A stretch of 64,000 bases of DNA. Source: Eutreptiella sp. 'Long Island Sound 2002' (taxonomy: Eukaryota > Protista > Euglenida). The notes below the pieces were generated by a model. That model searched no databases. It was not told the origin of the DNA and worked only from the letters and a program-made list of their open reading frames with translations. The stretch covers positions 190,526,001-190,590,000 of the forward strand of contig OZ038378.1 of assembly GCA_964036045.1 (NCBI GenBank). The letters are read 5' to 3'. Position 1 is the first letter of the stretch. The number at the start of each line of letters is the position of its first letter. Shown in pieces: positions 1 through 64,000 of the stretch. Position numbers and translations under genes: made by a program.

Positions 1-508
1 GCAATCACCATGAGTCTGGCCAGCACCGTTTGCATACGCACACCGCGCGGCATGGGCGCCTCTTGGCACGAGAGGGGGCAAGGGTGAACGGGGACCGCGG
101 GTCTGAAGCAGCACCCGAACGCCTGCAGGGCACGGCAGCGACATCCATGCAGCGCCTGGGGCCTGAAAGCAGCGCCCTCGCACGCACGCGCGCACACACG
201 CACCCCGCATTGCCGATGCACCGGACGTGTGGCTGCCACAACACCCATGGCAGTGTGCCGGGCACCGGCCCGGCAATCCCGAAAGGCCCCGCACGGAAGG
301 CGGGGGGTTGTTTGCAGGCTGCACATTCGTAGCGTTGTGGGCGCCGGGTGAACTCCAGGATCGCCCCGCCTCGAGCCATGGCACTGGCTGCCCTTGGCAA
401 GCCCAGGCCGTGGCTTCGCACTGGATGAGCAGCTGCACAGGGTCTGGTCCTGGTGTGGGGGTGGGCGAACAAGCCCTCAAGCCCTCCAGTGCACCATCTC
501 AGGGTACT

Positions 509-710
509 TCATGTGTCACGGTGAAAGGCGCCCATGGCATTGTCACTGAAGAGCTTTTTGTTCTGACTGTTGTTGCTTGGCAGCCTGTGCCTTGAGAGGT
601 AAGGGTTAGCATCCACACGTCTGTGTCCCTCAGCGGGGGGCCAGGCACCGGTAAGTTGGGGCGCCGGGCTGCTGATCCGTACCATTTTCCTTCCGGAATG
701 TCCTGTCCTC
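509..710 (-). CDS. Probable terminal coding exon of a multi-exon host gene (RRTGHSGRK...AMGAFHRDT*), function unknown
   Basis: Minus-strand AG acceptor (gcgtgcaaag|) at 711-712, then an open frame to TGA at 509; low-complexity S/P/R protein typical of host exons; no recognisable domain. Confidence 0.5.
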
Positions 711-3700
711 CTTTGCACGCACGCATACACAACCCCTGAGAATGTGCAGTTGCACTGGCCTGCCCGTGCTCTTGACCCCCAGGGCCAGAGCTCCCCCCCC
801 CGCTTCATTGTCTGCACGACCCCGATAGGAATCAGTTCTGTATGGCCGAATGAGTGCCCTGAGCCCCCTCAAGCGGAGCTGTCTCCACCAGTGTGGTTGC
901 ATGCATGCAGTGAGTATCTGGCAGATGCTGCGCCCATTATCTTCATGACATTCAACAGTCTACATTGCCCCCGGGCTGCATGCAGAATGTACCATACCAA
1001 CACCAATGCGCTGTACATACCCGAATCACACCAATACTGTTGCAGTGGAAATGATGATTGTGCCCCATTGGCTGTCTGCCACCCTGGTCCCCGTCGCCCT
1101 CCCCCCCCCTCCCCCGCAAAGTGACTCGTTCACATGTTGTGGCAAAGCCAACTCCAGAAGGGCGCTCTGCGCGCAACCAGCCCTCCTCACCTCCATGAGT
1201 CCATTGCGGCCGGGCGCAGGGTATGTTTGGCGGATCATTTCAAGGAAGGCAATGGCCTACTCAGGTCTGAGACCCCAATGTAAACGAGTTGCATGACAGC
1301 GAAGGGCTAAGGACTGACAGAAAACAAGGATTGTCCACCGGCCCACTGGCTCTTCCATTGCTCGGGGCACAGCACGACTCAACGTGGCGGTGCCGCTGCG
1401 TACCTTTGATCTGCGTTATATAACAAGGTGCTCCGCATCAGACAACACGGTACAGCACAAGGCATGTGTCGGGCACAGCGCTGTGCAACGGGATGCAGCA
1501 CCACCGCATGTGCCCTCATTATAGCCCCCCCCCACCCCCACCCCTTGTCAGCGATTATGGGGCGCTGCATTGCCTCTGTGATGCTTGCGCCCCCTCCCTC
1601 TCGATGTATGAGGAAAATAAACCCGCGACTTGGGAAGGCTTGCTTCCCTGCATGCTTGTAGAGAATCCCCATCACCGCAGGGGCTTGTGGCCCCCCTCCC
1701 CTGCCCTGTCAGTAGTTCGTCCCTTTGCACACGGGGGATGAGCGGGGGGTCATCGCGCTGCTGATGGGGCTGCTCAAGGGGAGGGGCAGGCTGCGACCTC
1801 ATTGCGTGCAAACCGCAACAGCCGAAGCTGTCGAGATCGAAGGACCGCCCGCAGCAACGCACTATCGAGTGTTGTGTGACGGCGTGCCGTGCAAAGTCCT
1901 ACTCAATGATAAGAGCCGGTCCCTACAGACCAGCATGTCAGATCATCACGGCCCATAGCTTTGCCATGACTCCGCTCCCCTCAAGTACCCCGTGAACTTG
2001 TAGATTAGCGGAAGTCCAAAACAGGAATATGAGAGCCGGTGCTCTTTTTCGCGTGCATTCCCTTTGCTCAGCACACCCTTTGAGGCCCTCTTTGGTGTTC
2101 CCTCTCAATGTTGAGGGTCTTCGTGCCGTTTCAGTGCACCCCTTGGTGCGTGCCTTAGGTCCGAAGAGCCTTTGTGGCATGGCAGCTTTGCAGTACTCAA
2201 TTATGCATATATTTGTGAGAGGCAGGTGGCAACAGCCGACTAATGTACTCACCCTATTGGCTTGATGTCTGCACAATTCCAGGTTGCTACTGAGTATCTT
2301 TCCCAAGGATTGATTCTTCGATCACCTCAGAAGGTCAGCCCCCCTGCCCCCCCCCCTCCTAAATGCGACATATCTCCATGTGAGATCTTCACTTCCCTCT
2401 TTCCCCTTCCTTCCATTAGCCAGGCTCTTCGTTTTCATTGCTCCTGTGAGGCATCCCGTTGGCAAAATTCTTGCATTTCTTATTTTCGTCTATCAGGCAG
2501 GGGGATTGGTTCTGCCTGAATTTGATGCCAGGATAGCTTGGAGCTTCCCTGCAGCAGACACAGCCCAAGCATTGGGCGTCGCGAGTCCTCATGTTGTGAC
2601 AGTTTGGGGGGCACCTGGACAGATGTTGTGGAGCTGTTCACTGCGGATTACAAGGATTAATGTCTGCAGATTCAGATTGTAGCTCCCTCTCAGAGAAATG
2701 CAACCACGCTGGGAGAGAAGCATGGTCATAAGGATCCCCCTTAGCAGCCTTCACCAACGCAAGCTGCCTAAACGGATTTTGCTTGGGCGCAGCAGCTCTT
2801 GCTGCAATGCGATGCATCTGATTCCAGAAAATGTCTACGTTTTGGTATTGGCTGCAGGTCTTCGGCACCAATGGATCTTCCAGAGGCAGAGAGTGTTGAC
2901 GGCAACACTGCTGATGTGGATGTAGAGACTGGGAACCGTTTGTCAAGTGGCTGACTGTAACATACCAATGGTTTGTACATAGGCCTGGAACAAAACATAC
3001 TGGGTAGAATATGCGCTACATATGCTCTAGGGCACTGGCATAGATCTGCATGGTAGCGCACACTTCCCAGCCGCAGCACACAGATCGCACTTGTAATGCA
3101 CAACACACATACAGGGGACCACACGAGCACTACACCCAGAACTACTCCACACTGCATCGTTGGTGCAGCTTGGCGATTACATGTACACACATGCGTTGTA
3201 ACTTATTTTGACATTGATGACTGAGCAATTATGAGGGACACGTCAGTCTGGGTTCGGATCAAAAAGAACAGGTTGCACCCTGCATTGTTGATGCATTTAC
3301 TGCACACCCAGACCAGAGTGCTAAATAGCATCCCTACCCCACCAAAAAGTACAGCCTGCCACACCCTTGGAACTTGTTTACCAACCGAGCCTCCACTCTT
3401 GGTCCTAGTTTATGTGGTGCTTATTTGATTGTTAGCTGGTGTTTGTTATGGCAAGCAGTTGTTCACCTGCAGGACGCTGCCACTCCATGGCCATCCAGTT
3501 CTCCACACGCTGTGTTTGCTTGGTGGTGCTGTGCTGGACAGGTAATCTTCTTTGTTGTTGCACATTAATTCACCGACACAACCATTCTACCACCGGCTGC
3601 AATACTTTCCTCATCAAGTGCCTGCTACCATCTTTTCTTTGGCCACCCTTCCCCTGTCAAGGCATTGACCTCGATGGGGCTGCAACGGATCAGCCTTGAA

Positions 3701-4055
3701 GATGGATGGAAACGGAAGGCGGAATCTGAGATCCACTGCACTGGGGATTGGAATGGACGGGGCATGGTGCGGTCTGTCCCTGCTGAAGGGGCCGCTTTTG
3801 AGACTGGCTTCCCCAGGGCTGAAGACTGGTTTGGGCATAGGCATCATCGGCCTCTGGGCAGTTACGCCCGTGTGGTGCCGAGGAATGGATTTGCGAATAT
3901 GACACATACTATGTAAGGAGGTGGCCATGAGATGGTGACAAGGGGGGTGACGATGGTTTTCAACCTCTACATACATTTTAGTCAGGTCCACTTGCTGCTG
4001 AGTGTGCCTCCTCTGATCTAGGGCTTCCGGCCTGCTCTTAGGCCTGCTGATCTAG

Positions 4056-4766
4056 GGGGGCGCCCTTAGCGCAGGGCGTGCGCACTGCAACTATTTGGGC
4101 ATCTAGCCATATTGGAGACCCATACTTTGTGACACTAGGGGCATCATTGTTGCCCCTAGCATAGGTTTTGGATTTTCACCCACTTTCACCCATTTCCACC
4201 CCTTTTCACTTTTTTTTTTGCTCATCTTCACCATGGACTCCCTAACTTTGGTGTGGGCCCTTGAGTTGGGGTGATGGACTCCCACGCTTTGGCGTGGCCC
4301 CTGGAGTTGACGTGACGGATTGCCTGGGTTTTGCTTGACCACATTCGAACGCCCTATGCGAGGCTGCATCCCTGCTGATGAGGAAGCGTGGTTATACCAC
4401 AAGTTGAAAACAGAGGTTGACGTGGATTCCCTCCCGCAAGAAACTTTGCCCCCCGGTCCAGTTGAGGATGGGATGGACACATACGCGGCTTTGGGACTAG
4501 CTGGTAGGGTGAGTGAGCTTTCAATTGAACAAAAAAGAGGATATGTGTGTGGCTTTCTGCATTTTGCATGATGTCTTATATAAAGTGAAGGTAGCCTGCA
4601 TTTGACTTGAGCTAGGGTAGTTTGAGTGACTTAAATTTCAGGGAATTTGGGTAGCTAGGGTGGCCTAATTTTGAGGGTGTTTGGAAGGGGTTGGTATGGG
4701 GGTTCTTCATAGGGGAATCTAGTCTACAAGTAGCGCGCAGTGCGCGCGCAGTGCCAGGGTTCCCCC
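4056..4766. mobile_element. Non-autonomous TIR element (MITE-like, tentatively PIF/Harbinger-type), copy 1
   Basis: Starts GGGGGCGCCCTT and ends ...GGGTTCCCCC (degenerate TIR); flanked by TAG at 4053-4055 and 4767-4769; near-identical internal sequence to 7296-8045. Confidence 0.6.
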
Positions 4767-6165
4767 TAGGGCTCTTGCTGCTCCTTGACACATGGCTAAC
4801 AGTTAGCTTTATCCCAAAAGCAATCTCAAGCCTGCACTCCGTATATCACTCCGTTGATCTGTCCAGACAGTGCTGTGAGGACCAGACTCCTCTGCTCATG
4901 TGTGATAGGGGTTGGCCTCCAAAGTCTGCACTTCATACCTCCCGAAAAAATATGCGAATTCTTGCACACCTCGTACCCCCCTCCCCCCTTGTAATAGCCA
5001 CACCCTTGTCCAAGCTACAGTACGCGTAGCGTCCGTATTGATTTGGTACCCAATTTTAATTTGGTACCAAATGTAGTGCAGCCACATAGTGCTGCCCGAG
5101 GTGTGTGGGGAAAGGCCCATGTCTTTGCCGGGAAGTTTCTACTTTACAAGAAACCACATGCAAGGCAATTTCATTTGCAAGAACTTGAAATTGCCCGAGC
5201 CCAAACCAGCCCCTAAACTTCGGGCAAAGGCATCTTCAAAGGCATCTTCAAGTGGTGAGCATGTTGTTCCGCATGGTGTATGATCGCAAGAAGGGTTTCC
5301 AAAGAAACATTTGTCGGCTTCCCATGCCTCATTGCTTGTGGGAACATGGGTGTGAACCTGAAGTTTCATGTTTCAAATACTTTCTTGTGTTTACATGCCT
5401 TTGGGAACGTGGACGGAGGTTAAGGTGCACTCATACCATGCACTTACTCAGGTGTGTGTCGGTAGGTGTATGTGTTGCGCGCAAGCCACGCCCTTGTCGA
5501 AGCTACAGTAGGTGTAGGGACCGTACTAATTTGGTACTTTTGCGTAGCTATTGCAAGGGGGGAGGAATATACTTGCAATCTGGCACACTTTGTGTTTGGT
5601 GATGTATTGCCACATGGATTTGCCCTTGCTCCTCCACACTTCAACTTCCCCTGCCCAACCTTGAGCAGTCCCTTCCTTTGCAGAGCCCCAATTTGTGTGT
5701 GGGGGGGATGTTTATCTTGAGGTGCATGTGCTATTTCTTGCAGCCCCCCAAAATTGCTGGTTCAGGAATGTTGCAGGAACAGATGTAGGAACCTATCTGG
5801 ACAATGTGGCAAGTACGGAAAACAGGGGCACACCGGGAAACAGTTGTATGCACATTCAAAAAATGTTTGTCACCTTCAATTGATCCGTACACAGCAAATC
5901 GAAAGAGCCAACTCTCCCTACAAAGACATGTAGTTCAGATGGATCTCCTTGTCATATTGCCTTCATGATTTGTGACTCCTTGTTTAGAAGTTTGTTGAAA
6001 AAAGATTTGTGATCCCTTGTTTATGGTAGAGACAAGTTTTCACTCTGATGACCCTGCTGCTCCCACTCCCCCTCTTCCAGTGGGATTAATGGAGCCTTCA
6101 AATGAAAAAAACTTGAAGAGTTTCGTTCTCAGGTTCTACTGCTTTGAAAGATGTGGCTCTAGACT

Positions 6166-7150
6166 GGGGGCGCACTTAGCGCAGTGCAACTATTTTGTGT
6201 TGCCGTACTAGAGACCCATACTTTGTGGGGGTGTTGCTTGATCCGTGCGCGCACCATGCATACTTTTGGGTATTGTTTATTACCCAGATCCACAACGCCT
6301 GATTTTTTTCCACAAAATTGGGTTCTTCATATGGTTGTTGTGGATGTAGGACAGCTTTTCAGCTGTTGGTTGACCATTGGTTGCCCCCTTTTTGAAAATT
6401 TCCTTTTCCAAATTTGTCTTTCTTTCTATTAAACAGTGCATTCTGTTGGCTGAGTGCTACGGTAAGAGGGGAGGGGTTCTTCGCCGAGAAGGGGTGGTGC
6501 GAGACGACACCGTGGCACTCATAGGGTCTGAGAGAGCGTGGTGGTGACTGCACTGAAAATAAACCCCTCTCTGTACGTCTTGTCCCCGCCCGCTTGGGCA
6601 CAACCCTTCACTGTGCGGGGGAAGGCTTTTATGCATCAGGCCAGGCATATTTCCCTGTTTCTGTACAACCAGATAAACTTAAAATGGTTGCAACCTGACC
6701 TTTGGAATGCCAAGTCTTCGTGCAGAATTTCAGTTTAATTCTAGTGTACTAGCAAGAGCTGCAAGGTGCAGAAATTAGGACCCTAGGACCCGTGACAAGC
6801 ATCAGAACAAAAAATAAAAATTCCTGGTATGCCTACAAGGGCTGCAGGGTGCAAAAATGGGGACCCAAGGTGTGGTTCTGTGGGGCATGTTCAACGGGGT
6901 AGAAGCTGGGTGCATATTGCATAAACACTGAACCGTGCATGCACCGTGCACACACCGTGCGACAACTCCCCCTGTGATACTAGGGGGGCATCATTATTGT
7001 TTGAGAGTAGGTTTTGATATTTCTTCGACATTGGGGATATGGCATTTTTTTGATTTTCACCTAGTTTCACCCATTTCCACCTTTTTTTTATACACTTTTT
7101 TGCTCATTTCCACCACATCCACTCTTTCCTAGGTTGATTTCTCCCCACCA
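6166..7150. repeat. Partial/degenerate copies of the same MITE family
   Basis: GGGGGCGCACTTAGCGCAGTGCAACTATTT at 6166 and an internal-segment match (tgtgatactagggg...tttcacccatttccacc) at ~6975-7100. Confidence 0.45.
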
Positions 7151-7295
7151 TGGGACCTCGAGAAGGCAGAGGTGACGTATCCATGTTGTTTTCCCCCCCA
7201 AGCAGGCGCGGCTGATGTTGGACCTCAAGATCATGATCAAGGCCGAGGGACAATGCAACATCCTCTCCAAGTGCTATATCACGTCCAAGTACTAT

Positions 7296-8045
7296 GGGGG
7301 CGCCCTTAGCGCAATGCGCGCACAGTGCGGGCGCAGTGCAACTATTTGGGCGTCTAGTCGTACTGGAGACCCATACTTTGTGATACTAGGGGCATCATTG
7401 TTGCCCCTCCATTGTTGCATAGGTTTTGATGCTTGTTCCACATGGGGGATATGGCATTTTTGAGTTTTCACCCACTTTCACCCATTTCCACCCCTTTTCA
7501 CATTTTTGTTGCTCATCTTCACCATGGACTCCCTAACTTTGGTGTGGGCCCTTGAGTTGGGGTGATGGACTCCCACGCTTTGGCGTGGCCCCTGGAGTTG
7601 ACGTGACGGATTGCCTGGGTTTTGCTTGACCACATTCGAACGCCCTATGCGAGGTTGCATCCCTGCTGATGAGGAAGCGTGGTGATACCACAAGTTGAAA
7701 ACAGAGGTTGACGTGGATTCCCTCCCGCAAGAAACTTTGCCCCCCGGTCCAGTTGAGGATGGGATGGACACATACGCGGCTTTGGGACTAGCTGGTAGGG
7801 TGAGTGAGCTTTCAATTGAACAAAAAAGAGGATATGTGTGTGGCTTTCTGCATTTTGCATGATGTCTTATATAAAGTGAAGGTAGCCTGCATTTGACTTG
7901 AGCTAGGGTAGTTTGAGTGACTTAAATTTCAGGGAATTTGGGTAGCTAGGGTGGCCTAATTTTGAGGGTGTTTGAAAGGGGTTGGTATGGGGGTTCTTCA
8001 TAGGGGAATCTAGTCAACAATAGCGCGCAGTGCAAGGGCGCCCCC
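7296..8045. mobile_element. Non-autonomous TIR element (MITE-like), copy 2
   Basis: Perfect inverted termini GGGGGCGCCCTT ... AAGGGCGCCCCC; ~600 bp nearly identical to 4150-4740; TSD not clean. Confidence 0.7.
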
Positions 8046-10749
8046 ACTGCCATCAGCTGCTCTTTTCCAACCAGGCATAGCAAATCAACACATTGCTTTT
8101 TTTGCTTTTGAATCTTGATAGAGTTGTAAGTAGCCCATCGCTACTTTGCAACAAGAGCCCAACGCGCGAGTCATTTCCGCTACCTAATATACAACTAATG
8201 ATGGCCATTGGCTGCGCATAGAGTGACATTGTATTCTGGTTTCGCTTGGGGGTTTTCTTCCACAACCACAACAGATTAATTTAAGCTGCAACCGATAGAC
8301 CGTGCTTGAGGAAGGAATCGGAAGAAGGAGAATGCACGTGGTTGGGAGACCTGAATGGCGGGATACCAAATGAATTCCAAAAATTTTGCAGTCCTTGACA
8401 GATTGTTGGGACCGTGTATCAGTGAAGCACCGGAAAGTCAATGCAAGATTCTTCGCACATGATAACCACTGAAAGGTTGGAAGGGATGCACAGCCCTGTT
8501 CAAGCCTCCTTTTTGTAGATATTCTTCGTGAAGCATCGTTAAAGCCACCAAGCTAAGATGGCATTTCGGTGTCAATCCTTCAAAGGCTTCTGATTGAGCT
8601 TGTAATAAAGATGTTCAGTACAATACAACTCGGGTTGTAGACAGGAGTTGCACTGTCCATTTGGATTGAATGCCTAGTGATCATGATAAGCATAGCCTGA
8701 GGACCATCACAAATATATGGCTCAGTGACGTCTTCTTCAAAGAACTTGAAGAAATTTTGAAACAATGTGCACCCATCTTCCTCATAGAACTTGAAGATAT
8801 TTTGCAACATTGTGCACCCATCGTGGCGTGGCCATGATTCCGCTTCTGATGGGTCCATTTACAGGACGGGCAGATGCACAAAAAAAAGTGCACCCATCGG
8901 GGAAACACTTGATGTGGCAGTTGTCCAGAAAAGCGCTGCTGACAGGCAGCCACTGGTTTCCAGGGTTATGGGCAGTGCACCCCATCTCGAGCATTTTTAT
9001 CACCATATGAAATCATATGAAAACTAGTAACCCCCATATGAAAATATGATATCCCGTAAAAATTACTAGAGCCAATGTGGGTTCCGAATGTAGTGATGTT
9101 TGTTGCTTACCCACGAGAACACCTGATGTTCCACTTTAACCCTGATACGGCAGGCATTTTGTGGCCACATCTTCTGACCTGGTGAGTGGCTTTTCATGCA
9201 TGGTGATCATGGGGTTATTTCTGGGTAAAATGGTTGAAAAGGTGAACACGGTGCGCATGATGTGCAAGTGACGACCCTCCCACGCAAAAGACCAAAAGAC
9301 TGAGAATGACTGGTCCTCCGGCATCTTCCTCTGCGTGCAAGAATGGAGTGCGGTGTAGTTGATGGAGTGGGATCAGCTTAGGCGAGCTGTACCCAGCAGA
9401 AGTTTGGATTCCAGAGAGCGCCTACCTATCTTGTGTAGACCACAGCGTTGCCATGCAAAGAAAATAGGCTGAAAGATAGGGTTTCAAGCCCATTGCGTAC
9501 ACTACTGAATGCCATAAGTTTCAACTGCTGTCATTGTTGCATATGCATACCAGGACATGCCTGTGTGGAGGGCTTTGTGACCTGCTTGCGGCCCCATACA
9601 ACGGACCATGTTTGTAAAAGGGCCATCTCTTGTACAGAATAAAGCATTAAAACAAGCATCACTTTTCTTCTCTGAGGAGTAGACCAGAAACATTATATTG
9701 AGGCTACGGATTCATACAGTGGATGCTTGTTCTTTGAGTCGCATATCAGACTCCACATACTCCTGTACTATCTGATAGGCGTTGTAATTTTCTTCCAACT
9801 TGTGGAAACCACTACAGCTGCTTGCTGTAGTGATTTGCCGGGGAACAATAGACGTGGGGTGTGCAAGAGGGGTAGATAAGGCCAGGTGCACAAGTAGCAC
9901 AATGAAAGTTTACGATGAGGCATCCGTAGGATGAGAGTAAGGACAAGTGAGAAGGGCAAGTGTGGGGCACGTTAGCCTTCATTGAAGTAGAAGTAGATGT
10001 GTATGATGAGTTGTGAATGGGGGAGCACCTGATGCGGCACCCAGTGTGGATATTTAGACATATAGCCTGACCCAGCACTTGTACTAGCCGGTAGCCACGT
10101 AGAACAAGCTGTAGTTTGCGTCACTAGTAGCCAACCATGCACTTTGGGGAATCACCAAACCACATCTCAAACGGGATGGGGATGAGGCCGAACTCTTATG
10201 GACTTCTCCGGAACTGCAAGGTGGTACCCGGGATGGCGTGGGTGAATGGATGTCTGCCCTTCGAGATGTAGCAAAGGCTTGCCCCTGCAGCATTACACCA
10301 TGGTTTATAGCATGCGATCTACCCGGCAGCAGCTACGTGAATGCACGGGGCATGGCCAAGCAACCACGAAAGCAAACATAACCTACCCCCCCCCCCTGCC
10401 AATGCCCCCCCCCCTCCATGCCAACATTGCTGCATATGCATACCAGGCCGTGTATGTGCAGAGCGCTTCTTGACCTGCGTGCGGCCCCCATGCCAATGGC
10501 CCCCCCTTCGGGAATGAAGAATGTTGGCCCCGCGAAGGGTTTCTTGTTGAAGAATCCCAAGTTTTGGCTTATTCTGTGGCTGCAAAGTGTTGCCAGTTGG
10601 AGATGCAAAATTATGTTGGTCATGAAGGGGAAGTATATCATGGATGGAAGGGCTTGTGGTCTTTGTTTGAACAATATTGCATATTGCATGTTGCCCGTGT
10701 TGGAGCTTCCTGAGTCCGGGGGCTTCCAAACCCTAGAGAGCTAGCGTGT

Positions 10750-13700
10750 CCGTTGATTTTATAGGAGCTACCTAGGCCTAGGCCGGGATGCTGACAACTA
10801 GAGAGTGCTTTGTATGCACAAAAGGTGAGTAGCCAAAAAATGGAAGGAAGTGAGACGACAACCAAAAGATGTGCGCCCTAGCAGGGATGTATCCAAACAA
10901 TGCCCCAACAAGATGCACGGGCGAGATGATAACACTCGGAGCCAATGGACCCCCCTCCTACATGCCAATGCCCCCCCCACCCGGAAAGAAGAATCATGGC
11001 CCCCCCTGTCAATGCCCCCCTCCCCCACTTTGGGAAAGAAGAATTCTGGTCCGGGCCATTGCCAACTGTTGTTTTCGAGGAACGAAAGTTCTGCTGTAGC
11101 TTGTGTGTATTACAGGCTATTTAAATTGCCTTCTGTCTTTTGTGCCATGAGTCAGTTCAAGCATGCGACGGCAGCGTCGACGGATGTAGACTGGTCTTGG
11201 GAACGGTTGATCTCAGAGCAGCATGACATTCTGGACGTGGCCTGGTCGGCACTCGTGGCCCAGCCAAAATTGGCAATGAAGATTCCAGCGAAACATCGGG
11301 CGACAGTCCTACTTGCAGGTTCAGCCACGTGGACCTCATGCAACAGGGTGAACACGACCTCTCTTGCCCGCATCTTTTTTGATCAGCTCGGAGTCACAAT
11401 GGTGAATAGCTCTTTCTCATACTACCGGGACGCGCTGCTGTTTGGTATGGTGCTGAATTGGGGGCTGGAGGTGCAATCTTTGGACCTCACCACCGAACAG
11501 TTGGCTGCTGCTTTTGCTTTGGCTCAACGGCTGGCTGTGAGGCCACCGCCATCAGCAACTCAAACGCCCATGGCGACAGACGGGGGCCAGGAGTACACAG
11601 AAGCAGGGGAGCAAACCCCTGACCCGTCGCAGAAGGTGCGTTACGATGCCCTGACCATAAAAAATGCTAAGACCATTCGCAAACGCACAGGTACGACCAG
11701 ATGGACCCAGAAGCTCGCAAAAGCCCTGGAACATTATCTGAAGGCACAGCGTGAACTGCCGGAGGAGGAGTACACTCCAGGACAACCGGCGCTAGAAATG
11801 CAACTGCAAATCGGTGAGGAGCTCGCGGCTCACGTGTGGTCCATCATACTGGATTGTGATGATCCGGGGAAAAAGGCGCTGAAGTCAGCGGACAAACACA
11901 AGAAGAAGAAGGAGAAGCTAAAGAGGGAGCACCACAAGAAAGGCAAAGGCAGGAGCCGTGGGTCCCGAAAGCACCTCTCCGACTCGTCAGGTTCCGAAGA
12001 GGACTCAAGCACCAGCTCCAGCGACTCGTCATCCTCGTCATTGTCAGGGGAGACTCCACGCAAAGGTGCGTCACGCAGCGCCGGCGCATCGTCCTCCTGG
12101 TCGCCAGCGAAGCCCACAATGGTCATCATTGATGGCAAGGAGCACTTCCGCGGAAAGACAAGCAACAATCTGATAGACTGTTCACGTCCGCCCCAAACAA
12201 AGTGCCGGTTTTGCAAAGCCCATCACTGGTTCTGGGATGGTCCGGCCTACGGGTGCCCGGGGCCGAAGTCCAAATGACTACCCCGTATGAAGAGAGCTGG
12301 TCGCTGGGGGCGTGGCGCCCGGAAATTCCTCTGGGCAGTCGACCAGCTGGAGGCAGCAGTTGCAGGCGACTATGCAAGTTCCTATGCAACAACGGCAGTG
12401 TGCGGACTCGGCATCGCATCGGTCAAAGGATACCTGCAATAACTACGAAGAGTGCGCTACAGGCTCGCCAAGCATCCGGGTGAATCATTGCGCAAAGCGC
12501 TCGACGAGCAGCTGCTCTAGAAGGTCCAGCAAGAGCACACAGAGTCAAACAGCAAAAAACCATTGCCAACGGGGGGATGGCCATTGACAGGGGATGGTCA
12601 GCCGTGGAGCCTCTTGTTCTGTCGGCGCCGAAGGCACTGTGCCGCACGACCCTTAGGGAAGCAATGGCGGGCTTAGTTGCCTGTAGCCCAAGGCCAATGC
12701 TCCTAAATATGCACTCTCTTTCTCCGCATCTTACATGGGAATAGATGTGGTTTGTTATGATGCAAATAGAGCCCGAAAGAGGGTCACAAGCTTCCCTTTC
12801 AACATTTGACAAGCTAGCAAGGAGTCAAGGTCATGGTGTCCGCGTACACAGACACCAATTACTTCTGGTTGATTCACATTGGGGGAGTACTTGTGCCACA
12901 CGTCACTTTTGCAGCGAGTGCATCCGGAACGCCTTGGTTTTTACCACCCTCCCCAAAAATTGGCACCTAAGGAGAGCAGATGCATTGGCCACAACACTTG
13001 TGTAGACACCCCTCCTTCGCACAATCAAGAGAACAATGTAATCAACTGCTTTGCTTGCTTGAAGGGCGACTGGTCACGTGATGTGTGTGCCAATTGGCAT
13101 GACCATTGGCAACCCGAGAGACCCTATAGTTGAGGATACCGACTGTGTTTTTCAGTTGATTGTCTGTGACACATAATGGGTAGGAGCATGGACCCTGATC
13201 CCCGAAGAATGAAAAAGATGAACCCACTTGAGTGATGTGCATGCTATATGTTGAAGGGACACAACCTAAACCAATATCTTAATTTTCAATTTTTCATATT
13301 TGAAAGGGTCCATATATTAACCTCCAAAAATTAATGTGTTATCCTCAATTTGGGTGATTTTGGGTCATTTGCACCCCTGTTTCCATGCACATACCCCGTC
13401 CTCTAGTGGTTCTTATGTGGTACATTGTTGCACAGCGGAACGGTAGAGGGGTTCCATTGCTATGTGGTTGGGTATGTAGGACATCCCCCCCTCGGCGGGC
13501 CCCCCACCCACCTCACTCCACACCACTCTTTTCCCTTGTGAAGCTCTTGTTGTGGCTTTCTCTCGGGTCATTATTCTCGAGCTAAGCACAACGCTTACGC
13601 GTTTGAGTGGTGCCACGAGTTTGTGTGACTCTCGCATCTTGCAACTCCTTGGCGAGGGGGTGGCTTCCTCCCGTTTGGCTCAGGCCAGATGGTCCGAGGC

Positions 13701-14490
13701 CACCGAGATTGCCAACCCCCCCCCCCCCCCTTTCATCTACAACAAGCAAAATCTAGGCGATGAGGCAATATGCCTCCCTCCTCTTTCCCGCGCCATGCTT
13801 TATCGGGCTCCTCATGGACTTGAATGTCCCCAAGACCAGCTTCCAGCACATGTCGGAGTTTATGACCCGCCGGGGGGCCGCCTACTCGGCCGCAACGGGT
13901 GTCCATTCCCCCGGACCATCCCCACTTGGGACGATTTCATGGACACATGGAAGGAGATGGCCAAGCCCCTTGAGTTGGGGCCGCTTGTGTCCGTTGCTGA
14001 CCCCCCTATGAGTGGCTGCTCTTGGCCGCTACAATCTTGCGCCCGCTACGTCCAATCGTGCCCCTCGCTTGGGTCGCCATCAATTGGAAGAGGCCCATAA
14101 CCTTCATTTTGCAAGGGAATGCCTACCCGTGTGCTAGTGGTAGTTGGACCCAACTCTTTGGGCCAAAATTTTGAAAAATTGCTTGTAATCTAGGCCTCTA
14201 GGGAACGGTTTGGCCGCAACAGGCTTCAGATGATAGTGTAGATGGGCAACAAATGGTGTTCATAGAGCGCCCTGTCTTCCCCTATCTAGTGCCTTGCAAG
14301 ATGAAAATATATGAGATGGCCCCTTGGGAGCAACCACCACCCTAGTGTGGGGGTACCATTGATGGTGCCATACCTCTTTCTGAGAGGTGGTCATGTCTCA
14401 AGACTGCAACAATTCCCCCATGCCGGAACCAGACAAGGGCATGGCTTGTCATGGCTCTTTGGAACAGTGGAATGCTGAGGTTAAATTCTC
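10750..14490 (+). mobile_element. Degenerate YR retrotransposon (gag, YR remnant, RT remnant), cut off at its 3' side by the 1.13-kb repeat
   Basis: gag-like ORF, then frameshifted RPYS(L)RI recombinase-box-like motif at 13119-13140, then stop-riddled RT-like sequence (MGNKW at ~14250); ends not defined. Confidence 0.45.
11147..12277 (+). CDS. gag-like ORF1 of a tyrosine-recombinase (DIRS/TATE-like) retroelement
   Basis: ORF track 10850-12277, likely start MSQFKHA at 11147; K/S-rich linker and C-terminal CxxC...HW...C motif (CRFCKAHHWFWDGPAYGC) resembling that of the gag at 62788-63492. Confidence 0.55.
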   Translation: MSQFKHATAASTDVDWSWERLISEQHDILDVAWSALVAQPKLAMKIPAKHRATVLLAGSATWTSCNRVNTTSLARIFFDQLGVTMVNSSFSYYRDALLFGMVLNWGLEVQSLDLTTEQLAAAFALAQRLAVRPPPSATQTPMATDGGQEYTEAGEQTPDPSQKVRYDALTIKNAKTIRKRTGTTRWTQKLAKALEHYLKAQRELPEEEYTPGQPALEMQLQIGEELAAHVWSIILDCDDPGKKALKSADKHKKKKEKLKREHHKKGKGRSRGSRKHLSDSSGSEEDSSTSSSDSSSSSLSGETPRKGASRSAGASSSWSPAKPTMVIIDGKEHFRGKTSNNLIDCSRPPQTKCRFCKAHHWFWDGPAYGCPGPKSK

Positions 14491-14499
14491 GCAAGTAAC

Positions 14500-15300
14500 A
14501 ACCTCAAAACGGTCCAAAAACATTCGTTTTAGTGTCGCACATGGTCTAGGATCATTTTTGAGAAAAGTCATCTTTTTGCCCCTAGTGGACCCTGTTGACC
14601 CATTTGGGCACCCACCTGTTTGCGCTGAGCTTGCAGCTTGCCGCAGCCTAGTGGGCCTAGGTATTGGGGTCTAGGCGTCCGTTTGGGCAATTCTGAGGGG
14701 TGGAAACCACCAAAAGTGGGGGGTTGCGGATGGAGTAGGTGCCCTTGGAATCGCATTTTGAGCCATGTAGCCAAAGATATGGCCTATTCTTGGTTTGTGG
14801 CTGTCGGCATTTGGAGCTTCTGGGGGCCTTTTTGGGCCGTTTCCGGGACATATCATGGCGTTAGAGGGCCGCAAAGAGCTCGTTGACACGGGGAAGTCAA
14901 GCCGCACGTGAAGTGTACCCACCGTTTCCCTTCGTTTGGCCGTTTTGAATGTGTTCTAGGGCTTTTTTGGCCCCAAAAATGGCTGTTTTTGGCCCTAAAC
15001 TGCAGTTTTTGAAACTGAGGTCCGCCACTTGCGAATCCCGTTCTTGGCCGCCACTGTTGAGTTTTGTTGCTCAAACTTTGTGTGATTGTACTTCACACCC
15101 ATAGGTATCATGCACCAAAATTTCAACCAAATCCAAAGCGCCACGACGGAGTTCTGATTTTTACCCATTTCGCGCGTGCTGCTGCTTGCTGCTGCTTGCT
15201 GCTGCTAAACCTGGTAGGTCCACCCTAGACACTAAAAAGGGTTATAAAACCAAGACTGGTTCCACCAGCTCGGTGACCCTAGCCCTAACCCTAATCAAGA
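14500..15300 (+). repeat. ~1.13-kb tandem repeat, 5'-truncated unit 0, ending in a CCCTAG/CCCTAA tract
   Basis: Near-identical to 23785-24594 and 24955-25717; ends ccaccagctcggtga-ccctagccctaaccctaa. Confidence 0.9.
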
Positions 15301-16851
15301 GAGGAAGGTGAACGCCAACATCAAAGGCGGCAGCAGCCGCAACAGCACACCCACATCCACGTCCACGTCCACCAGCCCCAACAGCGGCACCCAGATCGGT
15401 CGAAACGCCGCAGTGCACACCGAGAACGATGCAGGATTCAAGGCGAGACCAGACGGATGGAAAGCGCGCTGCGAGAGCTCGATGCCCAACAGGCAACTGA
15501 AGTCCAAGCAGCCCGGGAGGAGCAGCAGTCGGCCGCGCAGTACTCTGACAGGGCCCCTCTGATCCCGTTCCAGGCCAACCTGCCGAGACAAAGGCCACGG
15601 ACACCCAGCTACGAGCAGGTGATGGCCCGCCCACCTCTACCGAGCTATGATGAGGTAGTGGGGATGACAGCAGACGAGGAAGAAGCAGAGCATGGCCCAA
15701 GCAGATCTGGACTTGCCAACCCGTACTCCCTGCAGCAGCTGAGGGACATCTCGGCAGCGGTGCAGATGCAACCGGAACGGCCCACGGTGATCACCGACGT
15801 CCTGTACAAAACAGGCTCATACATAGCCTTGGCGCTGGAGCCCCATCTTGCGCTGCGTCATCGCGATGATTGGGTCAGAGACTGGGCCACGGATGTCGGA
15901 CACCAGCTGGGACCCGACCACGCGCCAGAGCCCGACACGGTCAAGCAAGGGACCCATGCGGCGCCACGGAACTGGAGGCTGCGGCTGCGGGGAAGGAAAC
16001 CCCAGGGACTTACTTTCGGCATCAGCTCCAACGCCAAATATGGAGTGTCCCAGTACGCATGGGCCTCGGGCGCGGAATGGCTGATCAGCCGCATCCAAGC
16101 CCAAACAACAGCAGTGAGGCCGCCGTCACCGCCACCGGAGGACAAAGATGCCCAGCCGCCGGCATACGCTCCACGCCGAGAGTTTGTGGACCAGGTATGT
16201 GCAGACCTTGCTTGGCAGGTGCCTGAACGTGCGGTCCTCTCAGCAAGCGCTAATATATATACATGCAGATACAGTGCCCCCCTGCTCACACAAACTTGCC
16301 TTCTCACTTCCAGTGGCTCGACCCGGAATGGAAGCTGCAGCGAGGCTACCGAGACGGCAGATGACCGCGACCTGAAAATCCGTCAAGGCGCACCATCACT
16401 GCGGCCCATGCACACTTTCAACCCTGCCAGTGACGAGCAGGCCAGCACAGCTAAGACGGAGAGCTCCGCTAACCACCCAGCTAAGCCGTGCGCGAGATGG
16501 GAACGCCCGCCGCGTCACAGTGCCGAGAGACGGTCTGTGATGGCGAGAGCCGCCAGACTACTATGGACGAGTCGGGTAAGCCCGCCGTCCTCAGCAGCGG
16601 TGCCTGAAGCACACCGCAATGCCAGTATTCACTGTCACTGTTACCTCAGAGCTTCTCTTCGTGACCCCTCCAGCCTGCCTAACCGCCTCGCCTGCCCTGT
16701 TCCTTTTCGCCCCATGCTCCTGCTCCTGGACCAGTCAGATCAGAATCCCACCCCAACGCAGTCGGCCCACAACTTGGCACAGCTGGTGCCGGGCCGCGCT
16801 GCATGTGCGCGCACACACACGCGCACACACGCATCCACACTGGAAGCGTGA
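15301..16851 (+). CDS. ORF1 of telomere-motif LINE (5'-truncated, no recognised domain)
   Basis: Frame open from 15301 through ATG 15457 to TGA 16851; the stop overlaps the 2A-coding region of ORF2. Confidence 0.65.
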   Translation, partial: EEGERQHQRRQQPQQHTHIHVHVHQPQQRHPDRSKRRSAHRERCRIQGETRRMESALRELDAQQATEVQAAREEQQSAAQYSDRAPLIPFQANLPRQRPRTPSYEQVMARPPLPSYDEVVGMTADEEEAEHGPSRSGLANPYSLQQLRDISAAVQMQPERPTVITDVLYKTGSYIALALEPHLALRHRDDWVRDWATDVGHQLGPDHAPEPDTVKQGTHAAPRNWRLRLRGRKPQGLTFGISSNAKYGVSQYAWASGAEWLISRIQAQTTAVRPPSPPPEDKDAQPPAYAPRREFVDQVCADLAWQVPERAVLSASANIYTCRYSAPLLTQTCLLTSSGSTRNGSCSEATETADDRDLKIRQGAPSLRPMHTFNPASDEQASTAKTESSANHPAKPCARWERPPRHSAERRSVMARAARLLWTSRVSPPSSAAVPEAHRNASIHCHCYLRASLRDPSSLPNRLACPVPFRPMLLLLDQSDQNPTPTQSAHNLAQLVPGRAACARTHTRTHASTLEA

Positions 16852-19800
16852 CCAGATCCTACGCTGTGGTGACGTGCACCCCAACCCAGGACCCACCTCT
16901 CTGGCACTCATCAACGTGACGGCCTTGCGAGCACACCACCATGAAGTGCTGGATTTGCAAGAGGACATCGTAGCACTCACGGAAACACGGCTCACGCAAG
17001 GGGCCCAGAATGCAATGGCCTTCATGGCAAGGCAGAAGGGGTGGCAACCCTTTTGGGGAGCCCCCCTACTATCCAAGACAGGTGGCATTTGGGGAGCTGC
17101 CCCAGGAGGGGCGGCCCTTCTGGTACGGGGAAAGTGGCCGGCAAAGCAAGCTCAGCGGGACCCGGGATGCACACTAAGTGAGGAACTGTGGAATTCAGGC
17201 AAGTGGCTGCACGTCATCGTGACCCCAGCGGATGGTAAACGCCCCCTAAACGTGATTGTGGTGTATGGGATCCCAGGAGACCACAAGCTAAATGGCAAGC
17301 TATGGGAGGCAGTGCTGACCCAAGTTGCCAAGCCGGGGAACTCCCCCTTTCTGATAGCCACGGATGCCAATGTCCAACTAGATCACTACCGCTGCATGCC
17401 CAACCTCATGATGACGGAGCTGCTGTCGGGGCGCATTGTGGATGTCGACCTCCTACATGCACGTACCACGGGACAGGACTGCCAGTGCTCGTACCACAAT
17501 GGCTCCATCAAACAGAAACCAACCAGAATTGATGGTATTTTGGCAGATGCCAAGACGGCCAGTGCCATCATGAAAGTCTTACCAACCGAAAGATGTCCCG
17601 TGCCTGGACACAAGCCGGTCACCTTCACCTTCAATTTCAAGCAGTCTGCCCAGCGGGTTCTGAAGTTTGTGCGGCTACCACCCATGATACCAGCCCACCT
17701 GCAGAAACGCAAGCAAGACCAAATAGTGAAAGACGTCACCGAACCATACGTGGCGATATGGGAGAAAGTCATAGACAATGAGGCGTCCACGGCAGATCAA
17801 CTGTGGGACCTCTGGACATGGCTGGCTGAAGAAACCATGCTGGTCCTGACCATGGCACCGCCGCTAGCGGTCAGGACAGGAATATGCCAACTACCACTGG
17901 CTCCCCAAGAGTTGCCGAGAGGACGGGGAACCAAGAAGATGCTCAAGACAGTGGAGCTCACGCCGAAGCGCATGACGTCGTCAGGACTCCCGTGCACTGC
18001 ACCAACTAAGGAGATGTTCGCCCTGCTGAGCGCCCTAGTGCCGGTGATGAAGTGGGCGGCAAGCAGGGAACAAGCCGTGGTCCCTGTTATGGGCCCCGTA
18101 CCGCGAGAGGTCCTCAACAACTGGAAGGCGATACGCAGGAGGGCCCACCGCATTCTTCAGCTCATCTCCAAAGGGCAATGTGTAGCAGAGCACCAAGAAC
18201 TACTGCGCACGGTGATGGAGGCTCCAGAAAGTGCACCCATGACCATTACCGACTTGGTCCGACTCAGTGATAAGATTAAAATGCTGAGTAGGCGGCAACT
18301 GGCTCACGAAGAGAAGAAGAGGCACCAAGATTGGAGAGAATGGATTGAGGAGACCTGGACCACATAACCTGGGAAGGTGTACCAATGGATCAAAGAGGAC
18401 AAGTACACGCCCACTGTCCTGATCCAGAAAGAGGACGGCACCTTGACTGGCAATGTGCCCGAAATGGACCTCGTGATACACCAGAAATGGGACCCGATAA
18501 TGAGGCAGCACGTGGATCCGACACTGCCGGAGCCGGAAACTGAACCCTTCTGGCGCAGGTTCGGCAAATATGTGGAGCATCACCAGATGGAATGTCAGCC
18601 CATCACCGCGGAGCGCCTCTGCCGTCAGTTCAAGGACATGAAACGCGGCCGGGCCACAGGTCTAGACGGATGGACTGTCGTAGACATGCGGAACATGCCA
18701 TGGCCGCTACTGCACATGCTGGCTCAGCTGTTAAACTGGGTTGAATCCCATGGCGTATGGCCTGAGCAACTTGCCACAGGGTACATTCCGCTGATCCCCA
18801 AAGGCGAGGGCAGTGAGCCGCTACAGCTCCGGCCGCTGTCGGTGCTGTCTGCAATTTATGGCGCCTGGTCCGGTATCCGACTCCGTGACTGCCTCATCTG
18901 GCAGGAGAAGTGGGTGCACCGAAATGCATTTGCCTTCAGGCCGCAGAAGAGCGCCCTGAAAGCAGCAACTCTGCTGGCCGCCCTCATTGAGCGAGCACAC
19001 CTACTGAAGCAGACATTATCTGGCGCTGGCACTGACTATGTGAAGTGTTTTGATTTGATACCACAACAAATCTCCTTCCGGATGGCACGAGAGTTCGGCC
19101 TGGACCCCAAACCGCAGGCGGCATTGGAGGCCATGTATCAACAACTACACAGGGCGTTCAAAATAAACGGGGCGCTGGGCTCCTTCTTTCACGCCACGAA
19201 CGGCGTACTGCAAGGGTGCGCCATGAGCGTACTCATGATCAACATGCTCACCACAGTCTGGATGCGTGCCGTGGACGAGCTGGAAGGAGCTATCTCAGTG
19301 ACGGTACACAGCCTGCCGCCCATACCGCCCAAGCTGGAAGAGCCCAAGGAGCTGAGATACAGACGTAAACCCTCCCCGTCCACCGCAGTGTCCCGCTTTC
19401 GGCCACCACCGGCCCCGAGCAGGTGCGTTATGAAGACCTTCGGCTCGGGGATTGACCAATTTGAATATTGGGAACACTCCAACCCCTGTACATGTGGCCA
19501 TGGACCTCCACCTCCACCTCAGCAATCGCAGCCGCCACACCCCTCCTCCGCACCTGAGCCCGCACGCGATGGGCTGGTGGAAGAAGAAATGGCAGCATCG
19601 GGGGAGTCCCCACCCCACAGCCCAGCGAAGCTCAGGGGTGCTCAACCCCAGCCACAAGAGGCGGGCACGATCCAGGTCGGGTCCATGGGCTGTGCACATG
19701 ACACGTATCCGCTGCGATCTGAGGGCCAATACATGGCGCCGGTGATGCAGCTCACTGATGAGTGGCTGGCTCTCACCCTGCAAAAAGTGAACCCCAAGAA

Positions 19801-22800
19801 GTCACTGTCCATACAAGTACGACAATCCAAGGAAATTTCCCGCAAACACACGGTACTCCAAGGGATCTCACTCCCCCTCCAAGCTGAATTCCGCTCGCTG
19901 GGGGTGGGTATTCGTACCAGCCTGACCAGGGGGACTGGCCCGCTCCTGAAAAAGAGGACATCCAAGGGGATACACCTGCTGTCCAGAGTGAGGGGTGCAC
20001 AAGGGGGCTTCAGCCGGCGAACGCACATCATTGCCACCCTGGTACAAGCCGCAGCCCTATGGGGGACCCCGGGGGCGGAGGTATCCCGGAGGGATTTACA
20101 GAGTCTGGAGACGGCAGTGCTCCACAGTTTGTGGGGCACCTCGAGGCCAGGTAGGGCGAAGGAGATCATCTTCGTGCTGCTAGTACAGGGACACCGGGTG
20201 TCTCCTCACATGAAAACCACGTATGACAGGGTATGTTGGCTCCTCGCGGTGGCGCGCACGCCAGGCACCCTTCAGGTTGTGGTGCAGTCGTGCATTGAAG
20301 CTCGGCAAGCGCAGGTACGACCCACTACGTCAGGACCGGTTCAACGAGCCCTCCTGGAGTTGGAGAGCCTTGGCTGGAGGCAGGCGGATCATTGGTGGGT
20401 CTGGAATGTGCCCGGGGTGCCCGAAGAAATAGACATGACACTCATAAACGAGGACAAATTCAAGCATATCCTGCGGGACTCCATCAGGCGGCGGGCCCTG
20501 CTCTCGCTGGAAGATCGTCGACCGCGACAATTTCAAGGCATCTTAGGGGCCCTCGACAGGGAGGCATGTCAAGTCCTTCTATCAGAGGGCACAGAATTTG
20601 ATAAGGCGCTGCTGCGGGGCTGGCTCACAGGGGCGTTATGGACGGCTGCCAGGGCGCATGCGAGGGGCCTCAGGGCGACACCGCTATGCCCATACTGCTC
20701 GCGGCGACAAGAAGAAGACGACGAACACATCTTGTGGGCCTGCCCAGCCTGGGGCATACATCGATCCGGTGCCTGGCGCTCGCTTATGAGAACGGCGAGG
20801 GCACTGGGGCTATCAGACCAGATCAGTAGTTGGCCCACGTGCTTACGGATCTGTGGCTTGATGCCGGAACACCTGTCGCACGGCATCCCCAAAGGTCAGG
20901 TGCACGACTTCATGTACGGTTTTCATAGTATGGCACTGCAAATTCTGCGGGCGCGGGCACACCGGGAAGATGTGCAGCTCTTTGACCAGCCTAAGACGAA
21001 ACAAGGCAGAGGGTACCCATTCCGGCAGTTCATCGGGCCGCTACCGCGGCCGGAGCACAGGGAGAAGCTGCGGATTCGCCAACCCACAGCTCAAGAGTGG
21101 CGGTGGGACTCCGACTTTCGTGACGATCTGCTACGGTGGGTCAACGAGCTGGTCTGGATACCAGGGAAAGGGCAAGTCTCCTTCATGGAGCTAGCAATGG
21201 ACTTTGAGTGCTTCGCGGCGCGCACCCTGCCGGCCTCACCCCAGGCTGTGTATCGGGCGACTGCCCTCCCGCTACCAGAAAGGGTGAGGGTCCTAAAGCT
21301 TGCCCTAGCGACCTTGCAAAAGCTGAGCGTGGCTGGGGCCGTGCTACCAGGTGGTGTGCTTACCAAATGCTCCTCCCTAGTCCCACTGGGGGCCCCCACA
21401 GTAGTGGGTGTGTCTGCGAGACCATACTTCACACGGCGCCCGGACATGCTGAAACTCCTACAAAACCTGCAAGAGTACTGTCCGCTGCGCTGGACGGCTG
21501 TGCTACAGGCACCGCCCCCCTCAAGGGACACGAGACGGAGAAATGCCCAGCGGGCCAAGGAACGGCGGGAAGCAATGGAGTCCAGCCCCAGCATCAGGGA
21601 GCGCATTCCCAAGCTCAAGTACACATCGTCTCTGCTGCCTGATATGCACACCCCCAGGCATCTCACCGGCAGAGGAGGAGGTAAGAAGAGCGCCACTTTG
21701 TTTGCGGCTGACTACTTTCCAGCACACCGCAACCCGGGAGCTCCCCCCACGCGGCCCTACCGGTTGCTCCGACCTGCCAAGCAGGCGGTCCCGCCTCAAC
21801 CTGATGTAGCTGCAGTGGGCTCGAGTCCACAAGCGGCACTGCCGGCGGGGCGAGCGGCAGCGCCCAGCGATTTGTCTCAGCGCGTAGATGCGCTAACTCC
21901 CCCGGATGCACCTCTAGGATGGGCTCCGCCGTCGCCGTTGCCCCCGGTGCAGATGGAATACACCTCGGAGGAAGGGCCCTCTACCCCGGAGGTCTTCTCC
22001 TCGTCGTCCTCGTGGGAATCTGAGCCCATCAACACCGGGGGAAGCTACCGACGAACGGCAGCGGGGCCCAGATGCGGCCCAGCGCGGTCCTCACCGCCAC
22101 ACGCAGTGCCCCGCACACGCGCTCCCAGGGCCCGATCCGTCCACCGGTCAGGGAACCCGGCGCTGAGGAAGTCACGGCGTAGGGCACCACCTGCGCGGGT
22201 GCCCCGAGGGGTCAAAAGGCGGCAGTCGGTCTCATAACGGCCGGGGAGCCCACGGCGCAAGCGACCCCAGCTACAGCAAGGGGATGCGCGGTCACACACG
22301 GCCCTGGAGGCCCCAGACCGTCACGGGAGCCCAGCCGGAGCCCCCCTCCCCATGTCGAGGCATGCGCTCTCATACCTACAGCTCACAGGAGCTATCACTC
22401 CTGAGCGTGCATCACGCATAGTGGTGGTAAGCACCCCAGAGGGGCAGCGCACCCCACTACCGACACGCAGCTCGGAGCAGCCTCCACACGAAAAGGGGCG
22501 CGACGTCCCCCCGGGGATAGCAAGGATGTTGCAGCAGATCCGGATGCCTCCAGCAAGGCCACAACCACTACAGCCCCGAAGGGAACCACGGCCCAACGCG
22601 CGGACTTCACGCACCGCCGTCCTGCCCACCGGCCCTCCGATGGGGTTCAACGTAACTAGCACCCCGTCTCCGCGGGTGCTGAGCAGGCCAGGGCAATTCT
22701 CGCCATCTCCGGCATGGTCGCCGGCGGTGACTTCCAGTTGGCACTCCGTGCGGCACGTGACCCCGGAGCATTGGTCGCCCGCGTGCACACCAGGGGGGGG

Positions 22801-23302
22801 GTCTAACCGACAGCAAGATTCACCTCACCTGCCCCCTGTCCTGCTGGCGCCCCTATTTGAGAGCACAATGTCTACCCCGCGAAGGGACAGCACTCAGAGT
22901 GCGTCTGATGAGGACGTGCAACAATATGCCGTCCGGTGCTCTACCCCCCCCGATTTGCCCCCCACCCTGCTGGCGCCACTTTTTGAGAGCGTGATGTCTG
23001 CCTCACGAGCGGGCAGCACTCATCGTGAGTGCGATGAGGATATGGGTCAGTACGAAGTCCAGTACTCTACCCCACCCTCCGTGGGGGAGTGGCCCCCTAA
23101 CCCCTTTACCTTTCCCTCTCTTCGCGGAGCACAGCGTCTCTGCACGGAATTGCCTGGCATGGCCCGACAGGGCCAGGGATGGGTTCGTGACCCCCATGCA
23201 CGACACTCCACCATGCTGTACAGCATGCAGGAAGGTGCTCTGTCTTCCAACAGCGCGGAGGGGCTCATGAAGCATGGACGGGCCTCACGTGAGGCAACCT
23301 AA
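16619..23302 (+). pseudogene. ORF2: 2A-like peptide, AP endonuclease, reverse transcriptase, CCHC finger and long C-terminal extension; two in-frame TAA and a mutated catalytic motif
   Basis: ORFs 16619-18367, 18377-22237 and 22352-23302 share one frame. APE motifs INVT, LTETR, TDAN, RIDGI, GHKPV. RT motifs GLDGW, LRPLSV, DYVKCFD, GVLQGC, and CAHD in place of YADD at 19691-19702. CPYC...DEHILWAC finger. Confidence 0.9.
16850..16894 (+). other. 2A-like (StopGo) peptide DQILRCGDVHPNPGP directly upstream of APE
   Basis: DVHPNPGP encoded at 16871-16894; matches D(V/I)ExNPGP except E>H. Confidence 0.75.
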
Positions 23303-23461
23303 AGGACGGAGGGGGGAGCCTCTTGTCATACAGGGCGGCAGCTCTCCAGAAATCCGCGCGACTTGCCCCTTGGCTGAGTCTGGGGGCTGGAATGGGTAGA
23401 AGCCCCATGGACTATTGCTCCTTAATATGATTTCCTTCCCTAGCCCTAACCCTAATCAAGA

Positions 23462-24594
23462 CTGAATATTCGGACCGAGCTGGTGGGGGAGGGAACATTA
23501 GCTATGACTGGTGAGGGACATCAACAATGATTCACACATTGATGGCTCTTGACAAAGTGAAATCAGCTTGCAAGTGAACCTCATCACCACGAGGCCCGCT
23601 TTCAAGGCTTTTTGGACTTCTAAGGGGCCAAAATGCCCCAAAATGGGCTCAAAATGGGCTCATTTCACCCGTTTGTGCCCGTTTGTGCACCCCAAATGGT
23701 ATGGGATGAGGTTTGGAAAAATGTGTTTTTGACCCAATTTGACCCAAAACAGCCCATTTTCAAGGCATTTTGGCCACCACAAGCTCAAAACGGTCCAAAA
23801 ACACTTGTTTTAGCGTCGCACATGGCCTAGGATCATTTTTGAGAAAAGTCATCTTTTTGCCCCTATTGGACCCTGTTGACCCATTTGGGCACCCACCTGT
23901 TTGGGCTTGAGCTTGCAGCTTGCCGCAGCCTAGTGGGCCTAGGTATTGGGGTCTAGGCGTCCGTTTGGGCAATTCTGAGGGGTGGAAACCACAAAAAGTG
24001 GGGGGTTGCGGGTGGAGGAGGTGCCCTCGGAATCGCATTTTGAGCCATGTAGCCAAAGATATGGCCTATTCTTGGTTTGTGGCTGTCGGCATTTGGAGCT
24101 TCTGGGGGCCTTTTTGGGCCGTTTCCGGGACATATCATGGCGTTAGAGGGCCGCAAAGATCACGTTGACACGTGGAAGTCAAGCCGCACGTGAAGTGTAC
24201 CCACCGTTTCCCTTCGTTTGGCCGTTTTGAATGTGTTCTAGGGCTTTTTTGGCCCCAAAAATGGCTGTTTTTGGCCCTAAACTGCAGTTTTTGAAACCGT
24301 GGCCCGCCACTTGCGAATCCCGTTCCTGGCCGCCACTGTTGAGTTTCTCGCTCAACCTTTGTGTGATTGTACTTCACACCCATAGGTATCATGCACCAAA
24401 ATTTCACCCGAATGTGAAGCACCACGACGGAATTCTGATATTTTCCCATTTCGCGCGTGCTGCTGCTTGCTGCTTGCTTGCTGCTTGCTTGCTCGCTGCT
24501 ACTGCAAAACCTGGTAGGTGCACCCTAGACACTAAAAAGGGTTATAAAACCAAGACCGGTTCCACCAGCTCGGTGACCCTAGCCCTAATCAAGA
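23462..24594 (+). repeat. ~1.13-kb tandem repeat unit 1
   Basis: Period from aatcaagactgaatatt at ~23455 to the same at ~24588; contains (GCTGCTT)n and a CCCTAG/CCCTAA end. Confidence 0.92.
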
Positions 24595-25752
24595 CTGAAT
24601 ATTGGGACTGAGCTGGTGGGGGAGGGAACATCAGCTATGACTGGTGAGGGACATCAAGAATGATTCACACATTGATGGCTCTTGACAAAGTGAAATCAGC
24701 TTGCAAGTGAACCCCATCACCATGAGGCCCACTTTCGAGGCTTTTTGGACTTCTAAGGGGCCAAAATGCCCCAAAATGGGCTCAAAATGGGCTCATTTCA
24801 CCCGTTTGTGCACCCCAAATGGTCTGGGATGAGGTTTGGAAAAATGTGTTTTTGACCCATTTTTGACCCATTTTTGGTCCCAAAACAGCCCATTTTCAAG
24901 GCATTTTGGGATTTTCGGAGGACCAAAATGGGCCACCACAACCACAACAAGCAGTCCAAAACACTTGTTTTAGCGTCGCACATGGTCTAGGATCATTTTT
25001 GAGAAAAGTCATCTTTTTGCCCCTATTGGACCCTGTTGACCCATTTGGGCACCCACCTGTTTGGGCTTGAGCTTGCAGCTTGCCGCAGCCTAGTGGGCCT
25101 AGGTATTGGGGTCTAGGCGTCCGTTTGGGCAATTCTGAGGGGTGGAAACCACCAAAAGTGGGGGGTTGCGGATGGAGTAGGTGCCCTTGGAATCGCATTT
25201 TGAGCCATGTAGCCAAAGATATGGCCTATTCTTGGTTTGTGGCTGTCGGCATTTGGAGCTTCTGGGGGCCTTTTTGGGCCGTTTCCGGGACATATCATGG
25301 CGTTAGAGGGCCGCAAAGAGCTCGTTGACACGTGGAAGTCAAGCCGCACGTGAAGTGTACCCACCGTTTCCCTTCGTTTGGCCGTTTTGAATGTGTTCTA
25401 GGGCTTTTTTGGCCCCAAAAATGGCTGTTTTTGGCCCTAAACTGCAGTTTTTGAAACTGAGGTCCGCCACTTGCGAATCCCGTTCCTGGCCGCCACTGTT
25501 GAGTTTCTTGCTCAAACTTTGTGTGATTGTACTTCACACCCATAGGTATCATGCACCAAAATTTCACCCGAATGTGAAGCACCACGACGGAGTTCTGATT
25601 TTTACCCATTTCGCGCGTGCTGCTGCTTGCTGCTGCTTGCTGCTGCTAAACCTGGTAGGTCCACCCTAGACACTAAAAAGGGTTATAAAACCAAGACTGG
25701 TTCCACCAGCTCGGTGACCCTAACCCTAACCCTCGCCCTAACCCCAGCCCTA
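24595..25752 (+). repeat. ~1.13-kb tandem repeat unit 2, ending in degenerate telomere-like tract (CCCTAA)2-CCCTCG-CCCTAA-CCCCAG-CCCTAG
   Basis: Direct sequence comparison with unit 1; tract at 25718-25752. Confidence 0.9.
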
Positions 25753-26639
25753 GCTTGAACCCTATGCTAGGGCTGGGTTGGAGTTATTGTTTGGGTCCAA
25801 AACGGAGGAGAGTAATGGAGAGTGACAAAAGTAGCCATGAACGAAATTTGGGGGATCTTGTTCAGCCTAATCAACATGGTAGGATGCTTAGGGGGAGGGC
25901 AAGGGGAGGTAAAGGGAGCGTGCGATGGACCAACGCTTGGCCTTGGGGGCATGTACCCCCCAAATCGCCCCACCTGGACCCCACCCCCCCAACCAACCCT
26001 ACCGGACCTCCCCCCCCCCCCCGGGCAAAAGCCCTCCCAGACCCCCCCCCCCTCGCCCTCCGTTCCCCAGAGAAGCCCTCCTCGGCGGCTACCCCCCCCC
26101 CCGAGCCCCCCCCCCCCCCCCCCTAGGGGGCCTTCGGCGTACTTCTACTGGGCGGGGGGTCGCGTCCAAAAGCGAGGAGACGCCCCCCCCGTGAATGAGA
26201 TATTTCTTTCGTTCTTTTTTCCCACTAAGGGCAGCCCGAGGTTATCAGTGGCAGGATTTAGTTACCAACAGCAGTTGACACCCAACCGGCGGACGTTGAT
26301 GCTTAATCAGTCAATAGTCAGCGAACGCCGAGGGAACCGTAGGTCGGCATTTTTCCTTTGTTCCCCCTTTTTGGCATTGATGACAGCCCTGGTCACAAGT
26401 AGATTTAGATCATTGAGCAATGCCTACACATGTCTTCAAACAACGTCATCGCCCGCCCCCCCGCCCACTGCTCTGCCCCCAGTCCCCCCCCCCCCTCAGT
26501 CCTCATGTCTCTTGTTCTGCAGCGGTCCTCAGCCCAAACAATCCCCCAGCACCTCAGCACTCTGACTGCCTCACGTGCGCCAACCCCGTCTCGGGCCTCC
26601 CCAATGCCGGCGTAACAACACGTCGCACCGCGCGCCCAC

Positions 26640-26906
26640 ATGGCGTCCTCGGTGCACTCGGTGCGGTCCAGCTACTCCTCCGCGTTTGGGTCGGAACCCG
26701 AGCACACGTCCGTGATGGCGTCCCTCAATGCCCAGCTCCAGACGGAACTGGCCTCCGTCCGCTCCGGGGGTGGCATGGTGACTCCGCCGCAGCACTTCTC
26801 CGCCCTTCGTGCGTGGAAGCAGCGCCGCCTCACACCACGCAACACCCCTGCCATGACCCCGCGGTCGTGGGCGTCGTCACAGGGGTCACCACGTGTCACA
26901 TCGCAG
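26640..26906 (+). CDS. Probable first coding exon of plus-strand host gene (MASSVHSVRSSYSSAFGSEPE...)
   Basis: ATG 26640, upstream polypyrimidine-AG at ~26505-26522, GC3-rich codons; 3' boundary uncertain. Confidence 0.5.
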
Positions 26907-27038
26907 GCCCTGACAGCGCATGAGAGCCAGACCGCCAAATGTATGGTCCCCCTGCCCCATTGTGTGACGTGGTGGACCCTGCACCCTGACGTCCCATCCC
27001 CCAGTCATGTCCTCTCCATGGTTTGTGGCACCCCTGAT

Positions 27039-27417
27039 GACAGAGCGATCGGCTCTCCTGCACTGCATGATAAGTCAGGGCATGCAGATGGAGGAGCAAG
27101 GGCTCTGCATCCAAAGAGCTTCGGTGGCAAAACTTTGACCTGACGTGGTGTCAATGGTATTGCGCTATTGACTGTGCTATGTTTGTGGGAAGGAGGGGTG
27201 TTTATCCAATTTTTGTGGCCAAAGTGTTTGCTCTCCGTCGGGGACATTTTTGGGAGAGGTACAAATCAGGATGTTCCGGGTGTATTTGCCGCAAAAGTAG
27301 AACAAGTACTGCACCAAGAATGGTCATAAATTTGGCGTTGTAAGGTTCTACCATCTTGGGGATGGTGTAGGAGGGTGTGCTTGGCTGTCAGGATTGTTTT
27401 TTTGAACCATCTATACC
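27039..27417 (+). repeat. Left copy of 379-bp direct duplication flanking the LINE (candidate giant TSD)
   Basis: gacagagcgatcgg...gaaccatctatacc, matches 37184-37562 with one mismatch seen (27054). Confidence 0.93.
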
Positions 27418-27504
27418 ACACCACCTAGGGACAGCAAAACTGCCCCGAGCGCCCCGACTAGCCCAACGACGGACACCACCGAGGTTCACAGCCCCGGATC
27501 ACGG

Positions 27505-28539
27505 ATGACCCCCACAGGAGGTCTAGACATCGAGTGTTCACGATGCGGCATCCGAGATTTCTATTCACTTTGCTGCAGCACATGTGGCGACCACCTCTGG
27601 GGTCTCGACGTCCATGAAGGGATGGCACCGGCACCAGTACCTGGCCTCGATGTTGAAACTGACGTGCAAAAAGCAGCATCGTCATCCACCCCTGCATCAG
27701 GCACTACCTCCTTTCTGACTGGGTGTGCACAACGCGAACCGCCACCGAGGGGCTCGCCACAACCCGAGCGACCACGGGCTGCACACTCCCCGCAGCTCCA
27801 CGTCGGCTGCCACATGGACCAACGGCCGACGGCCAGTCATGGGCCGCAAGTTCCGGTTTACCAGTGTGGAGATGTCCAACGACAACAAGACCCAATTGCA
27901 TATCTCATCCCAAGTCAAACGGATACAGATGATCCCGACTGGGGATGGCTCCCCGCCGGGTTGCTACACCGCCATGTGGGGCCCCCACCCCCTACGGATG
28001 CACAAGGTGACTCCAGCTGGGGATGGCTCCCTACCGATCTGCTCTATCGCCCGGAGGAACTCCCGACCTCTGCGGAAGCTCGTGCCTCACCAAGGTCCTC
28101 ATTGCTTCAGCTCGGGGAGGCCCATGGCGAACATGGAGAGGTGTCTTCGCTTGATGGATCGGGAGGGGGCCAATACTCCATTGAAGTTCGGAGACAAGAC
28201 CTCGAGCGTTGCCCTCTGTGCTACGAGGATGCCTTGCTGTTCCCGCTATTGTGTCACCCACTGCACCGGCTGTGCACCCTATGCGCATATGACCCCCGGC
28301 TTCAAGGATGCCCATGGCGATGCGCATCCCATGGACTCACAGGGCACCTCCAAGAGCCACCCCCCGCCCCCGGAGGGACCCCGCCCGGAGACGACGATTA
28401 CATGGACCTCGACACAGAATATCCCGAAGTGGACTTCAATCCAACGCACTCGTCTGGGGGGGTTTCCTCGGCCTCCCCTTCCTCCCCCAGTGCACTCCCC
28501 ATGCGAACTATATTACAAGATGTGGTGGATTCAGAATAG
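27505..28539 (+). CDS. ORF0: N-terminal Cys cluster, decayed 2A-like motif, C-terminal RING-like C3HC4 finger
   Basis: CSRC...CCSTC; VPVYQCGDVQRQQDP at 27850-27894; C-x2-C-x10-C-x3-H-x2-C-x2-C-x8-C-x3-C at 28210-28323. Confidence 0.7.
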   Translation: MTPTGGLDIECSRCGIRDFYSLCCSTCGDHLWGLDVHEGMAPAPVPGLDVETDVQKAASSSTPASGTTSFLTGCAQREPPPRGSPQPERPRAAHSPQLHVGCHMDQRPTASHGPQVPVYQCGDVQRQQDPIAYLIPSQTDTDDPDWGWLPAGLLHRHVGPPPPTDAQGDSSWGWLPTDLLYRPEELPTSAEARASPRSSLLQLGEAHGEHGEVSSLDGSGGGQYSIEVRRQDLERCPLCYEDALLFPLLCHPLHRLCTLCAYDPRLQGCPWRCASHGLTGHLQEPPPAPGGTPPGDDDYMDLDTEYPEVDFNPTHSSGGVSSASPSSPSALPMRTILQDVVDSE

Positions 28540-28563
28540 ACACGCCTCCAGCTCCATTTTGAG

Positions 28564-31500
28564 GTGCACTTCCCCGCGGTGCGCGAGACTCTGCTGGGGT
28601 CGTATGCCGATCTACATGTGCACGAGTGTACACGCCACCTACAACACTTCTTGAGGTTGACAGAGAGGGTCTTCTACGAGAGCAAGCGAGCAATTTTGAG
28701 CTATGCACTCGACTCAGCGACATCATCCACCGCACCCCCGCCACCACCACCACCGCCTCCTGGACCCCCTACGTCAGTTCCTTACCGCCGCAACTCCCAT
28801 ATTCCGGTGGTACAATGTGGCGACGTGGAGCGCAACCCGGGCCCCACATCCCCCACGCTACCCGGGTCCCCTGGACACCGGGGCCTCGAGTCCATGGAAT
28901 TAGACCCCATGCAACTCCAGTTCACGCCGACAAGAGATCCCTCTGAAGGTATCGAGGGCGCAGAGCCAACGGAGTTGTATCCTCTAGAGATGGGCGCAGC
29001 CTTGGATGGCTGCCCATCACTTGGGCCACTGGACCCCTATCGGCTCGACCGCCCGTGCAGTGCGTTGTATAACGCGGCATTTAAGGAGGCCATGGGCGAT
29101 ATTCGCCAGTACAGCTTCCCCAACGAGGTGTCGTGGGTCGTGGCGGCGGTCACCGCTCATCTCGACGAGTGTGTGTACCTTCGGATCCCGCCCGACATGA
29201 CACTCACCAAACCCACCGACCCTGGTTGGTTAGGGCTCATTTTCCAAGGACACGTCAAGCTCAATGCGGAGAGGTGGGACCACCGCATCTTCGCGGTGGA
29301 ATCCTTACTTCCGCAGTCGCACCAGCAATCTTGGGTGGCGGACACTGAGGTCACCTTCTTGGCAATACCCGTGCCGGTGGCACAACGCATCACTGAAGAA
29401 TCGGCCGCGTACGCCGCTGACACGTCTGACATGCTGCGCACCATGGTCCATGGCCAGCTGGAGTCTATCATCCAAGTGCAATCACACGACCAAGCCATGG
29501 AAGACGGAGCACCTCAGTCCCCCATGTATGTGACCCGCCCCGCTGTAGCGGGGGTGGAGGAAGAAGAATTGAAGCAGGCGGAACCAGCGCTGGGGAGTTA
29601 CCTCCTGCAACTTAGGCGGCTCCAGAGGGGCATGCGGTCGTACTTGACTTCCAGGCCGGAGCGCAAAGTCACGAATTGCCACCACCGCATTTTGAACTCC
29701 ACGGGTGAGGTATTCTTTGACACGCGACGCACGCAACTGGACCACAGGGTCACGGAGGACATCCTCGCCCATTATGACGTCACAGTGGAATACGGCAGCG
29801 ACGGCATCCACACCGTATTCCACAACGCCACGCCAATACATGCACAACGGTGCATCCTACACACCGAGGTCACCCAAAATCTGGATCCCTACTACGGGGA
29901 CCTCACCAATCGGACCGGAGTCCTCGTCCTCCCGGATGAACAGGGGACAAAAAAGGGATTCATGGAGGCACAAAACAGGCCCAACGCAACGCCTGTGGTG
30001 TGGGGCGGTACGGAGAACGACGCCATCCGGGAAATGGTGGATGTGCTGGCCCAAGGGCAAAAAGCGCATGCGCGTAAGCGTCTACTCATGGTGTACGTGG
30101 CCAACAAAAACCGGGACTCGGCCATTGCCACACTGCGTCTAGAGCAAGTCGAAAGACCCTCGCTTCGTGCAGCCAACAGATATCTGGCCGGGGTCACAAA
30201 GTGGACGGGCACGGTGAACGCAAAGTACGATGGGTGGACAGGTGATGAAACCTTTGCCCCCGGATTTGCTGAACCGCTCCCCCTCATGGGCGTCCTGTTG
30301 GATAACTCGGCTGAGTGGCGACCTGTGGAGGCCGTTGAGAGTCGTGAGTTGGACGTGCAAAACATGGACCACGATGATTTGTACGGGAACATACAAGACG
30401 GCGGGAAGTTCGCCATTGAGGAGGACACGGATACGGTTGTCCTAGAGTTCCCGGAAGCCATGAAAGTCAACACGCTCCATCGCATGTTCAAGTTCCTCAA
30501 CGAAACAGACATGGAGGTCCAAACCAGTATTGCCATGCAGCTACCCTCTAATAGCTTCCCGTTCATGGGGGCTATGGAGGCTCGCGCGTCGCGGTCTCAA
30601 TCCACGGCATACGAGGTCCGCCTCCCAAGACGACTTGTGGCCAAGGCCACGCGAGTGGTGGCCGAGGCAGCGGAGGCTAGATACAAACAAGATGACCAGC
30701 TAGTGGGCCCCTTCATCATCAACGAATCGGCACGCGAGCTCTGGATTGTGCGTCAGCGCTTTCGGGTGGAAAAAGAGGACAAAATCTCCTCTTACGAGGA
30801 TATCATACGGGACTTCCGCCAGAATCACCAGTTGATTCAGGGCACACTCATGGAGCATGTTGTGGGGATGAAGCCCGTCGACAATTATCGGTTGATGGTG
30901 CAGTTCAAGACGACCCTAGACTGCCTGACACTCGCCTCTGTGTTGAAACAAATCAACCATTACGAAGCGCAAAACGTGCTCACCAACGACATGATGTCGG
31001 GAGGGGTGTCACGGAGTAAATGGGGCTACGCGGCAGTCAAGGCACGAGCCCTGCTCCCGAACCCCGACCGCTCGCACGCTACGGAGATCTTTTGGGGAGC
31101 ATCGCTGGGAGTCTCCGAGTATGAATTGCGAGTGACCGTCGCCAGTTTTGGTCGGTACTTGACGTTGGCCGAGGAGCCTAGCTTCTACATGGAACCCACT
31201 TACGTGCATTATGTGAGGGCCACCTACGAAAACCCCCAAAGTGCGGGTCTTGCGGCAGGGCAGTTCCTTAAGGTTAAAGCTGGGGTCCTCCAATGTACCA
31301 CGGGCGACTCTACCCAGGATGCTCTCATCCGGGACCGCATCGATTCCATGTTGTTGGATGTGGTCCCGGACTCCTCTCAGGTCCGCCTTCCACATCGCCT
31401 CCAGTACGCTGCGAATTTCTTGGGAGCCAAGGAGGCCATGGCAAAACTGCATGATGAGCACCTCAAGACGAAACGTCTCCACGAACCCGCCATGGACACG

Positions 31501-31746
31501 CAAGAGAAAATGATGCAATGGGATACAGAGGACCCTCTCCTCCAGCCGAAGCGTGCCAAAACGGAAGCCCGGGACGCCCGTCTCCGCATGGACACGTGCC
31601 GACCTACGGCCTCCACCGCCAGCGACCTTAAGATCAAGACCAGTGCCTCCAAGCCACAGCTGGCTGCCCCGGCACATAAACCAACTGTAAAGCCCAAACC
31701 GCCCACGCCCGCACGGCGGGGTGTACCCAAACCAGCACGCAAGTGA
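28564..31746 (+). CDS. ORF1 (1060 aa, gag-equivalent by position) with an internal 2A motif near its N-terminus
   Basis: Uninterrupted ORF in the same frame as ORF0 and the APE ORF; HIPVVQCGDVERNPGP; basic C-terminus; no confidently named domain. Confidence 0.75.
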   Translation: MHFPAVRETLLGSYADLHVHECTRHLQHFLRLTERVFYESKRAILSYALDSATSSTAPPPPPPPPPGPPTSVPYRRNSHIPVVQCGDVERNPGPTSPTLPGSPGHRGLESMELDPMQLQFTPTRDPSEGIEGAEPTELYPLEMGAALDGCPSLGPLDPYRLDRPCSALYNAAFKEAMGDIRQYSFPNEVSWVVAAVTAHLDECVYLRIPPDMTLTKPTDPGWLGLIFQGHVKLNAERWDHRIFAVESLLPQSHQQSWVADTEVTFLAIPVPVAQRITEESAAYAADTSDMLRTMVHGQLESIIQVQSHDQAMEDGAPQSPMYVTRPAVAGVEEEELKQAEPALGSYLLQLRRLQRGMRSYLTSRPERKVTNCHHRILNSTGEVFFDTRRTQLDHRVTEDILAHYDVTVEYGSDGIHTVFHNATPIHAQRCILHTEVTQNLDPYYGDLTNRTGVLVLPDEQGTKKGFMEAQNRPNATPVVWGGTENDAIREMVDVLAQGQKAHARKRLLMVYVANKNRDSAIATLRLEQVERPSLRAANRYLAGVTKWTGTVNAKYDGWTGDETFAPGFAEPLPLMGVLLDNSAEWRPVEAVESRELDVQNMDHDDLYGNIQDGGKFAIEEDTDTVVLEFPEAMKVNTLHRMFKFLNETDMEVQTSIAMQLPSNSFPFMGAMEARASRSQSTAYEVRLPRRLVAKATRVVAEAAEARYKQDDQLVGPFIINESARELWIVRQRFRVEKEDKISSYEDIIRDFRQNHQLIQGTLMEHVVGMKPVDNYRLMVQFKTTLDCLTLASVLKQINHYEAQNVLTNDMMSGGVSRSKWGYAAVKARALLPNPDRSHATEIFWGASLGVSEYELRVTVASFGRYLTLAEEPSFYMEPTYVHYVRATYENPQSAGLAAGQFLKVKAGVLQCTTGDSTQDALIRDRIDSMLLDVVPDSSQVRLPHRLQYAANFLGAKEAMAKLHDEHLKTKRLHEPAMDTQEKMMQWDTEDPLLQPKRAKTEARDARLRMDTCRPTASTASDLKIKTSASKPQLAAPAHKPTVKPKPPTPARRGVPKPARK
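28801..28845 (+). other. Canonical 2A (StopGo) motif IPVVQCGDVERNPGP
   Basis: DVERNPGP at 28822-28845 is an exact match to D(V/I)ExNPGP. Confidence 0.85.
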
Positions 31747-33255
31747 CCCCAGTCTGGGGGCACGCTGGGATTCTACCTGTGGGTCCTGTGCCTCCTCGTC
31801 TGCCTGGAGGGTTGTGTTAGCCACGTCATGCGGCACTCACTACTCCTCGATATTCATGAGCTCGTCATGGTGGGGGCAGGACACGGGATTACATGGTACG
31901 TGGGACCGTCACGGGTGAGGCGCCGTTCGCCCCGACGCACATGGTGGGCCCATGGCATGAGATGGGAACACCGTGGGGCGCGCATTTACCGGGTCTGGGA
32001 CAGGGGGCGGCCTTTCAGTTGGCTTGTTTATAAGACGTATCTACGGGGGCACCTGGGCCCCTACAAGCCGTGGGAAGCCCTTCTACTGTTGCTTGGGGGA
32101 GACATCGAGCTCAACCCCGGGCCTTCAAGTGGTCAATGGGCTGCCGTGTATACCGCACTGAACAAGGGAGTGGTCAAGTCTGCTACCGGTTGCACGCAAC
32201 CAAGTGGCAATGGCCTCCGGTGGGCGTCCTTCAATATTGGGGGCCCCACGGTTGATTGGGACCGATGGGTCACCGTCGTACAGCTCTTGTTTGATATGCG
32301 CCTCGACATTGTCGGCTTACAAGAAGTTAAGCCTACCTTCCCCAACATAGAGGCGGCAACAACATTAACCTTCCCCGAGTGGCAGATCTACTATCACCCA
32401 CACCCGTCCGGGACCATCAATGGGGTGGCATTCCTGGTCCGCAACACAATGGACCACTTCGTGCTCAAGGACGGCAATAAACGTGCCTCGCTTTTTGCAG
32501 ACCCAGACGGGACCTTTCTCGGACTTACTTTGCAGCTTCCCAACAAGCCACGGCTACGGGTCCTCAACTACTATGGACTCCAAACTGCAGCCACCAAGAA
32601 GAGGCAAGATGCCTTTGTTGAGACACACCAATACGATGTACTCATGGGCGACTTCAACGACTCTATTTGGAGCAACACCCCAAGTCGGTTTTGGCACGAT
32701 GACCTTCTGAACCGCCGTCTATACGACCCGCTGCACGAACTATGCCCCGATGGGTCTGTACAGGCGGGACACACCAGAGGGTGCCACCGCCTGGATGCCA
32801 TCGTGGTCTCTTCGCGGTGCTGGGGGAATGTTAGCCCCATGACATACCATATTGTCGCCATGCCCACCTCCGACCACCGGCTCGTCCTAATGACTACAGG
32901 CCTCACCTCCACGGACTGTGAGTCCTTCATCAAAGCCACGCACCCTGCCAAGAAGTGGAATGTGCAGCAAGAGCGAGCCGCCGTGCAGGAGACACAACGC
33001 ATACTCGCCGGGCAAGACACCCCAATGGACGCAGTATCACGCGCTGATGCGGTCCTCAAGGCGGTGGCGCAGGCCGTCATTCGACAGGGGAAGCGCACCA
33101 AGCGGACCCGTCTCAAAACTAACACACAACAGGGCACAAACACTTCCAAGTGGTCAAGAAGCGCATCGCGCAGGAACTGCGCGAAGTGGCCAACAAGCGC
33201 CTCTATACCATGCGTCATGCTGCCCTCCGCAAGGATGGGGTATTCTTCCGCTTGA
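31747..33255 (+). CDS. ORF2 N-terminal part: 125-aa leader, 2A, AP endonuclease
   Basis: Frame stays open after TGA 31744-31746; APE motifs FNIGG, LQEV, GDFND, RLDAI, SDHRLV. Confidence 0.85.
   Translation, partial: PQSGGTLGFYLWVLCLLVCLEGCVSHVMRHSLLLDIHELVMVGAGHGITWYVGPSRVRRRSPRRTWWAHGMRWEHRGARIYRVWDRGRPFSWLVYKTYLRGHLGPYKPWEALLLLLGGDIELNPGPSSGQWAAVYTALNKGVVKSATGCTQPSGNGLRWASFNIGGPTVDWDRWVTVVQLLFDMRLDIVGLQEVKPTFPNIEAATTLTFPEWQIYYHPHPSGTINGVAFLVRNTMDHFVLKDGNKRASLFADPDGTFLGLTLQLPNKPRLRVLNYYGLQTAATKKRQDAFVETHQYDVLMGDFNDSIWSNTPSRFWHDDLLNRRLYDPLHELCPDGSVQAGHTRGCHRLDAIVVSSRCWGNVSPMTYHIVAMPTSDHRLVLMTTGLTSTDCESFIKATHPAKKWNVQQERAAVQETQRILAGQDTPMDAVSRADAVLKAVAQAVIRQGKRTKRTRLKTNTQQGTNTSKWSRSASRRNCAKWPTSASIPCVMLPSARMGYSSA
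32077..32124 (+). other. Canonical 2A (StopGo) motif ALLLLLGGDIELNPGP
   Basis: DIELNPGP at 32101-32124 preceded by a poly-Leu helix, as in characterised 2A peptides. Confidence 0.88.
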
Positions 33256-35057
33256 CCAAAAATTGGACCCGCGGACCATTGAAGCCCACGCAAAAGCAAC
33301 CCAGTCCGGACCTGGCGCGCGCTTTGCTGGCCAACTTCAGTGGCAACCCCCCCTATGACATGGCGGCCATTGAAGCACTCATCCCACAACTCATCCCACA
33401 GGGGCACATGACTGACGACCCACCAAGCTTCGATGAGTTCAAAAGGGCATGTATGGGCAAGCGCAAGAAAGCCGTGGGCCCTGATGGGGTTCCGCACCGC
33501 TTGCTGGGCATGCTGCCAGACGATACGCTGCACACATTGTATGAGGGGGTGCTAGAAGTATGGAGAACAGGAGATATCCCGCAGCATTGGCTGCGGTCTG
33601 AGGTGGTGTTGATGTACAAGAAAGGGGATCCTGACCGCCCCGAGAATTATCGACCCATTGCCGTGACCAACAGTATATATCGTGTTATCATGAAGTTGTA
33701 CAGGCCCCGTCTGCAGCGCCTTGTGGACCGGGTTGCTAGCCCCGAGCAGTATGGGTCAAGGCCTTTGCACACCGCAACTGAGCAAGCTGCAAACTTAGTC
33801 AACTCCCTCCACGAGCACGAAATGGAGGGCCGGGAGCCTTTTGTGGTTTTGTTGGATGTAGCCAAAGCCTTCCCGTCCGGAATCCATGAGGTCATTTTCT
33901 CCATCCTGAACCATGCCGGGCTCCCGCCGAACTATGTGAACGCCTTCCGCACGATCTATGCACATACTGACACATACACGGACATACAAGGAGAACGGAT
34001 ATATTTCAAGCCCACGCGGGGCGTCAAAGAAGGATGCCCCTGCTCCCCGCTCTTGTTCGCTATTGTATATGAGTTGTTGATCAAGCGTTTGATCGCCAAG
34101 TACCCGGACACATTCGTTTATGTTGACGATATTGCCATCATTGTCAAAGATTATTCTGAATTGGAACGACTCCTCACCGACCTCTCCGCTTGGGGGTCCC
34201 AGATTGGGATTCAGTTCAATCCTAACAAGACAGAAGTGTATCACTTCCACAGACCACGGTCCTCGGGCGCTACCTCAGGGGGTGCCCAGCAGGCAAAGCA
34301 CATCTGGTGGGGACAACATCGCCTCGACTTCAAGGATCCCATGTTCACCTACTTGGGCCACACCATCGCTGGTGTAGGGTATAGGGGCAAGGCTAGGGAT
34401 GCGCTCTTCGCCGCCCTGCAAGCTCAGGTAGCCGCATACACCATCCTCCCGTTGACAAGCTTTGAGCGGGCACAAATCGTCAATTCCGTACTCATCCCCA
34501 GGTGGGTGTATAAGAGTCTCTTTATGTGGGATGTGTGTTGGGGCAACCGCATGGAGACCGCCTTCGAAGAGTTTGTCCTTCAGGCTCCCCGCGTGGAAAA
34601 GTACCTGCAGTACCGCCTCTACACGGACGTCACCGAAGGGGGACTGGGCCTCCACAGTGCGTCCTGGGCCGGTTTATGCGCCCTTATTCAGCTAGTCCAA
34701 CGGGCCTTGCGAGTTCCACACAGGCCTATGACAAGGCATACCAACTCAGGTCATCTCCCACACATGGTGGAGAAGTACCGCAAAATCCTGCTGTCCTTTG
34801 GTATGGAAATGGGGCGCCTCCCTCGCGCCGGCCAATCGATAGGTCGAAAGGCACTCAAACGGGCCCACGATGACCTCGAGTCACTCTTCGATGATGAGGA
34901 CTCCGACGATTGCAGGTTTGAGTCGCTTGTACCCCACCAGTACCTCCAATCCATGCGTCCCAAGAGCGGCACTAGTCCCGTGCAACCCAACGTTGAGCAG
35001 TCAGGCCGTGCCTGGCACCAACATGGGGCAACCCACGGGGTCGACGTGGTACAGTGA
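33150..35057 (+). CDS. Reverse transcriptase segment of ORF2 (frameshifted relative to APE)
   Basis: KAVGPDG, YKKGD...NYRPIA, LLDVAKAF, GVKEGCPCSPLLF, YVDD. Confidence 0.92.
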   Translation: MVKKRIAQELREVANKRLYTMRHAALRKDGVFFRLTKNWTRGPLKPTQKQPSPDLARALLANFSGNPPYDMAAIEALIPQLIPQGHMTDDPPSFDEFKRACMGKRKKAVGPDGVPHRLLGMLPDDTLHTLYEGVLEVWRTGDIPQHWLRSEVVLMYKKGDPDRPENYRPIAVTNSIYRVIMKLYRPRLQRLVDRVASPEQYGSRPLHTATEQAANLVNSLHEHEMEGREPFVVLLDVAKAFPSGIHEVIFSILNHAGLPPNYVNAFRTIYAHTDTYTDIQGERIYFKPTRGVKEGCPCSPLLFAIVYELLIKRLIAKYPDTFVYVDDIAIIVKDYSELERLLTDLSAWGSQIGIQFNPNKTEVYHFHRPRSSGATSGGAQQAKHIWWGQHRLDFKDPMFTYLGHTIAGVGYRGKARDALFAALQAQVAAYTILPLTSFERAQIVNSVLIPRWVYKSLFMWDVCWGNRMETAFEEFVLQAPRVEKYLQYRLYTDVTEGGLGLHSASWAGLCALIQLVQRALRVPHRPMTRHTNSGHLPHMVEKYRKILLSFGMEMGRLPRAGQSIGRKALKRAHDDLESLFDDEDSDDCRFESLVPHQYLQSMRPKSGTSPVQPNVEQSGRAWHQHGATHGVDVVQ

Positions 35058-36957
35058 CGGCAGCCTGTTGGAAGGGCGTGCTGGCACAGGGGTGGTCAAC
35101 GGACCTATGCGCATCCAGGCGAGAGTACCGGGCCCGCAGGCAATTTATAGGGCAGAAATGTACGGCGTATGGATCGCGGCGTGCCTAGCCCAACCGGGGG
35201 ACTCCATCGTGCTTGACAACCGGGCTGCGGCTCGATGCGTCTCCAAGCCACCCAGCCCACAATCGTCCGACTATGATTTGCACGACGCAGCGTACCAGCT
35301 TATCTCCACCAAGGCACTCCAAGTACGTTGGGCACGTGGGCATCGGGACCCTAAAAAGGCGCATAGTTTGCAAGATTATCAGGACAGGATTGGCAACGAA
35401 TTGGCCGACCTCGCAGCCCGAGCGGGCAGTACCATGCACCCTTGCCGTGGTCTGGGCAGCACATCACCCGCGGATATCCTCTTGAACAGCCATGTAATGC
35501 CGTCCCCTGCCCGTAAGTGGATCATCAAATCACGCCCCCAGAAGCTGGTACCCGAGGCGCATTGGACGTCATGGCTGCCTTTGCGCGCGGTCAACCGAGA
35601 TAAGTGGGGTCCATGGCTGTGGGGGACACTGCGATTGCCGGGGTATGGGGCACCCTGGGAAACCGGGCCGGTGCTGTGCCCACGGTGTGGACAGCGCCAT
35701 GGCCTTGCAGTGCAGGAGTGCCTCTTGTCATGCCCCTCCGAATCCCGGTTTTGGGACATTTGGACCGACGCATGGGAGACATGGAAACCGGAGGCAACCA
35801 AGTGGCGACAAACGGCGTCCGCAGACGAACTGCGCATGTGCACCCGCTTGCAGTTCCCACACTCCCTTCAACGATCCTTCCTTCCAGTCCAGGCGCACCG
35901 GAGGGTGGTAGTTGCCACATGGCACTTCCACGTATTCCAGCGATTGCAGGCGTGGGTCGTTGACAAGCAGCAGCACGCCCCAACTTTCGTCAGCAATAAG
36001 CGGCCCACGCACATCGTCCCACCTGTTGCTGGGGCCCTGCCGCAGGTAGCTAAACCTACGGCCCGCAACATTTGGAACCACGTGAGAGGCGTACTGTCGA
36101 TCCCGCCGCGATCAGAGCCACGTTTCACAGATACTGCGCCCACGGTGGAGGAACTTCGGTGGCAATTGACACAAGCGGTCACCACTGCCGAGCGCACGTG
36201 GGTCTTGGAGGCCATGGCCCGGCACCACCATGTAGCACCGCCGCGCAAACGGCCCAGAGAACCGTCGCCGCCACCGGCACAGGCTCCGGCCTCACCGCCG
36301 CGCGAGTCTCGTGAAATTCATGCCGGACCCTTCCTGGAACAGGCCAGGCGGGTCATGCTACACGCCCAAATGCAGGCCGCACGACTCTGCCTGGAAGAGG
36401 TGGCGCAGGCACTCGCCCGGCAAGCCGTCACACAGAAGTCCCTCTTCTTGGCACACCACCACGAGCACTTGTGCCGGCAAGCGTACTTCCTCTACAAGGA
36501 ACACACGACGCGGTGGTATGTAGAAGCGCAACAGGCGGTCTACCACTTGTCCTGGATGGCGGATTCTCGCCGACTACGCTTCCGCCAGTGGCGAACGGCT
36601 GTACTCCTCGAGGCGCGGTCCACGGTGTCGCGCAAGCTCGCCGTGGCATCCTCGTGTTGGGAGCAGGCACATGTTTCGCTGTCCACCGGCATCCAAGCGG
36701 AAGAAGCATCCGAATGGCGGCATATGTCCCAAGTGCACGCGGTGACCCTTACGGCCTTACGGCGGACGACTTTGTCGGACCCCCGATGGGACATCCGAGG
36801 GGCCACCGCACAGCGCATGAAGCGCTTGCGGGACGAGAACCGACCCGAGACACACAAGAAACGGAGGACAGAGACGCCGGAGGTTCCTAGTGATCTCCAG
36901 GATATGGAAATCCCGCTGGAGGACATGGGCGATGTCATAGTCTTGACTGGATTGTAA
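34870..36957 (+). CDS. RNase H, Cys finger and C-terminal segment of ORF2 (frameshifted back to the APE frame)
   Basis: WYSDGS, YRAEMYG, VLDN, WARGH, GNELADLAA; CPRC...ECLLSC. Confidence 0.88.
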   Translation: MTSSHSSMMRTPTIAGLSRLYPTSTSNPCVPRAALVPCNPTLSSQAVPGTNMGQPTGSTWYSDGSLLEGRAGTGVVNGPMRIQARVPGPQAIYRAEMYGVWIAACLAQPGDSIVLDNRAAARCVSKPPSPQSSDYDLHDAAYQLISTKALQVRWARGHRDPKKAHSLQDYQDRIGNELADLAARAGSTMHPCRGLGSTSPADILLNSHVMPSPARKWIIKSRPQKLVPEAHWTSWLPLRAVNRDKWGPWLWGTLRLPGYGAPWETGPVLCPRCGQRHGLAVQECLLSCPSESRFWDIWTDAWETWKPEATKWRQTASADELRMCTRLQFPHSLQRSFLPVQAHRRVVVATWHFHVFQRLQAWVVDKQQHAPTFVSNKRPTHIVPPVAGALPQVAKPTARNIWNHVRGVLSIPPRSEPRFTDTAPTVEELRWQLTQAVTTAERTWVLEAMARHHHVAPPRKRPREPSPPPAQAPASPPRESREIHAGPFLEQARRVMLHAQMQAARLCLEEVAQALARQAVTQKSLFLAHHHEHLCRQAYFLYKEHTTRWYVEAQQAVYHLSWMADSRRLRFRQWRTAVLLEARSTVSRKLAVASSCWEQAHVSLSTGIQAEEASEWRHMSQVHAVTLTALRRTTLSDPRWDIRGATAQRMKRLRDENRPETHKKRRTETPEVPSDLQDMEIPLEDMGDVIVLTGL

Positions 36958-37183
36958 CACCCCGAGAGGTCCGGGAGGACGCGCATACCCGTGCAAACGG
37001 GGCGACAGGGGTGGGGCAAGGCGCAGGACTCGTTCCTCCCGCCACCCCGCCGCAGCCGTCTTGGTGAGGGTAGGTCATACCAAACCCATACCCAAAGTCG
37101 GCCCTGTCACTGACCCATGACCTGCTATGTGTACTCTCAATGGACACTTGGTGGAACTTCGGTCACGAGTTAAAAAAAAAAAA

Positions 37184-37562
37184 GACAGAGCGATCGGCCC
37201 TCCTGCACTGCATGATAAGTCAGGGCATGCAGATGGAGGAGCAAGGGCTCTGCATCCAAAGAGCTTCGGTGGCAAAACTTTGACCTGACGTGGTGTCAAT
37301 GGTATTGCGCTATTGACTGTGCTATGTTTGTGGGAAGGAGGGGTGTTTATCCAATTTTTGTGGCCAAAGTGTTTGCTCTCCGTCGGGGACATTTTTGGGA
37401 GAGGTACAAATCAGGATGTTCCGGGTGTATTTGCCGCAAAAGTAGAACAAGTACTGCACCAAGAATGGTCATAAATTTGGCGTTGTAAGGTTCTACCATC
37501 TTGGGGATGGTGTAGGAGGGTGTGCTTGGCTGTCAGGATTGTTTTTTTGAACCATCTATACC
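37184..37562 (+). repeat. Right copy of 379-bp direct duplication (candidate giant TSD)
   Basis: Begins directly after the A12 tail; unrelated flanking sequence resumes at 37563. Confidence 0.93.
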
Positions 37563-40500
37563 TTCCTCTCGGCCTGCGTAGTGCCATAGTGTTTTCTTTA
37601 GCACAAGTGGTCCACAGATTATCTGTTCTGGTGTCTTTTGCATGTAGTCTTGACCTGACGGGGGAGATAGGGAACAAGACTGTGCAACTGGGTTGTCAAA
37701 GGCTGGTTTGGGCACTGGGCCCTGGGTATCCGACGCGACAACCCGCCAGTGTGTATGATCCTCATCCCCCCCAGAATCATCATTTATTCCCCACACCCTC
37801 AAGGCCACTGAACGTGCCAATTGGGCCAATAAGGTGCCAAAAAGCGAAGAAAAACATTTTCTTGTCACTTTTGTGGGTTTGCATGCATATGGCACCCGCC
37901 ACAAGCCTCCCAGATACCCGAAATGGCCAACAACTTTTTTTGTGCGCCATTTTTGGCAGTTTTTGGAAGCCAGCACCTTCACTTGTGGGTCCCTTATGCG
38001 GCAGCCACTACTGAGTGTTTTGTTCAAGCTCTGTGTGCTTCAACTTCATACTCTAGGGATCATGCATTTCCTTCCTGGGACGGGGGGTGGGTGGGTTGAG
38101 GACCCCCTCCCTCCCCCGCTATCAGGTCCGAAATTCGATTGGCCCTGGGGCCTGCCAGCTCCCCCACCCTTGTGCCCCATATCGTCATGGTTACTTGAAG
38201 CCCCACCCTCCCTGTCTCCATTGGTTACCTGTTCGGCCCCAACAGGGAATGATCTTGAGCAAGCACCCCAGCCGCCGCGCAGCCACAGTCCAGTGAGCGA
38301 GCAAAGTGAAAGCACGCCGAAGAGCATTCCACATGGCATTATGGATCACAGGTTGTTTGCCTCGGGTGCATGCATGGTCTTGCATGATGTACCCCTGAAG
38401 GGGGTCGTGGGGGGGGGCCTCCTTTTTCTTCCCTGCTCCACGACAGATGGCCCTGCTCACCGCTTGGCTGAGTAGCACCGAGCGGGGGGGGGGGGGGATT
38501 ATGTGGTCGGTTGGTTGTTGTTTTGTGGTGGGGATGCTCCCCCGGACCATAGTAACCGCCATCACCAACACCACCAGCACCACCAACAACCTGAAGGGCT
38601 AACACCTTCTTACCCGGGCAAGGTCTTGGGGGGGGGGGGTGAGGGATCACAGCTAAAAAACTTGCAAACATTATTTTCGTGCGGGATCCGCACGCAGTCG
38701 ATCGCCAGTTTGTGCGTATTTGATGGCATCAATGTGAAGGATTTATCCGCATTTGCCCCCTCAACCACCATTTCCCTCTCCATTTGCCACGTATTTCTGA
38801 TTCCTGCAACAGCTTTGTCCCTCTGTTCAAATGCAACGCTTTCTTGTTCCAAGCTCTGATGCGTCCAGCACGATCCAAGGAGAGTTCAGCGCCACCATAG
38901 CCACGTTGGTGGCCAACCGGCAAAAGCAGAAGCAACCATGCAGAACCCTCCAGGAAATAACAGCAAACATTTGGAATCTGCAACCGTTGACGTGGAGCAG
39001 GGGACAGGCTTGTCTGGGCCACACTGATCATCCTTGTTGTCATCCTCCCCCTTCCCCGCCTTGAATAGTAACTGCCCCTGAATAGCAATCGGGCAGGGGG
39101 GGGGGGCTCACTTTTTTTTTTCCAGTTTTCCAAATCCCCTTAGAAGGTTGGATATTAGCTTCTCCTGTGTGTTTTCTGATTGGACAAGGTAGCAGCATTA
39201 TTGGTGTATTGCTGTGTAGTTCAAATTTTCTTGCATCCAAGGCACTACACTGTACCCTGTATCATGCAGAACACTTATTTTTTTCGCAATTTCAGCCATG
39301 GATGTCCGTTCCAGTGGCCCCTGTTGAGCATGTGCAGCTCTTCAAAGTCAAAGACTCCAAACAAAGTGGCGCACAGAGGCTGTCTCTAAGTAGAGCTGAA
39401 CATGCATCACAACAGGCAGTTTCCAGGTCTTTTGGTGGTTCATATGCACTAGTGTTTGCATGTTTTGCTTTGTGTCACGTGTCTTTTGTCCCCCAGGGTG
39501 GCGAAGGAACCGTCACTTTGGGTATGTTCCCCTGGTGGTGTGAGGATACCGTTGCGTGCAGGTGGCTACTGTTCAAGTGGGGGGACCCCACCCCCCAATG
39601 TCCTCCATCCCCTCCTGTTTTTTGTGGTGCCCCTCCCTCTCCGCCCTCGCTCTCGCTAGGGTGGTGCAGCCCAGCGGGGTCTAATGCAAATTTCCTTCAC
39701 TGACACTGTGTATCGGGCGCTTTTGCAGGCTGCATGCGCTGTGCACAAATCCCTGCACTGCCCGTCCCTTTGCAGTCACTTGCAATTTTCCTTGATGCCG
39801 GAAGAGGAGGCCACTGTCTGCCATTTGAGCCTTGCGGAAGTACAAGAGCTGCGACGTGCCCCTGCGACTCCGGGATCGGTGGTGGGACTGGCGACCTCTC
39901 CGTCTGCCAGTGCGCCGCGTCGCCCGGTGGTTCGCATGCCTCGAATCAACATGTATGCCTTTCTGGAGGGCTAAGGCCTCCCTTGCCCCCCCCCCCCCCC
40001 CTCTCCCCGCAACTGATGGACACCTACACGCGAAGCGTACGCACTCAGCCGACGACTTTTGGCGCTTTGGGCAACGAAGATGGTGGTGTGGCAGGCGGTC
40101 GGCGCCAACTGCGGAGAGCAAACCCTTTGTGGCTCCCCTCCCTCATCCGCTCGTTGGTTGAAATTGCTTAATGCCCCCCCTTCGCAGGCCATGTGTTGCA
40201 CTTCCAACATCATTCGTGGTGGAAAGTGCCGTCCTACTTTCACAGTCATGGAGGGGCGGAAGGGGAAGGGCTGCATGTGAAGTCTGCTGTCAGCGGAGCG
40301 GACATCAAGGGGGCAGTGATGGGGCAACGGCGAGAGCCATCCATACGTTGCAGCTGTGATGGGATACCTTTTGCCTCAAGTACTATGGTCCAATGCACTG
40401 TCAAGAACCCAGGCCAAGAAGGGGGTTGCCTGTTACCTGTTTCACAACGATTTTGCGTTTGGTGCCAGTAGTTGCTGCTGTCTAACTGCCTTCAAGTCTG

Positions 40501-40639
40501 CATACTCTGCCTTTGCCGACAAGGAACTAATATGAAAAGGGGGGGGGGGGGGGTCTGGGTGGGTCCCACAGAGGGCCACTTATTCAAAATTGATTTTCCC
40601 TCGGCCAAATTTTTCGTGAAGAATTTTTTTGGTGGATGG

Positions 40640-40790
40640 GTCTCAGAGCCAAGGTTAGCAATCACCTTGGTTTTGCCACAAGGGGTGGGGGGGTCATGTA
40701 CAAGACCTTGGCAGTACTAGCCAGCCGGCCACCCCCTTGATGCTTCAGTTGAAGTGTTTTTTGTAGGGACTGGACCCTATTCAAATATTC
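40640..40790 (+). repeat. Dispersed repeat segment, related copy at 45480-45630
   Basis: Shared ccaaggttagcaat.accttgg...gcttcag.tgaagtgttttttgtagggac.gga.ccctattcaaat. Confidence 0.65.
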
Positions 40791-40794
40791 CCAT

Positions 40795-43700
40795 CACCAA
40801 ACGAGCTGGAGGCTGCCGTCCATGGGGAGGTTGAGGCGACTGGTGCTGGGCGCCAACTGGCTGCGGAGGGGGGGGGGGCGTTTGTTGACAGGCCTGTGTT
40901 GGCCCAGCCACAGCCCAAGGGGGCCAAATATGTCTTTACGAGTGATGTCAACATTCTGCAGACTTCCAGCCCCGAGTACGAGGGGTGGGCCGCTTGGAGG
41001 GACTCCATGGAGGCCACGTTCAGGGCATTCATTAGGGACAACCACGCGGCAAAAATGGCGTGGGAGTACCGCATCATGCTCATGAAGCGGGGCTTGAATC
41101 AGGTGGGGGTGGATGTTGCCGTACAGTGGGTATCGCCTGGGCAGGAAACCCATGAAACGCTGCTGGCCATGGTGCTGTAGGAAACACACGCCCAGTGGTC
41201 CCTTGATGTTGTGGCGGCCGCATGGAAGTGCCGGGCGCAGGCGCCTAATGTGGGTGCGACTCCGAGGGACCAGCAAGCCGATGCTCTCGCACCTCCGCCC
41301 ACCGACCTGGTACATGCGGAAATAGCGGCTTTGGAGGCGCGCCCGTCCCAGCTCCGTGGCCCGTCCATCCTGCAATTGTATCTTGGCGAGCCGCAGGAGG
41401 TGGCGAAGGTGGCGGTTAGCCCCTTGCTATATGCGTGGCAGAAGTAGTTGGTGGACGCCCTGGTCATCTTCTTGCAGGCCGAGGCATCTCGGCATGGTCT
41501 GGCCTAGGCTGGCGCCCCCGGTGACTTAGCTAAGAGTGTTGGGAGGGCGCTTTGGCCCAAGTTGGGTGGCGGGCTGATGAGTTCACCGCACACCCAAAGA
41601 CGCACAAAGCTAGTCCTCCAGGTGTGTGCTTCCGCCGTGGGCTCCATGGCCACTGTGCCAAAGACTGCCCCTCGCAGGGACAACATCTGGCGCGTCAACA
41701 TCAATGGCGGGCGCTGTAGCCGTAGCAACAGGTGCTCAATCGGTGGGCAAATGGGGGCTTCACTGTGCAGAGTGATCAAACATTGTACACCACCTTTAGT
41801 ACTGGGTGTACCTACGACGCCCGTGGCCTGCCACCGTACCCGTGCATCCGCTGCAGTAGCATGCATGGTGGCACAAAGCCCCGCCCAGGCCCACCCATCG
41901 TTCCCGACGGCGTTCCCCCCCGCAGCACCAGCCGGCACCGCATCCGGTGCTCCTGCCACAGCCATGCAGTGCCCTTGCCCTAGCAGCCCTTTTGCTGAAG
42001 CGGGGGGGTTTCCCCCCTAGATGCCTTGCCTCCCTTGGCAAACCCGACAACGGGTGCACGGGGGAGGAGGGATGTGTGTGACCGTGGTAAGGCGGCCGAG
42101 CTCCATGGGGTCGCCACTGTCATCTACGACTTTTGGGCTACCGACTTTGGGCGCGAACCCAAGATGCTTGCCGTGCGCCGGTGGGCGGAAAGCACAGTGT
42201 TTGCATGGGCTCGCGAGTTGTGGCATGTCGGCCGCGCACCTGTACGCTGGACAGTCCAGAGCGGAGGCCCTTGTACGGTACCATGTCTACCTCGTGGTGG
42301 CGGGCAAGTCCCTGCATGGCCGCTCTGCGCGGCACCATTTCGGGCTCAGAAGCTCTAGTTGCCGCGGCCCACCATCCGCCGATACATTCGGCCATTGCCA
42401 CTAGGGCTTGAGTCGCCTATGACACCGAGCTTGGCCAGCAGCTGTGGGGCTCCTTTGCCATGTTGCGCACCATTTCCGAAGCAATGTGCACCGAAACCAA
42501 ATTTGCTACCCCCCACACCAACCGCCATGCGTGCACGCAAATATATACCGAGCCACAACAAGGGTTGTGGTCAGGCGCAAGTAGAGGAGCCCGCACCCAC
42601 AGAACAGGTTGCGACAAGCCAAGTGAGCGCCCACCCAGCGCAACAGCGCACATGTCTAGACAACGGCAGAACCTCGGCACCAGTCAGTACACCCCAACCC
42701 AACTACCCGGGGTAAGACTACATTACCCCCCGCCCCCTCTCTTGGGTGTGCGCATGCAGGCCGCCAGCCCAGCTCGCCCACACAACCGGGTGCATAAAAA
42801 ATTTAAGCCACAACGCGTGCCTGGGAGCACAAACAACACTGACACACACAAGAGCGCACGTGCATACAAATCAGCCAATGGACAGGGCTATGCGTCCATG
42901 GGCGGGGTATTGGGCGTGACCGCCCCTCCTACGCGTGGTTTTGTACCGTGTATTGCTGGCGCCGAGGCCCGCGCGCCACCTTGGGTGTACGGCCTTGCGG
43001 TTGGGCGTGTGCAGATTGGTGTGTAGTGTTGCGTTTGTCACAGAGCCTGTCACAGACCCTTCACTCTATGCCATGCATGGCAAGTGTGCTGTCTCGGCGG
43101 TTTGGTGTCATTTGTGCTCTAGATGTGGTTCGGCAGTTGGGCCACCGACACATTGATTTGGTTCTTGACAATGTGGGGGCGATATGTCAGGTCCTTTGGG
43201 GCAAGGACTCCACTGTGCTGGTTGCATAGCATCGCATTCTTCGACGCATTGTGTAGCGCTTGAGGTGGCAAGGGGTTTTTGTGGGTGCCGCTAGCCCCTC
43301 TAGTTTGTGCAATATGCGCCCGGTCTAGCCCAAGTTGCTTGCCCATCCACGCCAAGCTTTGTGTGGCATTCGAGACAGATTTCGGGCTAAATAGGAAACC
43401 CTTCCTCGCCAATGTGCCGCCGCGTGGCGGGCAACATGGATGGTCATGAGGCGGTCACGGCCAACGGAAACAGCATGTTGTCGAGATACTGCACGGCGAC
43501 AACCGGGGTATCTAGAAGCTCAAACAGGATGGCACCAATCACATGCTGGACCAGACTAGGTGCCTGGTGCCAGCCAAAGGGCACACGCACCAACACATAG
43601 GTGGTGCTAGCTGCAGCCACCCTTACCGCCCCTGCCATGCCACACAGGAGGCACAAACTCAAGTAGCAGTTGCTAAGGTCAATTTTAGCACCCCAGGCAC

Positions 43701-45360
43701 CACCAGGCACAGATCGCAGGAGGGCAGCCTGTCCCTCAAGCGAGGGTGGGTGCATTTGGCTCACTTTTGCGTGAGCACGCATGGTTTAAGGCCTGCATGT
43801 CAATAATGAGTGCATTTCAACTCAACGCGCTCTTATATTTAACAAACGCACGCGTGGTAGGGGAAAGCAATGACTTATGAAGAAGGTCATCAGCGTGCAG
43901 CCTCAAGAGGAGATCCGCCATTTTGGAGGAAGCAGACCAGGAAGGGGCGCACGCTCCCACTGCACTGAAGTGGGGGTCTGCCCACTGGGCCCAAAGGTGG
44001 TTTGGGACGGACACCGAGCCCGCTTGGCCATACTCACGGGGCGCTAGCTGAATGGTGACGGACTCCCTGTCTCCCAGGTGGGGCAACAACGCGACATCCG
44101 GCGGCCCGTGGGTCGCCATGTGGTGGAGTGTAGCGTGCAGAAGGGACACGTTGTCCGGGCTAACATTGGGCTTGTCCAACACCCACCGGTGCACTTCCGC
44201 CCACCACATGTGGAGTAGGCTTTTCGCCATGGCATAGTCCGCGGAGATGCACCTCGCTGCCAACACTGCAACGCCGCTGCATCCACGCCATGGTCATGTA
44301 TTGGCCTTGCGCACTTTTGGCAAGAGCGCTAGGGCGGGGACCAGCTGCCCCGCAACCCCACCGGGTCTAGCGATGGCGAGGGTATCCCTAGAGGGCTTGC
44401 GCTTGCGGCTGCCTCCAGTCATGGCTACCACCGACCTCCAGACGATACACCTCCGTGCCACCGGCGCGTCCTAAGTCTGTGGAGCCACACTGGAATGCGC
44501 ATGCGGGGCCTCCACGGCGCGCCACAAGTGCCCTGAAGCACGCGCATTTTGGCCCCGTTCTTCATGGGCCACTCCACGATTCTCGGCAGCAGCTTCTAGT
44601 ACCGCCTTGTCGGACTCGTCCCCCTCGTCATCACTGCCGACCATGATGAGGCAAGCATGGGTATGCAGTCCCAGCCCTAAGCCCTAGACTAGGAGTTCTC
44701 CCTTCCTGACTAGGGGCCGTGGCCGCACATTTTCGCCAGCAATGCCACCCTCCCACTCTGCACACAAACCGCGACAATGGGGGCCCCAAGAGCAACCATG
44801 GCCACTGCGGCATGCCGCCTTTAGTAGTGCCACGTGGCCCTTGTAGTGCCACGTGGCCTGCACCCAAAGGGACCCTCACAGGAGAAGTTGCATGCTGCGT
44901 CCTAGCCCTGCCTCGGAGAAGAGGGGCAGGTATAGGGCTCGCCAGCGCACAAACTCGCAGGATAGCAGGGCTTGCCGCCACCGCTCACCCCACACCCTGA
45001 GCTAGGCTGGCAGCCAGCGCCTCTTTGTCTTTCGATTTGAGCTCAGCCTGCCCGGCTCGCTGATGTCGTGCCCTATGGATATTGGCGGCCTCCCCCAAGC
45101 GGAGGTCGTGGCAGACGCTGAAGACTGTGCAACCCTACCCATTGGCTGATTTTGCACGCGCATGCGCTCCTGTGTGTTGCTCTTGTTGTCCTATGTTTTT
45201 GGCGCTCGCTGTGCCCCTGCGCAGGTGCATGCTCTGCTACCTACACCCCACTAAGGGCATGCAGCCCTGCTGTGACTTCATATATATGCACATGCACGCA
45301 TGAGCCCTATTGTGTGGGTTGGCTGGGCTGGCTGGCCCGCGTGGCTGGCCTACGTACACA
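40795..45360 (+). mobile_element. Degenerate, internally rearranged tyrosine-recombinase retrotransposon
   Basis: Plus strand: gag remnant with CFRRGLHGHCAKDC knuckle (~41620-41670), YR box-II-like CLPRGG...TIRRY (~42280-42390), RNase H-like IDLVLDNVGAI...HRILRRI (~43090-43280). Minus strand: RT KIDLSNCY, VPFGWHQAP, QYLDN (43444-43782). Confidence 0.7.
43119..43800 (-). pseudogene. DIRS-type reverse transcriptase fragment, inverted relative to gag/YR/RNase H
   Basis: ORFs 43444-43782 and 43119-43412: DLSNCY, PFGW, YLDN, GFLFSPKS, LAWMGK. Confidence 0.8.
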
Positions 45361-46102
45361 GACCCAAGATCCGGGGGGGGGGGGAGTTTTTTCACAGAGT
45401 AATTGTTTTGCTTGGAGTAGATTTGTGCCAGTGCGTTGTAGGGCGGGCACACGGGGGTCAGGGCCACCAGTACAAGCAAAACCAAGGTTAGCAATAACCT
45501 TGGTTGTGCCATGGGGCTGGGGGGAGGTCATGTACCAAACCTTGCAGACCTTGCACTATGAACCAGCTAGCCACCTCGATGCTGCTTCAGCTGAAGTGTT
45601 TTTTGTAGGGACCGGATCCCTATTCAAATGGCCCATGCGGGCGTTTGTCTACAAGGCAGCCGAATAAAGGCCGGTTGGGTTGCTGCCACCGTTGTCATCA
45701 TGTTCTTCAAAGAGCCCGGACCGCACCAGAGTAATTGTTTTGTTTTGAGCAGATTTGTGCCAGTGCATTGTAGGACAAGGAAGGGGGGTGAGAGCCACCA
45801 TTACAAGCATAACCAAAACGACCCCCCCCCCCCCCCCTCTCTTCTAAACAAGGCGTGTTTAGTGCCCATTGTCTGGTCTCCATGTGCTGCCATCCCAACA
45901 GTGCTGTAGCATGCCGCAGCATGAAAAAATTTTCCATGGGACTGTTGGGGCTTGTCCCCAACATCCCATCTGGGGCGCGGGGGGGGGGGGGGGGCAGGGT
46001 CATGGAGGCTGCCAAAAGTTTCTTGTGCTTATCTTATTTGTGACCAATCCCGGGACCTCTATCAATATGGATATGGGTGTGCGTGTGTGTTCGCGTTTCT
46101 AG

Positions 46103-46201
46103 GGCTGAAACAGGAACCGTGGAGGAGGTGTTGGAGGTGTTGCCCTGTCTGAGCGGCTTCGTTGCTTACTCTCTGAAGATGCTCCCCGAGCCCTCGTTTA
46201 G
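46103..46201 (+). CDS. Host gene exon (AETGTVEEVLEVLPCLSGFVAYSLKMLPEPSF), followed by a GC-AG intron
   Basis: tttctag| acceptor; 99 nt; ends AG|gc; joins in frame to the exon at 46371. Confidence 0.6.
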
Positions 46202-46370
46202 GCACCTGTGCTTAAGGAGCGATGCTTTCCCCCACCCCTGCATCCCTACCAGACTGAGGTTCATCCTGCCCCATCCGCTTCCATTTGTTCCCAACCGCTT
46301 TCTACCCCGTAGGAGGCTCCTTGTGTCAACCCCCAACAGCATTGTCTCGAGCTCTGGCACTTCCTTTCAG

Positions 46371-46600
46371 GTCTCCAACAGCACTCGGCATGAGTCCGCA
46401 TCCAACGACAACGAGTGGGCGCTGCGGTTCCTCCGACGCTACATCGGGGGAGGCGGCAATGCACAAGGCGGCGAGGCCCATGGCGGAATGCCTGCCTGAT
46501 CCCTCGGATGGGGTCTTGGGCCCAGAGGGCTGGCGACCAGGGCTCGACGGTGGAGATGCCTCTCTGGGCAAGTCGCGTGTGCCGTTGGCGAGGCATGTGA
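46371..46600 (+). CDS. Host gene exon (SPTALGMSPHP...), 3' end uncertain
   Basis: ttcctttcag| acceptor; phase-compatible with the previous exon. Confidence 0.5.
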
Positions 46601-46737
46601 CGTGCACTAGAGAGAAGGGAGAGGGGAGGGAGGGAAGGACGGACAGACGGAGGGACGGACGGACGGACGGAGGGGAGGGACGGATGGAGGGACGGAAGGA
46701 CGGATGGAGGGAGGGAGGGGGGGAGGGGAGGGAGGGA

Positions 46738-48566
46738 TTTAGGTTTAGGCCTAGTAGGGCCGTACACTATTGGCTTCTCGTTGAGGGCCTCACACCTTAG
46801 CGTTTGGAGAGCGGCCACCGCTGGCGCTAGGGCCTGGTCGTGCACCCTGTGGATGAGGCCCCTCACGCTGTGTGTGTGGCAGCCGCGGTCTCGCTCTGCT
46901 TCGTGCGCCCCGCCTCGTCTCTACTGCTGCTATGCTGCAGTGTACACCGCAGGCATTCTCTGCAATTTGTGCATGGTCTACACAGTGCTGCTGCTTCAGC
47001 TTCTGTGCTGTATTCTTCACTGCAGTCATCCGCGGCAGTGTCAACTGTCCAAGCAGTGCTGCTGCCTCTGCAATGCAGCTTCTGTGCTGCAGTTTTCATT
47101 GCAGTTGTCTGCAGCAGCGTCAGCACTGTCCACGCGGTGCTGCTGCCTCTGCACTGCAGCTTTTGGGCTGCACTCTACACGGCAGTCGTTCGCTGCTCCA
47201 TCACCACTGTCTACACAGCTTCATTGCTATAAGCCTTTTGCTGCACCCCAGTCCCGTTACCAATCGAGGGACTATTGGGGCGTCTGCCTACTTGCTGCTC
47301 ACCTTCTCACTGGCGGAGCACTTGCCTGTTGCTCCTGTGCTGCAGCTCATTGCAGCCAACCCCTGCCCCATTACCAATCTAGGGGCTATGCCCCATTACC
47401 AATCTAGGGGCTATGGGGGTGTTGCACCAGCAGCCCGTTTGCTGCTGTTGTTGTGCCACAGTGGTTGCAGTGCTCGTTTTGTGCTGCAGCTCATGTGCTG
47501 CACCTCATTGCAGCCAACCCCTGTCCCGTTACCAATCGAGGGGCTATGAGGGTGTTGCACTAGTAGCACATCAGTTGCAGCTCGTTTCATGCTGCAGCTC
47601 ACTAGCTCTCTGTAGCCAACCCCGTCCGATTCTGAATCAGTGTGCCACCAGCACATCAGCACATCAGTAGCTGCTATCGTGCTGCAGTTAGTTTCCACGG
47701 CTCGCTTCATGCTGCAGCTCCTACGCTGCAGCCCATTGCAGCCGACCCCCGCCCCGTTACCGATTCAGGGGCTATGGGGAAGCTACAATAGTAGCCTGAC
47801 ATCTTGACATCTGCTGCTGTCAATGTTACAGAATGCTGCAACTCATTTCGTGCTACAGCTCCCGTGTTGCAGCTCACTACAGCCAACCCTGCCCCGTTAC
47901 CAATCTACAATCTAGGGGCTATGGGGGAGCTGCACCAGCAGCACCTCAACTGCATCTATTGTGGCAACCGTTGTGTTGCAGTAGCTGCGGCTCGCACAAT
48001 GCTGCTGCCTCTGCACTGCAGCTTCTTCTGTGCTGCAGTGTTCACTGCAGTTGTGGGCTGCAGCATCAGCACCGTCTACATGGTGCCGATGCCTCTGAAC
48101 GCTCTTGGTTTCCTTCGTTGGTTTCGCATTGTGTGGCTTGCGTGATTTTCTTCCGTCGCGGTGCTCTGTGTGCGTGCGCCGTTCGCACCACGCCGCGGTG
48201 CTCATCGTGGACGCGTTCATCGGCCTCGGTTGCAGGGACCGAGGAACAGGGGCCACGCCTTGATCAACTGACGCTGGCGCAACATTGTCTACACAGCATC
48301 CTTGGGCCTCTATTTATTCACCATGTAAACTCATGGTGCCGGGCGCCGCGGGGTTTGGGACCGCCTGCTGCTCAGGGATGGGCTTTGGGGGTTCGTGTTG
48401 CTGATGTGTGTGGTGTGTTTGTTTTAGCTTGAGTTACACCGAAGCTCACGCATTATGCGGCGTTTGTGCGTCAACGCACACGGCGTCTCATCTCCGAGGT
48501 TGCGCCTGCTCGGAGGTTGGGTGCTCTCAGTCGCCCACATATACACGTTTGCTGAAGGGTCCATCC
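46738..48566 (-). mobile_element. 5'-truncated retroposon end A in (TCCC)n; tail (CCTAAA)2; contains the CTG/CAG minisatellite
   Basis: 3' motif homologous to ends B and D; bounded by GGGA tracts at 46620-46737 and 48567-48598. Confidence 0.6.
46925..48080. repeat. Degenerate CTG/CAG-rich minisatellite with two interleaved unit types
   Basis: Recurrent gtgctgctgcctctgcactgcagctt units and ~6 recurrences of ccc(g/a)ttacc(a/g)at.(g/t)aggggctatgggg. Confidence 0.75.
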
Positions 48567-48598
48567 GGGGAGGGGAGGGAGGGGAGGGGAAGGAGGGA

Positions 48599-48695
48599 TT
48601 AGGTGAGATTAGGTTAGTTGGGCCGTGCGGTATCGGTTGCTCAGGAGCGGCCTCTCGCTTTGCCGGTGGCGGTCTCCGGCGGACGCTAGGGCAAT
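48599..48695 (-). mobile_element. 97-bp retroposon 3' end B in (TCCC)n
   Basis: CGGCAAAGCGAGAGGC..GAG..ATACCGCACGGC then a CTAA-type tail; GGGA tracts on both sides. Confidence 0.6.
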
Positions 48696-48735
48696 GGGAG
48701 GGAGGGAGGGAGGGAGGGAGGGAGGGGAGGGAGGA

Positions 48736-49186
48736 TTTTTGGAGTTGGATTTGGAGGCTAATCTTAAGGCTCACAGGCCGCCTGGGGTGGAGCACGATGG
48801 CGTCCCCGACGACTATGCATATTGGCCGGCCATGCCATGTGAGATGCACTACCGGGGCCCTCAATGGACCCTTCCCTCCCCCTTGGCCCGGAGGTAGTGC
48901 TTGGGCCACGCTCCGCTCAGCACGCGGAGCGATCGGGGCTCCACCCCGAGGCCCCATCCCGGCGCCCGTTGTGGGAGCGTAGGGCCACTTGGACCCTGTC
49001 CCCTCTCCTGCCACTGCCCCCTGCACTGCCCTTGCACTGCCCTTGGCGCCGCCCCCCCGCTCAGCCTCTACCACAGTCCTGACTCGCACTGGCCATTGCC
49101 CTTGCCACGGTCCCTCATTTTAACCCCCCCTCGGCCCGCTGCCCATGCCTTTGCACCTGCCCCTGCCCCTGCACGCCTTGGACACC
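48736..49186 (-). mobile_element. 5'-truncated retroposon end C in (TCCC)n; CCAAAT/CCAACT-type tail
   Basis: Minus ORF (…VVHLTWHGRPICIVVGD…) runs into a short repeat tail abutting TCCTCCC; GGGA tracts on both sides. Confidence 0.5.
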
Positions 49187-49220
49187 GAGGGAGGGAGGGG
49201 AGAGGGGAGGGAGGGAGAGA

Positions 49221-50751
49221 GTATGGTTTTGTGGTTTCTGGTTTGTGGATGACCCGCCCAAGGCTCCGGCACATGAGGGGCTCCCAACCGCCACAGGGCG
49301 GCTTACTTGGTCCCGCCGTGGTGGGTCGAAGCGGGCAGCCCGTGGCAGCACCCCGCGCCACCGGGGGCCAAAGCCTGCCAAGTTTCATTGGGGGGGGGGG
49401 GGGGCTCCGCTTTCTGTGTGGGTAGGTGAGTGCATGGGGAGGAGTGGGCATCACCTGTGCCGGGGCGGCGGAGTTGATGTTGGAGAAGGTCCGGCCTGGG
49501 TCCGTGCGGTTGCGGCTGGCAAGGCATAACGGGGTCCATGAAGTGCCACCGCTTCATGCATTGCCCCAACACGTTTCACCTCGTGAAAATGGGGCCTAGC
49601 GGTGCTGTCTGGTGGCGGGTCAATGTCCTTGGGGTGTTTTTGTGGCTGTGTGGTGGCCCCAAGGGTTGTTCTTGCTGCACGTCTGCACCCATGCGGTTGC
49701 GTGGCGCTCTGTCGCGGTGTCGCGTGCAGGGGGGGGCAAGACGGGCAGGGCGAGCACTGCGCGTGGTATCGTCTAATTTTTGGGCCATTTGTGCATGTCC
49801 AAAGGCGAACCACTGGCGCGCCCGACAGAGAGTCCGTCAGGGAGGTCATCTTGCATTAGCGATACCGTTAGGCGTGCCTGGAGGTCACAGAGATCGGAGG
49901 TACGCACTAGCAACACCAAGCTGCTGTCCTCCGGGCTAGGGCTGCCATTTGGATGACCTTGTGCAGGGTGCTACCAAGGGCGTCGACGACCCACGCGCTT
50001 GTGAACTAAGGGGGCGCTGTGGGGGGAAGGGGGATGTAGGGGGTTGCGCCGGTGCTCACCCGCCACGAGCGGCAGCGACGGAGCATCCAGCCAAGGACCA
50101 CACGGAGGACGTGCACGGGCGCTGGAGGGGGGGATGGGGCGGGGGACCAGAGCGTGGGGACCGATGCTAGGGCCTGGCGCAGGGTGGGGGGGGGGGGGGT
50201 GCTGTGCTAGGGCGACGTGGTGGTCGGCTGCTACCGCGGCACACTGGGCGTAAAGGAGGGGGTCGTCGCCCACGACCTTCCAGGAGCCGTTGAGGTTGAC
50301 GAGAAGTTGAAAGGGGGGCGGCGGCGCAGCAGGTGGTCGGTGATGTCGGACGGGCCAGGTGGCAGTATGGGCAGACCACGCTGCCATACCCCGGGGGATG
50401 GCGCTAGGTGGAGAGCAGGCGGTGGAGCATGGTGGTGTGGACTGCACGCGGCTCGGTGGTGTGGACTGCACGCGGCTCGATGGAGGCATTGTCAGCAGAG
50501 TTGTCAGGGACGCCATCCCACCCTCCCGCCCACCCATCCTCCCTCCCTGACCCTCGGAAGGCGGCAGAGGCGATCACCCTCCGCCACAGCATTGCAAAGT
50601 ACTCCCGGCATTTCCCACCGCTGGACCCCTCCTGGTCCTCCTCCCATCTCGTCGAAGTCGTCGTCCCCATGTTTCCCTCGGGCGATGCTAGTCCCCGGCG
50701 GCGAAGGGCCATGCCCCGCTCGTCTCGTGGGTGGTTGCTGGTGCACGCCGT
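49221..50751 (-). mobile_element. 5'-truncated degenerate LINE end E in (TCCC)n; (AAACCA)n-like tail
   Basis: Frameshifted CPYC...DHLLRR finger at ~50310-50380, similar in type to the finger in element D; GGGA tracts on both sides. Confidence 0.55.
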
Positions 50752-50795
50752 GGGAGGGAGGGAGGGAGGGAGGGAGGGAGGGAGGGAGGGAGGGA

Positions 50796-53700
50796 TTCAG
50801 GTTCAGGTTCAGGATCGCCGTACGCTATTGGCTTACCTCGGAGGCAGCCTCACGCCTTGCCGGTTGAGAGCGGCCGCCGGCGGTCACGAGCGCGGCTTTA
50901 CCCAGAGCCACTCATAGCGACGGGAGGGGTGCAGCCCGTCGCGTCGCTCTGCTGGCAAGGCGTGCGCTAGCGGCGCACGACGTCGCTGCGGCTGGTCCGG
51001 GGAAGGCACGCCGGGATCCACCTTGCTGGCCCCTTGTCCCGTTGTATACGCTCCCCTTCGCGGCTGTGCCGCTTCTCTCCTGTTCTTGCTCCTGCTGCGG
51101 TCTCTGCTTTGTGCCCGGGGAGTGCGTGTTTGCTGGTGTTTCACGGTAGCGCCGCTTGCTGGTTGTTTGGTCGTGGAGTGTGCTGGTGGGTGTCTGGTGG
51201 TTCCTGCCCTGCTCGTAGGATGTTTGCCGGCGGGGTGGTGTGTCTGGTAGGCTGGTGGAGTGGTGCTTGGTTTATTGGGCGTGCATGTCCCTGCACCGCC
51301 GAAGCCTGGGCCACCGCTCTCTGTGGCAGCGTGCTGCCATACCCCCTGTCCTCACCTGCCACCTCCCTGCCCTGACACAAGACGCGGGCATTGGACATGT
51401 ATATTTCATTCGCATGGCTGAGGGCGCGGCGCTGTAAACGGGTGATTGTCCCATGGCACCCCATGTGTGATGACGACCTGTGCGTCCTGTCCTGTGTAGA
51501 CGGTTCGAACCGGGGCATAAGCCAATAGTTCTGTCGCTGCACTCCATAGGCAGGGCAAGACATATACTCGGGGGCACCACCCCGTCGTGAGGGCTTGCAG
51601 GCGGTGCCATTGCTGGGGTGAGGCCCCCAGTGCACAGACGATATATAGCTCATCAGGGGTGAGCGAGGGCGCCGGAAGGGCGAGCGCTGGTGCGTTGGCA
51701 AGGTACAGCCCACTCCAAGGCAGGAGTCGCATGACAAAGGTCAGAAGGAAGCTTTGATCTATGGGGAGTTGTTCAGATGGATCGAGGATGACGCGAGTGT
51801 GACAGTCTGGATATGTCGGCGTCCTCCACGCAACAGGGCGTGCTGAGATGGTGTGGGGGATGGCCCGTAGCACCTCGGGCAGCGTCTGTCTGGGTCGTAG
51901 TGGGCCTGTGATGCTGGAGAGACGGCGCATGAGGGACGACTGGTCTTCTGGGCCAATAGCTGGGGGTTGACCGGGGGGAGACCGAACGTGCCAGAGGCCT
52001 GCCAGTGAATACACCACCGCAGTCTGCATAGCTTGACTGGGTACTGGGACTGACGTGCCAAACTGAACACCGAAGGCTATGGAGGTGCGGGGGTCGCACA
52101 GGGTGATTCCATCGCTGGTCATCCACGCCGTGAGCTGCAAGGGCGTCACCCCGATTAGTTCAGTGGCGCGTAGGACATACGAGCTGGTCCATAGGACGCT
52201 GGCCGCTCGGATGAGGGCCGCGCAGGCGTAGGGGCAGTGATCCCGGATGTGCGAGGGGAGATGATGCACTGAGGTGAGGCAAAAGGGGCAGGGGTAGCAG
52301 CCCACTTCTGCTGGGGAGGGGGCCAGGGCGTAGAGACGGAACTGCATGGTCCGGTACACGTCAGCTTCAGGGAGCTCACCACGTTGGTGTAGCAGCTGCC
52401 AGGGCTTGGCGTCCCAATCGTTGAGGCGGCGTACCATTGGCGCACTGGTGACTCGGTGGTACAACCCATCCATGGCTGGTCCAATGTCGTACAGGGGCCC
52501 GCCGTCGATGGAGCCCAGGGTACAGCTTGTGAGGGCTTCGGGGAGGGGTATGGTGCGGGGCTTGGCCATCGGGAGGGCGTTCTGGGAGAGGTCGTGTGCG
52601 CGACGATTAAGCAGTGACAGGATGTCTTCGTGGTGGGTGGCGTGCTGTGCCTGCGTCCACACGTCGTTGTACCGCAGCCCCTCACAGGCGGCCATGATAT
52701 GGCGGAAGTACCGCGCCAGGACGGTATGTGCGGGCGGGCCACGGGTGAGGCGATGGGTACAGGTATCAGTGGAGTCCGTGACAAGGATGACCAGCCCGGA
52801 CCACAGCCTCAGGAGCCACAGGGGGATGAGTCGAGCGAACCACTCGGCTATGGTGCTAGTGGGCGCATAGATGGGGAAGGCTGCCTCAACGGTAAATAGT
52901 TCGCCCACTGTCGGCTGCCACGCTACGGCGGCGATGCCCACTCGGTCGTGGCGCACTGCAGCGTCATAGGCAAGCAGGATAGTGGAGGCGTGCCGCAGAG
53001 CATCGGTGGTGCCTGTGATGTGGAGGCGGCAAGGGGAGAGTGTAGGGCCCGGGATAGAGTGTAGCTGAAATCCGTGGGGTTGGAGGACGCGGAGGATGTG
53101 TGGGGTGTCGGACAATGGGTGTCCGTCGTGGAGGAGGTATTGGGCGCCCGCCCGGGCGAGGGGGTGCCTGCAGGTTGCCGCACGCAGGAGAGTTGCGGCA
53201 AGCTGCACCACATTGCGTAGGTACAGTGCCGGGCATCCGGCTCCGCCGAGGTGGAGGGAGCTGCAAAGGAACCATACCGGTGTCCATTTGGGAAGACGGT
53301 ACACTCGTCGGTAATGCCGATTGGTAATCACCTGTAGAGCTGTGAGGGACGGTTGTGGGAGGAGAACGCCGTGGGTGATGTAATCCAGTTTGGCCAGAGC
53401 ATACATGTAGAAGGCTCGAATCCTGAGGACGGGATTCATGGGGTCTCCTGTAGCCAGCCTCGCCCCTGTGCGGCGGAATACTGGGATGACCTTGGCCAGA
53501 GCGCGACGAACAGGGAGCTGCGAGAGCAGGGGTATACCCACGAGCGTCGGGGGCTGTGCCTTGGTCTTGGCGTCCATGTCTGGCACTATGGCTACAACAT
53601 GGTGCAGGGTGTCAGTTGCCATGCTCACGAGGTAGTACTCCAGCTTGCCTGGGTTCGGGACCCTGCCCACTGCTCGGGAGCGTTGGATGCACTCTGTGAC

Positions 53701-53849
53701 TGCCTGTACAACGCGGCGGAGTGAGGGGGCTGTGAAAATGCGGTCATCGCTGAAGCCCGCCCGGGAGCAGGGCAGTGGGCCGCGGGGGCTGGGGAGGGAC
53801 ACGTCGCTATAGACCGTCATGGTGGTGTTCAGGCACGCCTGAGTGCCCT
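50796..53849 (-). mobile_element. 5'-truncated LINE D (RT C-terminal half, RNase H-like, CCHC finger) in (TCCC)n; tail (CCTGAA)3
   Basis: GGGA tracts at 50752-50795 and 53850-53885; contains the 804-aa ORF. Confidence 0.8.
51406..53820 (-). CDS. Truncated LINE ORF2: RT (FSDD), RNase H-like, zinc finger
   Basis: GFSDDR, NPGKLEYY, LAYDAA...IAEW...VTDS...WTQAQH...NRRAHDL, CPFC...HIRDHC. Confidence 0.8.
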   Translation of the reverse strand: MTVYSDVSLPSPRGPLPCSRAGFSDDRIFTAPSLRRVVQAVTECIQRSRAVGRVPNPGKLEYYLVSMATDTLHHVVAIVPDMDAKTKAQPPTLVGIPLLSQLPVRRALAKVIPVFRRTGARLATGDPMNPVLRIRAFYMYALAKLDYITHGVLLPQPSLTALQVITNRHYRRVYRLPKWTPVWFLCSSLHLGGAGCPALYLRNVVQLAATLLRAATCRHPLARAGAQYLLHDGHPLSDTPHILRVLQPHGFQLHSIPGPTLSPCRLHITGTTDALRHASTILLAYDAAVRHDRVGIAAVAWQPTVGELFTVEAAFPIYAPTSTIAEWFARLIPLWLLRLWSGLVILVTDSTDTCTHRLTRGPPAHTVLARYFRHIMAACEGLRYNDVWTQAQHATHHEDILSLLNRRAHDLSQNALPMAKPRTIPLPEALTSCTLGSIDGGPLYDIGPAMDGLYHRVTSAPMVRRLNDWDAKPWQLLHQRGELPEADVYRTMQFRLYALAPSPAEVGCYPCPFCLTSVHHLPSHIRDHCPYACAALIRAASVLWTSSYVLRATELIGVTPLQLTAWMTSDGITLCDPRTSIAFGVQFGTSVPVPSQAMQTAVVYSLAGLWHVRSPPGQPPAIGPEDQSSLMRRLSSITGPLRPRQTLPEVLRAIPHTISARPVAWRTPTYPDCHTRVILDPSEQLPIDQSFLLTFVMRLLPWSGLYLANAPALALPAPSLTPDELYIVCALGASPQQWHRLQALTTGWCPRVYVLPCLWSAATELLAYAPVRTVYTGQDAQVVITHGVPWDNHPFTAPRPQPCE

Positions 53850-54074
53850 GAGGGAGGGAGGGAGGGAGGGAGGGGAGGGGGGGACGGAGGGGCAGTGGGA
53901 CTGGCTTCCATGCTCACCCACAACAATGTCCCCCTCCCCGACACACTGAAGACGTCAACCAACAAAAGCAGGGCACACAGAAGACATCGCACCGCTAGAG
54001 CTGGCCCAATACCTGGTCCAATGCACATTCCGTACAGCGGGGGCCAGCGAGGGGGGCAGCCTATTCGAATTCTA

Positions 54075-54545
54075 ATCCCCCCCCCCCTTCCCCCCAGACC
54101 CCCCAAAGTTTTCGAACCCGTCTTTCTCCAAATTGAGATTTTGGCGGAAAGTGAAGGCGCCGAATTTTTTTTTTTGTGTCCTGAGGGGGTAATTTTTTTT
54201 TTTTACCCTACGTGTCTATACTCAAAATACTCAGGATTTGGTGGAGAATTCAAAAATGGGTGAAAAACACACAAAAACCTTTGACCCCCGACCTGACCTC
54301 CGGGTCAGACCTTGGCGGATGGGAGCCTGAGCTAATGGGCAAATTTTTCTGAAAAAAATTTTTCCCCAGTTGTGTATGTTCAAAATGATCAGCGCGTCAT
54401 CGGGATCATTTTGAGGTATCTATGTTGGGTTACCCACTGACCCCCCCTTGGGAGCCCGGTGGCTGACCGGCCAACCCCCCCCCCCCCCCCTCCAGACCCC
54501 CAAAAGTTTTCGCACCCGGTTGGGGTCCAGAATTTGAACAGGCTG
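54075..54545. repeat. Short dispersed repeat with internal direct repeats (poly-C-agacccccaaagttttcg.accc) and small hairpins
   Basis: Matching segments at ~54078 and ~54476; hairpin caaaatgatc...gatcattttg at ~54381-54412. Confidence 0.4.
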
Positions 54546-55621
54546 CCCCCCTCGGGGGCCAGCTCCCGTGTATCCGCAGCAAGGCCTCGATGGAGCTGCT
54601 GAACATGCAGGGGCGCTGCGAGATCAGGTGCTGGCCGCCGGGGCCCTGCAGGGCGTGCCATGGGACGTCCCACAGGGGGCCCTCGGGAAGGAAGCAGATG
54701 CAGGCGCACAGCAGGACAGGGGACGCCGCCACTTGTCAGCATGAGAAAGGGGCTACCCTTGGAGCCCGCCTTCTGGGGGGCTCCAAGGCTGACTGGGGGC
54801 TACCGCTTGCCTCATCCCCGCCTGGTCCACCGACTAGCCCCCACGACCAGAACCAATCATAAGAGGTTGCAATTCTTGCAACCGGCATCCCCCTCTTTTT
54901 AAAAAGTTCCCCCGCCATCTTGGTACCGATTTTATGGCCCATGCTGTCATGAGCACATTATCTTGAGCCTGTCATTGTGCTCCCCACCAGCTGAGCCGCA
55001 AGCTCTCCACACAGCGATGCTGTGCATGTTCGTGTGTCTGTGCTTTGTCTCTGTCTTGGGTGTTGTTGTGGCGGTGTGTGTGCTGGTGCTGCACCGCATG
55101 TCTCCAACAACAGCCACGCTCAGCCCCGCTCGACCTGAAAACGAGTGACGCTTGTCCCCGCCTTCTCCGGCCAAGCGCCAGCCCCAAGTTGGCTCCAAGG
55201 GCCCCTAGTGCCACACTTGCCATCGTTCAGCACCTCAGTTCCCCGATCTCCATCAAAAAGGCAGAGGTTCAGCTGCCAGACAATGAATGAATGAAGCCTC
55301 TACATGCAAACCGGCAGTTGCCCTAACCACTGCCGACTCCCACAGCTGTTGTACCTTTGCCGTGCACTTGTGCGGCCCCACTCAGATCCCGACCCTAACG
55401 CAACCTCCCCCCCCCCCTTCCCCCCTGCAGGCCCTGAGGTCCCCCGGTCGCCGTCGCGGTGGCGGAGGCCGCACGCTGTGGGTTACGCGGCGCCTCCCCT
55501 GTCGACGCGGGAACGTCCCCCTCCGCCGACCCACGGTTTCCACCGACCGCCTGTCGGGCTCACAGGGGAGCGGGAGTGCCATCCGACCCGACCGCTCCCA
55601 TTTCTTTGCCCCGTTTCGCAG

Positions 55622-55803
55622 GTCTCCAGCGACACAACCGGACCGCCCTGCTTCTGGGGCACGGCTGCCAGGGGACGGGACAGTGGCCAGAATGCTTGCC
55701 CTTGGCAAACCTCCGCGTCCCAGCCCTCGGCATGGCTCGGCACAGTCCTCTGGGCTGCCAAGCTCCGGTGCCGGCGACGTACAGGACGACGGGTCGGATG
55801 CAG
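55622..55803 (+). CDS. Host gene exon (SPATQPDRPASGARLPG...DDGSDA)
   Basis: tttcgcag| acceptor and CAG|gt donor; open frame. Confidence 0.6.
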
Positions 55804-56254
55804 GTGTGTCACCCTGCAGCTTGCAGGGGGGGGGGGGGGGCATGGCACTCTTGCACCGGAGCCCCAAGCCTCGGTACAAGTTTCGGTATGACTACTCCAA
55901 CACACACACACACACACACACACACAAACCGGAGACATCGCTGAGAGAAAGGGCACAGAAGGTACAGCACAGGCTCTTTCAATAGTCCAGCATAACTCAG
56001 GTCAGTCTACCTCCGTGTGCAGTCGCAAGCTCGCCCATGGGGGCCCTTGCACAGGGGTCGGTGCATGTGCATGAAACACGTGGGCTGCAGCGCGGTAGGG
56101 GTGCACTCAGTGTACATAGTGTTGCTGTTGTGCGGAGAGGGCGGAAAGGGGGCAATGGGAGCCCGGATTGAACATTACTTCAGTGTGGACAGAGCTGTAG
56201 ATGTGCTGTATGATAGCAAACGCCATGAGTTTGATTCAAATCATCGGGCGGCAC

Positions 56255-56286
<32 letters not shown>

Positions 56287-56789
56287 CTTGACACTGCCGG
56301 CGGGAACCAAGCGCCAAGTCGTGCCGCTACCGCATCGGCGAGCAGTTCTCAAAAATGGGGCACATGTCCCGACATCCAACCGCCATCAATAAACCCAAAG
56401 GAAGAAATGTTCGCCTCCATGACTGCCCACCTGCCCTTGACCCCGGTCATTTAGCCCGTGTGTCTTCCCGTGTTCTCAGTGCAATCCGTGGCTTCCGCAC
56501 AATCCGTGGCGTCCTCTATGGGATATAGTTCCACAACGGAAAAGCATGTCAACTTCAGGTGTGTGGTCTACAAGCGCGGCAGTGCTGTTTTGCAATGAAG
56601 AGGGGGAGGGGCTGACGTGTCCGAGCCCCCCCCCCCCCCCCGCAGGACCCCCCAACCCACAGCGATGGACAACTGATCTGGGCCCAGCGCTGCCCGGACC
56701 GGTGCACGGAATGGTTTCCCCCGCTTCATGCATCCCCCCTCCCTTCCATTTGTGGTGAACGGTAAAAGGACATACCCCCTGGACTTGTG

Positions 56790-57152
56790 TATTTTCAAAA
56801 TGCCCAGAACAAGACATGGAATTCAAAAAGACCAGGGACCCGTGTACGGCCCTACTGTATGCGCATCGACCCTGCTGACCCATGCTGGTGTCCCTCCTTG
56901 ATATGGTTCTGTCGCATTGCGCCTCCCGGGGCTCGCCAAGAGGTGGGGGGGTCCAAGCCCTCCTTGGCTCAGCAACTGACCCCCATGTGTGCCAGCATCC
57001 AGGATCCAAAAAGGCCAATGCCCTCCTTGGTATGGTTCTCCCGCTCCTGTACGCCAGCTTGCGCACATTTGTGCACACACGTGCATGCACATGTGCAAAC
57101 ATCAACACATATGTACCGTGTGCACCTACATGCACAACCGCACGCACGCATG

Positions 57153-57183
<31 letters not shown>

Positions 57184-58100
57184 ACACCCCGTGGATGCGT
57201 GGTCCTTTGCCAATATCTGGAGAGCAAGGGCACGGACGGTTCGGATAGAGGAGAGGCAAGACTCAGAGGTATGGGAGCACCTACGGGAGTTCAATGTGCC
57301 GCCTAGGCTCTACCACTTCGTTTGTGGCGGAAAGTGCCGGTAGCGGCCAGGATGTTCGCATTTGGGCTGGTGTCCACGCCGGACTGCACCCTCTGCTCAC
57401 GACCAGAGGATCACACACACATATTGAAGCGATGCCCATATTTATCAATTCCCTTTTCAGTCATCAGAAGGTTATGGGGGGCGGTAGTCAACGACAACTC
57501 ATGGATCGAACCCTCCAAGTTGTGCCTCGAGCACAGTTCGATATCTCTGCATTCGGTACAAGGATGGCTGTGCTGGGCAGCCATCTACGCGAGGTGGCTT
57601 ATCCGATGTGAATATATCTCTTTTCAGCGGGTGGACGCCACGACAGCAGTTTTGCAAAGAAGGTACTCTGTGATCCAACTATGGGGCTCCCTTTCGCAAG
57701 GGGCGCTACCGGCCAGTGTGGTCAAGACCACGCTACATGCAATAGCGCAATTCCTTCAGATCAGGCAAAGCTCGGCGGTACTGCCGGTTCCCAGACAGCA
57801 ATGGTATTTTCGTTTGGGTTTCTTCGAGCCACACCAACGTACTAAACGGAAGAGAGCCTGCCAACTGGTAGCAGCAGCAAGCCCCCCTTCCCTCTCGGTA
57901 TGTACGGCGGCTCTACGCTTCCCAGGGGGCCCTATGGCGGGAGGCGCCAGCTTCGGGCACGGCGGCAGGGGAAACTTTCACAGGGTGTTTGAACACGACA
58001 TATCTCCACTTCAGGGCGAATGTGCGGTACTGGCACAGGTCCTCAGAGACACACCACAGGATGTTCCCCTGAATTTTTCTTGTCAAGACTCGGAGTTAAG
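56790..58100 (+). mobile_element. Degenerate 5'-truncated L1/Tx1-type LINE fragment with zf-RVT domain
   Basis: WRKVPVAARM...CTLCSRPEDHTHILKRCP...WLCWAAIYARW in ORF 57322-58212; interrupted by (CA)n at ~57150-57190. Confidence 0.7.
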
Positions 58101-58212
58101 GGTCAATGTGCCTGAAAAAGTGTTACAGGGGCGGACGTTGGCGTGGTCCGCAAGAGTGGACAGTGCGTGGCCCCTGCTAGTATATGTATATTACGGACTG
58201 CTGTACCTCTAG

Positions 58213-58427
58213 GGATACGTCGGTGATATGGACACACACAGCACACTCGTCTCATTCAGAACTCCAAACACTATTAAAGTCGGCAAGTGAGCACTCGCTC
58301 GAGTGTGGCTCAGCCGGGGGGCAACTTGGGTCACCAAAAGGTGCACCAGGCTCGCCGGACAGGGCAGCAGGCTCGCCAGTCAGCTTGGGAACGGACACAG
58401 ACGGTTCGTCCGAATACTCCCCCCTGG
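58213..58427 (+). CDS. Probable host gene exon (DTSVIWTHTAHSS...GSSEYSPL)
   Basis: cctctag| acceptor, S/P-rich open frame; donor unclear. Confidence 0.45.
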
Positions 58428-59001
58428 CAACTAGGGGGGGGGGGGGGGGGGCACACCACAGAGAGAGTCGCACATACAGGAAGCGCCGGGTACGCTAGTG
58501 TTCAGCCCACTCCCGTACACTCCCTTGAAGGCAGTGCGGAGGTGGAAAGGATGCTTAGAAGGTCGCATGCGGACGTTGGGCGGGGGACGAGCCGGCTACC
58601 CCAGACATCATCCCCCTCCCGTACACCCCCCTAAGCAGTGCGGAGGTGCAGCAGATGCTAAAGAGAGCACGAAAACAGCCAAGAACGGCCCGCCAACTCT
58701 TCCAGTAGGCGGGACCGCATCAACATGGGCGGCAAGGCAACCACCACACAGATGACAGATACGGACTTGTGAGTTCTGAACCCCCCCCCCCCCCATGCGG
58801 TGCCAAAGCACAGTCAGCAACCACCTGGTGTGGTACAGAACTGGTCTGCGCTGCAGTGCAGCAAGAAAAACACTGAACAATGTGGTTATGACCATGCGCC
58901 TGTGACACGGGGGCGTATGCGAGCCCAGTTTCCGTTGCCTCATGCCCCTGCGGTGAAGTCATGTTAGGTTTAAACCATTTCTGAACAGAATAGCATAAGA
59001 G

Positions 59002-59085
59002 GCATGGACGGTCTAGTGGTATGCGCCATGGGTGGCGCTCGTCGTCGTCGGGGGTTCGAGCCCCGGTTCGTCCGTCCGTCCGTCC
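59002..59085 (+). other. tRNA-like head (possible tRNA-derived SINE/pseudogene) with (CGTC)n tail
   Basis: A-box-like GGTCTAGTGGT and B-box-like GGTTCGAGCCC; cloverleaf not canonical. Confidence 0.4.
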
Positions 59086-59545
59086 AGGGGCCCGTTGGCG
59101 AGGTCCCCGCCACCGCCCTGTTCAGCATCCCCCTCCACCACCAAGGGTGAATTAAGTACTGGCCGGGCCACTGGCCAAATGGCAAATAAACGCGTTTATG
59201 CGTTTATTTTTCGAAAAACGCCCTTTTTGGGGGGATAACGGTTGTTTATCGGCGTTTATAGGTGTTTATTGACATTCCTGCATATATTGCTCATGGTTTC
59301 TGTACCTTGTGTGACGTAATCTTAGAGCATTTGTGCATTTGTCCATGTTTGAGGGTACCAAAGTTAGAATGTGGTGCAGGGAAGGGTGAATAGTATTGTG
59401 TGTCGGCCAGCATGGTGCATCATAGTGGGAAGATCTAGCATGTGGCTCATGGCATGAAAGGACACACGGACACACCATATACACTCATTCATGCCCCGCA
59501 TTCATGTCATGTGCATGTGTGCATGTGTGTCATTAACATTTTTTA

Positions 59546-61381
59546 TTGTTCCGTATATCCCTTTGTCAGACTCTCTTTCCCTTCCTCATTGTTCTCATGG
59601 GTTCTGACGTATGGATGTGCCCACTTGGCCCGGTTGCGGCTGAGGGTGCGGCTTGGTTGCACTTCCACAGTGTTGCCGAGGCCCTCCGTTTCCTGCATTC
59701 CGAGGCGGGAGGGTCTTTGCGGCACCTCAAGCACACCCAAGTCGCCCGTGCGGCCAAAAGCGACGGCACCCGGGACGGCTATTCCTTCACCTTCAAGGAG
59801 CCAGCGTCCATGGTTGTCGCTAGGCCCGCGCGTCCGCAGCCGGCAGCCACACCCACTTTGGCATCATTTGGGTTGACTGCTGTGCGTTGCGCTTGTTGCG
59901 GTGCGAACATATGTGGTGTGCGACACTCTTGCACCAGGTGTAATGCGACTGTCGACGAGGCTTGTAGGGCCCGTGTCGGCACCGAGGTACACTGCTTCAC
60001 ATGCACGTGTCGGGCTTGCAGGCGTGCACTAAGCGGCCACTTGGTGCAATGCCGGAAGTGCAACTTTCGGGTGCATGGTGAATGCACCACAGATGGCCTT
60101 TGCACCCTTTGTAGTGCCGCATGCGCTTCCAGTGGGAGTGCTACAGTGCGCAAGCCGCGCAAGTTCAATCCAAGGTGGCTCTTGTCCAGGCCTTGGCTTC
60201 GGTACGACCCGGTTTGTGTCTTGATGTGGTGCGAGGCTTGTCGCACGCATCCACAAATTGGCTGTTCGGTGCCTTTTGTCCAAGGTACCTCGAACTTCAA
60301 GGTGTTCTCTTTGAAAGAACATGGTAAATCGGGCACCCATTGCGTCTCTCTTGCCCTGTGGAAGACCGGTGGCCGTGTCACCTCGGTGATTCGTACGTTG
60401 CCAACTGAGGTACAAGATGGGATCATGGGTTTGTTTCGCACGGTGTATAGACTCGTGCAATCCTATGAACCCATGACTAACCTTGAGGGTAATTCTGAAT
60501 TGGTAGCGCTCAATGGGGGCCACATTCTCCCCAGTTATCGCTCCCGCGTCTCAAGTGCTGAGATTTTGAGGTTCATTGTCCACCCCCTCCGTGCCTCGCA
60601 GGGTGCCATTGTGACTGAATGCGAATTTTTCGCCATCGCATCAGATTCATGTACCGACCGTTCATCAAAGAAGGAGGAGCTTTTTTATGTTCGTACGGTC
60701 GTGGATGCACGAATGGTGACCAATTTTTTTTCATGTCAGCCCCTCCCCGCGGGTAACGCCAATGGCATCGTCACCGCTTTGAAGCGTAGTATGGCCGCTG
60801 CCGGGTTGGATCTTGAAACGTGGTTGCCAAAGATTTTTTTCTATTGTGGGGACGGTGCAAGTGTTGTCCAAGGTGAACATGGTGGGGTGGTTGCCATCCT
60901 TGGGGAGTTGCAGCAACAATTAACAGGGTATAACGTGATTGTGCCTTACCATGCGAGTTGCCACAGGTGTGACCTGGCCTTCAAGGCCGCCATGCAACTT
61001 AACCACGCGTTTTTGGATCTTTTGGCAGATACCCTGCAATCTGCCGCGTCATTTCGGAATAACGCCCCCTCTAGGCTAAAAACCTTGCAGGCTGTTGCAC
61101 AGAGTCCTGAGGCGGCTGCCCTGAAGTTGGGTGTCTTGCACACCCGCCGGTGGTCTGCATTCGCATGTGATGCTCTGTGCCGCCTGAAACGGTGCTATGT
61201 GATTGTTGTTGTTGCATTGCATGAGATTCACTTGACCAAGGCCGCAAACAAGGAACACCGGGATGCCTTGCTTGTGTCCATGATGAATTATGTCTTTCTG
61301 TGTGCCCTCTTTTTCATGCTGGACGTCGTGAAAGCCTGTTCGCTGATGTCACTCGCATTTCAGATTACGCCCGACTTTTAG
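59546..61381 (+). CDS. hAT transposase (ZNF862/TTF-finger type) with N-terminal PHD-like fingers; C-terminus missing or spliced
   Basis: WLRYD...MWCEAC...KEH...H TTF-type finger; ASDSCTD and GDGAS acidic motifs; HASCHRCDLA; stop at 61381 before the expected dimerisation domain. Confidence 0.88.
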   Translation: MFRISLCQTLFPFLIVLMGSDVWMCPLGPVAAEGAAWLHFHSVAEALRFLHSEAGGSLRHLKHTQVARAAKSDGTRDGYSFTFKEPASMVVARPARPQPAATPTLASFGLTAVRCACCGANICGVRHSCTRCNATVDEACRARVGTEVHCFTCTCRACRRALSGHLVQCRKCNFRVHGECTTDGLCTLCSAACASSGSATVRKPRKFNPRWLLSRPWLRYDPVCVLMWCEACRTHPQIGCSVPFVQGTSNFKVFSLKEHGKSGTHCVSLALWKTGGRVTSVIRTLPTEVQDGIMGLFRTVYRLVQSYEPMTNLEGNSELVALNGGHILPSYRSRVSSAEILRFIVHPLRASQGAIVTECEFFAIASDSCTDRSSKKEELFYVRTVVDARMVTNFFSCQPLPAGNANGIVTALKRSMAAAGLDLETWLPKIFFYCGDGASVVQGEHGGVVAILGELQQQLTGYNVIVPYHASCHRCDLAFKAAMQLNHAFLDLLADTLQSAASFRNNAPSRLKTLQAVAQSPEAAALKLGVLHTRRWSAFACDALCRLKRCYVIVVVALHEIHLTKAANKEHRDALLVSMMNYVFLCALFFMLDVVKACSLMSLAFQITPDF

Positions 61382-61549
61382 GCATGCACACTTCCGCTCG
61401 GAATTTGACTGTGACAGTCTGCAAGTGATTTTTTCAAATTGCTTTATTGCTTGTATACCATGTGCACAATGTCATCTGCTCAATCATTGTTCCACTGTTT
61501 GCAGGTGAAACGTACAAAGTGTGATGGTATGTTTAAAAAATGAACCATC

Positions 61550-61900
61550 GGGCAATGCGGATGAAAACAACCTCAAGAAAATAGCTAGCGCAAATGAACT
61601 TGCAAAAAGCATCAGGTAATAAGCAGTTTTACACTTTTTGACAAAAAACACAAAAAAACCAAAGAGCAGTGTGTATTTCAGGGCAATGTGGATGAAAACA
61701 ACCGGAAGGACATAGGAAGCGCAAATGAACTGGCAAAAAACATCAGGTAATAAGCATTTTTGACACTTTTTGACAAAAAAAAACACAAAAAAAAAACCAA
61801 AGAGCAGTGTGTACTTCAAGGCAATTTGGATGAAAACAACCTCAAGCAAGTAGGAAGTGCAAATGACCTTGCAAAAAGCATCAGTTAATTGGCAAAAATG
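61550..61900. repeat. Subterminal tandem repeat (~130-bp unit, ~2.6 copies) in the hAT 3' region
   Basis: gggcaatg.ggatgaaaacaacc...gcaaaaagcatcag at 61550, 61681 and ~61820. Confidence 0.8.
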
Positions 61901-62181
61901 ACAAAAATAAACACAAAATAAACAAAAATAAACATTGAAATCAACACTTTACTGGCCACTGGCCAAAAACCCTTTGGCCAGTGTTTAATTCACCCTTGTC
62001 CACCACCGGTACCGCCGATGGATGGGTGGCGTCTCTCGTCCTCGTAGTTTTAAATTTGCTATTGCCCAGTGCAGACAACAAAGCATGCAAAAAAACAAGG
62101 CACTAGGCACAACACACCTGCAGCAGTGCCCCCCGTCACCGGTACCGCCGGCCGACGGGAGCCGCATCTCCTCCTCGTATT

Positions 62182-62278
62182 CCACTTGGGGGATTCGAAC
62201 CGGCGTCTTCATGGCAGCAGCCGGCCGCACAGCCGCTGCAGTGCGCGGCCAAAAACCATTCTTATGAGCCGCTAGCCC
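62182..62278 (-). other. tRNA-like head (possible SINE)
   Basis: Minus strand reads GGGCTAGCGGCTCATAAGAATGGT...CCGGTTCGAATCCCCC (perfect B box). Confidence 0.4.
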
Positions 62279-62319
62279 TCAACAAGCCAATGTCTTCGTA
62301 TGGCAGCAGAGGCATACAG

Positions 62320-62490
62320 GTCACGGAGAACCCGTCGCCACCCCAGCCCCTTTCACCCCCTCCCAACACATGAGCTCCAGCGGCACCCGTGGGTTTCTCA
62401 CCCCCGCGTCCGCCAACAGCACACCAGACTCGCCCAGTGGGGCCTCCGCGCAGGGATGCACGGGAGCACGGACCAGGGATGCGGGACACG
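62320..62490 (+). CDS. Probable host gene exon (HGEPVATPAPFTPSQ...RDAGH)
   Basis: catacag| acceptor and |gtagg donor; 171 nt, symmetric phase, open frame. Confidence 0.55.
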
Positions 62491-62787
62491 GTAGGAACAC
62501 GAGCCCCACTCCCTCTTGTTGCATGTTGCGTGTCATCTCAACCCAGGTCCTGAAGCCTGGCGACAGGGCAACAGAGCACCCAAACTCATGGTTTGGTCGC
62601 ATCATTGTTGAACCTCGCAGTTTGAGCATGATTTGAAAGAATTGGGCGTCACACACACACACACACAGAAACGCACACATTTACATCCCCTGTTTGTCTT
62701 GCCCCCCTTTTCGTTTACGAACAGGGGATCACTATTTCTGTGTGTGTGCAGATTTGTTGAAAATTTATTGTGTTTTTGTGAAGCAGC

Positions 62788-63492
62788 ATGCAGGTCTTCC
62801 GCTCCCCGTTTAAGAGTGCGTCGTCTAAGGCCCCAGATCAAGGAGCTTCGGGCTCTGGGGTGGACGCGTCGTCGCTGGACACCAGCCAGATGTCGCCTGA
62901 GGAGCTGCGCGCGTTGCTGCAGTCCCAGCAAGAGGCGATCGGACATCTACAAGCACGGTTGGAGAGCCTGGCCGTTGCGGAGAGAAATACGGTGCCGGAC
63001 TTGACCGCAGAGGCAGTGGAGCAGATACTGGGGGGCGACAAAGTGGCCAGCTGGATGCGCCAGTTAGGCGAGGCGCTGCAGGACTACGTTAGAAGCGCAA
63101 GTGCTGCACCGGTCAGGCCATCCGACGTGATGGGCAATGCGATGGAATGCCCGAGGGGCGACAGGCTGGCCTACAGGATTTGGGGTATCATCCTCGACTC
63201 CCAGCAGGCGTACGCCTAGAGGTTCACGTCGGACTCCAACAGTCGGGCGGACCCGTCCAACCCGCTGGATGCAATGAGCTGGCCAGATGCGGTCAAAAAC
63301 GGGGGACCGTCCTTTAAGTATAAAGGCATCGACTTCGCCATGCGACAAGGCGTCCTTCATTGGATGTCGAAGAAAGGAAGGTGGGTACCAATATCAGCCC
63401 GCCCGTCTGGTGACTGCCAGAGATGCGCAAAAGAGGGCGTCCCATCGGAGCAGTTGAGGCACTGGCATTTCCAGTGTCCCCACTGGTCCTGA
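62788..63492 (+). pseudogene. gag-like ORF of a YR retroelement with one in-frame TAG (63217-63219)
   Basis: ORFs 62788-63219 and 63274-63492 share a frame; coiled-coil N-terminus and CQRC...HWHFQC C-terminus. Confidence 0.65.
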
Positions 63493-63633
63493 CGGGACTG
63501 TCACCACTGCGACAGAGCGGGGTGGGGATGGCTGTGTTGGTGTGAAGATTCCAGACCCGCGCGTCCAATCCCCACCCGGGAGGCCTTACCTGCTGCCAGA
63601 GCGACCTTCAGCGCGGCGGCGGCGGGGTGGGCA

Positions 63634-64000
63634 ATGGCGATGGCGGCTGTTGGATCATTTAGGGTGGCGGCCGTGGGCGTTCGTGGTTGGGCCCCAAAGA
63701 CGCAAGCCAGGTACCGTTCCGCCTTGTCCGCGGTGGCGAAGTATGAGGGAACCAGGGCTTTGCGGACGCCGCTTACTGACACGCTGTCTGACTTCTTGGC
63801 GTCAAGGGTCTCCATGGGGCAAGCCAGATCCACCCTCAGGGGTTATGTGTCCGCAACTCGGGCGGCAGAAGATATCAGGCTGCTCCCGGGTTGTGTTCAA
63901 GCCATCCACTGGAGACTTGCAAAATCTGGAAAGCCGACACCAGGGCAACCATACCTGGGACCGGAGGGTCTCTGCCTCCTGTGGGCCAGAGCGGCCTCGC
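63634..64000 (+). CDS. N-terminus of tyrosine recombinase of a DIRS/TATE-like element (runs off window)
   Basis: Open frame MAMAAVG...WAPKTQARYRSAL...STLRGYVSA...; position directly after gag; catalytic motifs lie outside the window. Confidence 0.6.
   Translation, partial: MAMAAVGSFRVAAVGVRGWAPKTQARYRSALSAVAKYEGTRALRTPLTDTLSDFLASRVSMGQARSTLRGYVSATRAAEDIRLLPGCVQAIHWRLAKSGKPTPGQPYLGPEGLCLLWARAAS

Follow-up and report, generated by a model that had tools for sequence, protein, structure and literature searches.

A 379-bp direct repeat, very probably a target-site duplication, around a 5'-truncated APE-type LINE in a euglenid genome

The DNA analysed here is a 64,000-nt stretch of the Eutreptiella genome (the window), which carries a LINE copy bounded on both sides by the same 379 bp; the features concerned are listed in Table 1. 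Neither reading frame of this copy is intact: what is left of ORF1 has a premature stop ending at 28539, where the frame is open in the intact copy L003, and two 1-bp indels (near 33133 and near 35024) disrupt ORF2, which L002 and L003 carry as a single frame. The ORF2 pieces of the window were searched separately, and the domain work made use of the intact protein P0026 of another copy. With an APE endonuclease and a reverse transcriptase (RT) in ORF2, a poly(A) tail and 5'-truncated copies, the element has the features of an APE-type LINE. Among solved structures, compared as PDB sequences, its RT matches human L1 ORF2p best (E 3e-17), slightly above R2Bm (2e-15). An alignment of 39 sequences revealed no conserved PD-(D/E)xK-type acidic RLE motif after the zinc knuckle, and at the level of sequence, as distinct from predicted fold, neither Pfam nor the Atlas returned a hit for an RLE domain.

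Table 1. The LINE copy, its parts and the flanking repeats, in window coordinates.
Feature	Position	Strand	Remark
Probable TSD, left copy (T at 27054)	27039..27417	+	identical in ENA contig L007
Stretch 75% like inverted 12905-13027, within the duplicated DNA	27180..27298	+	sequence comparison
5'-truncated LINE copy, 9,766 bp	27418..37183	+	98.4% identical to intact copy (L003)
ORF1 remainder; natural end is the stop at 31746	27418..31746	+	
2A-like motif GDVERNPGP in ORF1	28801..28845	+	
2A-like motif GDIELNPGP, before the endonuclease	32080..32124	+	
APE endonuclease domain, PF03372	32224..32877	+	
Reverse transcriptase domain, PF00078	33621..34367	+	
RNase H domain	35041..35430	+	weak Pfam hit; the intact copy shows acidic motifs of catalytic type
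Cx2Cx3H..C zinc knuckle	35677..35733	+	
A12 tail	37172..37183	+	
Probable TSD, right copy (C at 37199), directly after the A tail	37184..37562	+	identical in ENA contig L008

The RT cluster comprises 131 close relatives in a second, long-read assembly (ENA ERZ25074135), from which eleven loci (L001-L011) were taken for study. The match between the window copy and L003 runs from 27417 to 37183 and then ends. L002, L003 and L010 continue for at least 2.4 kb further upstream, with different sequence, so the window copy is 5'-truncated, a property absent from the first-pass annotation; the missing part would span at least 2.4 kb and probably more than 4 kb. At full length the element measures at least 14 kb, and it has a front end derived from LHC sequence as well as several 2A-like motifs. 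L003:3062 was considered as its 5' end and discarded, as L010 and the family protein P0055 extend further. The front end (L003 738-2582; L010 1-517; P0055 aa 43-201) is a degenerate, intron-less piece of a light-harvesting (LHC) polyprotein, which in P0055 lies in frame with ORF1; the LHC-like gene in a family copy has polyprotein-type linkers, and its best solved relative is LHCI-2 of PDB 9vfj; this gene, along with the spliced leader of L009 described below, marks the host as a euglenid. The family is also present in another dataset, since the ORF1 of P0054, on a 3.1-kb JGI/IMG contig, is 99.7% identical to that of L003; scans at the protein level gave no match in JGI metagenomes or in viral contigs. 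Several copies have been altered internally: the older L010 by a 1.5-kb inversion (4460-5980), L001, which sits in a satellite of about 145 bp, by a 1.6-kb duplication (10727-12371 and 14896-16537), and L004 by a 6.5-kb insertion (3190-9888) that interrupts it within ORF2.

The first-pass annotation had described the flanking 379 bp as direct repeats with one mismatch, the right copy following the A12 tail immediately and unrelated sequence lying outside both. Base-by-base comparison bears this out, with a single T/C difference and no gaps. The right copy starts at the base directly 3' of the tail; the left copy stops where the LINE begins, and one C (27417) there is assignable to either, giving a 5' junction microhomology of 1 nt. 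The repeats thus adjoin both LINE ends exactly. Identity is lost abruptly at base 380, there is no extension to the left, and a 99.7% match of this length with its ends on both LINE ends appears far beyond chance.

Exact protein look-ups located the same locus in the second assembly, where both junctions recur base for base on separate contigs. One (L007) is identical to window positions 21973-30894, including the left repeat with its T and the 5' junction; the other (L008) starts inside the LINE at 35893, matches 35893-51963 save for three homopolymer indels, and spans the A tail, the right repeat with its C and the right flank. This support covers 21973-30894 and 35893-51963, the middle ~5 kb of the LINE (30895-35892) being unconfirmed. 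No substitutions occur over 25 kb, which suggests that ERZ25074135 is probably a different assembly of the same sample, and not a second individual; it carries the filled site only. At about window position 30895, L007 switches to a more decayed family copy (L007 8923-19600) and it ends in a 4.4-kb satellite with a 50-bp unit. Since the partner contig dead-ends in the same LINE, a misjoin between copies is the best reading of the switch, the alternative being a real rearrangement or ectopic recombinant. Either way, a misjoin in mid-LINE cannot yield two junctions of TSD geometry that share 379 bp, which disfavours an artefact.

The 379 bp are absent from nine other family copies (L001-L006 and L009-L011), a search of other loci that had been proposed from the outset, and every copy has its own, different flank after the tail. 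On this comparison, we regard the repeated sequence as host DNA and not as part of the element. Part of it resembles the inverted stretch 12905-13027 of the window (Table 1), so old host repeats of a dispersed kind contribute to the target. The 379 bp had no exact match in a scan of JGI metagenomes.

The age of the duplication can be set against that of the insertion. In 5,125 nt of ORF2, the window copy has 16 private substitutions (15 non-synonymous, 1 synonymous), a ratio that marks them as neutral changes acquired after insertion. At ~0.3% per copy, ~2.3 mismatches would be expected between the two 379-bp repeats, and 1 is observed (P ~0.34); the duplication would thus appear to match the insertion in age, in a test of weak power. 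Private mutations are evenly dense along the copy (0.25-0.49%), and it shares derived bases with L004 at 17 sites, on both sides of the L007 switch point, against 1 each with L002 and L003. With the same relative along its whole length, the window copy looks like one insertion. The reading as a target-site duplication (TSD), offered on geometry in the first-pass annotation, is thereby strengthened by the host origin of the repeat, the reassembly of both junctions and the matching age, and we consider the duplication very probably genuine; all other readings taken together are improbable.

A length of 379 bp is not, however, what the family usually leaves behind, a possibility that the first-pass annotation had raised conditionally. 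TSDs were counted in the six other copies for which both ends are visible (L001, L002, L005, L006, L009 and L011); L003, L004 and L010, in which the element extends further 5', were left out of the scoring, and L002 is itself truncated. TSDs measure 21 bp in L002, 17 bp in L009, 14 bp plus a G run in L011 (with a short templated insert at the 5' junction) and up to 12 bp in L005. None was detectable in L006, and no long match was seen at the ends of L001, in its satellite; such absences are less reliable than a TSD that is found, because contigs can be misjoined inside long copies. None of the six exceeds 25 bp (95% upper bound about 39%), and the targets, with unrelated flanks, have no sequence in common. 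From these lengths, the 379-bp case is read as the long tail of a variable distribution and not as a fixed family property.

Two of these loci deserve a separate description. The 17-bp TSD of L009 encloses a single 10-kb insert (2712-12807) comprising, in order, a spliced leader, presumably that of Euglena, an uninterrupted 1,183-aa ORF with a guanylate/adenylate cyclase domain, ~3.6 kb of non-coding sequence, 2.8 kb of the LINE 3' end and poly(A). It looks like a chimeric retrocopy of a host mRNA and the LINE, although its 5' part may instead come from the front end of a different element. L002 (3080-3126 / 16478-16524) and L011 (1542-1635 / 2794-2887) also contain near-exact direct repeats of 47 and 94 bp, respectively, with unrelated flanks; these may be TSDs left by other inserts, and their second copies are not preceded by an A tail.

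In the standard model, the span between the first nick and the second-strand break sets the length of the TSD (PMC2666801). Applied to this locus, the model would place the first nick on the bottom strand between 27038 and 27039 (left-copy coordinates); the element RNA would be copied from its A tail, with reverse transcription stopping after ~9.8 kb; and the top strand would be broken, or would already have been nicked, 379 bp downstream, vs the 12-21 bp usual in the family. This distant break may have been made by the host. At that break the new DNA would then be joined, using no more than 1 nt of microhomology, and the two 379-nt overhangs would be filled by strand displacement to give the two copies. 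On balance we lean toward this account, a genuine TSD produced by a distant second-strand break during one event of target-primed reverse transcription by an APE-type LINE. Against it stand the lack of any empty allele, only the filled site being seen in ERZ25074135, and the nature of that assembly, whose source is probably the same sample and whose contigs are broken or misjoined within the LINE. No inverted repeat or hairpin joins the two cut sites, and nothing in the sequence marks the second one. The duplicated DNA folded alone gives a z of about -2.7 by a crude shuffle, but -1.8 or -1.5 once flanks are added or the other strand is taken, and we have not counted this.

Distant second-strand cleavage and a template jump were the two mechanisms put forward in the first-pass annotation, and they are still the best two, although the sequence cannot separate them. 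A jump would likewise create the TSD at insertion: a stalled cDNA would move to the top strand, or to a nascent + strand RNA, 379 nt downstream, copy back past the first nick and be resolved by annealing to the left flank, giving an identical product with no second nick needed at +379. The composite insert of L009 suggests that the family RT can switch templates, L011 has its short templated 5' insert, and the truncation of the window copy implies that the RT did leave its RNA. On the other side, the microhomology at the jump site is just 1 nt, equal to the chance level, the junction has no extra or rearranged bases, and no clean exon was found upstream of the site (a candidate at 26523-26940 was rejected, as no frame is open across the stretch). 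We view a jump as possible but the less probable origin of the duplication.

Readings in which the repeat is not a TSD fare worse. Two family members might have inserted separately into homologous chromosomes, at sites 379 bp apart, and later recombined inside the LINE or been merged by the assembler, in which case the single mismatch would be allelic. Copy switching does occur, at least in assembly, as L007 shows; but in a family with no common target, it is improbable that two hits would fall on the same strand at that spacing, and the even density of private mutations gives no mosaic signal, so we give this scenario little credence. Very unlikely, too, is a duplication older or younger than the insertion, either a tandem pair into whose exact seam the LINE inserted or a product of later repair: the window does contain other local duplications (14498-15292 / 23779-25733 and 4052-4743 / 7292-8033), but this history requires a hit at one exact base without a TSD of its own, and the duplicates match the LINE in age. 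An assembly artefact would be in keeping with the failure of the second assembly to cross the LINE and with the use of assembled sequence as the evidence; it is hardly credible given that both junctions, each with its own mismatch base, stand in separate contigs and that a mid-LINE misjoin cannot produce their geometry. That the 379 bp belong to the element, as an LTR-like terminal repeat or transduced DNA, merits virtually no weight, as they are missing from L001-L006 and L009-L011, longer copies have different sequence upstream of 27418 and the flank after the tail differs each time; nor is a terminal repeat present in every copy, as in LTR or split-repeat retrotransposons.

Long TSDs have precedents. 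The first-pass annotation had treated the 126 bp of R9 as the exceptional value, a benchmark that is not supported, given that Dualen, cultured-cell L1 and ZfL2-2 reach 0.1-6.8 kb. Human L1 in HeLa cells produces TSDs >100 bp in up to 10% of events (Servant et al., PMC5223499); in cells without nucleotide excision repair, the median is 1,495 bp, and the authors' model for long TSDs is a distal, unrelated nick (PMC5223499). For zebrafish ZfL2-2 in DT40 cells, 1 of 25 TSDs was long, at 1,228 bp (Suzuki et al., PMC2666801). These elements resemble ours in being APE-only, with an A tail or intact 3' end and mostly short TSDs, a minority reaching hundreds to thousands of bp, for which a distal second nick is held responsible. 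They differ in that the long TSDs come from engineered cell-line insertions and are frequent mainly without nucleotide excision repair, whereas the euglenid copy is natural and aged and its element has RNase H and 2A-like motifs. By analogy, the 379-bp event may work like these long-TSD events.

Natural insertions in an alga offer a second comparison. Dualen-4b_cRei of Chlamydomonas reinhardtii makes duplications with a median of 900 bp, tentatively ascribed to its two nucleases; Dualen has both APE and RLE, and more than half of its insertions have duplications >50 bp (PMC9977147). Both systems show variable long duplications around natural algal LINE insertions. In the euglenid family, by contrast, 0/6 other copies have long duplications. 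With no RLE motif detected, the two-nuclease explanation does not apply, and both findings set the family apart from Dualen (RandI). R9 of bdelloid rotifers, with its 126-bp TSD, was the earlier record as cited in PMC9977147. It shares a TSD far over the usual range, but it is rDNA-specific and of fixed length, whereas the euglenid family has no common target and its lengths vary. R9 is of the RLE type; unrelated flanks and TSDs of 12, 14, 17, 21 and 379 bp place our family outside R9 and other site-specific LINEs. Further comparisons are the L1-group LINEs with RNase H (Proto1, plant and algal L1) and ingi/L1Tc of trypanosomes. The euglenid element resembles these in its order of APE, RT, RNase H and zinc knuckle, its poly(A) and its 5' truncation, an affinity to the L1 group being suggested for the RT by the PDB match, and it resembles L1Tc in having a 2A-like motif before the APE domain; it differs in its length of at least 14 kb, its LHC-derived front end and its several 2A-like motifs. 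Our literature search, mostly outside subscription journals, found no paper on TSDs of Euglena LINEs.

We take the 379-bp TSD to be real and unusually long, a natural example of a published phenomenon for which longer cases are known in other LINEs. The length of a TSD preserves the site of second-strand opening, a step in the still poorly understood second half of LINE integration; the present case contributes a natural instance, made in a euglenid by an APE-only element, for which a second nuclease is not needed. A single case changes little by itself. If a heavy tail were found across families, host repair would be implicated and LINE insertion would be a regular source of small segmental duplications, which standard TSD finders, with their short windows, would miss. 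More tentatively, TSDs of 0.1-3 kb might be a host property common to several unrelated APE-only LINE families in this euglenid, for example in a host without a repair step that would hold the second nick near the first. Long L1 TSDs arise in mammalian cells deficient in XPA (PMC5223499), and trypanosomes appear to be without XPA (PMC12222486). Were this so, the genome would hold, in thousands of copies, a natural record of second-strand cleavage positions.

Other mobile DNA lies elsewhere in the window. A second, unrelated APE-RT LINE (15277-23461) has a TSD that measures about 24 bp and includes CCCTAA, and sits in a repeated unit of ~1.15 kb, of which an empty junction is seen near 24577. 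The 90.6% identical copies at 4052-4743 and 7292-8033 represent an element of ~740 bp with GGGGGCGCCC-like ends, which looks like a dispersed non-autonomous element and not a TSD. Finally, at 59546-61381 and 61550-61922, a 611-aa ORF adjoining a 138-bp tandem repeat encodes a C17orf113-type zinc finger, which we take to be hAT-like.

Follow-up and report, generated by a model that had tools for sequence, protein, structure and literature searches.

The window analysed here is a 64,000-nucleotide stretch of contig OZ038378.1 from Eutreptiella sp. 'Long Island Sound 2002'. Between its positions 46616 and 53891, six C-rich tracts, of GGGA type on the forward strand, alternate with five inserts carried by the minus strand. 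Tandem Repeats Finder (TRF) delimited the tracts, and reading of the sequence gave the blocks between them, of 1829, 98, 452, 1530 and 3054 bp, which confirmed the alternation described in an earlier note made from the letters alone. The first tract (46616-46737, minus strand) is a compound (TCCC)n/(GTCC)n microsatellite, identified by TRF (periods 4, 12 and 20) and from the sequence, and taken as the downstream remnant of the target. It adjoins insert A (46738-48566), a full-length non-autonomous retroposon of about 1.8 kb, followed by a second C-rich tract of TCCC/CCCCT type (48567-48597) and by insert B (48598-48695), the 5′-truncated 98-bp 3′ end of a (CCTAA)n-tailed family. A third tract, (TCCC)n in 9.5 copies (48696-48734), separates insert B from insert C (48735-49186), 452 bp from the 3′ end of an abundant retroposon with a (TCCAAA)n tail. 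The fourth tract, of TCCC/TCTC type (49187-49221), precedes insert D (49222-50751), an old 5′-truncated copy of a second LINE family, and the fifth, a (TCCC)11 tract with 100% matches (50752-50795), precedes insert E (50796-53849), a young 5′-truncated copy of an 8.65-kb LINE family (family E). The last tract (53850-53891) is the upstream (TCCC)n remnant of the target and forms the 5′ flank of insert E. Inside insert D, on the plus strand, TRF and local BLAST located a further C-rich tract, the seventh, whose polarity is opposite (50516-50548); it lies at an internal inversion joint.

On the minus strand, every block ends in a short-repeat tail that passes directly into TCCC or CTCTCTCCC, as had been noticed earlier. 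The tails are, from A to E, (CCTAAA)2, a degenerate (CCTAA)n, a degenerate (TCCAAA)n, a degenerate (CCAGAA)-like repeat and (CCTGAA)3. Independent genomic copies were found for all five blocks, which supports the initial view of the inserts as independent retroposon insertions of the target-primed reverse transcription (TPRT) type, coming from several families. That five insertions should all follow the C-rich strand within about 240 bp of tract goes far beyond chance.

In insert E, the (CCTGAA)3 tail (50796-50813) is followed by a 3′ UTR and an open ORF2 corresponding to residues 952-1765, which covers RT motifs C to E and the thumb, an RNase H and a CCHC finger. The coding capacity first attributed to this longest insert therefore stands for RNase H and CCHC, but the RT is represented by its C-terminal part only, from motif C (FSDD) on. 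Comparison with the ORF2 of a full-length copy (L002) revealed 98.6% amino-acid identity with no gaps, and the 3′ end showed 92-99% identity to 20 copies.

The full-length family E element, of 8.65 kb, encodes an ORF1 and a 1765-aa ORF2 combining an APE endonuclease, a very divergent non-LTR RT, an RNase H fold and a CCHC finger, in agreement with the gene content expected by the earlier note for the autonomous element. No LTRs and no terminal direct or inverted repeats were found in L002, and 5′ truncation is variable, with 5′ ends at many positions. Apparently intact copies at 98-99% identity exist. The question of an APE or REL endonuclease was answered by Pfam in favor of APE, since Exo_endo_phos matched residues 300-502 of ORF2 with 28.8 bits for a cut-off of 24.5; the same domain was detected in the relatives P0006, P0019, P0032, P0033, P0035, P0041 and P0158. 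Pfam RVT_1 gave no match to family E ORF2 and reached 27 bits, below its cut-off, in P0041 and P0158, and Pfam found no domain in the 804-aa ORF of the window or in ORF1. RT motifs A to E are nevertheless visible in the alignment consensus. A profile built from 18 relatives matched in the PDB LINE-1 ORF2p (1.5e-12), the R2Bm RT 8gh6 (2e-8) and other R2 RTs, the LINE-1 match, which includes the LINE-1 endonuclease, being made mostly through the APE domain. With ORF2 alone, phmmer retrieved nothing from the PDB sequences; only the family profile succeeded.

The RNase H assignment was examined by an AlphaFold2 model of positions 52381-53058 (minus strand; pLDDT 88.6), for which the top Foldseek matches were RNases HI (E 3e-7, probability 1.0, TM to target 0.64-0.73). 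Four residues, D, W, D and H, do not vary in the alignment, and the E of the AEW motif hardly does. Such an RNase H, C-terminal to the RT, is a feature of the RNase H-bearing LINE groups, which comprise I, Ingi, Tad1, LOA and others. Searching 1.84 billion cluster representatives with phmmer yielded 243 relatives of ORF2; none of the 10 clusters looked up bore an informative name, and a word-based homologue search returned three close relatives only. With its APE domain, non-LTR RT, lack of LTRs, 5′ truncation and target-site duplications (TSDs), family E is an APE-type non-LTR retrotransposon (LINE).

A tblastn search of the window with the family E proteins matched insert E only. Insert A, in which this search detected no ORF2 homology, shares with the family E LINE a conserved 3′ module, seen by alignment upstream of its (CCTAAA)2 tail. 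It contains internal tandem repeats of 81 bp and roughly 130 bp, and its other copies are 74-90% identical. Several of them stop at one and the same 5′ base, at query position 617 or window position 48566, and have 71 nt in common with the family E 5′ UTR. Insert A is thus full-length, which corrects the initial description of all five inserts as mere retroposon ends. Insert B is represented by at least 40 copies of 88-96% identity and, in the alignment, ends with the same 3′ module. For insert C, a first look gave 1245 candidates, the best copies being 82-90% identical; its 3′ module is unlike that of A, B and E, and no coding signal was found within 400 nt upstream of the tails of this family.

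Insert D comprises a C-terminal ORF2 remnant with a CCHC finger, a 3′ UTR and its degenerate tail. About 40 copies align with it over as much as 940 nt, at 67-77% identity. At its 5′ end, a segment comprising at least 50549-50663 is inverted with respect to other copies; in about 26 of the copies listed, these 115 nt lie on the opposite strand. An RNase H C-terminal motif and CCHC coding were spotted by eye upstream in the copies L104-L107, and it is on such coding remnants in other copies that the LINE nature of D rests.

The 3′ module, of about 85 nt, was found by alignment to be conserved upstream of the tail across families A, B, E, F and G. Its structure is weakly supported, most pairs being invariant. 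Families E and D, like most copies of B, have a nearly fixed number of three tail units.

In the family E copies, TSDs measure 12-17 bp and begin inside the C-run, the nick lying 3-5 nt from the end of this run. The C-rich DNA is therefore the target and not a part of the element. Some TSDs include unique parts, those of copies L006 and L005 among them. The 5′ and 3′ flanks of insert E share a 26-nt match lying within the repeat, where the TSD length is not delimitable.

To quantify the target preference, 93 independent copies of the five families were sampled from the rest of the genome by the BLAST rank of their 3′ ends, and their downstream flanks were compared with 110,920 background positions. 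The flank starts with (T)CC in 82% of the copies versus 10% of the background, holds at least 12 C in its first 20 nt in 71% versus 1.3%, and contains two or more TCCC words in 42% versus 0.5%. (TCCC)x3 is present in 10/93 (11%) versus 0/110,920, and the Fisher p values of these comparisons range from 1e-31 to 1e-101. C-rich tandem repeats of many kinds account for 29/93 flanks (31%), tandem repeats making up 0.04% of the background. By family, (TCCC)n of three or more units was met in 5/16 copies of A, 4/20 of C, 1/19 of E, 0/18 of B and 0/20 of D. The other targets consist of CCCCT, CCCCTG, CACCC and CCACCT repeats, a CCTCCCCGCAT-type minisatellite, (TC)n, some poly-C and unique C-rich DNA. 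Family D has TCCC-containing targets in 1/20 copies, and its presence in this stack may be a looser hit.

The junctions are consistent with this preference. Every copy whose flank begins directly with (TCCC)n has the junction tail|TCCC, and a family G copy (L102) also adjoins (TCCC)n. The first flank base is T in 17/20 copies of family C, whose tail unit is TCCAAA, versus 14/73 in the other families (p = 1e-7). Where the polarity switches between CT and GA (L101), the orientation of insertion tracks the C-rich strand, and the repeat lies on both sides of the insert, in fixed orientation, in the window stack and in L019, L004, L007, L011 and L012. The window contains about 25 poly-C runs of at least 10 nt in its 64 kb, almost all unoccupied; C-richness alone is thus insufficient for targeting. 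The common denominator is a C-rich target beginning with (T)CC and harboring short C-runs, of which (TCCC)n is one strongly favored but not defining substrate, with about 11% of the sampled insertions.

The best explanation overall, and in our judgment a probable one, is that the stack arose from co-oriented TPRT insertions by a LINE group that prefers C-rich DNA. The ancestral locus would have been some 240 bp of compound (TCCC)n/(GTCC)n microsatellite, hit five separate times by retroposons of at least four lineages, all of which would be members of, or rely on, a very divergent APE-type non-LTR group of this Euglena-type genome. The sequences at the junctions place the first-strand nick, as far as they can be read, on the G-rich strand, in or at the edge of a short G-run and, in (GGGA)n, apparently after the A. 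Only these junctions speak for an endonuclease nick-site specificity combined with a pairing step. The freed ...GG(A)-3′ end would prime cDNA synthesis at the end of the RNA tail, made of short repeats with CC or TCC at the start of each unit, by pairing either with the tail unit or with C-rich read-through RNA, and the RT would probably recognize the conserved 3′ module just upstream of the tail. In family E, the second nick, 12-17 bp away, creates the TSD. Through such a duplication, each insert should come to be flanked by C-rich DNA, which would keep the site targetable, and all insertions would take the same direction because the target is strand-asymmetric. Same-way insertions into a persisting target would build a head-to-tail stack. 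The analysis supports the earlier idea that re-insertion into a regenerated target accounts for the co-oriented stack.

It is rather unlikely, in our estimation, that target choice is RNA-guided and self-reinforcing. As the copies lie just upstream of C-rich DNA, they may give rise to read-through RNAs with C-rich 3′ ends, and base pairing of these ends, or of the CC-initial tail units, with the nicked G-rich strand may follow. Much as in telomerase action, short-repeat RNA would then serve as the template for extending the 3′ end of the G-rich DNA. Such a guidance would fit the near-fixed number of about three tail units and the nick register relative to the end of the C-run, and would explain why families whose 3′ modules are unrelated end up at the same targets.

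We regard as improbable a structure-driven or passive origin, in which polypyrimidine/polypurine, G-quadruplex or i-motif tracts break or are nicked by the host and capture LINE cDNA with no endonuclease specificity involved, or in which insertions survive better in such tracts. Low-complexity, strand-asymmetric G/C tracts of many sequences are indeed hit, suggestive of a structural more than a sequence rule, and unrelated families converge on them, such as D and C, whose 3′ modules are unlike those of A, B and E. However, the regularity of the 12-17 bp TSDs and the nucleotide precision of the junctions, both at tail|TCCC and at the family E nick, speak for a defined staggered endonuclease cut. 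Moreover, abundant long poly-C/G runs are mostly empty, and the elements carry an APE domain that reaches the curated Pfam cut-off.

A LINE clade strictly specific for (TCCC)n, as Waldo, Mino or Dong are for their repeats, is very doubtful. It would be in line with the stack itself, with the absence of (TCCC)x3 from the background, with its frequency in families A and C and with the family G copy, but 89% of the sampled copies elsewhere lie off (TCCC)n, none of the sampled copies of families B and D lies in it, and many other C-rich repeats, together with unique C-rich DNA that shows TSDs, serve as targets. Most copies do not fall in one defined repeat, nor even in any tandem repeat, and the flank data largely refute this strict form. 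The earlier proposal that several families target (TCCC)n is thereby retained for the preference for C-rich DNA and abandoned for the specificity. Finally, although TCCC-type sequence follows every insert of the window, the reading of the tracts as terminal microsatellite tails of tandem elements without target preference is almost certainly wrong and was rejected on the TSDs, as the sequence beyond the short-repeat tail varies between copies, the C-rich stretch is part of the TSD and is found again at the 5′ junction, together with unique bases in L006 and L005, and the same minisatellite lies on both sides of L004, L007, L011 and L012; the family E TSDs thus uphold the original view of the tracts as target.

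Microsatellite-specific APE-type LINEs include Waldo in (ACAY)n, Mino in (AC)n, Kibi in (TC)n, Koshi in (TTC)n and Dong in (TAA)n (Kojima & Fujiwara 2003, 2004, reviewed in PMC3812793). The present elements resemble them in being of APE type, in inserting with a fixed orientation into simple repeats, in having the repeat on both sides and in that one tract may be hit repeatedly. They differ in a target defined as a composition or motif class (short C-runs, TCCC or CCCT words), with tandem repeats in 31% of cases, in an RT so divergent that RVT_1 misses it, in the presence of an RNase H, in an ORF1 without recognizable domains and in a euglenid instead of an animal host. As in mammalian L1 (8uw3, 8sxt, 9hdo), ORF2 combines APE and RT, integration is by TPRT with TSDs of similar length and 5′ truncation, and non-autonomous partners are mobilized in trans; the 5′ inversion of insert D resembles twin priming. 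The correspondence between the nicked-strand end and the RNA tail, TTTT/A and poly(A) in L1, would here be GG(A) and a CC-initial tail. Unlike L1, the present elements have no poly(A), possess an RNase H and use a different nick motif.

TRAS and SART of Bombyx mori are telomere-repeat-specific LINEs with an APE and a poly(A), whose target choice is ascribed to the endonuclease and to 3′-end pairing. They share with our elements an APE cutting a short repeat with G/C strand asymmetry and the formation of co-oriented arrays, whereas the insertions described here are dispersed in chromosomes, involve no telomere repeat and carry short non-A repeats as tails. Stringent-type LINEs of the CR1/L2 group, such as eel UnaL2, have a conserved 3′ stem-loop and short-repeat tails. 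In our elements, too, a conserved 3′-terminal RNA module precedes a few units of a 5-7-nt repeat in place of poly(A), and the non-autonomous elements share the 3′ end; no preference for C-rich targets is known in that group.

This case is a new example of a known LINE habit and involves no new mechanism. With it, the few repeat-targeting non-LTR elements known gain a target class of C-run/TCCC type and a deeply divergent lineage from a euglenid. We found no paper on the target choice of Euglena LINEs, and a methyltransferase-retrotransposon preprint names only LTR/DIRS among Euglena elements. The locus illustrates how a strand-asymmetric target and its duplication can build co-oriented LINE stacks, a process that helps to explain the repeat-rich, 2.3-Gb Euglena-type genome. 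Since several families with different tails and 3′ modules share one target class, and apparently intact copies exist, the parts played by endonuclease specificity and by RNA-DNA pairing in target choice could be told apart in a natural setting. For annotation, it should be kept in mind that Pfam RVT_1 misses the RTs of these elements.

The stack consists of six GGGA-type tracts (46616-46737, 48567-48597, 48696-48734, 49187-49221, 50752-50795, and 53850-53891), delimited with Tandem Repeats Finder and by direct reading, which alternate with five minus-strand retroposon blocks of 1829, 98, 452, 1530, and 3054 bp, named inserts A to E and read directly. On the minus strand, every block closes with a short-repeat tail immediately adjoined by TCCC-type sequence: (CCTAAA)2 in A, a degenerate (CCTAA)n in B, a degenerate (TCCAAA)n in C, a degenerate (CCAGAA)-like repeat in D, and (CCTGAA)3 in E. 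The alternation of tracts and tailed inserts reported in the earlier note proved accurate, coordinates included. A repeat of about 300 bp lies just past the stack (54184-54487), with 84-86% identical matches beside the copies at two loci elsewhere in the genome, L002 and L003.

Each insert is a repeat in its own right. The 3′ end of insert E has 20 genomic copies with 92-99% identity, while those of A, B, and C have copies reaching 90%, 96%, and 90% identity, respectively, with 1245 first-look candidates for C. Insert D shares a 94-nt core with other copies (93-94% identity) and is 67-77% identical to them over up to 940 nt. Since the neighboring sequence varies from one genomic copy to the next, the stack is not a single composite unit duplicated whole.

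For family E, 10 kb was fetched around each of 20 copies. Full-length elements of about 8.65 kb were recovered at five loci (L002, L005, L006, L009, and L013), all starting with CCTGGTGCCACC and ending with (CCTGAA)3; no terminal direct or inverted repeats were found in them. Family E encodes an ORF1 of 661 aa, in which Pfam detected no domain, and an ORF2 of 1765 aa with a Pfam Exo_endo_phos (APE) domain at residues 300-502. Pfam RVT_1 gave no match to family E ORF2 and scored 27 bits, below the cut-off, in two of its relatives. RT motifs A-E are visible in the consensus of 18 relatives; A has an invariant D, B reads QGD, and C reads FSDD. A profile of this alignment matches LINE-1 ORF2p (E 1.5e-12), chiefly through the APE part, and also R2 RTs, among them that of R2Bm (8gh6; E 2e-8 across the palm). 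The region 3′ of the RT, modeled from insert E (pLDDT 88.6), groups with RNase HI structures in Foldseek (E 3e-7, probability 1.0); in the alignment, D, W, D, and H never vary and the AEW glutamate is almost invariant. A CCHC zinc-finger motif follows downstream. These domains identify family E as an APE-RT-RNase H-CCHC non-LTR retrotransposon, and the Exo_endo_phos match in the full-length element establishes the endonuclease type, which the earlier note had left between two classes, as APE.

Family E is very isolated. HMMER comparison with 1.84 billion cluster representatives returned 243 proteins at E ≤ 0.001; none of the ten clusters looked up, which derive from ENA, Logan, and one JGI record, bore an informative name. 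The nearest protein relatives derive from a single ENA assembly. Language-model look-alikes, taken as a lead only, are RVT_1/APE/RNase H LINE clusters. At three separate loci (L010, L015, and L020), family E copies share identical internal deletion breakpoints, at positions 4146 and 8190 of the reference element (L002:850-9518); they retain ORF1 along with the APE part, the RT and RNase H being absent. Breakpoints are private in other copies. This shared type is an RT-less derivative that was retrotransposed in trans.

Nine family E copies with defined 5′ ends are bounded by target-site duplications of 12-17 bp, which open with 3-5 C and then T or A, frequently within a longer C-run, and in some cases contain unique bases (e.g. 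L006 and L005). At four loci (L004, L007, L011, and L012), one minisatellite runs on to the left and right of the insert. Hence the C-rich DNA existed as target before insertion, as the earlier note had assumed for the GGGA tracts. It is not a tail carried by the element, nor was it added without a template.

The sequence immediately following the tail was tabulated for 100 copies elsewhere, of which 93 were kept as independent after seven duplicated loci were dropped, and was compared with 110,920 positions on both strands of the window. As the flank was excluded from the queries, the sample is unbiased towards any particular flank. Flanks start with (T)CC in 82% of copies versus 10% of the background, hold at least 12 C in their first 20 nt in 71% versus 1.3%, contain at least two TCCC words in 24 nt in 42% versus 0.5%, and open with poly-C of at least 8 in 6% versus 0.2%, with Fisher p values across flank features from 5e-8 to 1e-101. 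A tandem repeat adjoins 31% of copies versus 0.04% of the background. The targets are varied, comprising CCCCT, CCCCTG, CACCC, and CCACCT repeats, a CCTCCCCGCAT-type minisatellite, (TC)n, and unique C-rich DNA. The observation is real and the earlier reading, LINE families targeting (TCCC)n, is right in kind but too narrow in specificity: (TCCC)n of at least three units follows only 11% of copies (background 0), with 5/16 in family A, 4/20 in C, 1/19 in E, 0/18 in B, and 0/20 in D. C-richness alone is not a sufficient recognition rule either, since nearly all poly-C or poly-G runs of at least 10 in the window are empty, without an adjacent LINE tail; these runs, 10-18 nt long, occur at about 25 sites, around one per 2.5 kb (e.g. 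13716-13730, 26106-26123, 45822-45837, and 58434-58451).

Junctions on the G-rich strand are precise. Wherever the flank starts directly with (TCCC)n (inserts A and E; L019, L021, L024, L029, and L102), the junction is always tail|TCCC, so that the primer strand ends in ...GGGA-3′. All tail units begin with CC or TCC; families E and D, like most B copies, carry an almost fixed number of them, three. The first flank base is T in 17/20 copies of family C, whose unit is TCCAAA, versus 14/73 copies of the remaining families (p = 1e-7). Insert orientation tracks the C-rich strand: where a CT-rich tract switches to GA-rich (L101:9476-10215), the tail of a further LINE family, F, lies in sense orientation against the CT side, and a copy with a (CCTGAAA)3 tail lies in antisense against the GA side.

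We propose that the endonuclease would nick G-runs and that the ...GG(A)-3′ end could pair either with the CC(U) that opens a tail unit or with C-rich RNA made by read-through, before the RT, bound to a 3′ module, copies the RNA. A staggered second nick would then duplicate 12-17 bp of the tract. Because such duplication leaves an intact target on both sides, the same tract could take further insertions with unchanged orientation, building the stack. Together the six tracts make up about 313 bp, of which five duplications would account for about 15 bp each, leaving roughly 240 bp for the original tract.

The candidate module is a conserved stretch of about 85 nt directly before the tail, common to A, B, E, F (L101; tail (TCCAAA)3 on the CT-rich tract), and G (L102; tail (TCTACC)3 on (TCCC)n), F and G being additional families that were reached via relatives. 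The RNAalifold prediction has a closing stem plus an inner hairpin, and CG alternates with GC at two pairs; since most pairs are invariant, this fold is only suggestive. Insert E, whose open ORF2 residues 952-1765 are 98.6% identical to L002, is a young 5′-truncated copy of family E, and insert B is a 98-bp 3′ end. Several family A copies share their exact 5′ terminal base with the window copy, a 71-nt stretch of which resembles the family E 5′ UTR and the interior of which consists of tandem repeats (Tandem Repeats Finder); insert A is a full-length non-autonomous element. Its 81-bp tandem repeats and units of about 130 bp repeating a CCCGTTACCAATC...GGGGCTATGGGG motif (46997-47211 and 47240-47930) are satellite-like cargo. 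Relatives of insert A also recur every 6.67 kb at 15.55-15.63 Mb of genome contig C26 and on C1008 (L030-L033, L035), with a common flank of poly-C, a short unique string, and poly-G; these are tandem or segmental amplifications of an element-containing unit, not independent insertions.

Insert D is an old 5′-truncated copy of another LINE family, whose copies L104-L107 run upstream into sequence that reads by eye as coding and holds the C-terminal RNase H motif plus a CCHC finger. Its 5′ part (50516-50751) bears an inversion relative to about 26 listed copies (50549-50663) and, at the joint, a plus-strand C-rich tract (50516-50548) with a polarity opposite to that of the six GGGA tracts. The inversion resembles twin priming except for the extra tract at the joint. 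The 3′ end of insert C is unlike the A/B/E module, and no coding sequence is visible within 400 nt of family C tails.

Microsatellite-specific APE-type LINEs are established, namely Waldo, Mino, Kibi, Koshi, and Dong (PMC3812793, citing Kojima and Fujiwara 2003, 2004). The present families resemble them in their way of working but lack the trait that defines those elements, the use of one microsatellite by most copies. Our literature search found no papers on the target choice of Euglena LINEs.

The window, with a G+C content of about 56%, is part of a 201-Mb contig in a 2.28-Gb assembly, which we regard as a genome of Euglena type and not a human one. A 24-nt string that we take to be the Euglena gracilis spliced-leader exon has 3309 exact, dispersed occurrences on both strands of this genome, versus 0 for a control, a dispersal far beyond what SL RNA gene arrays alone would predict.
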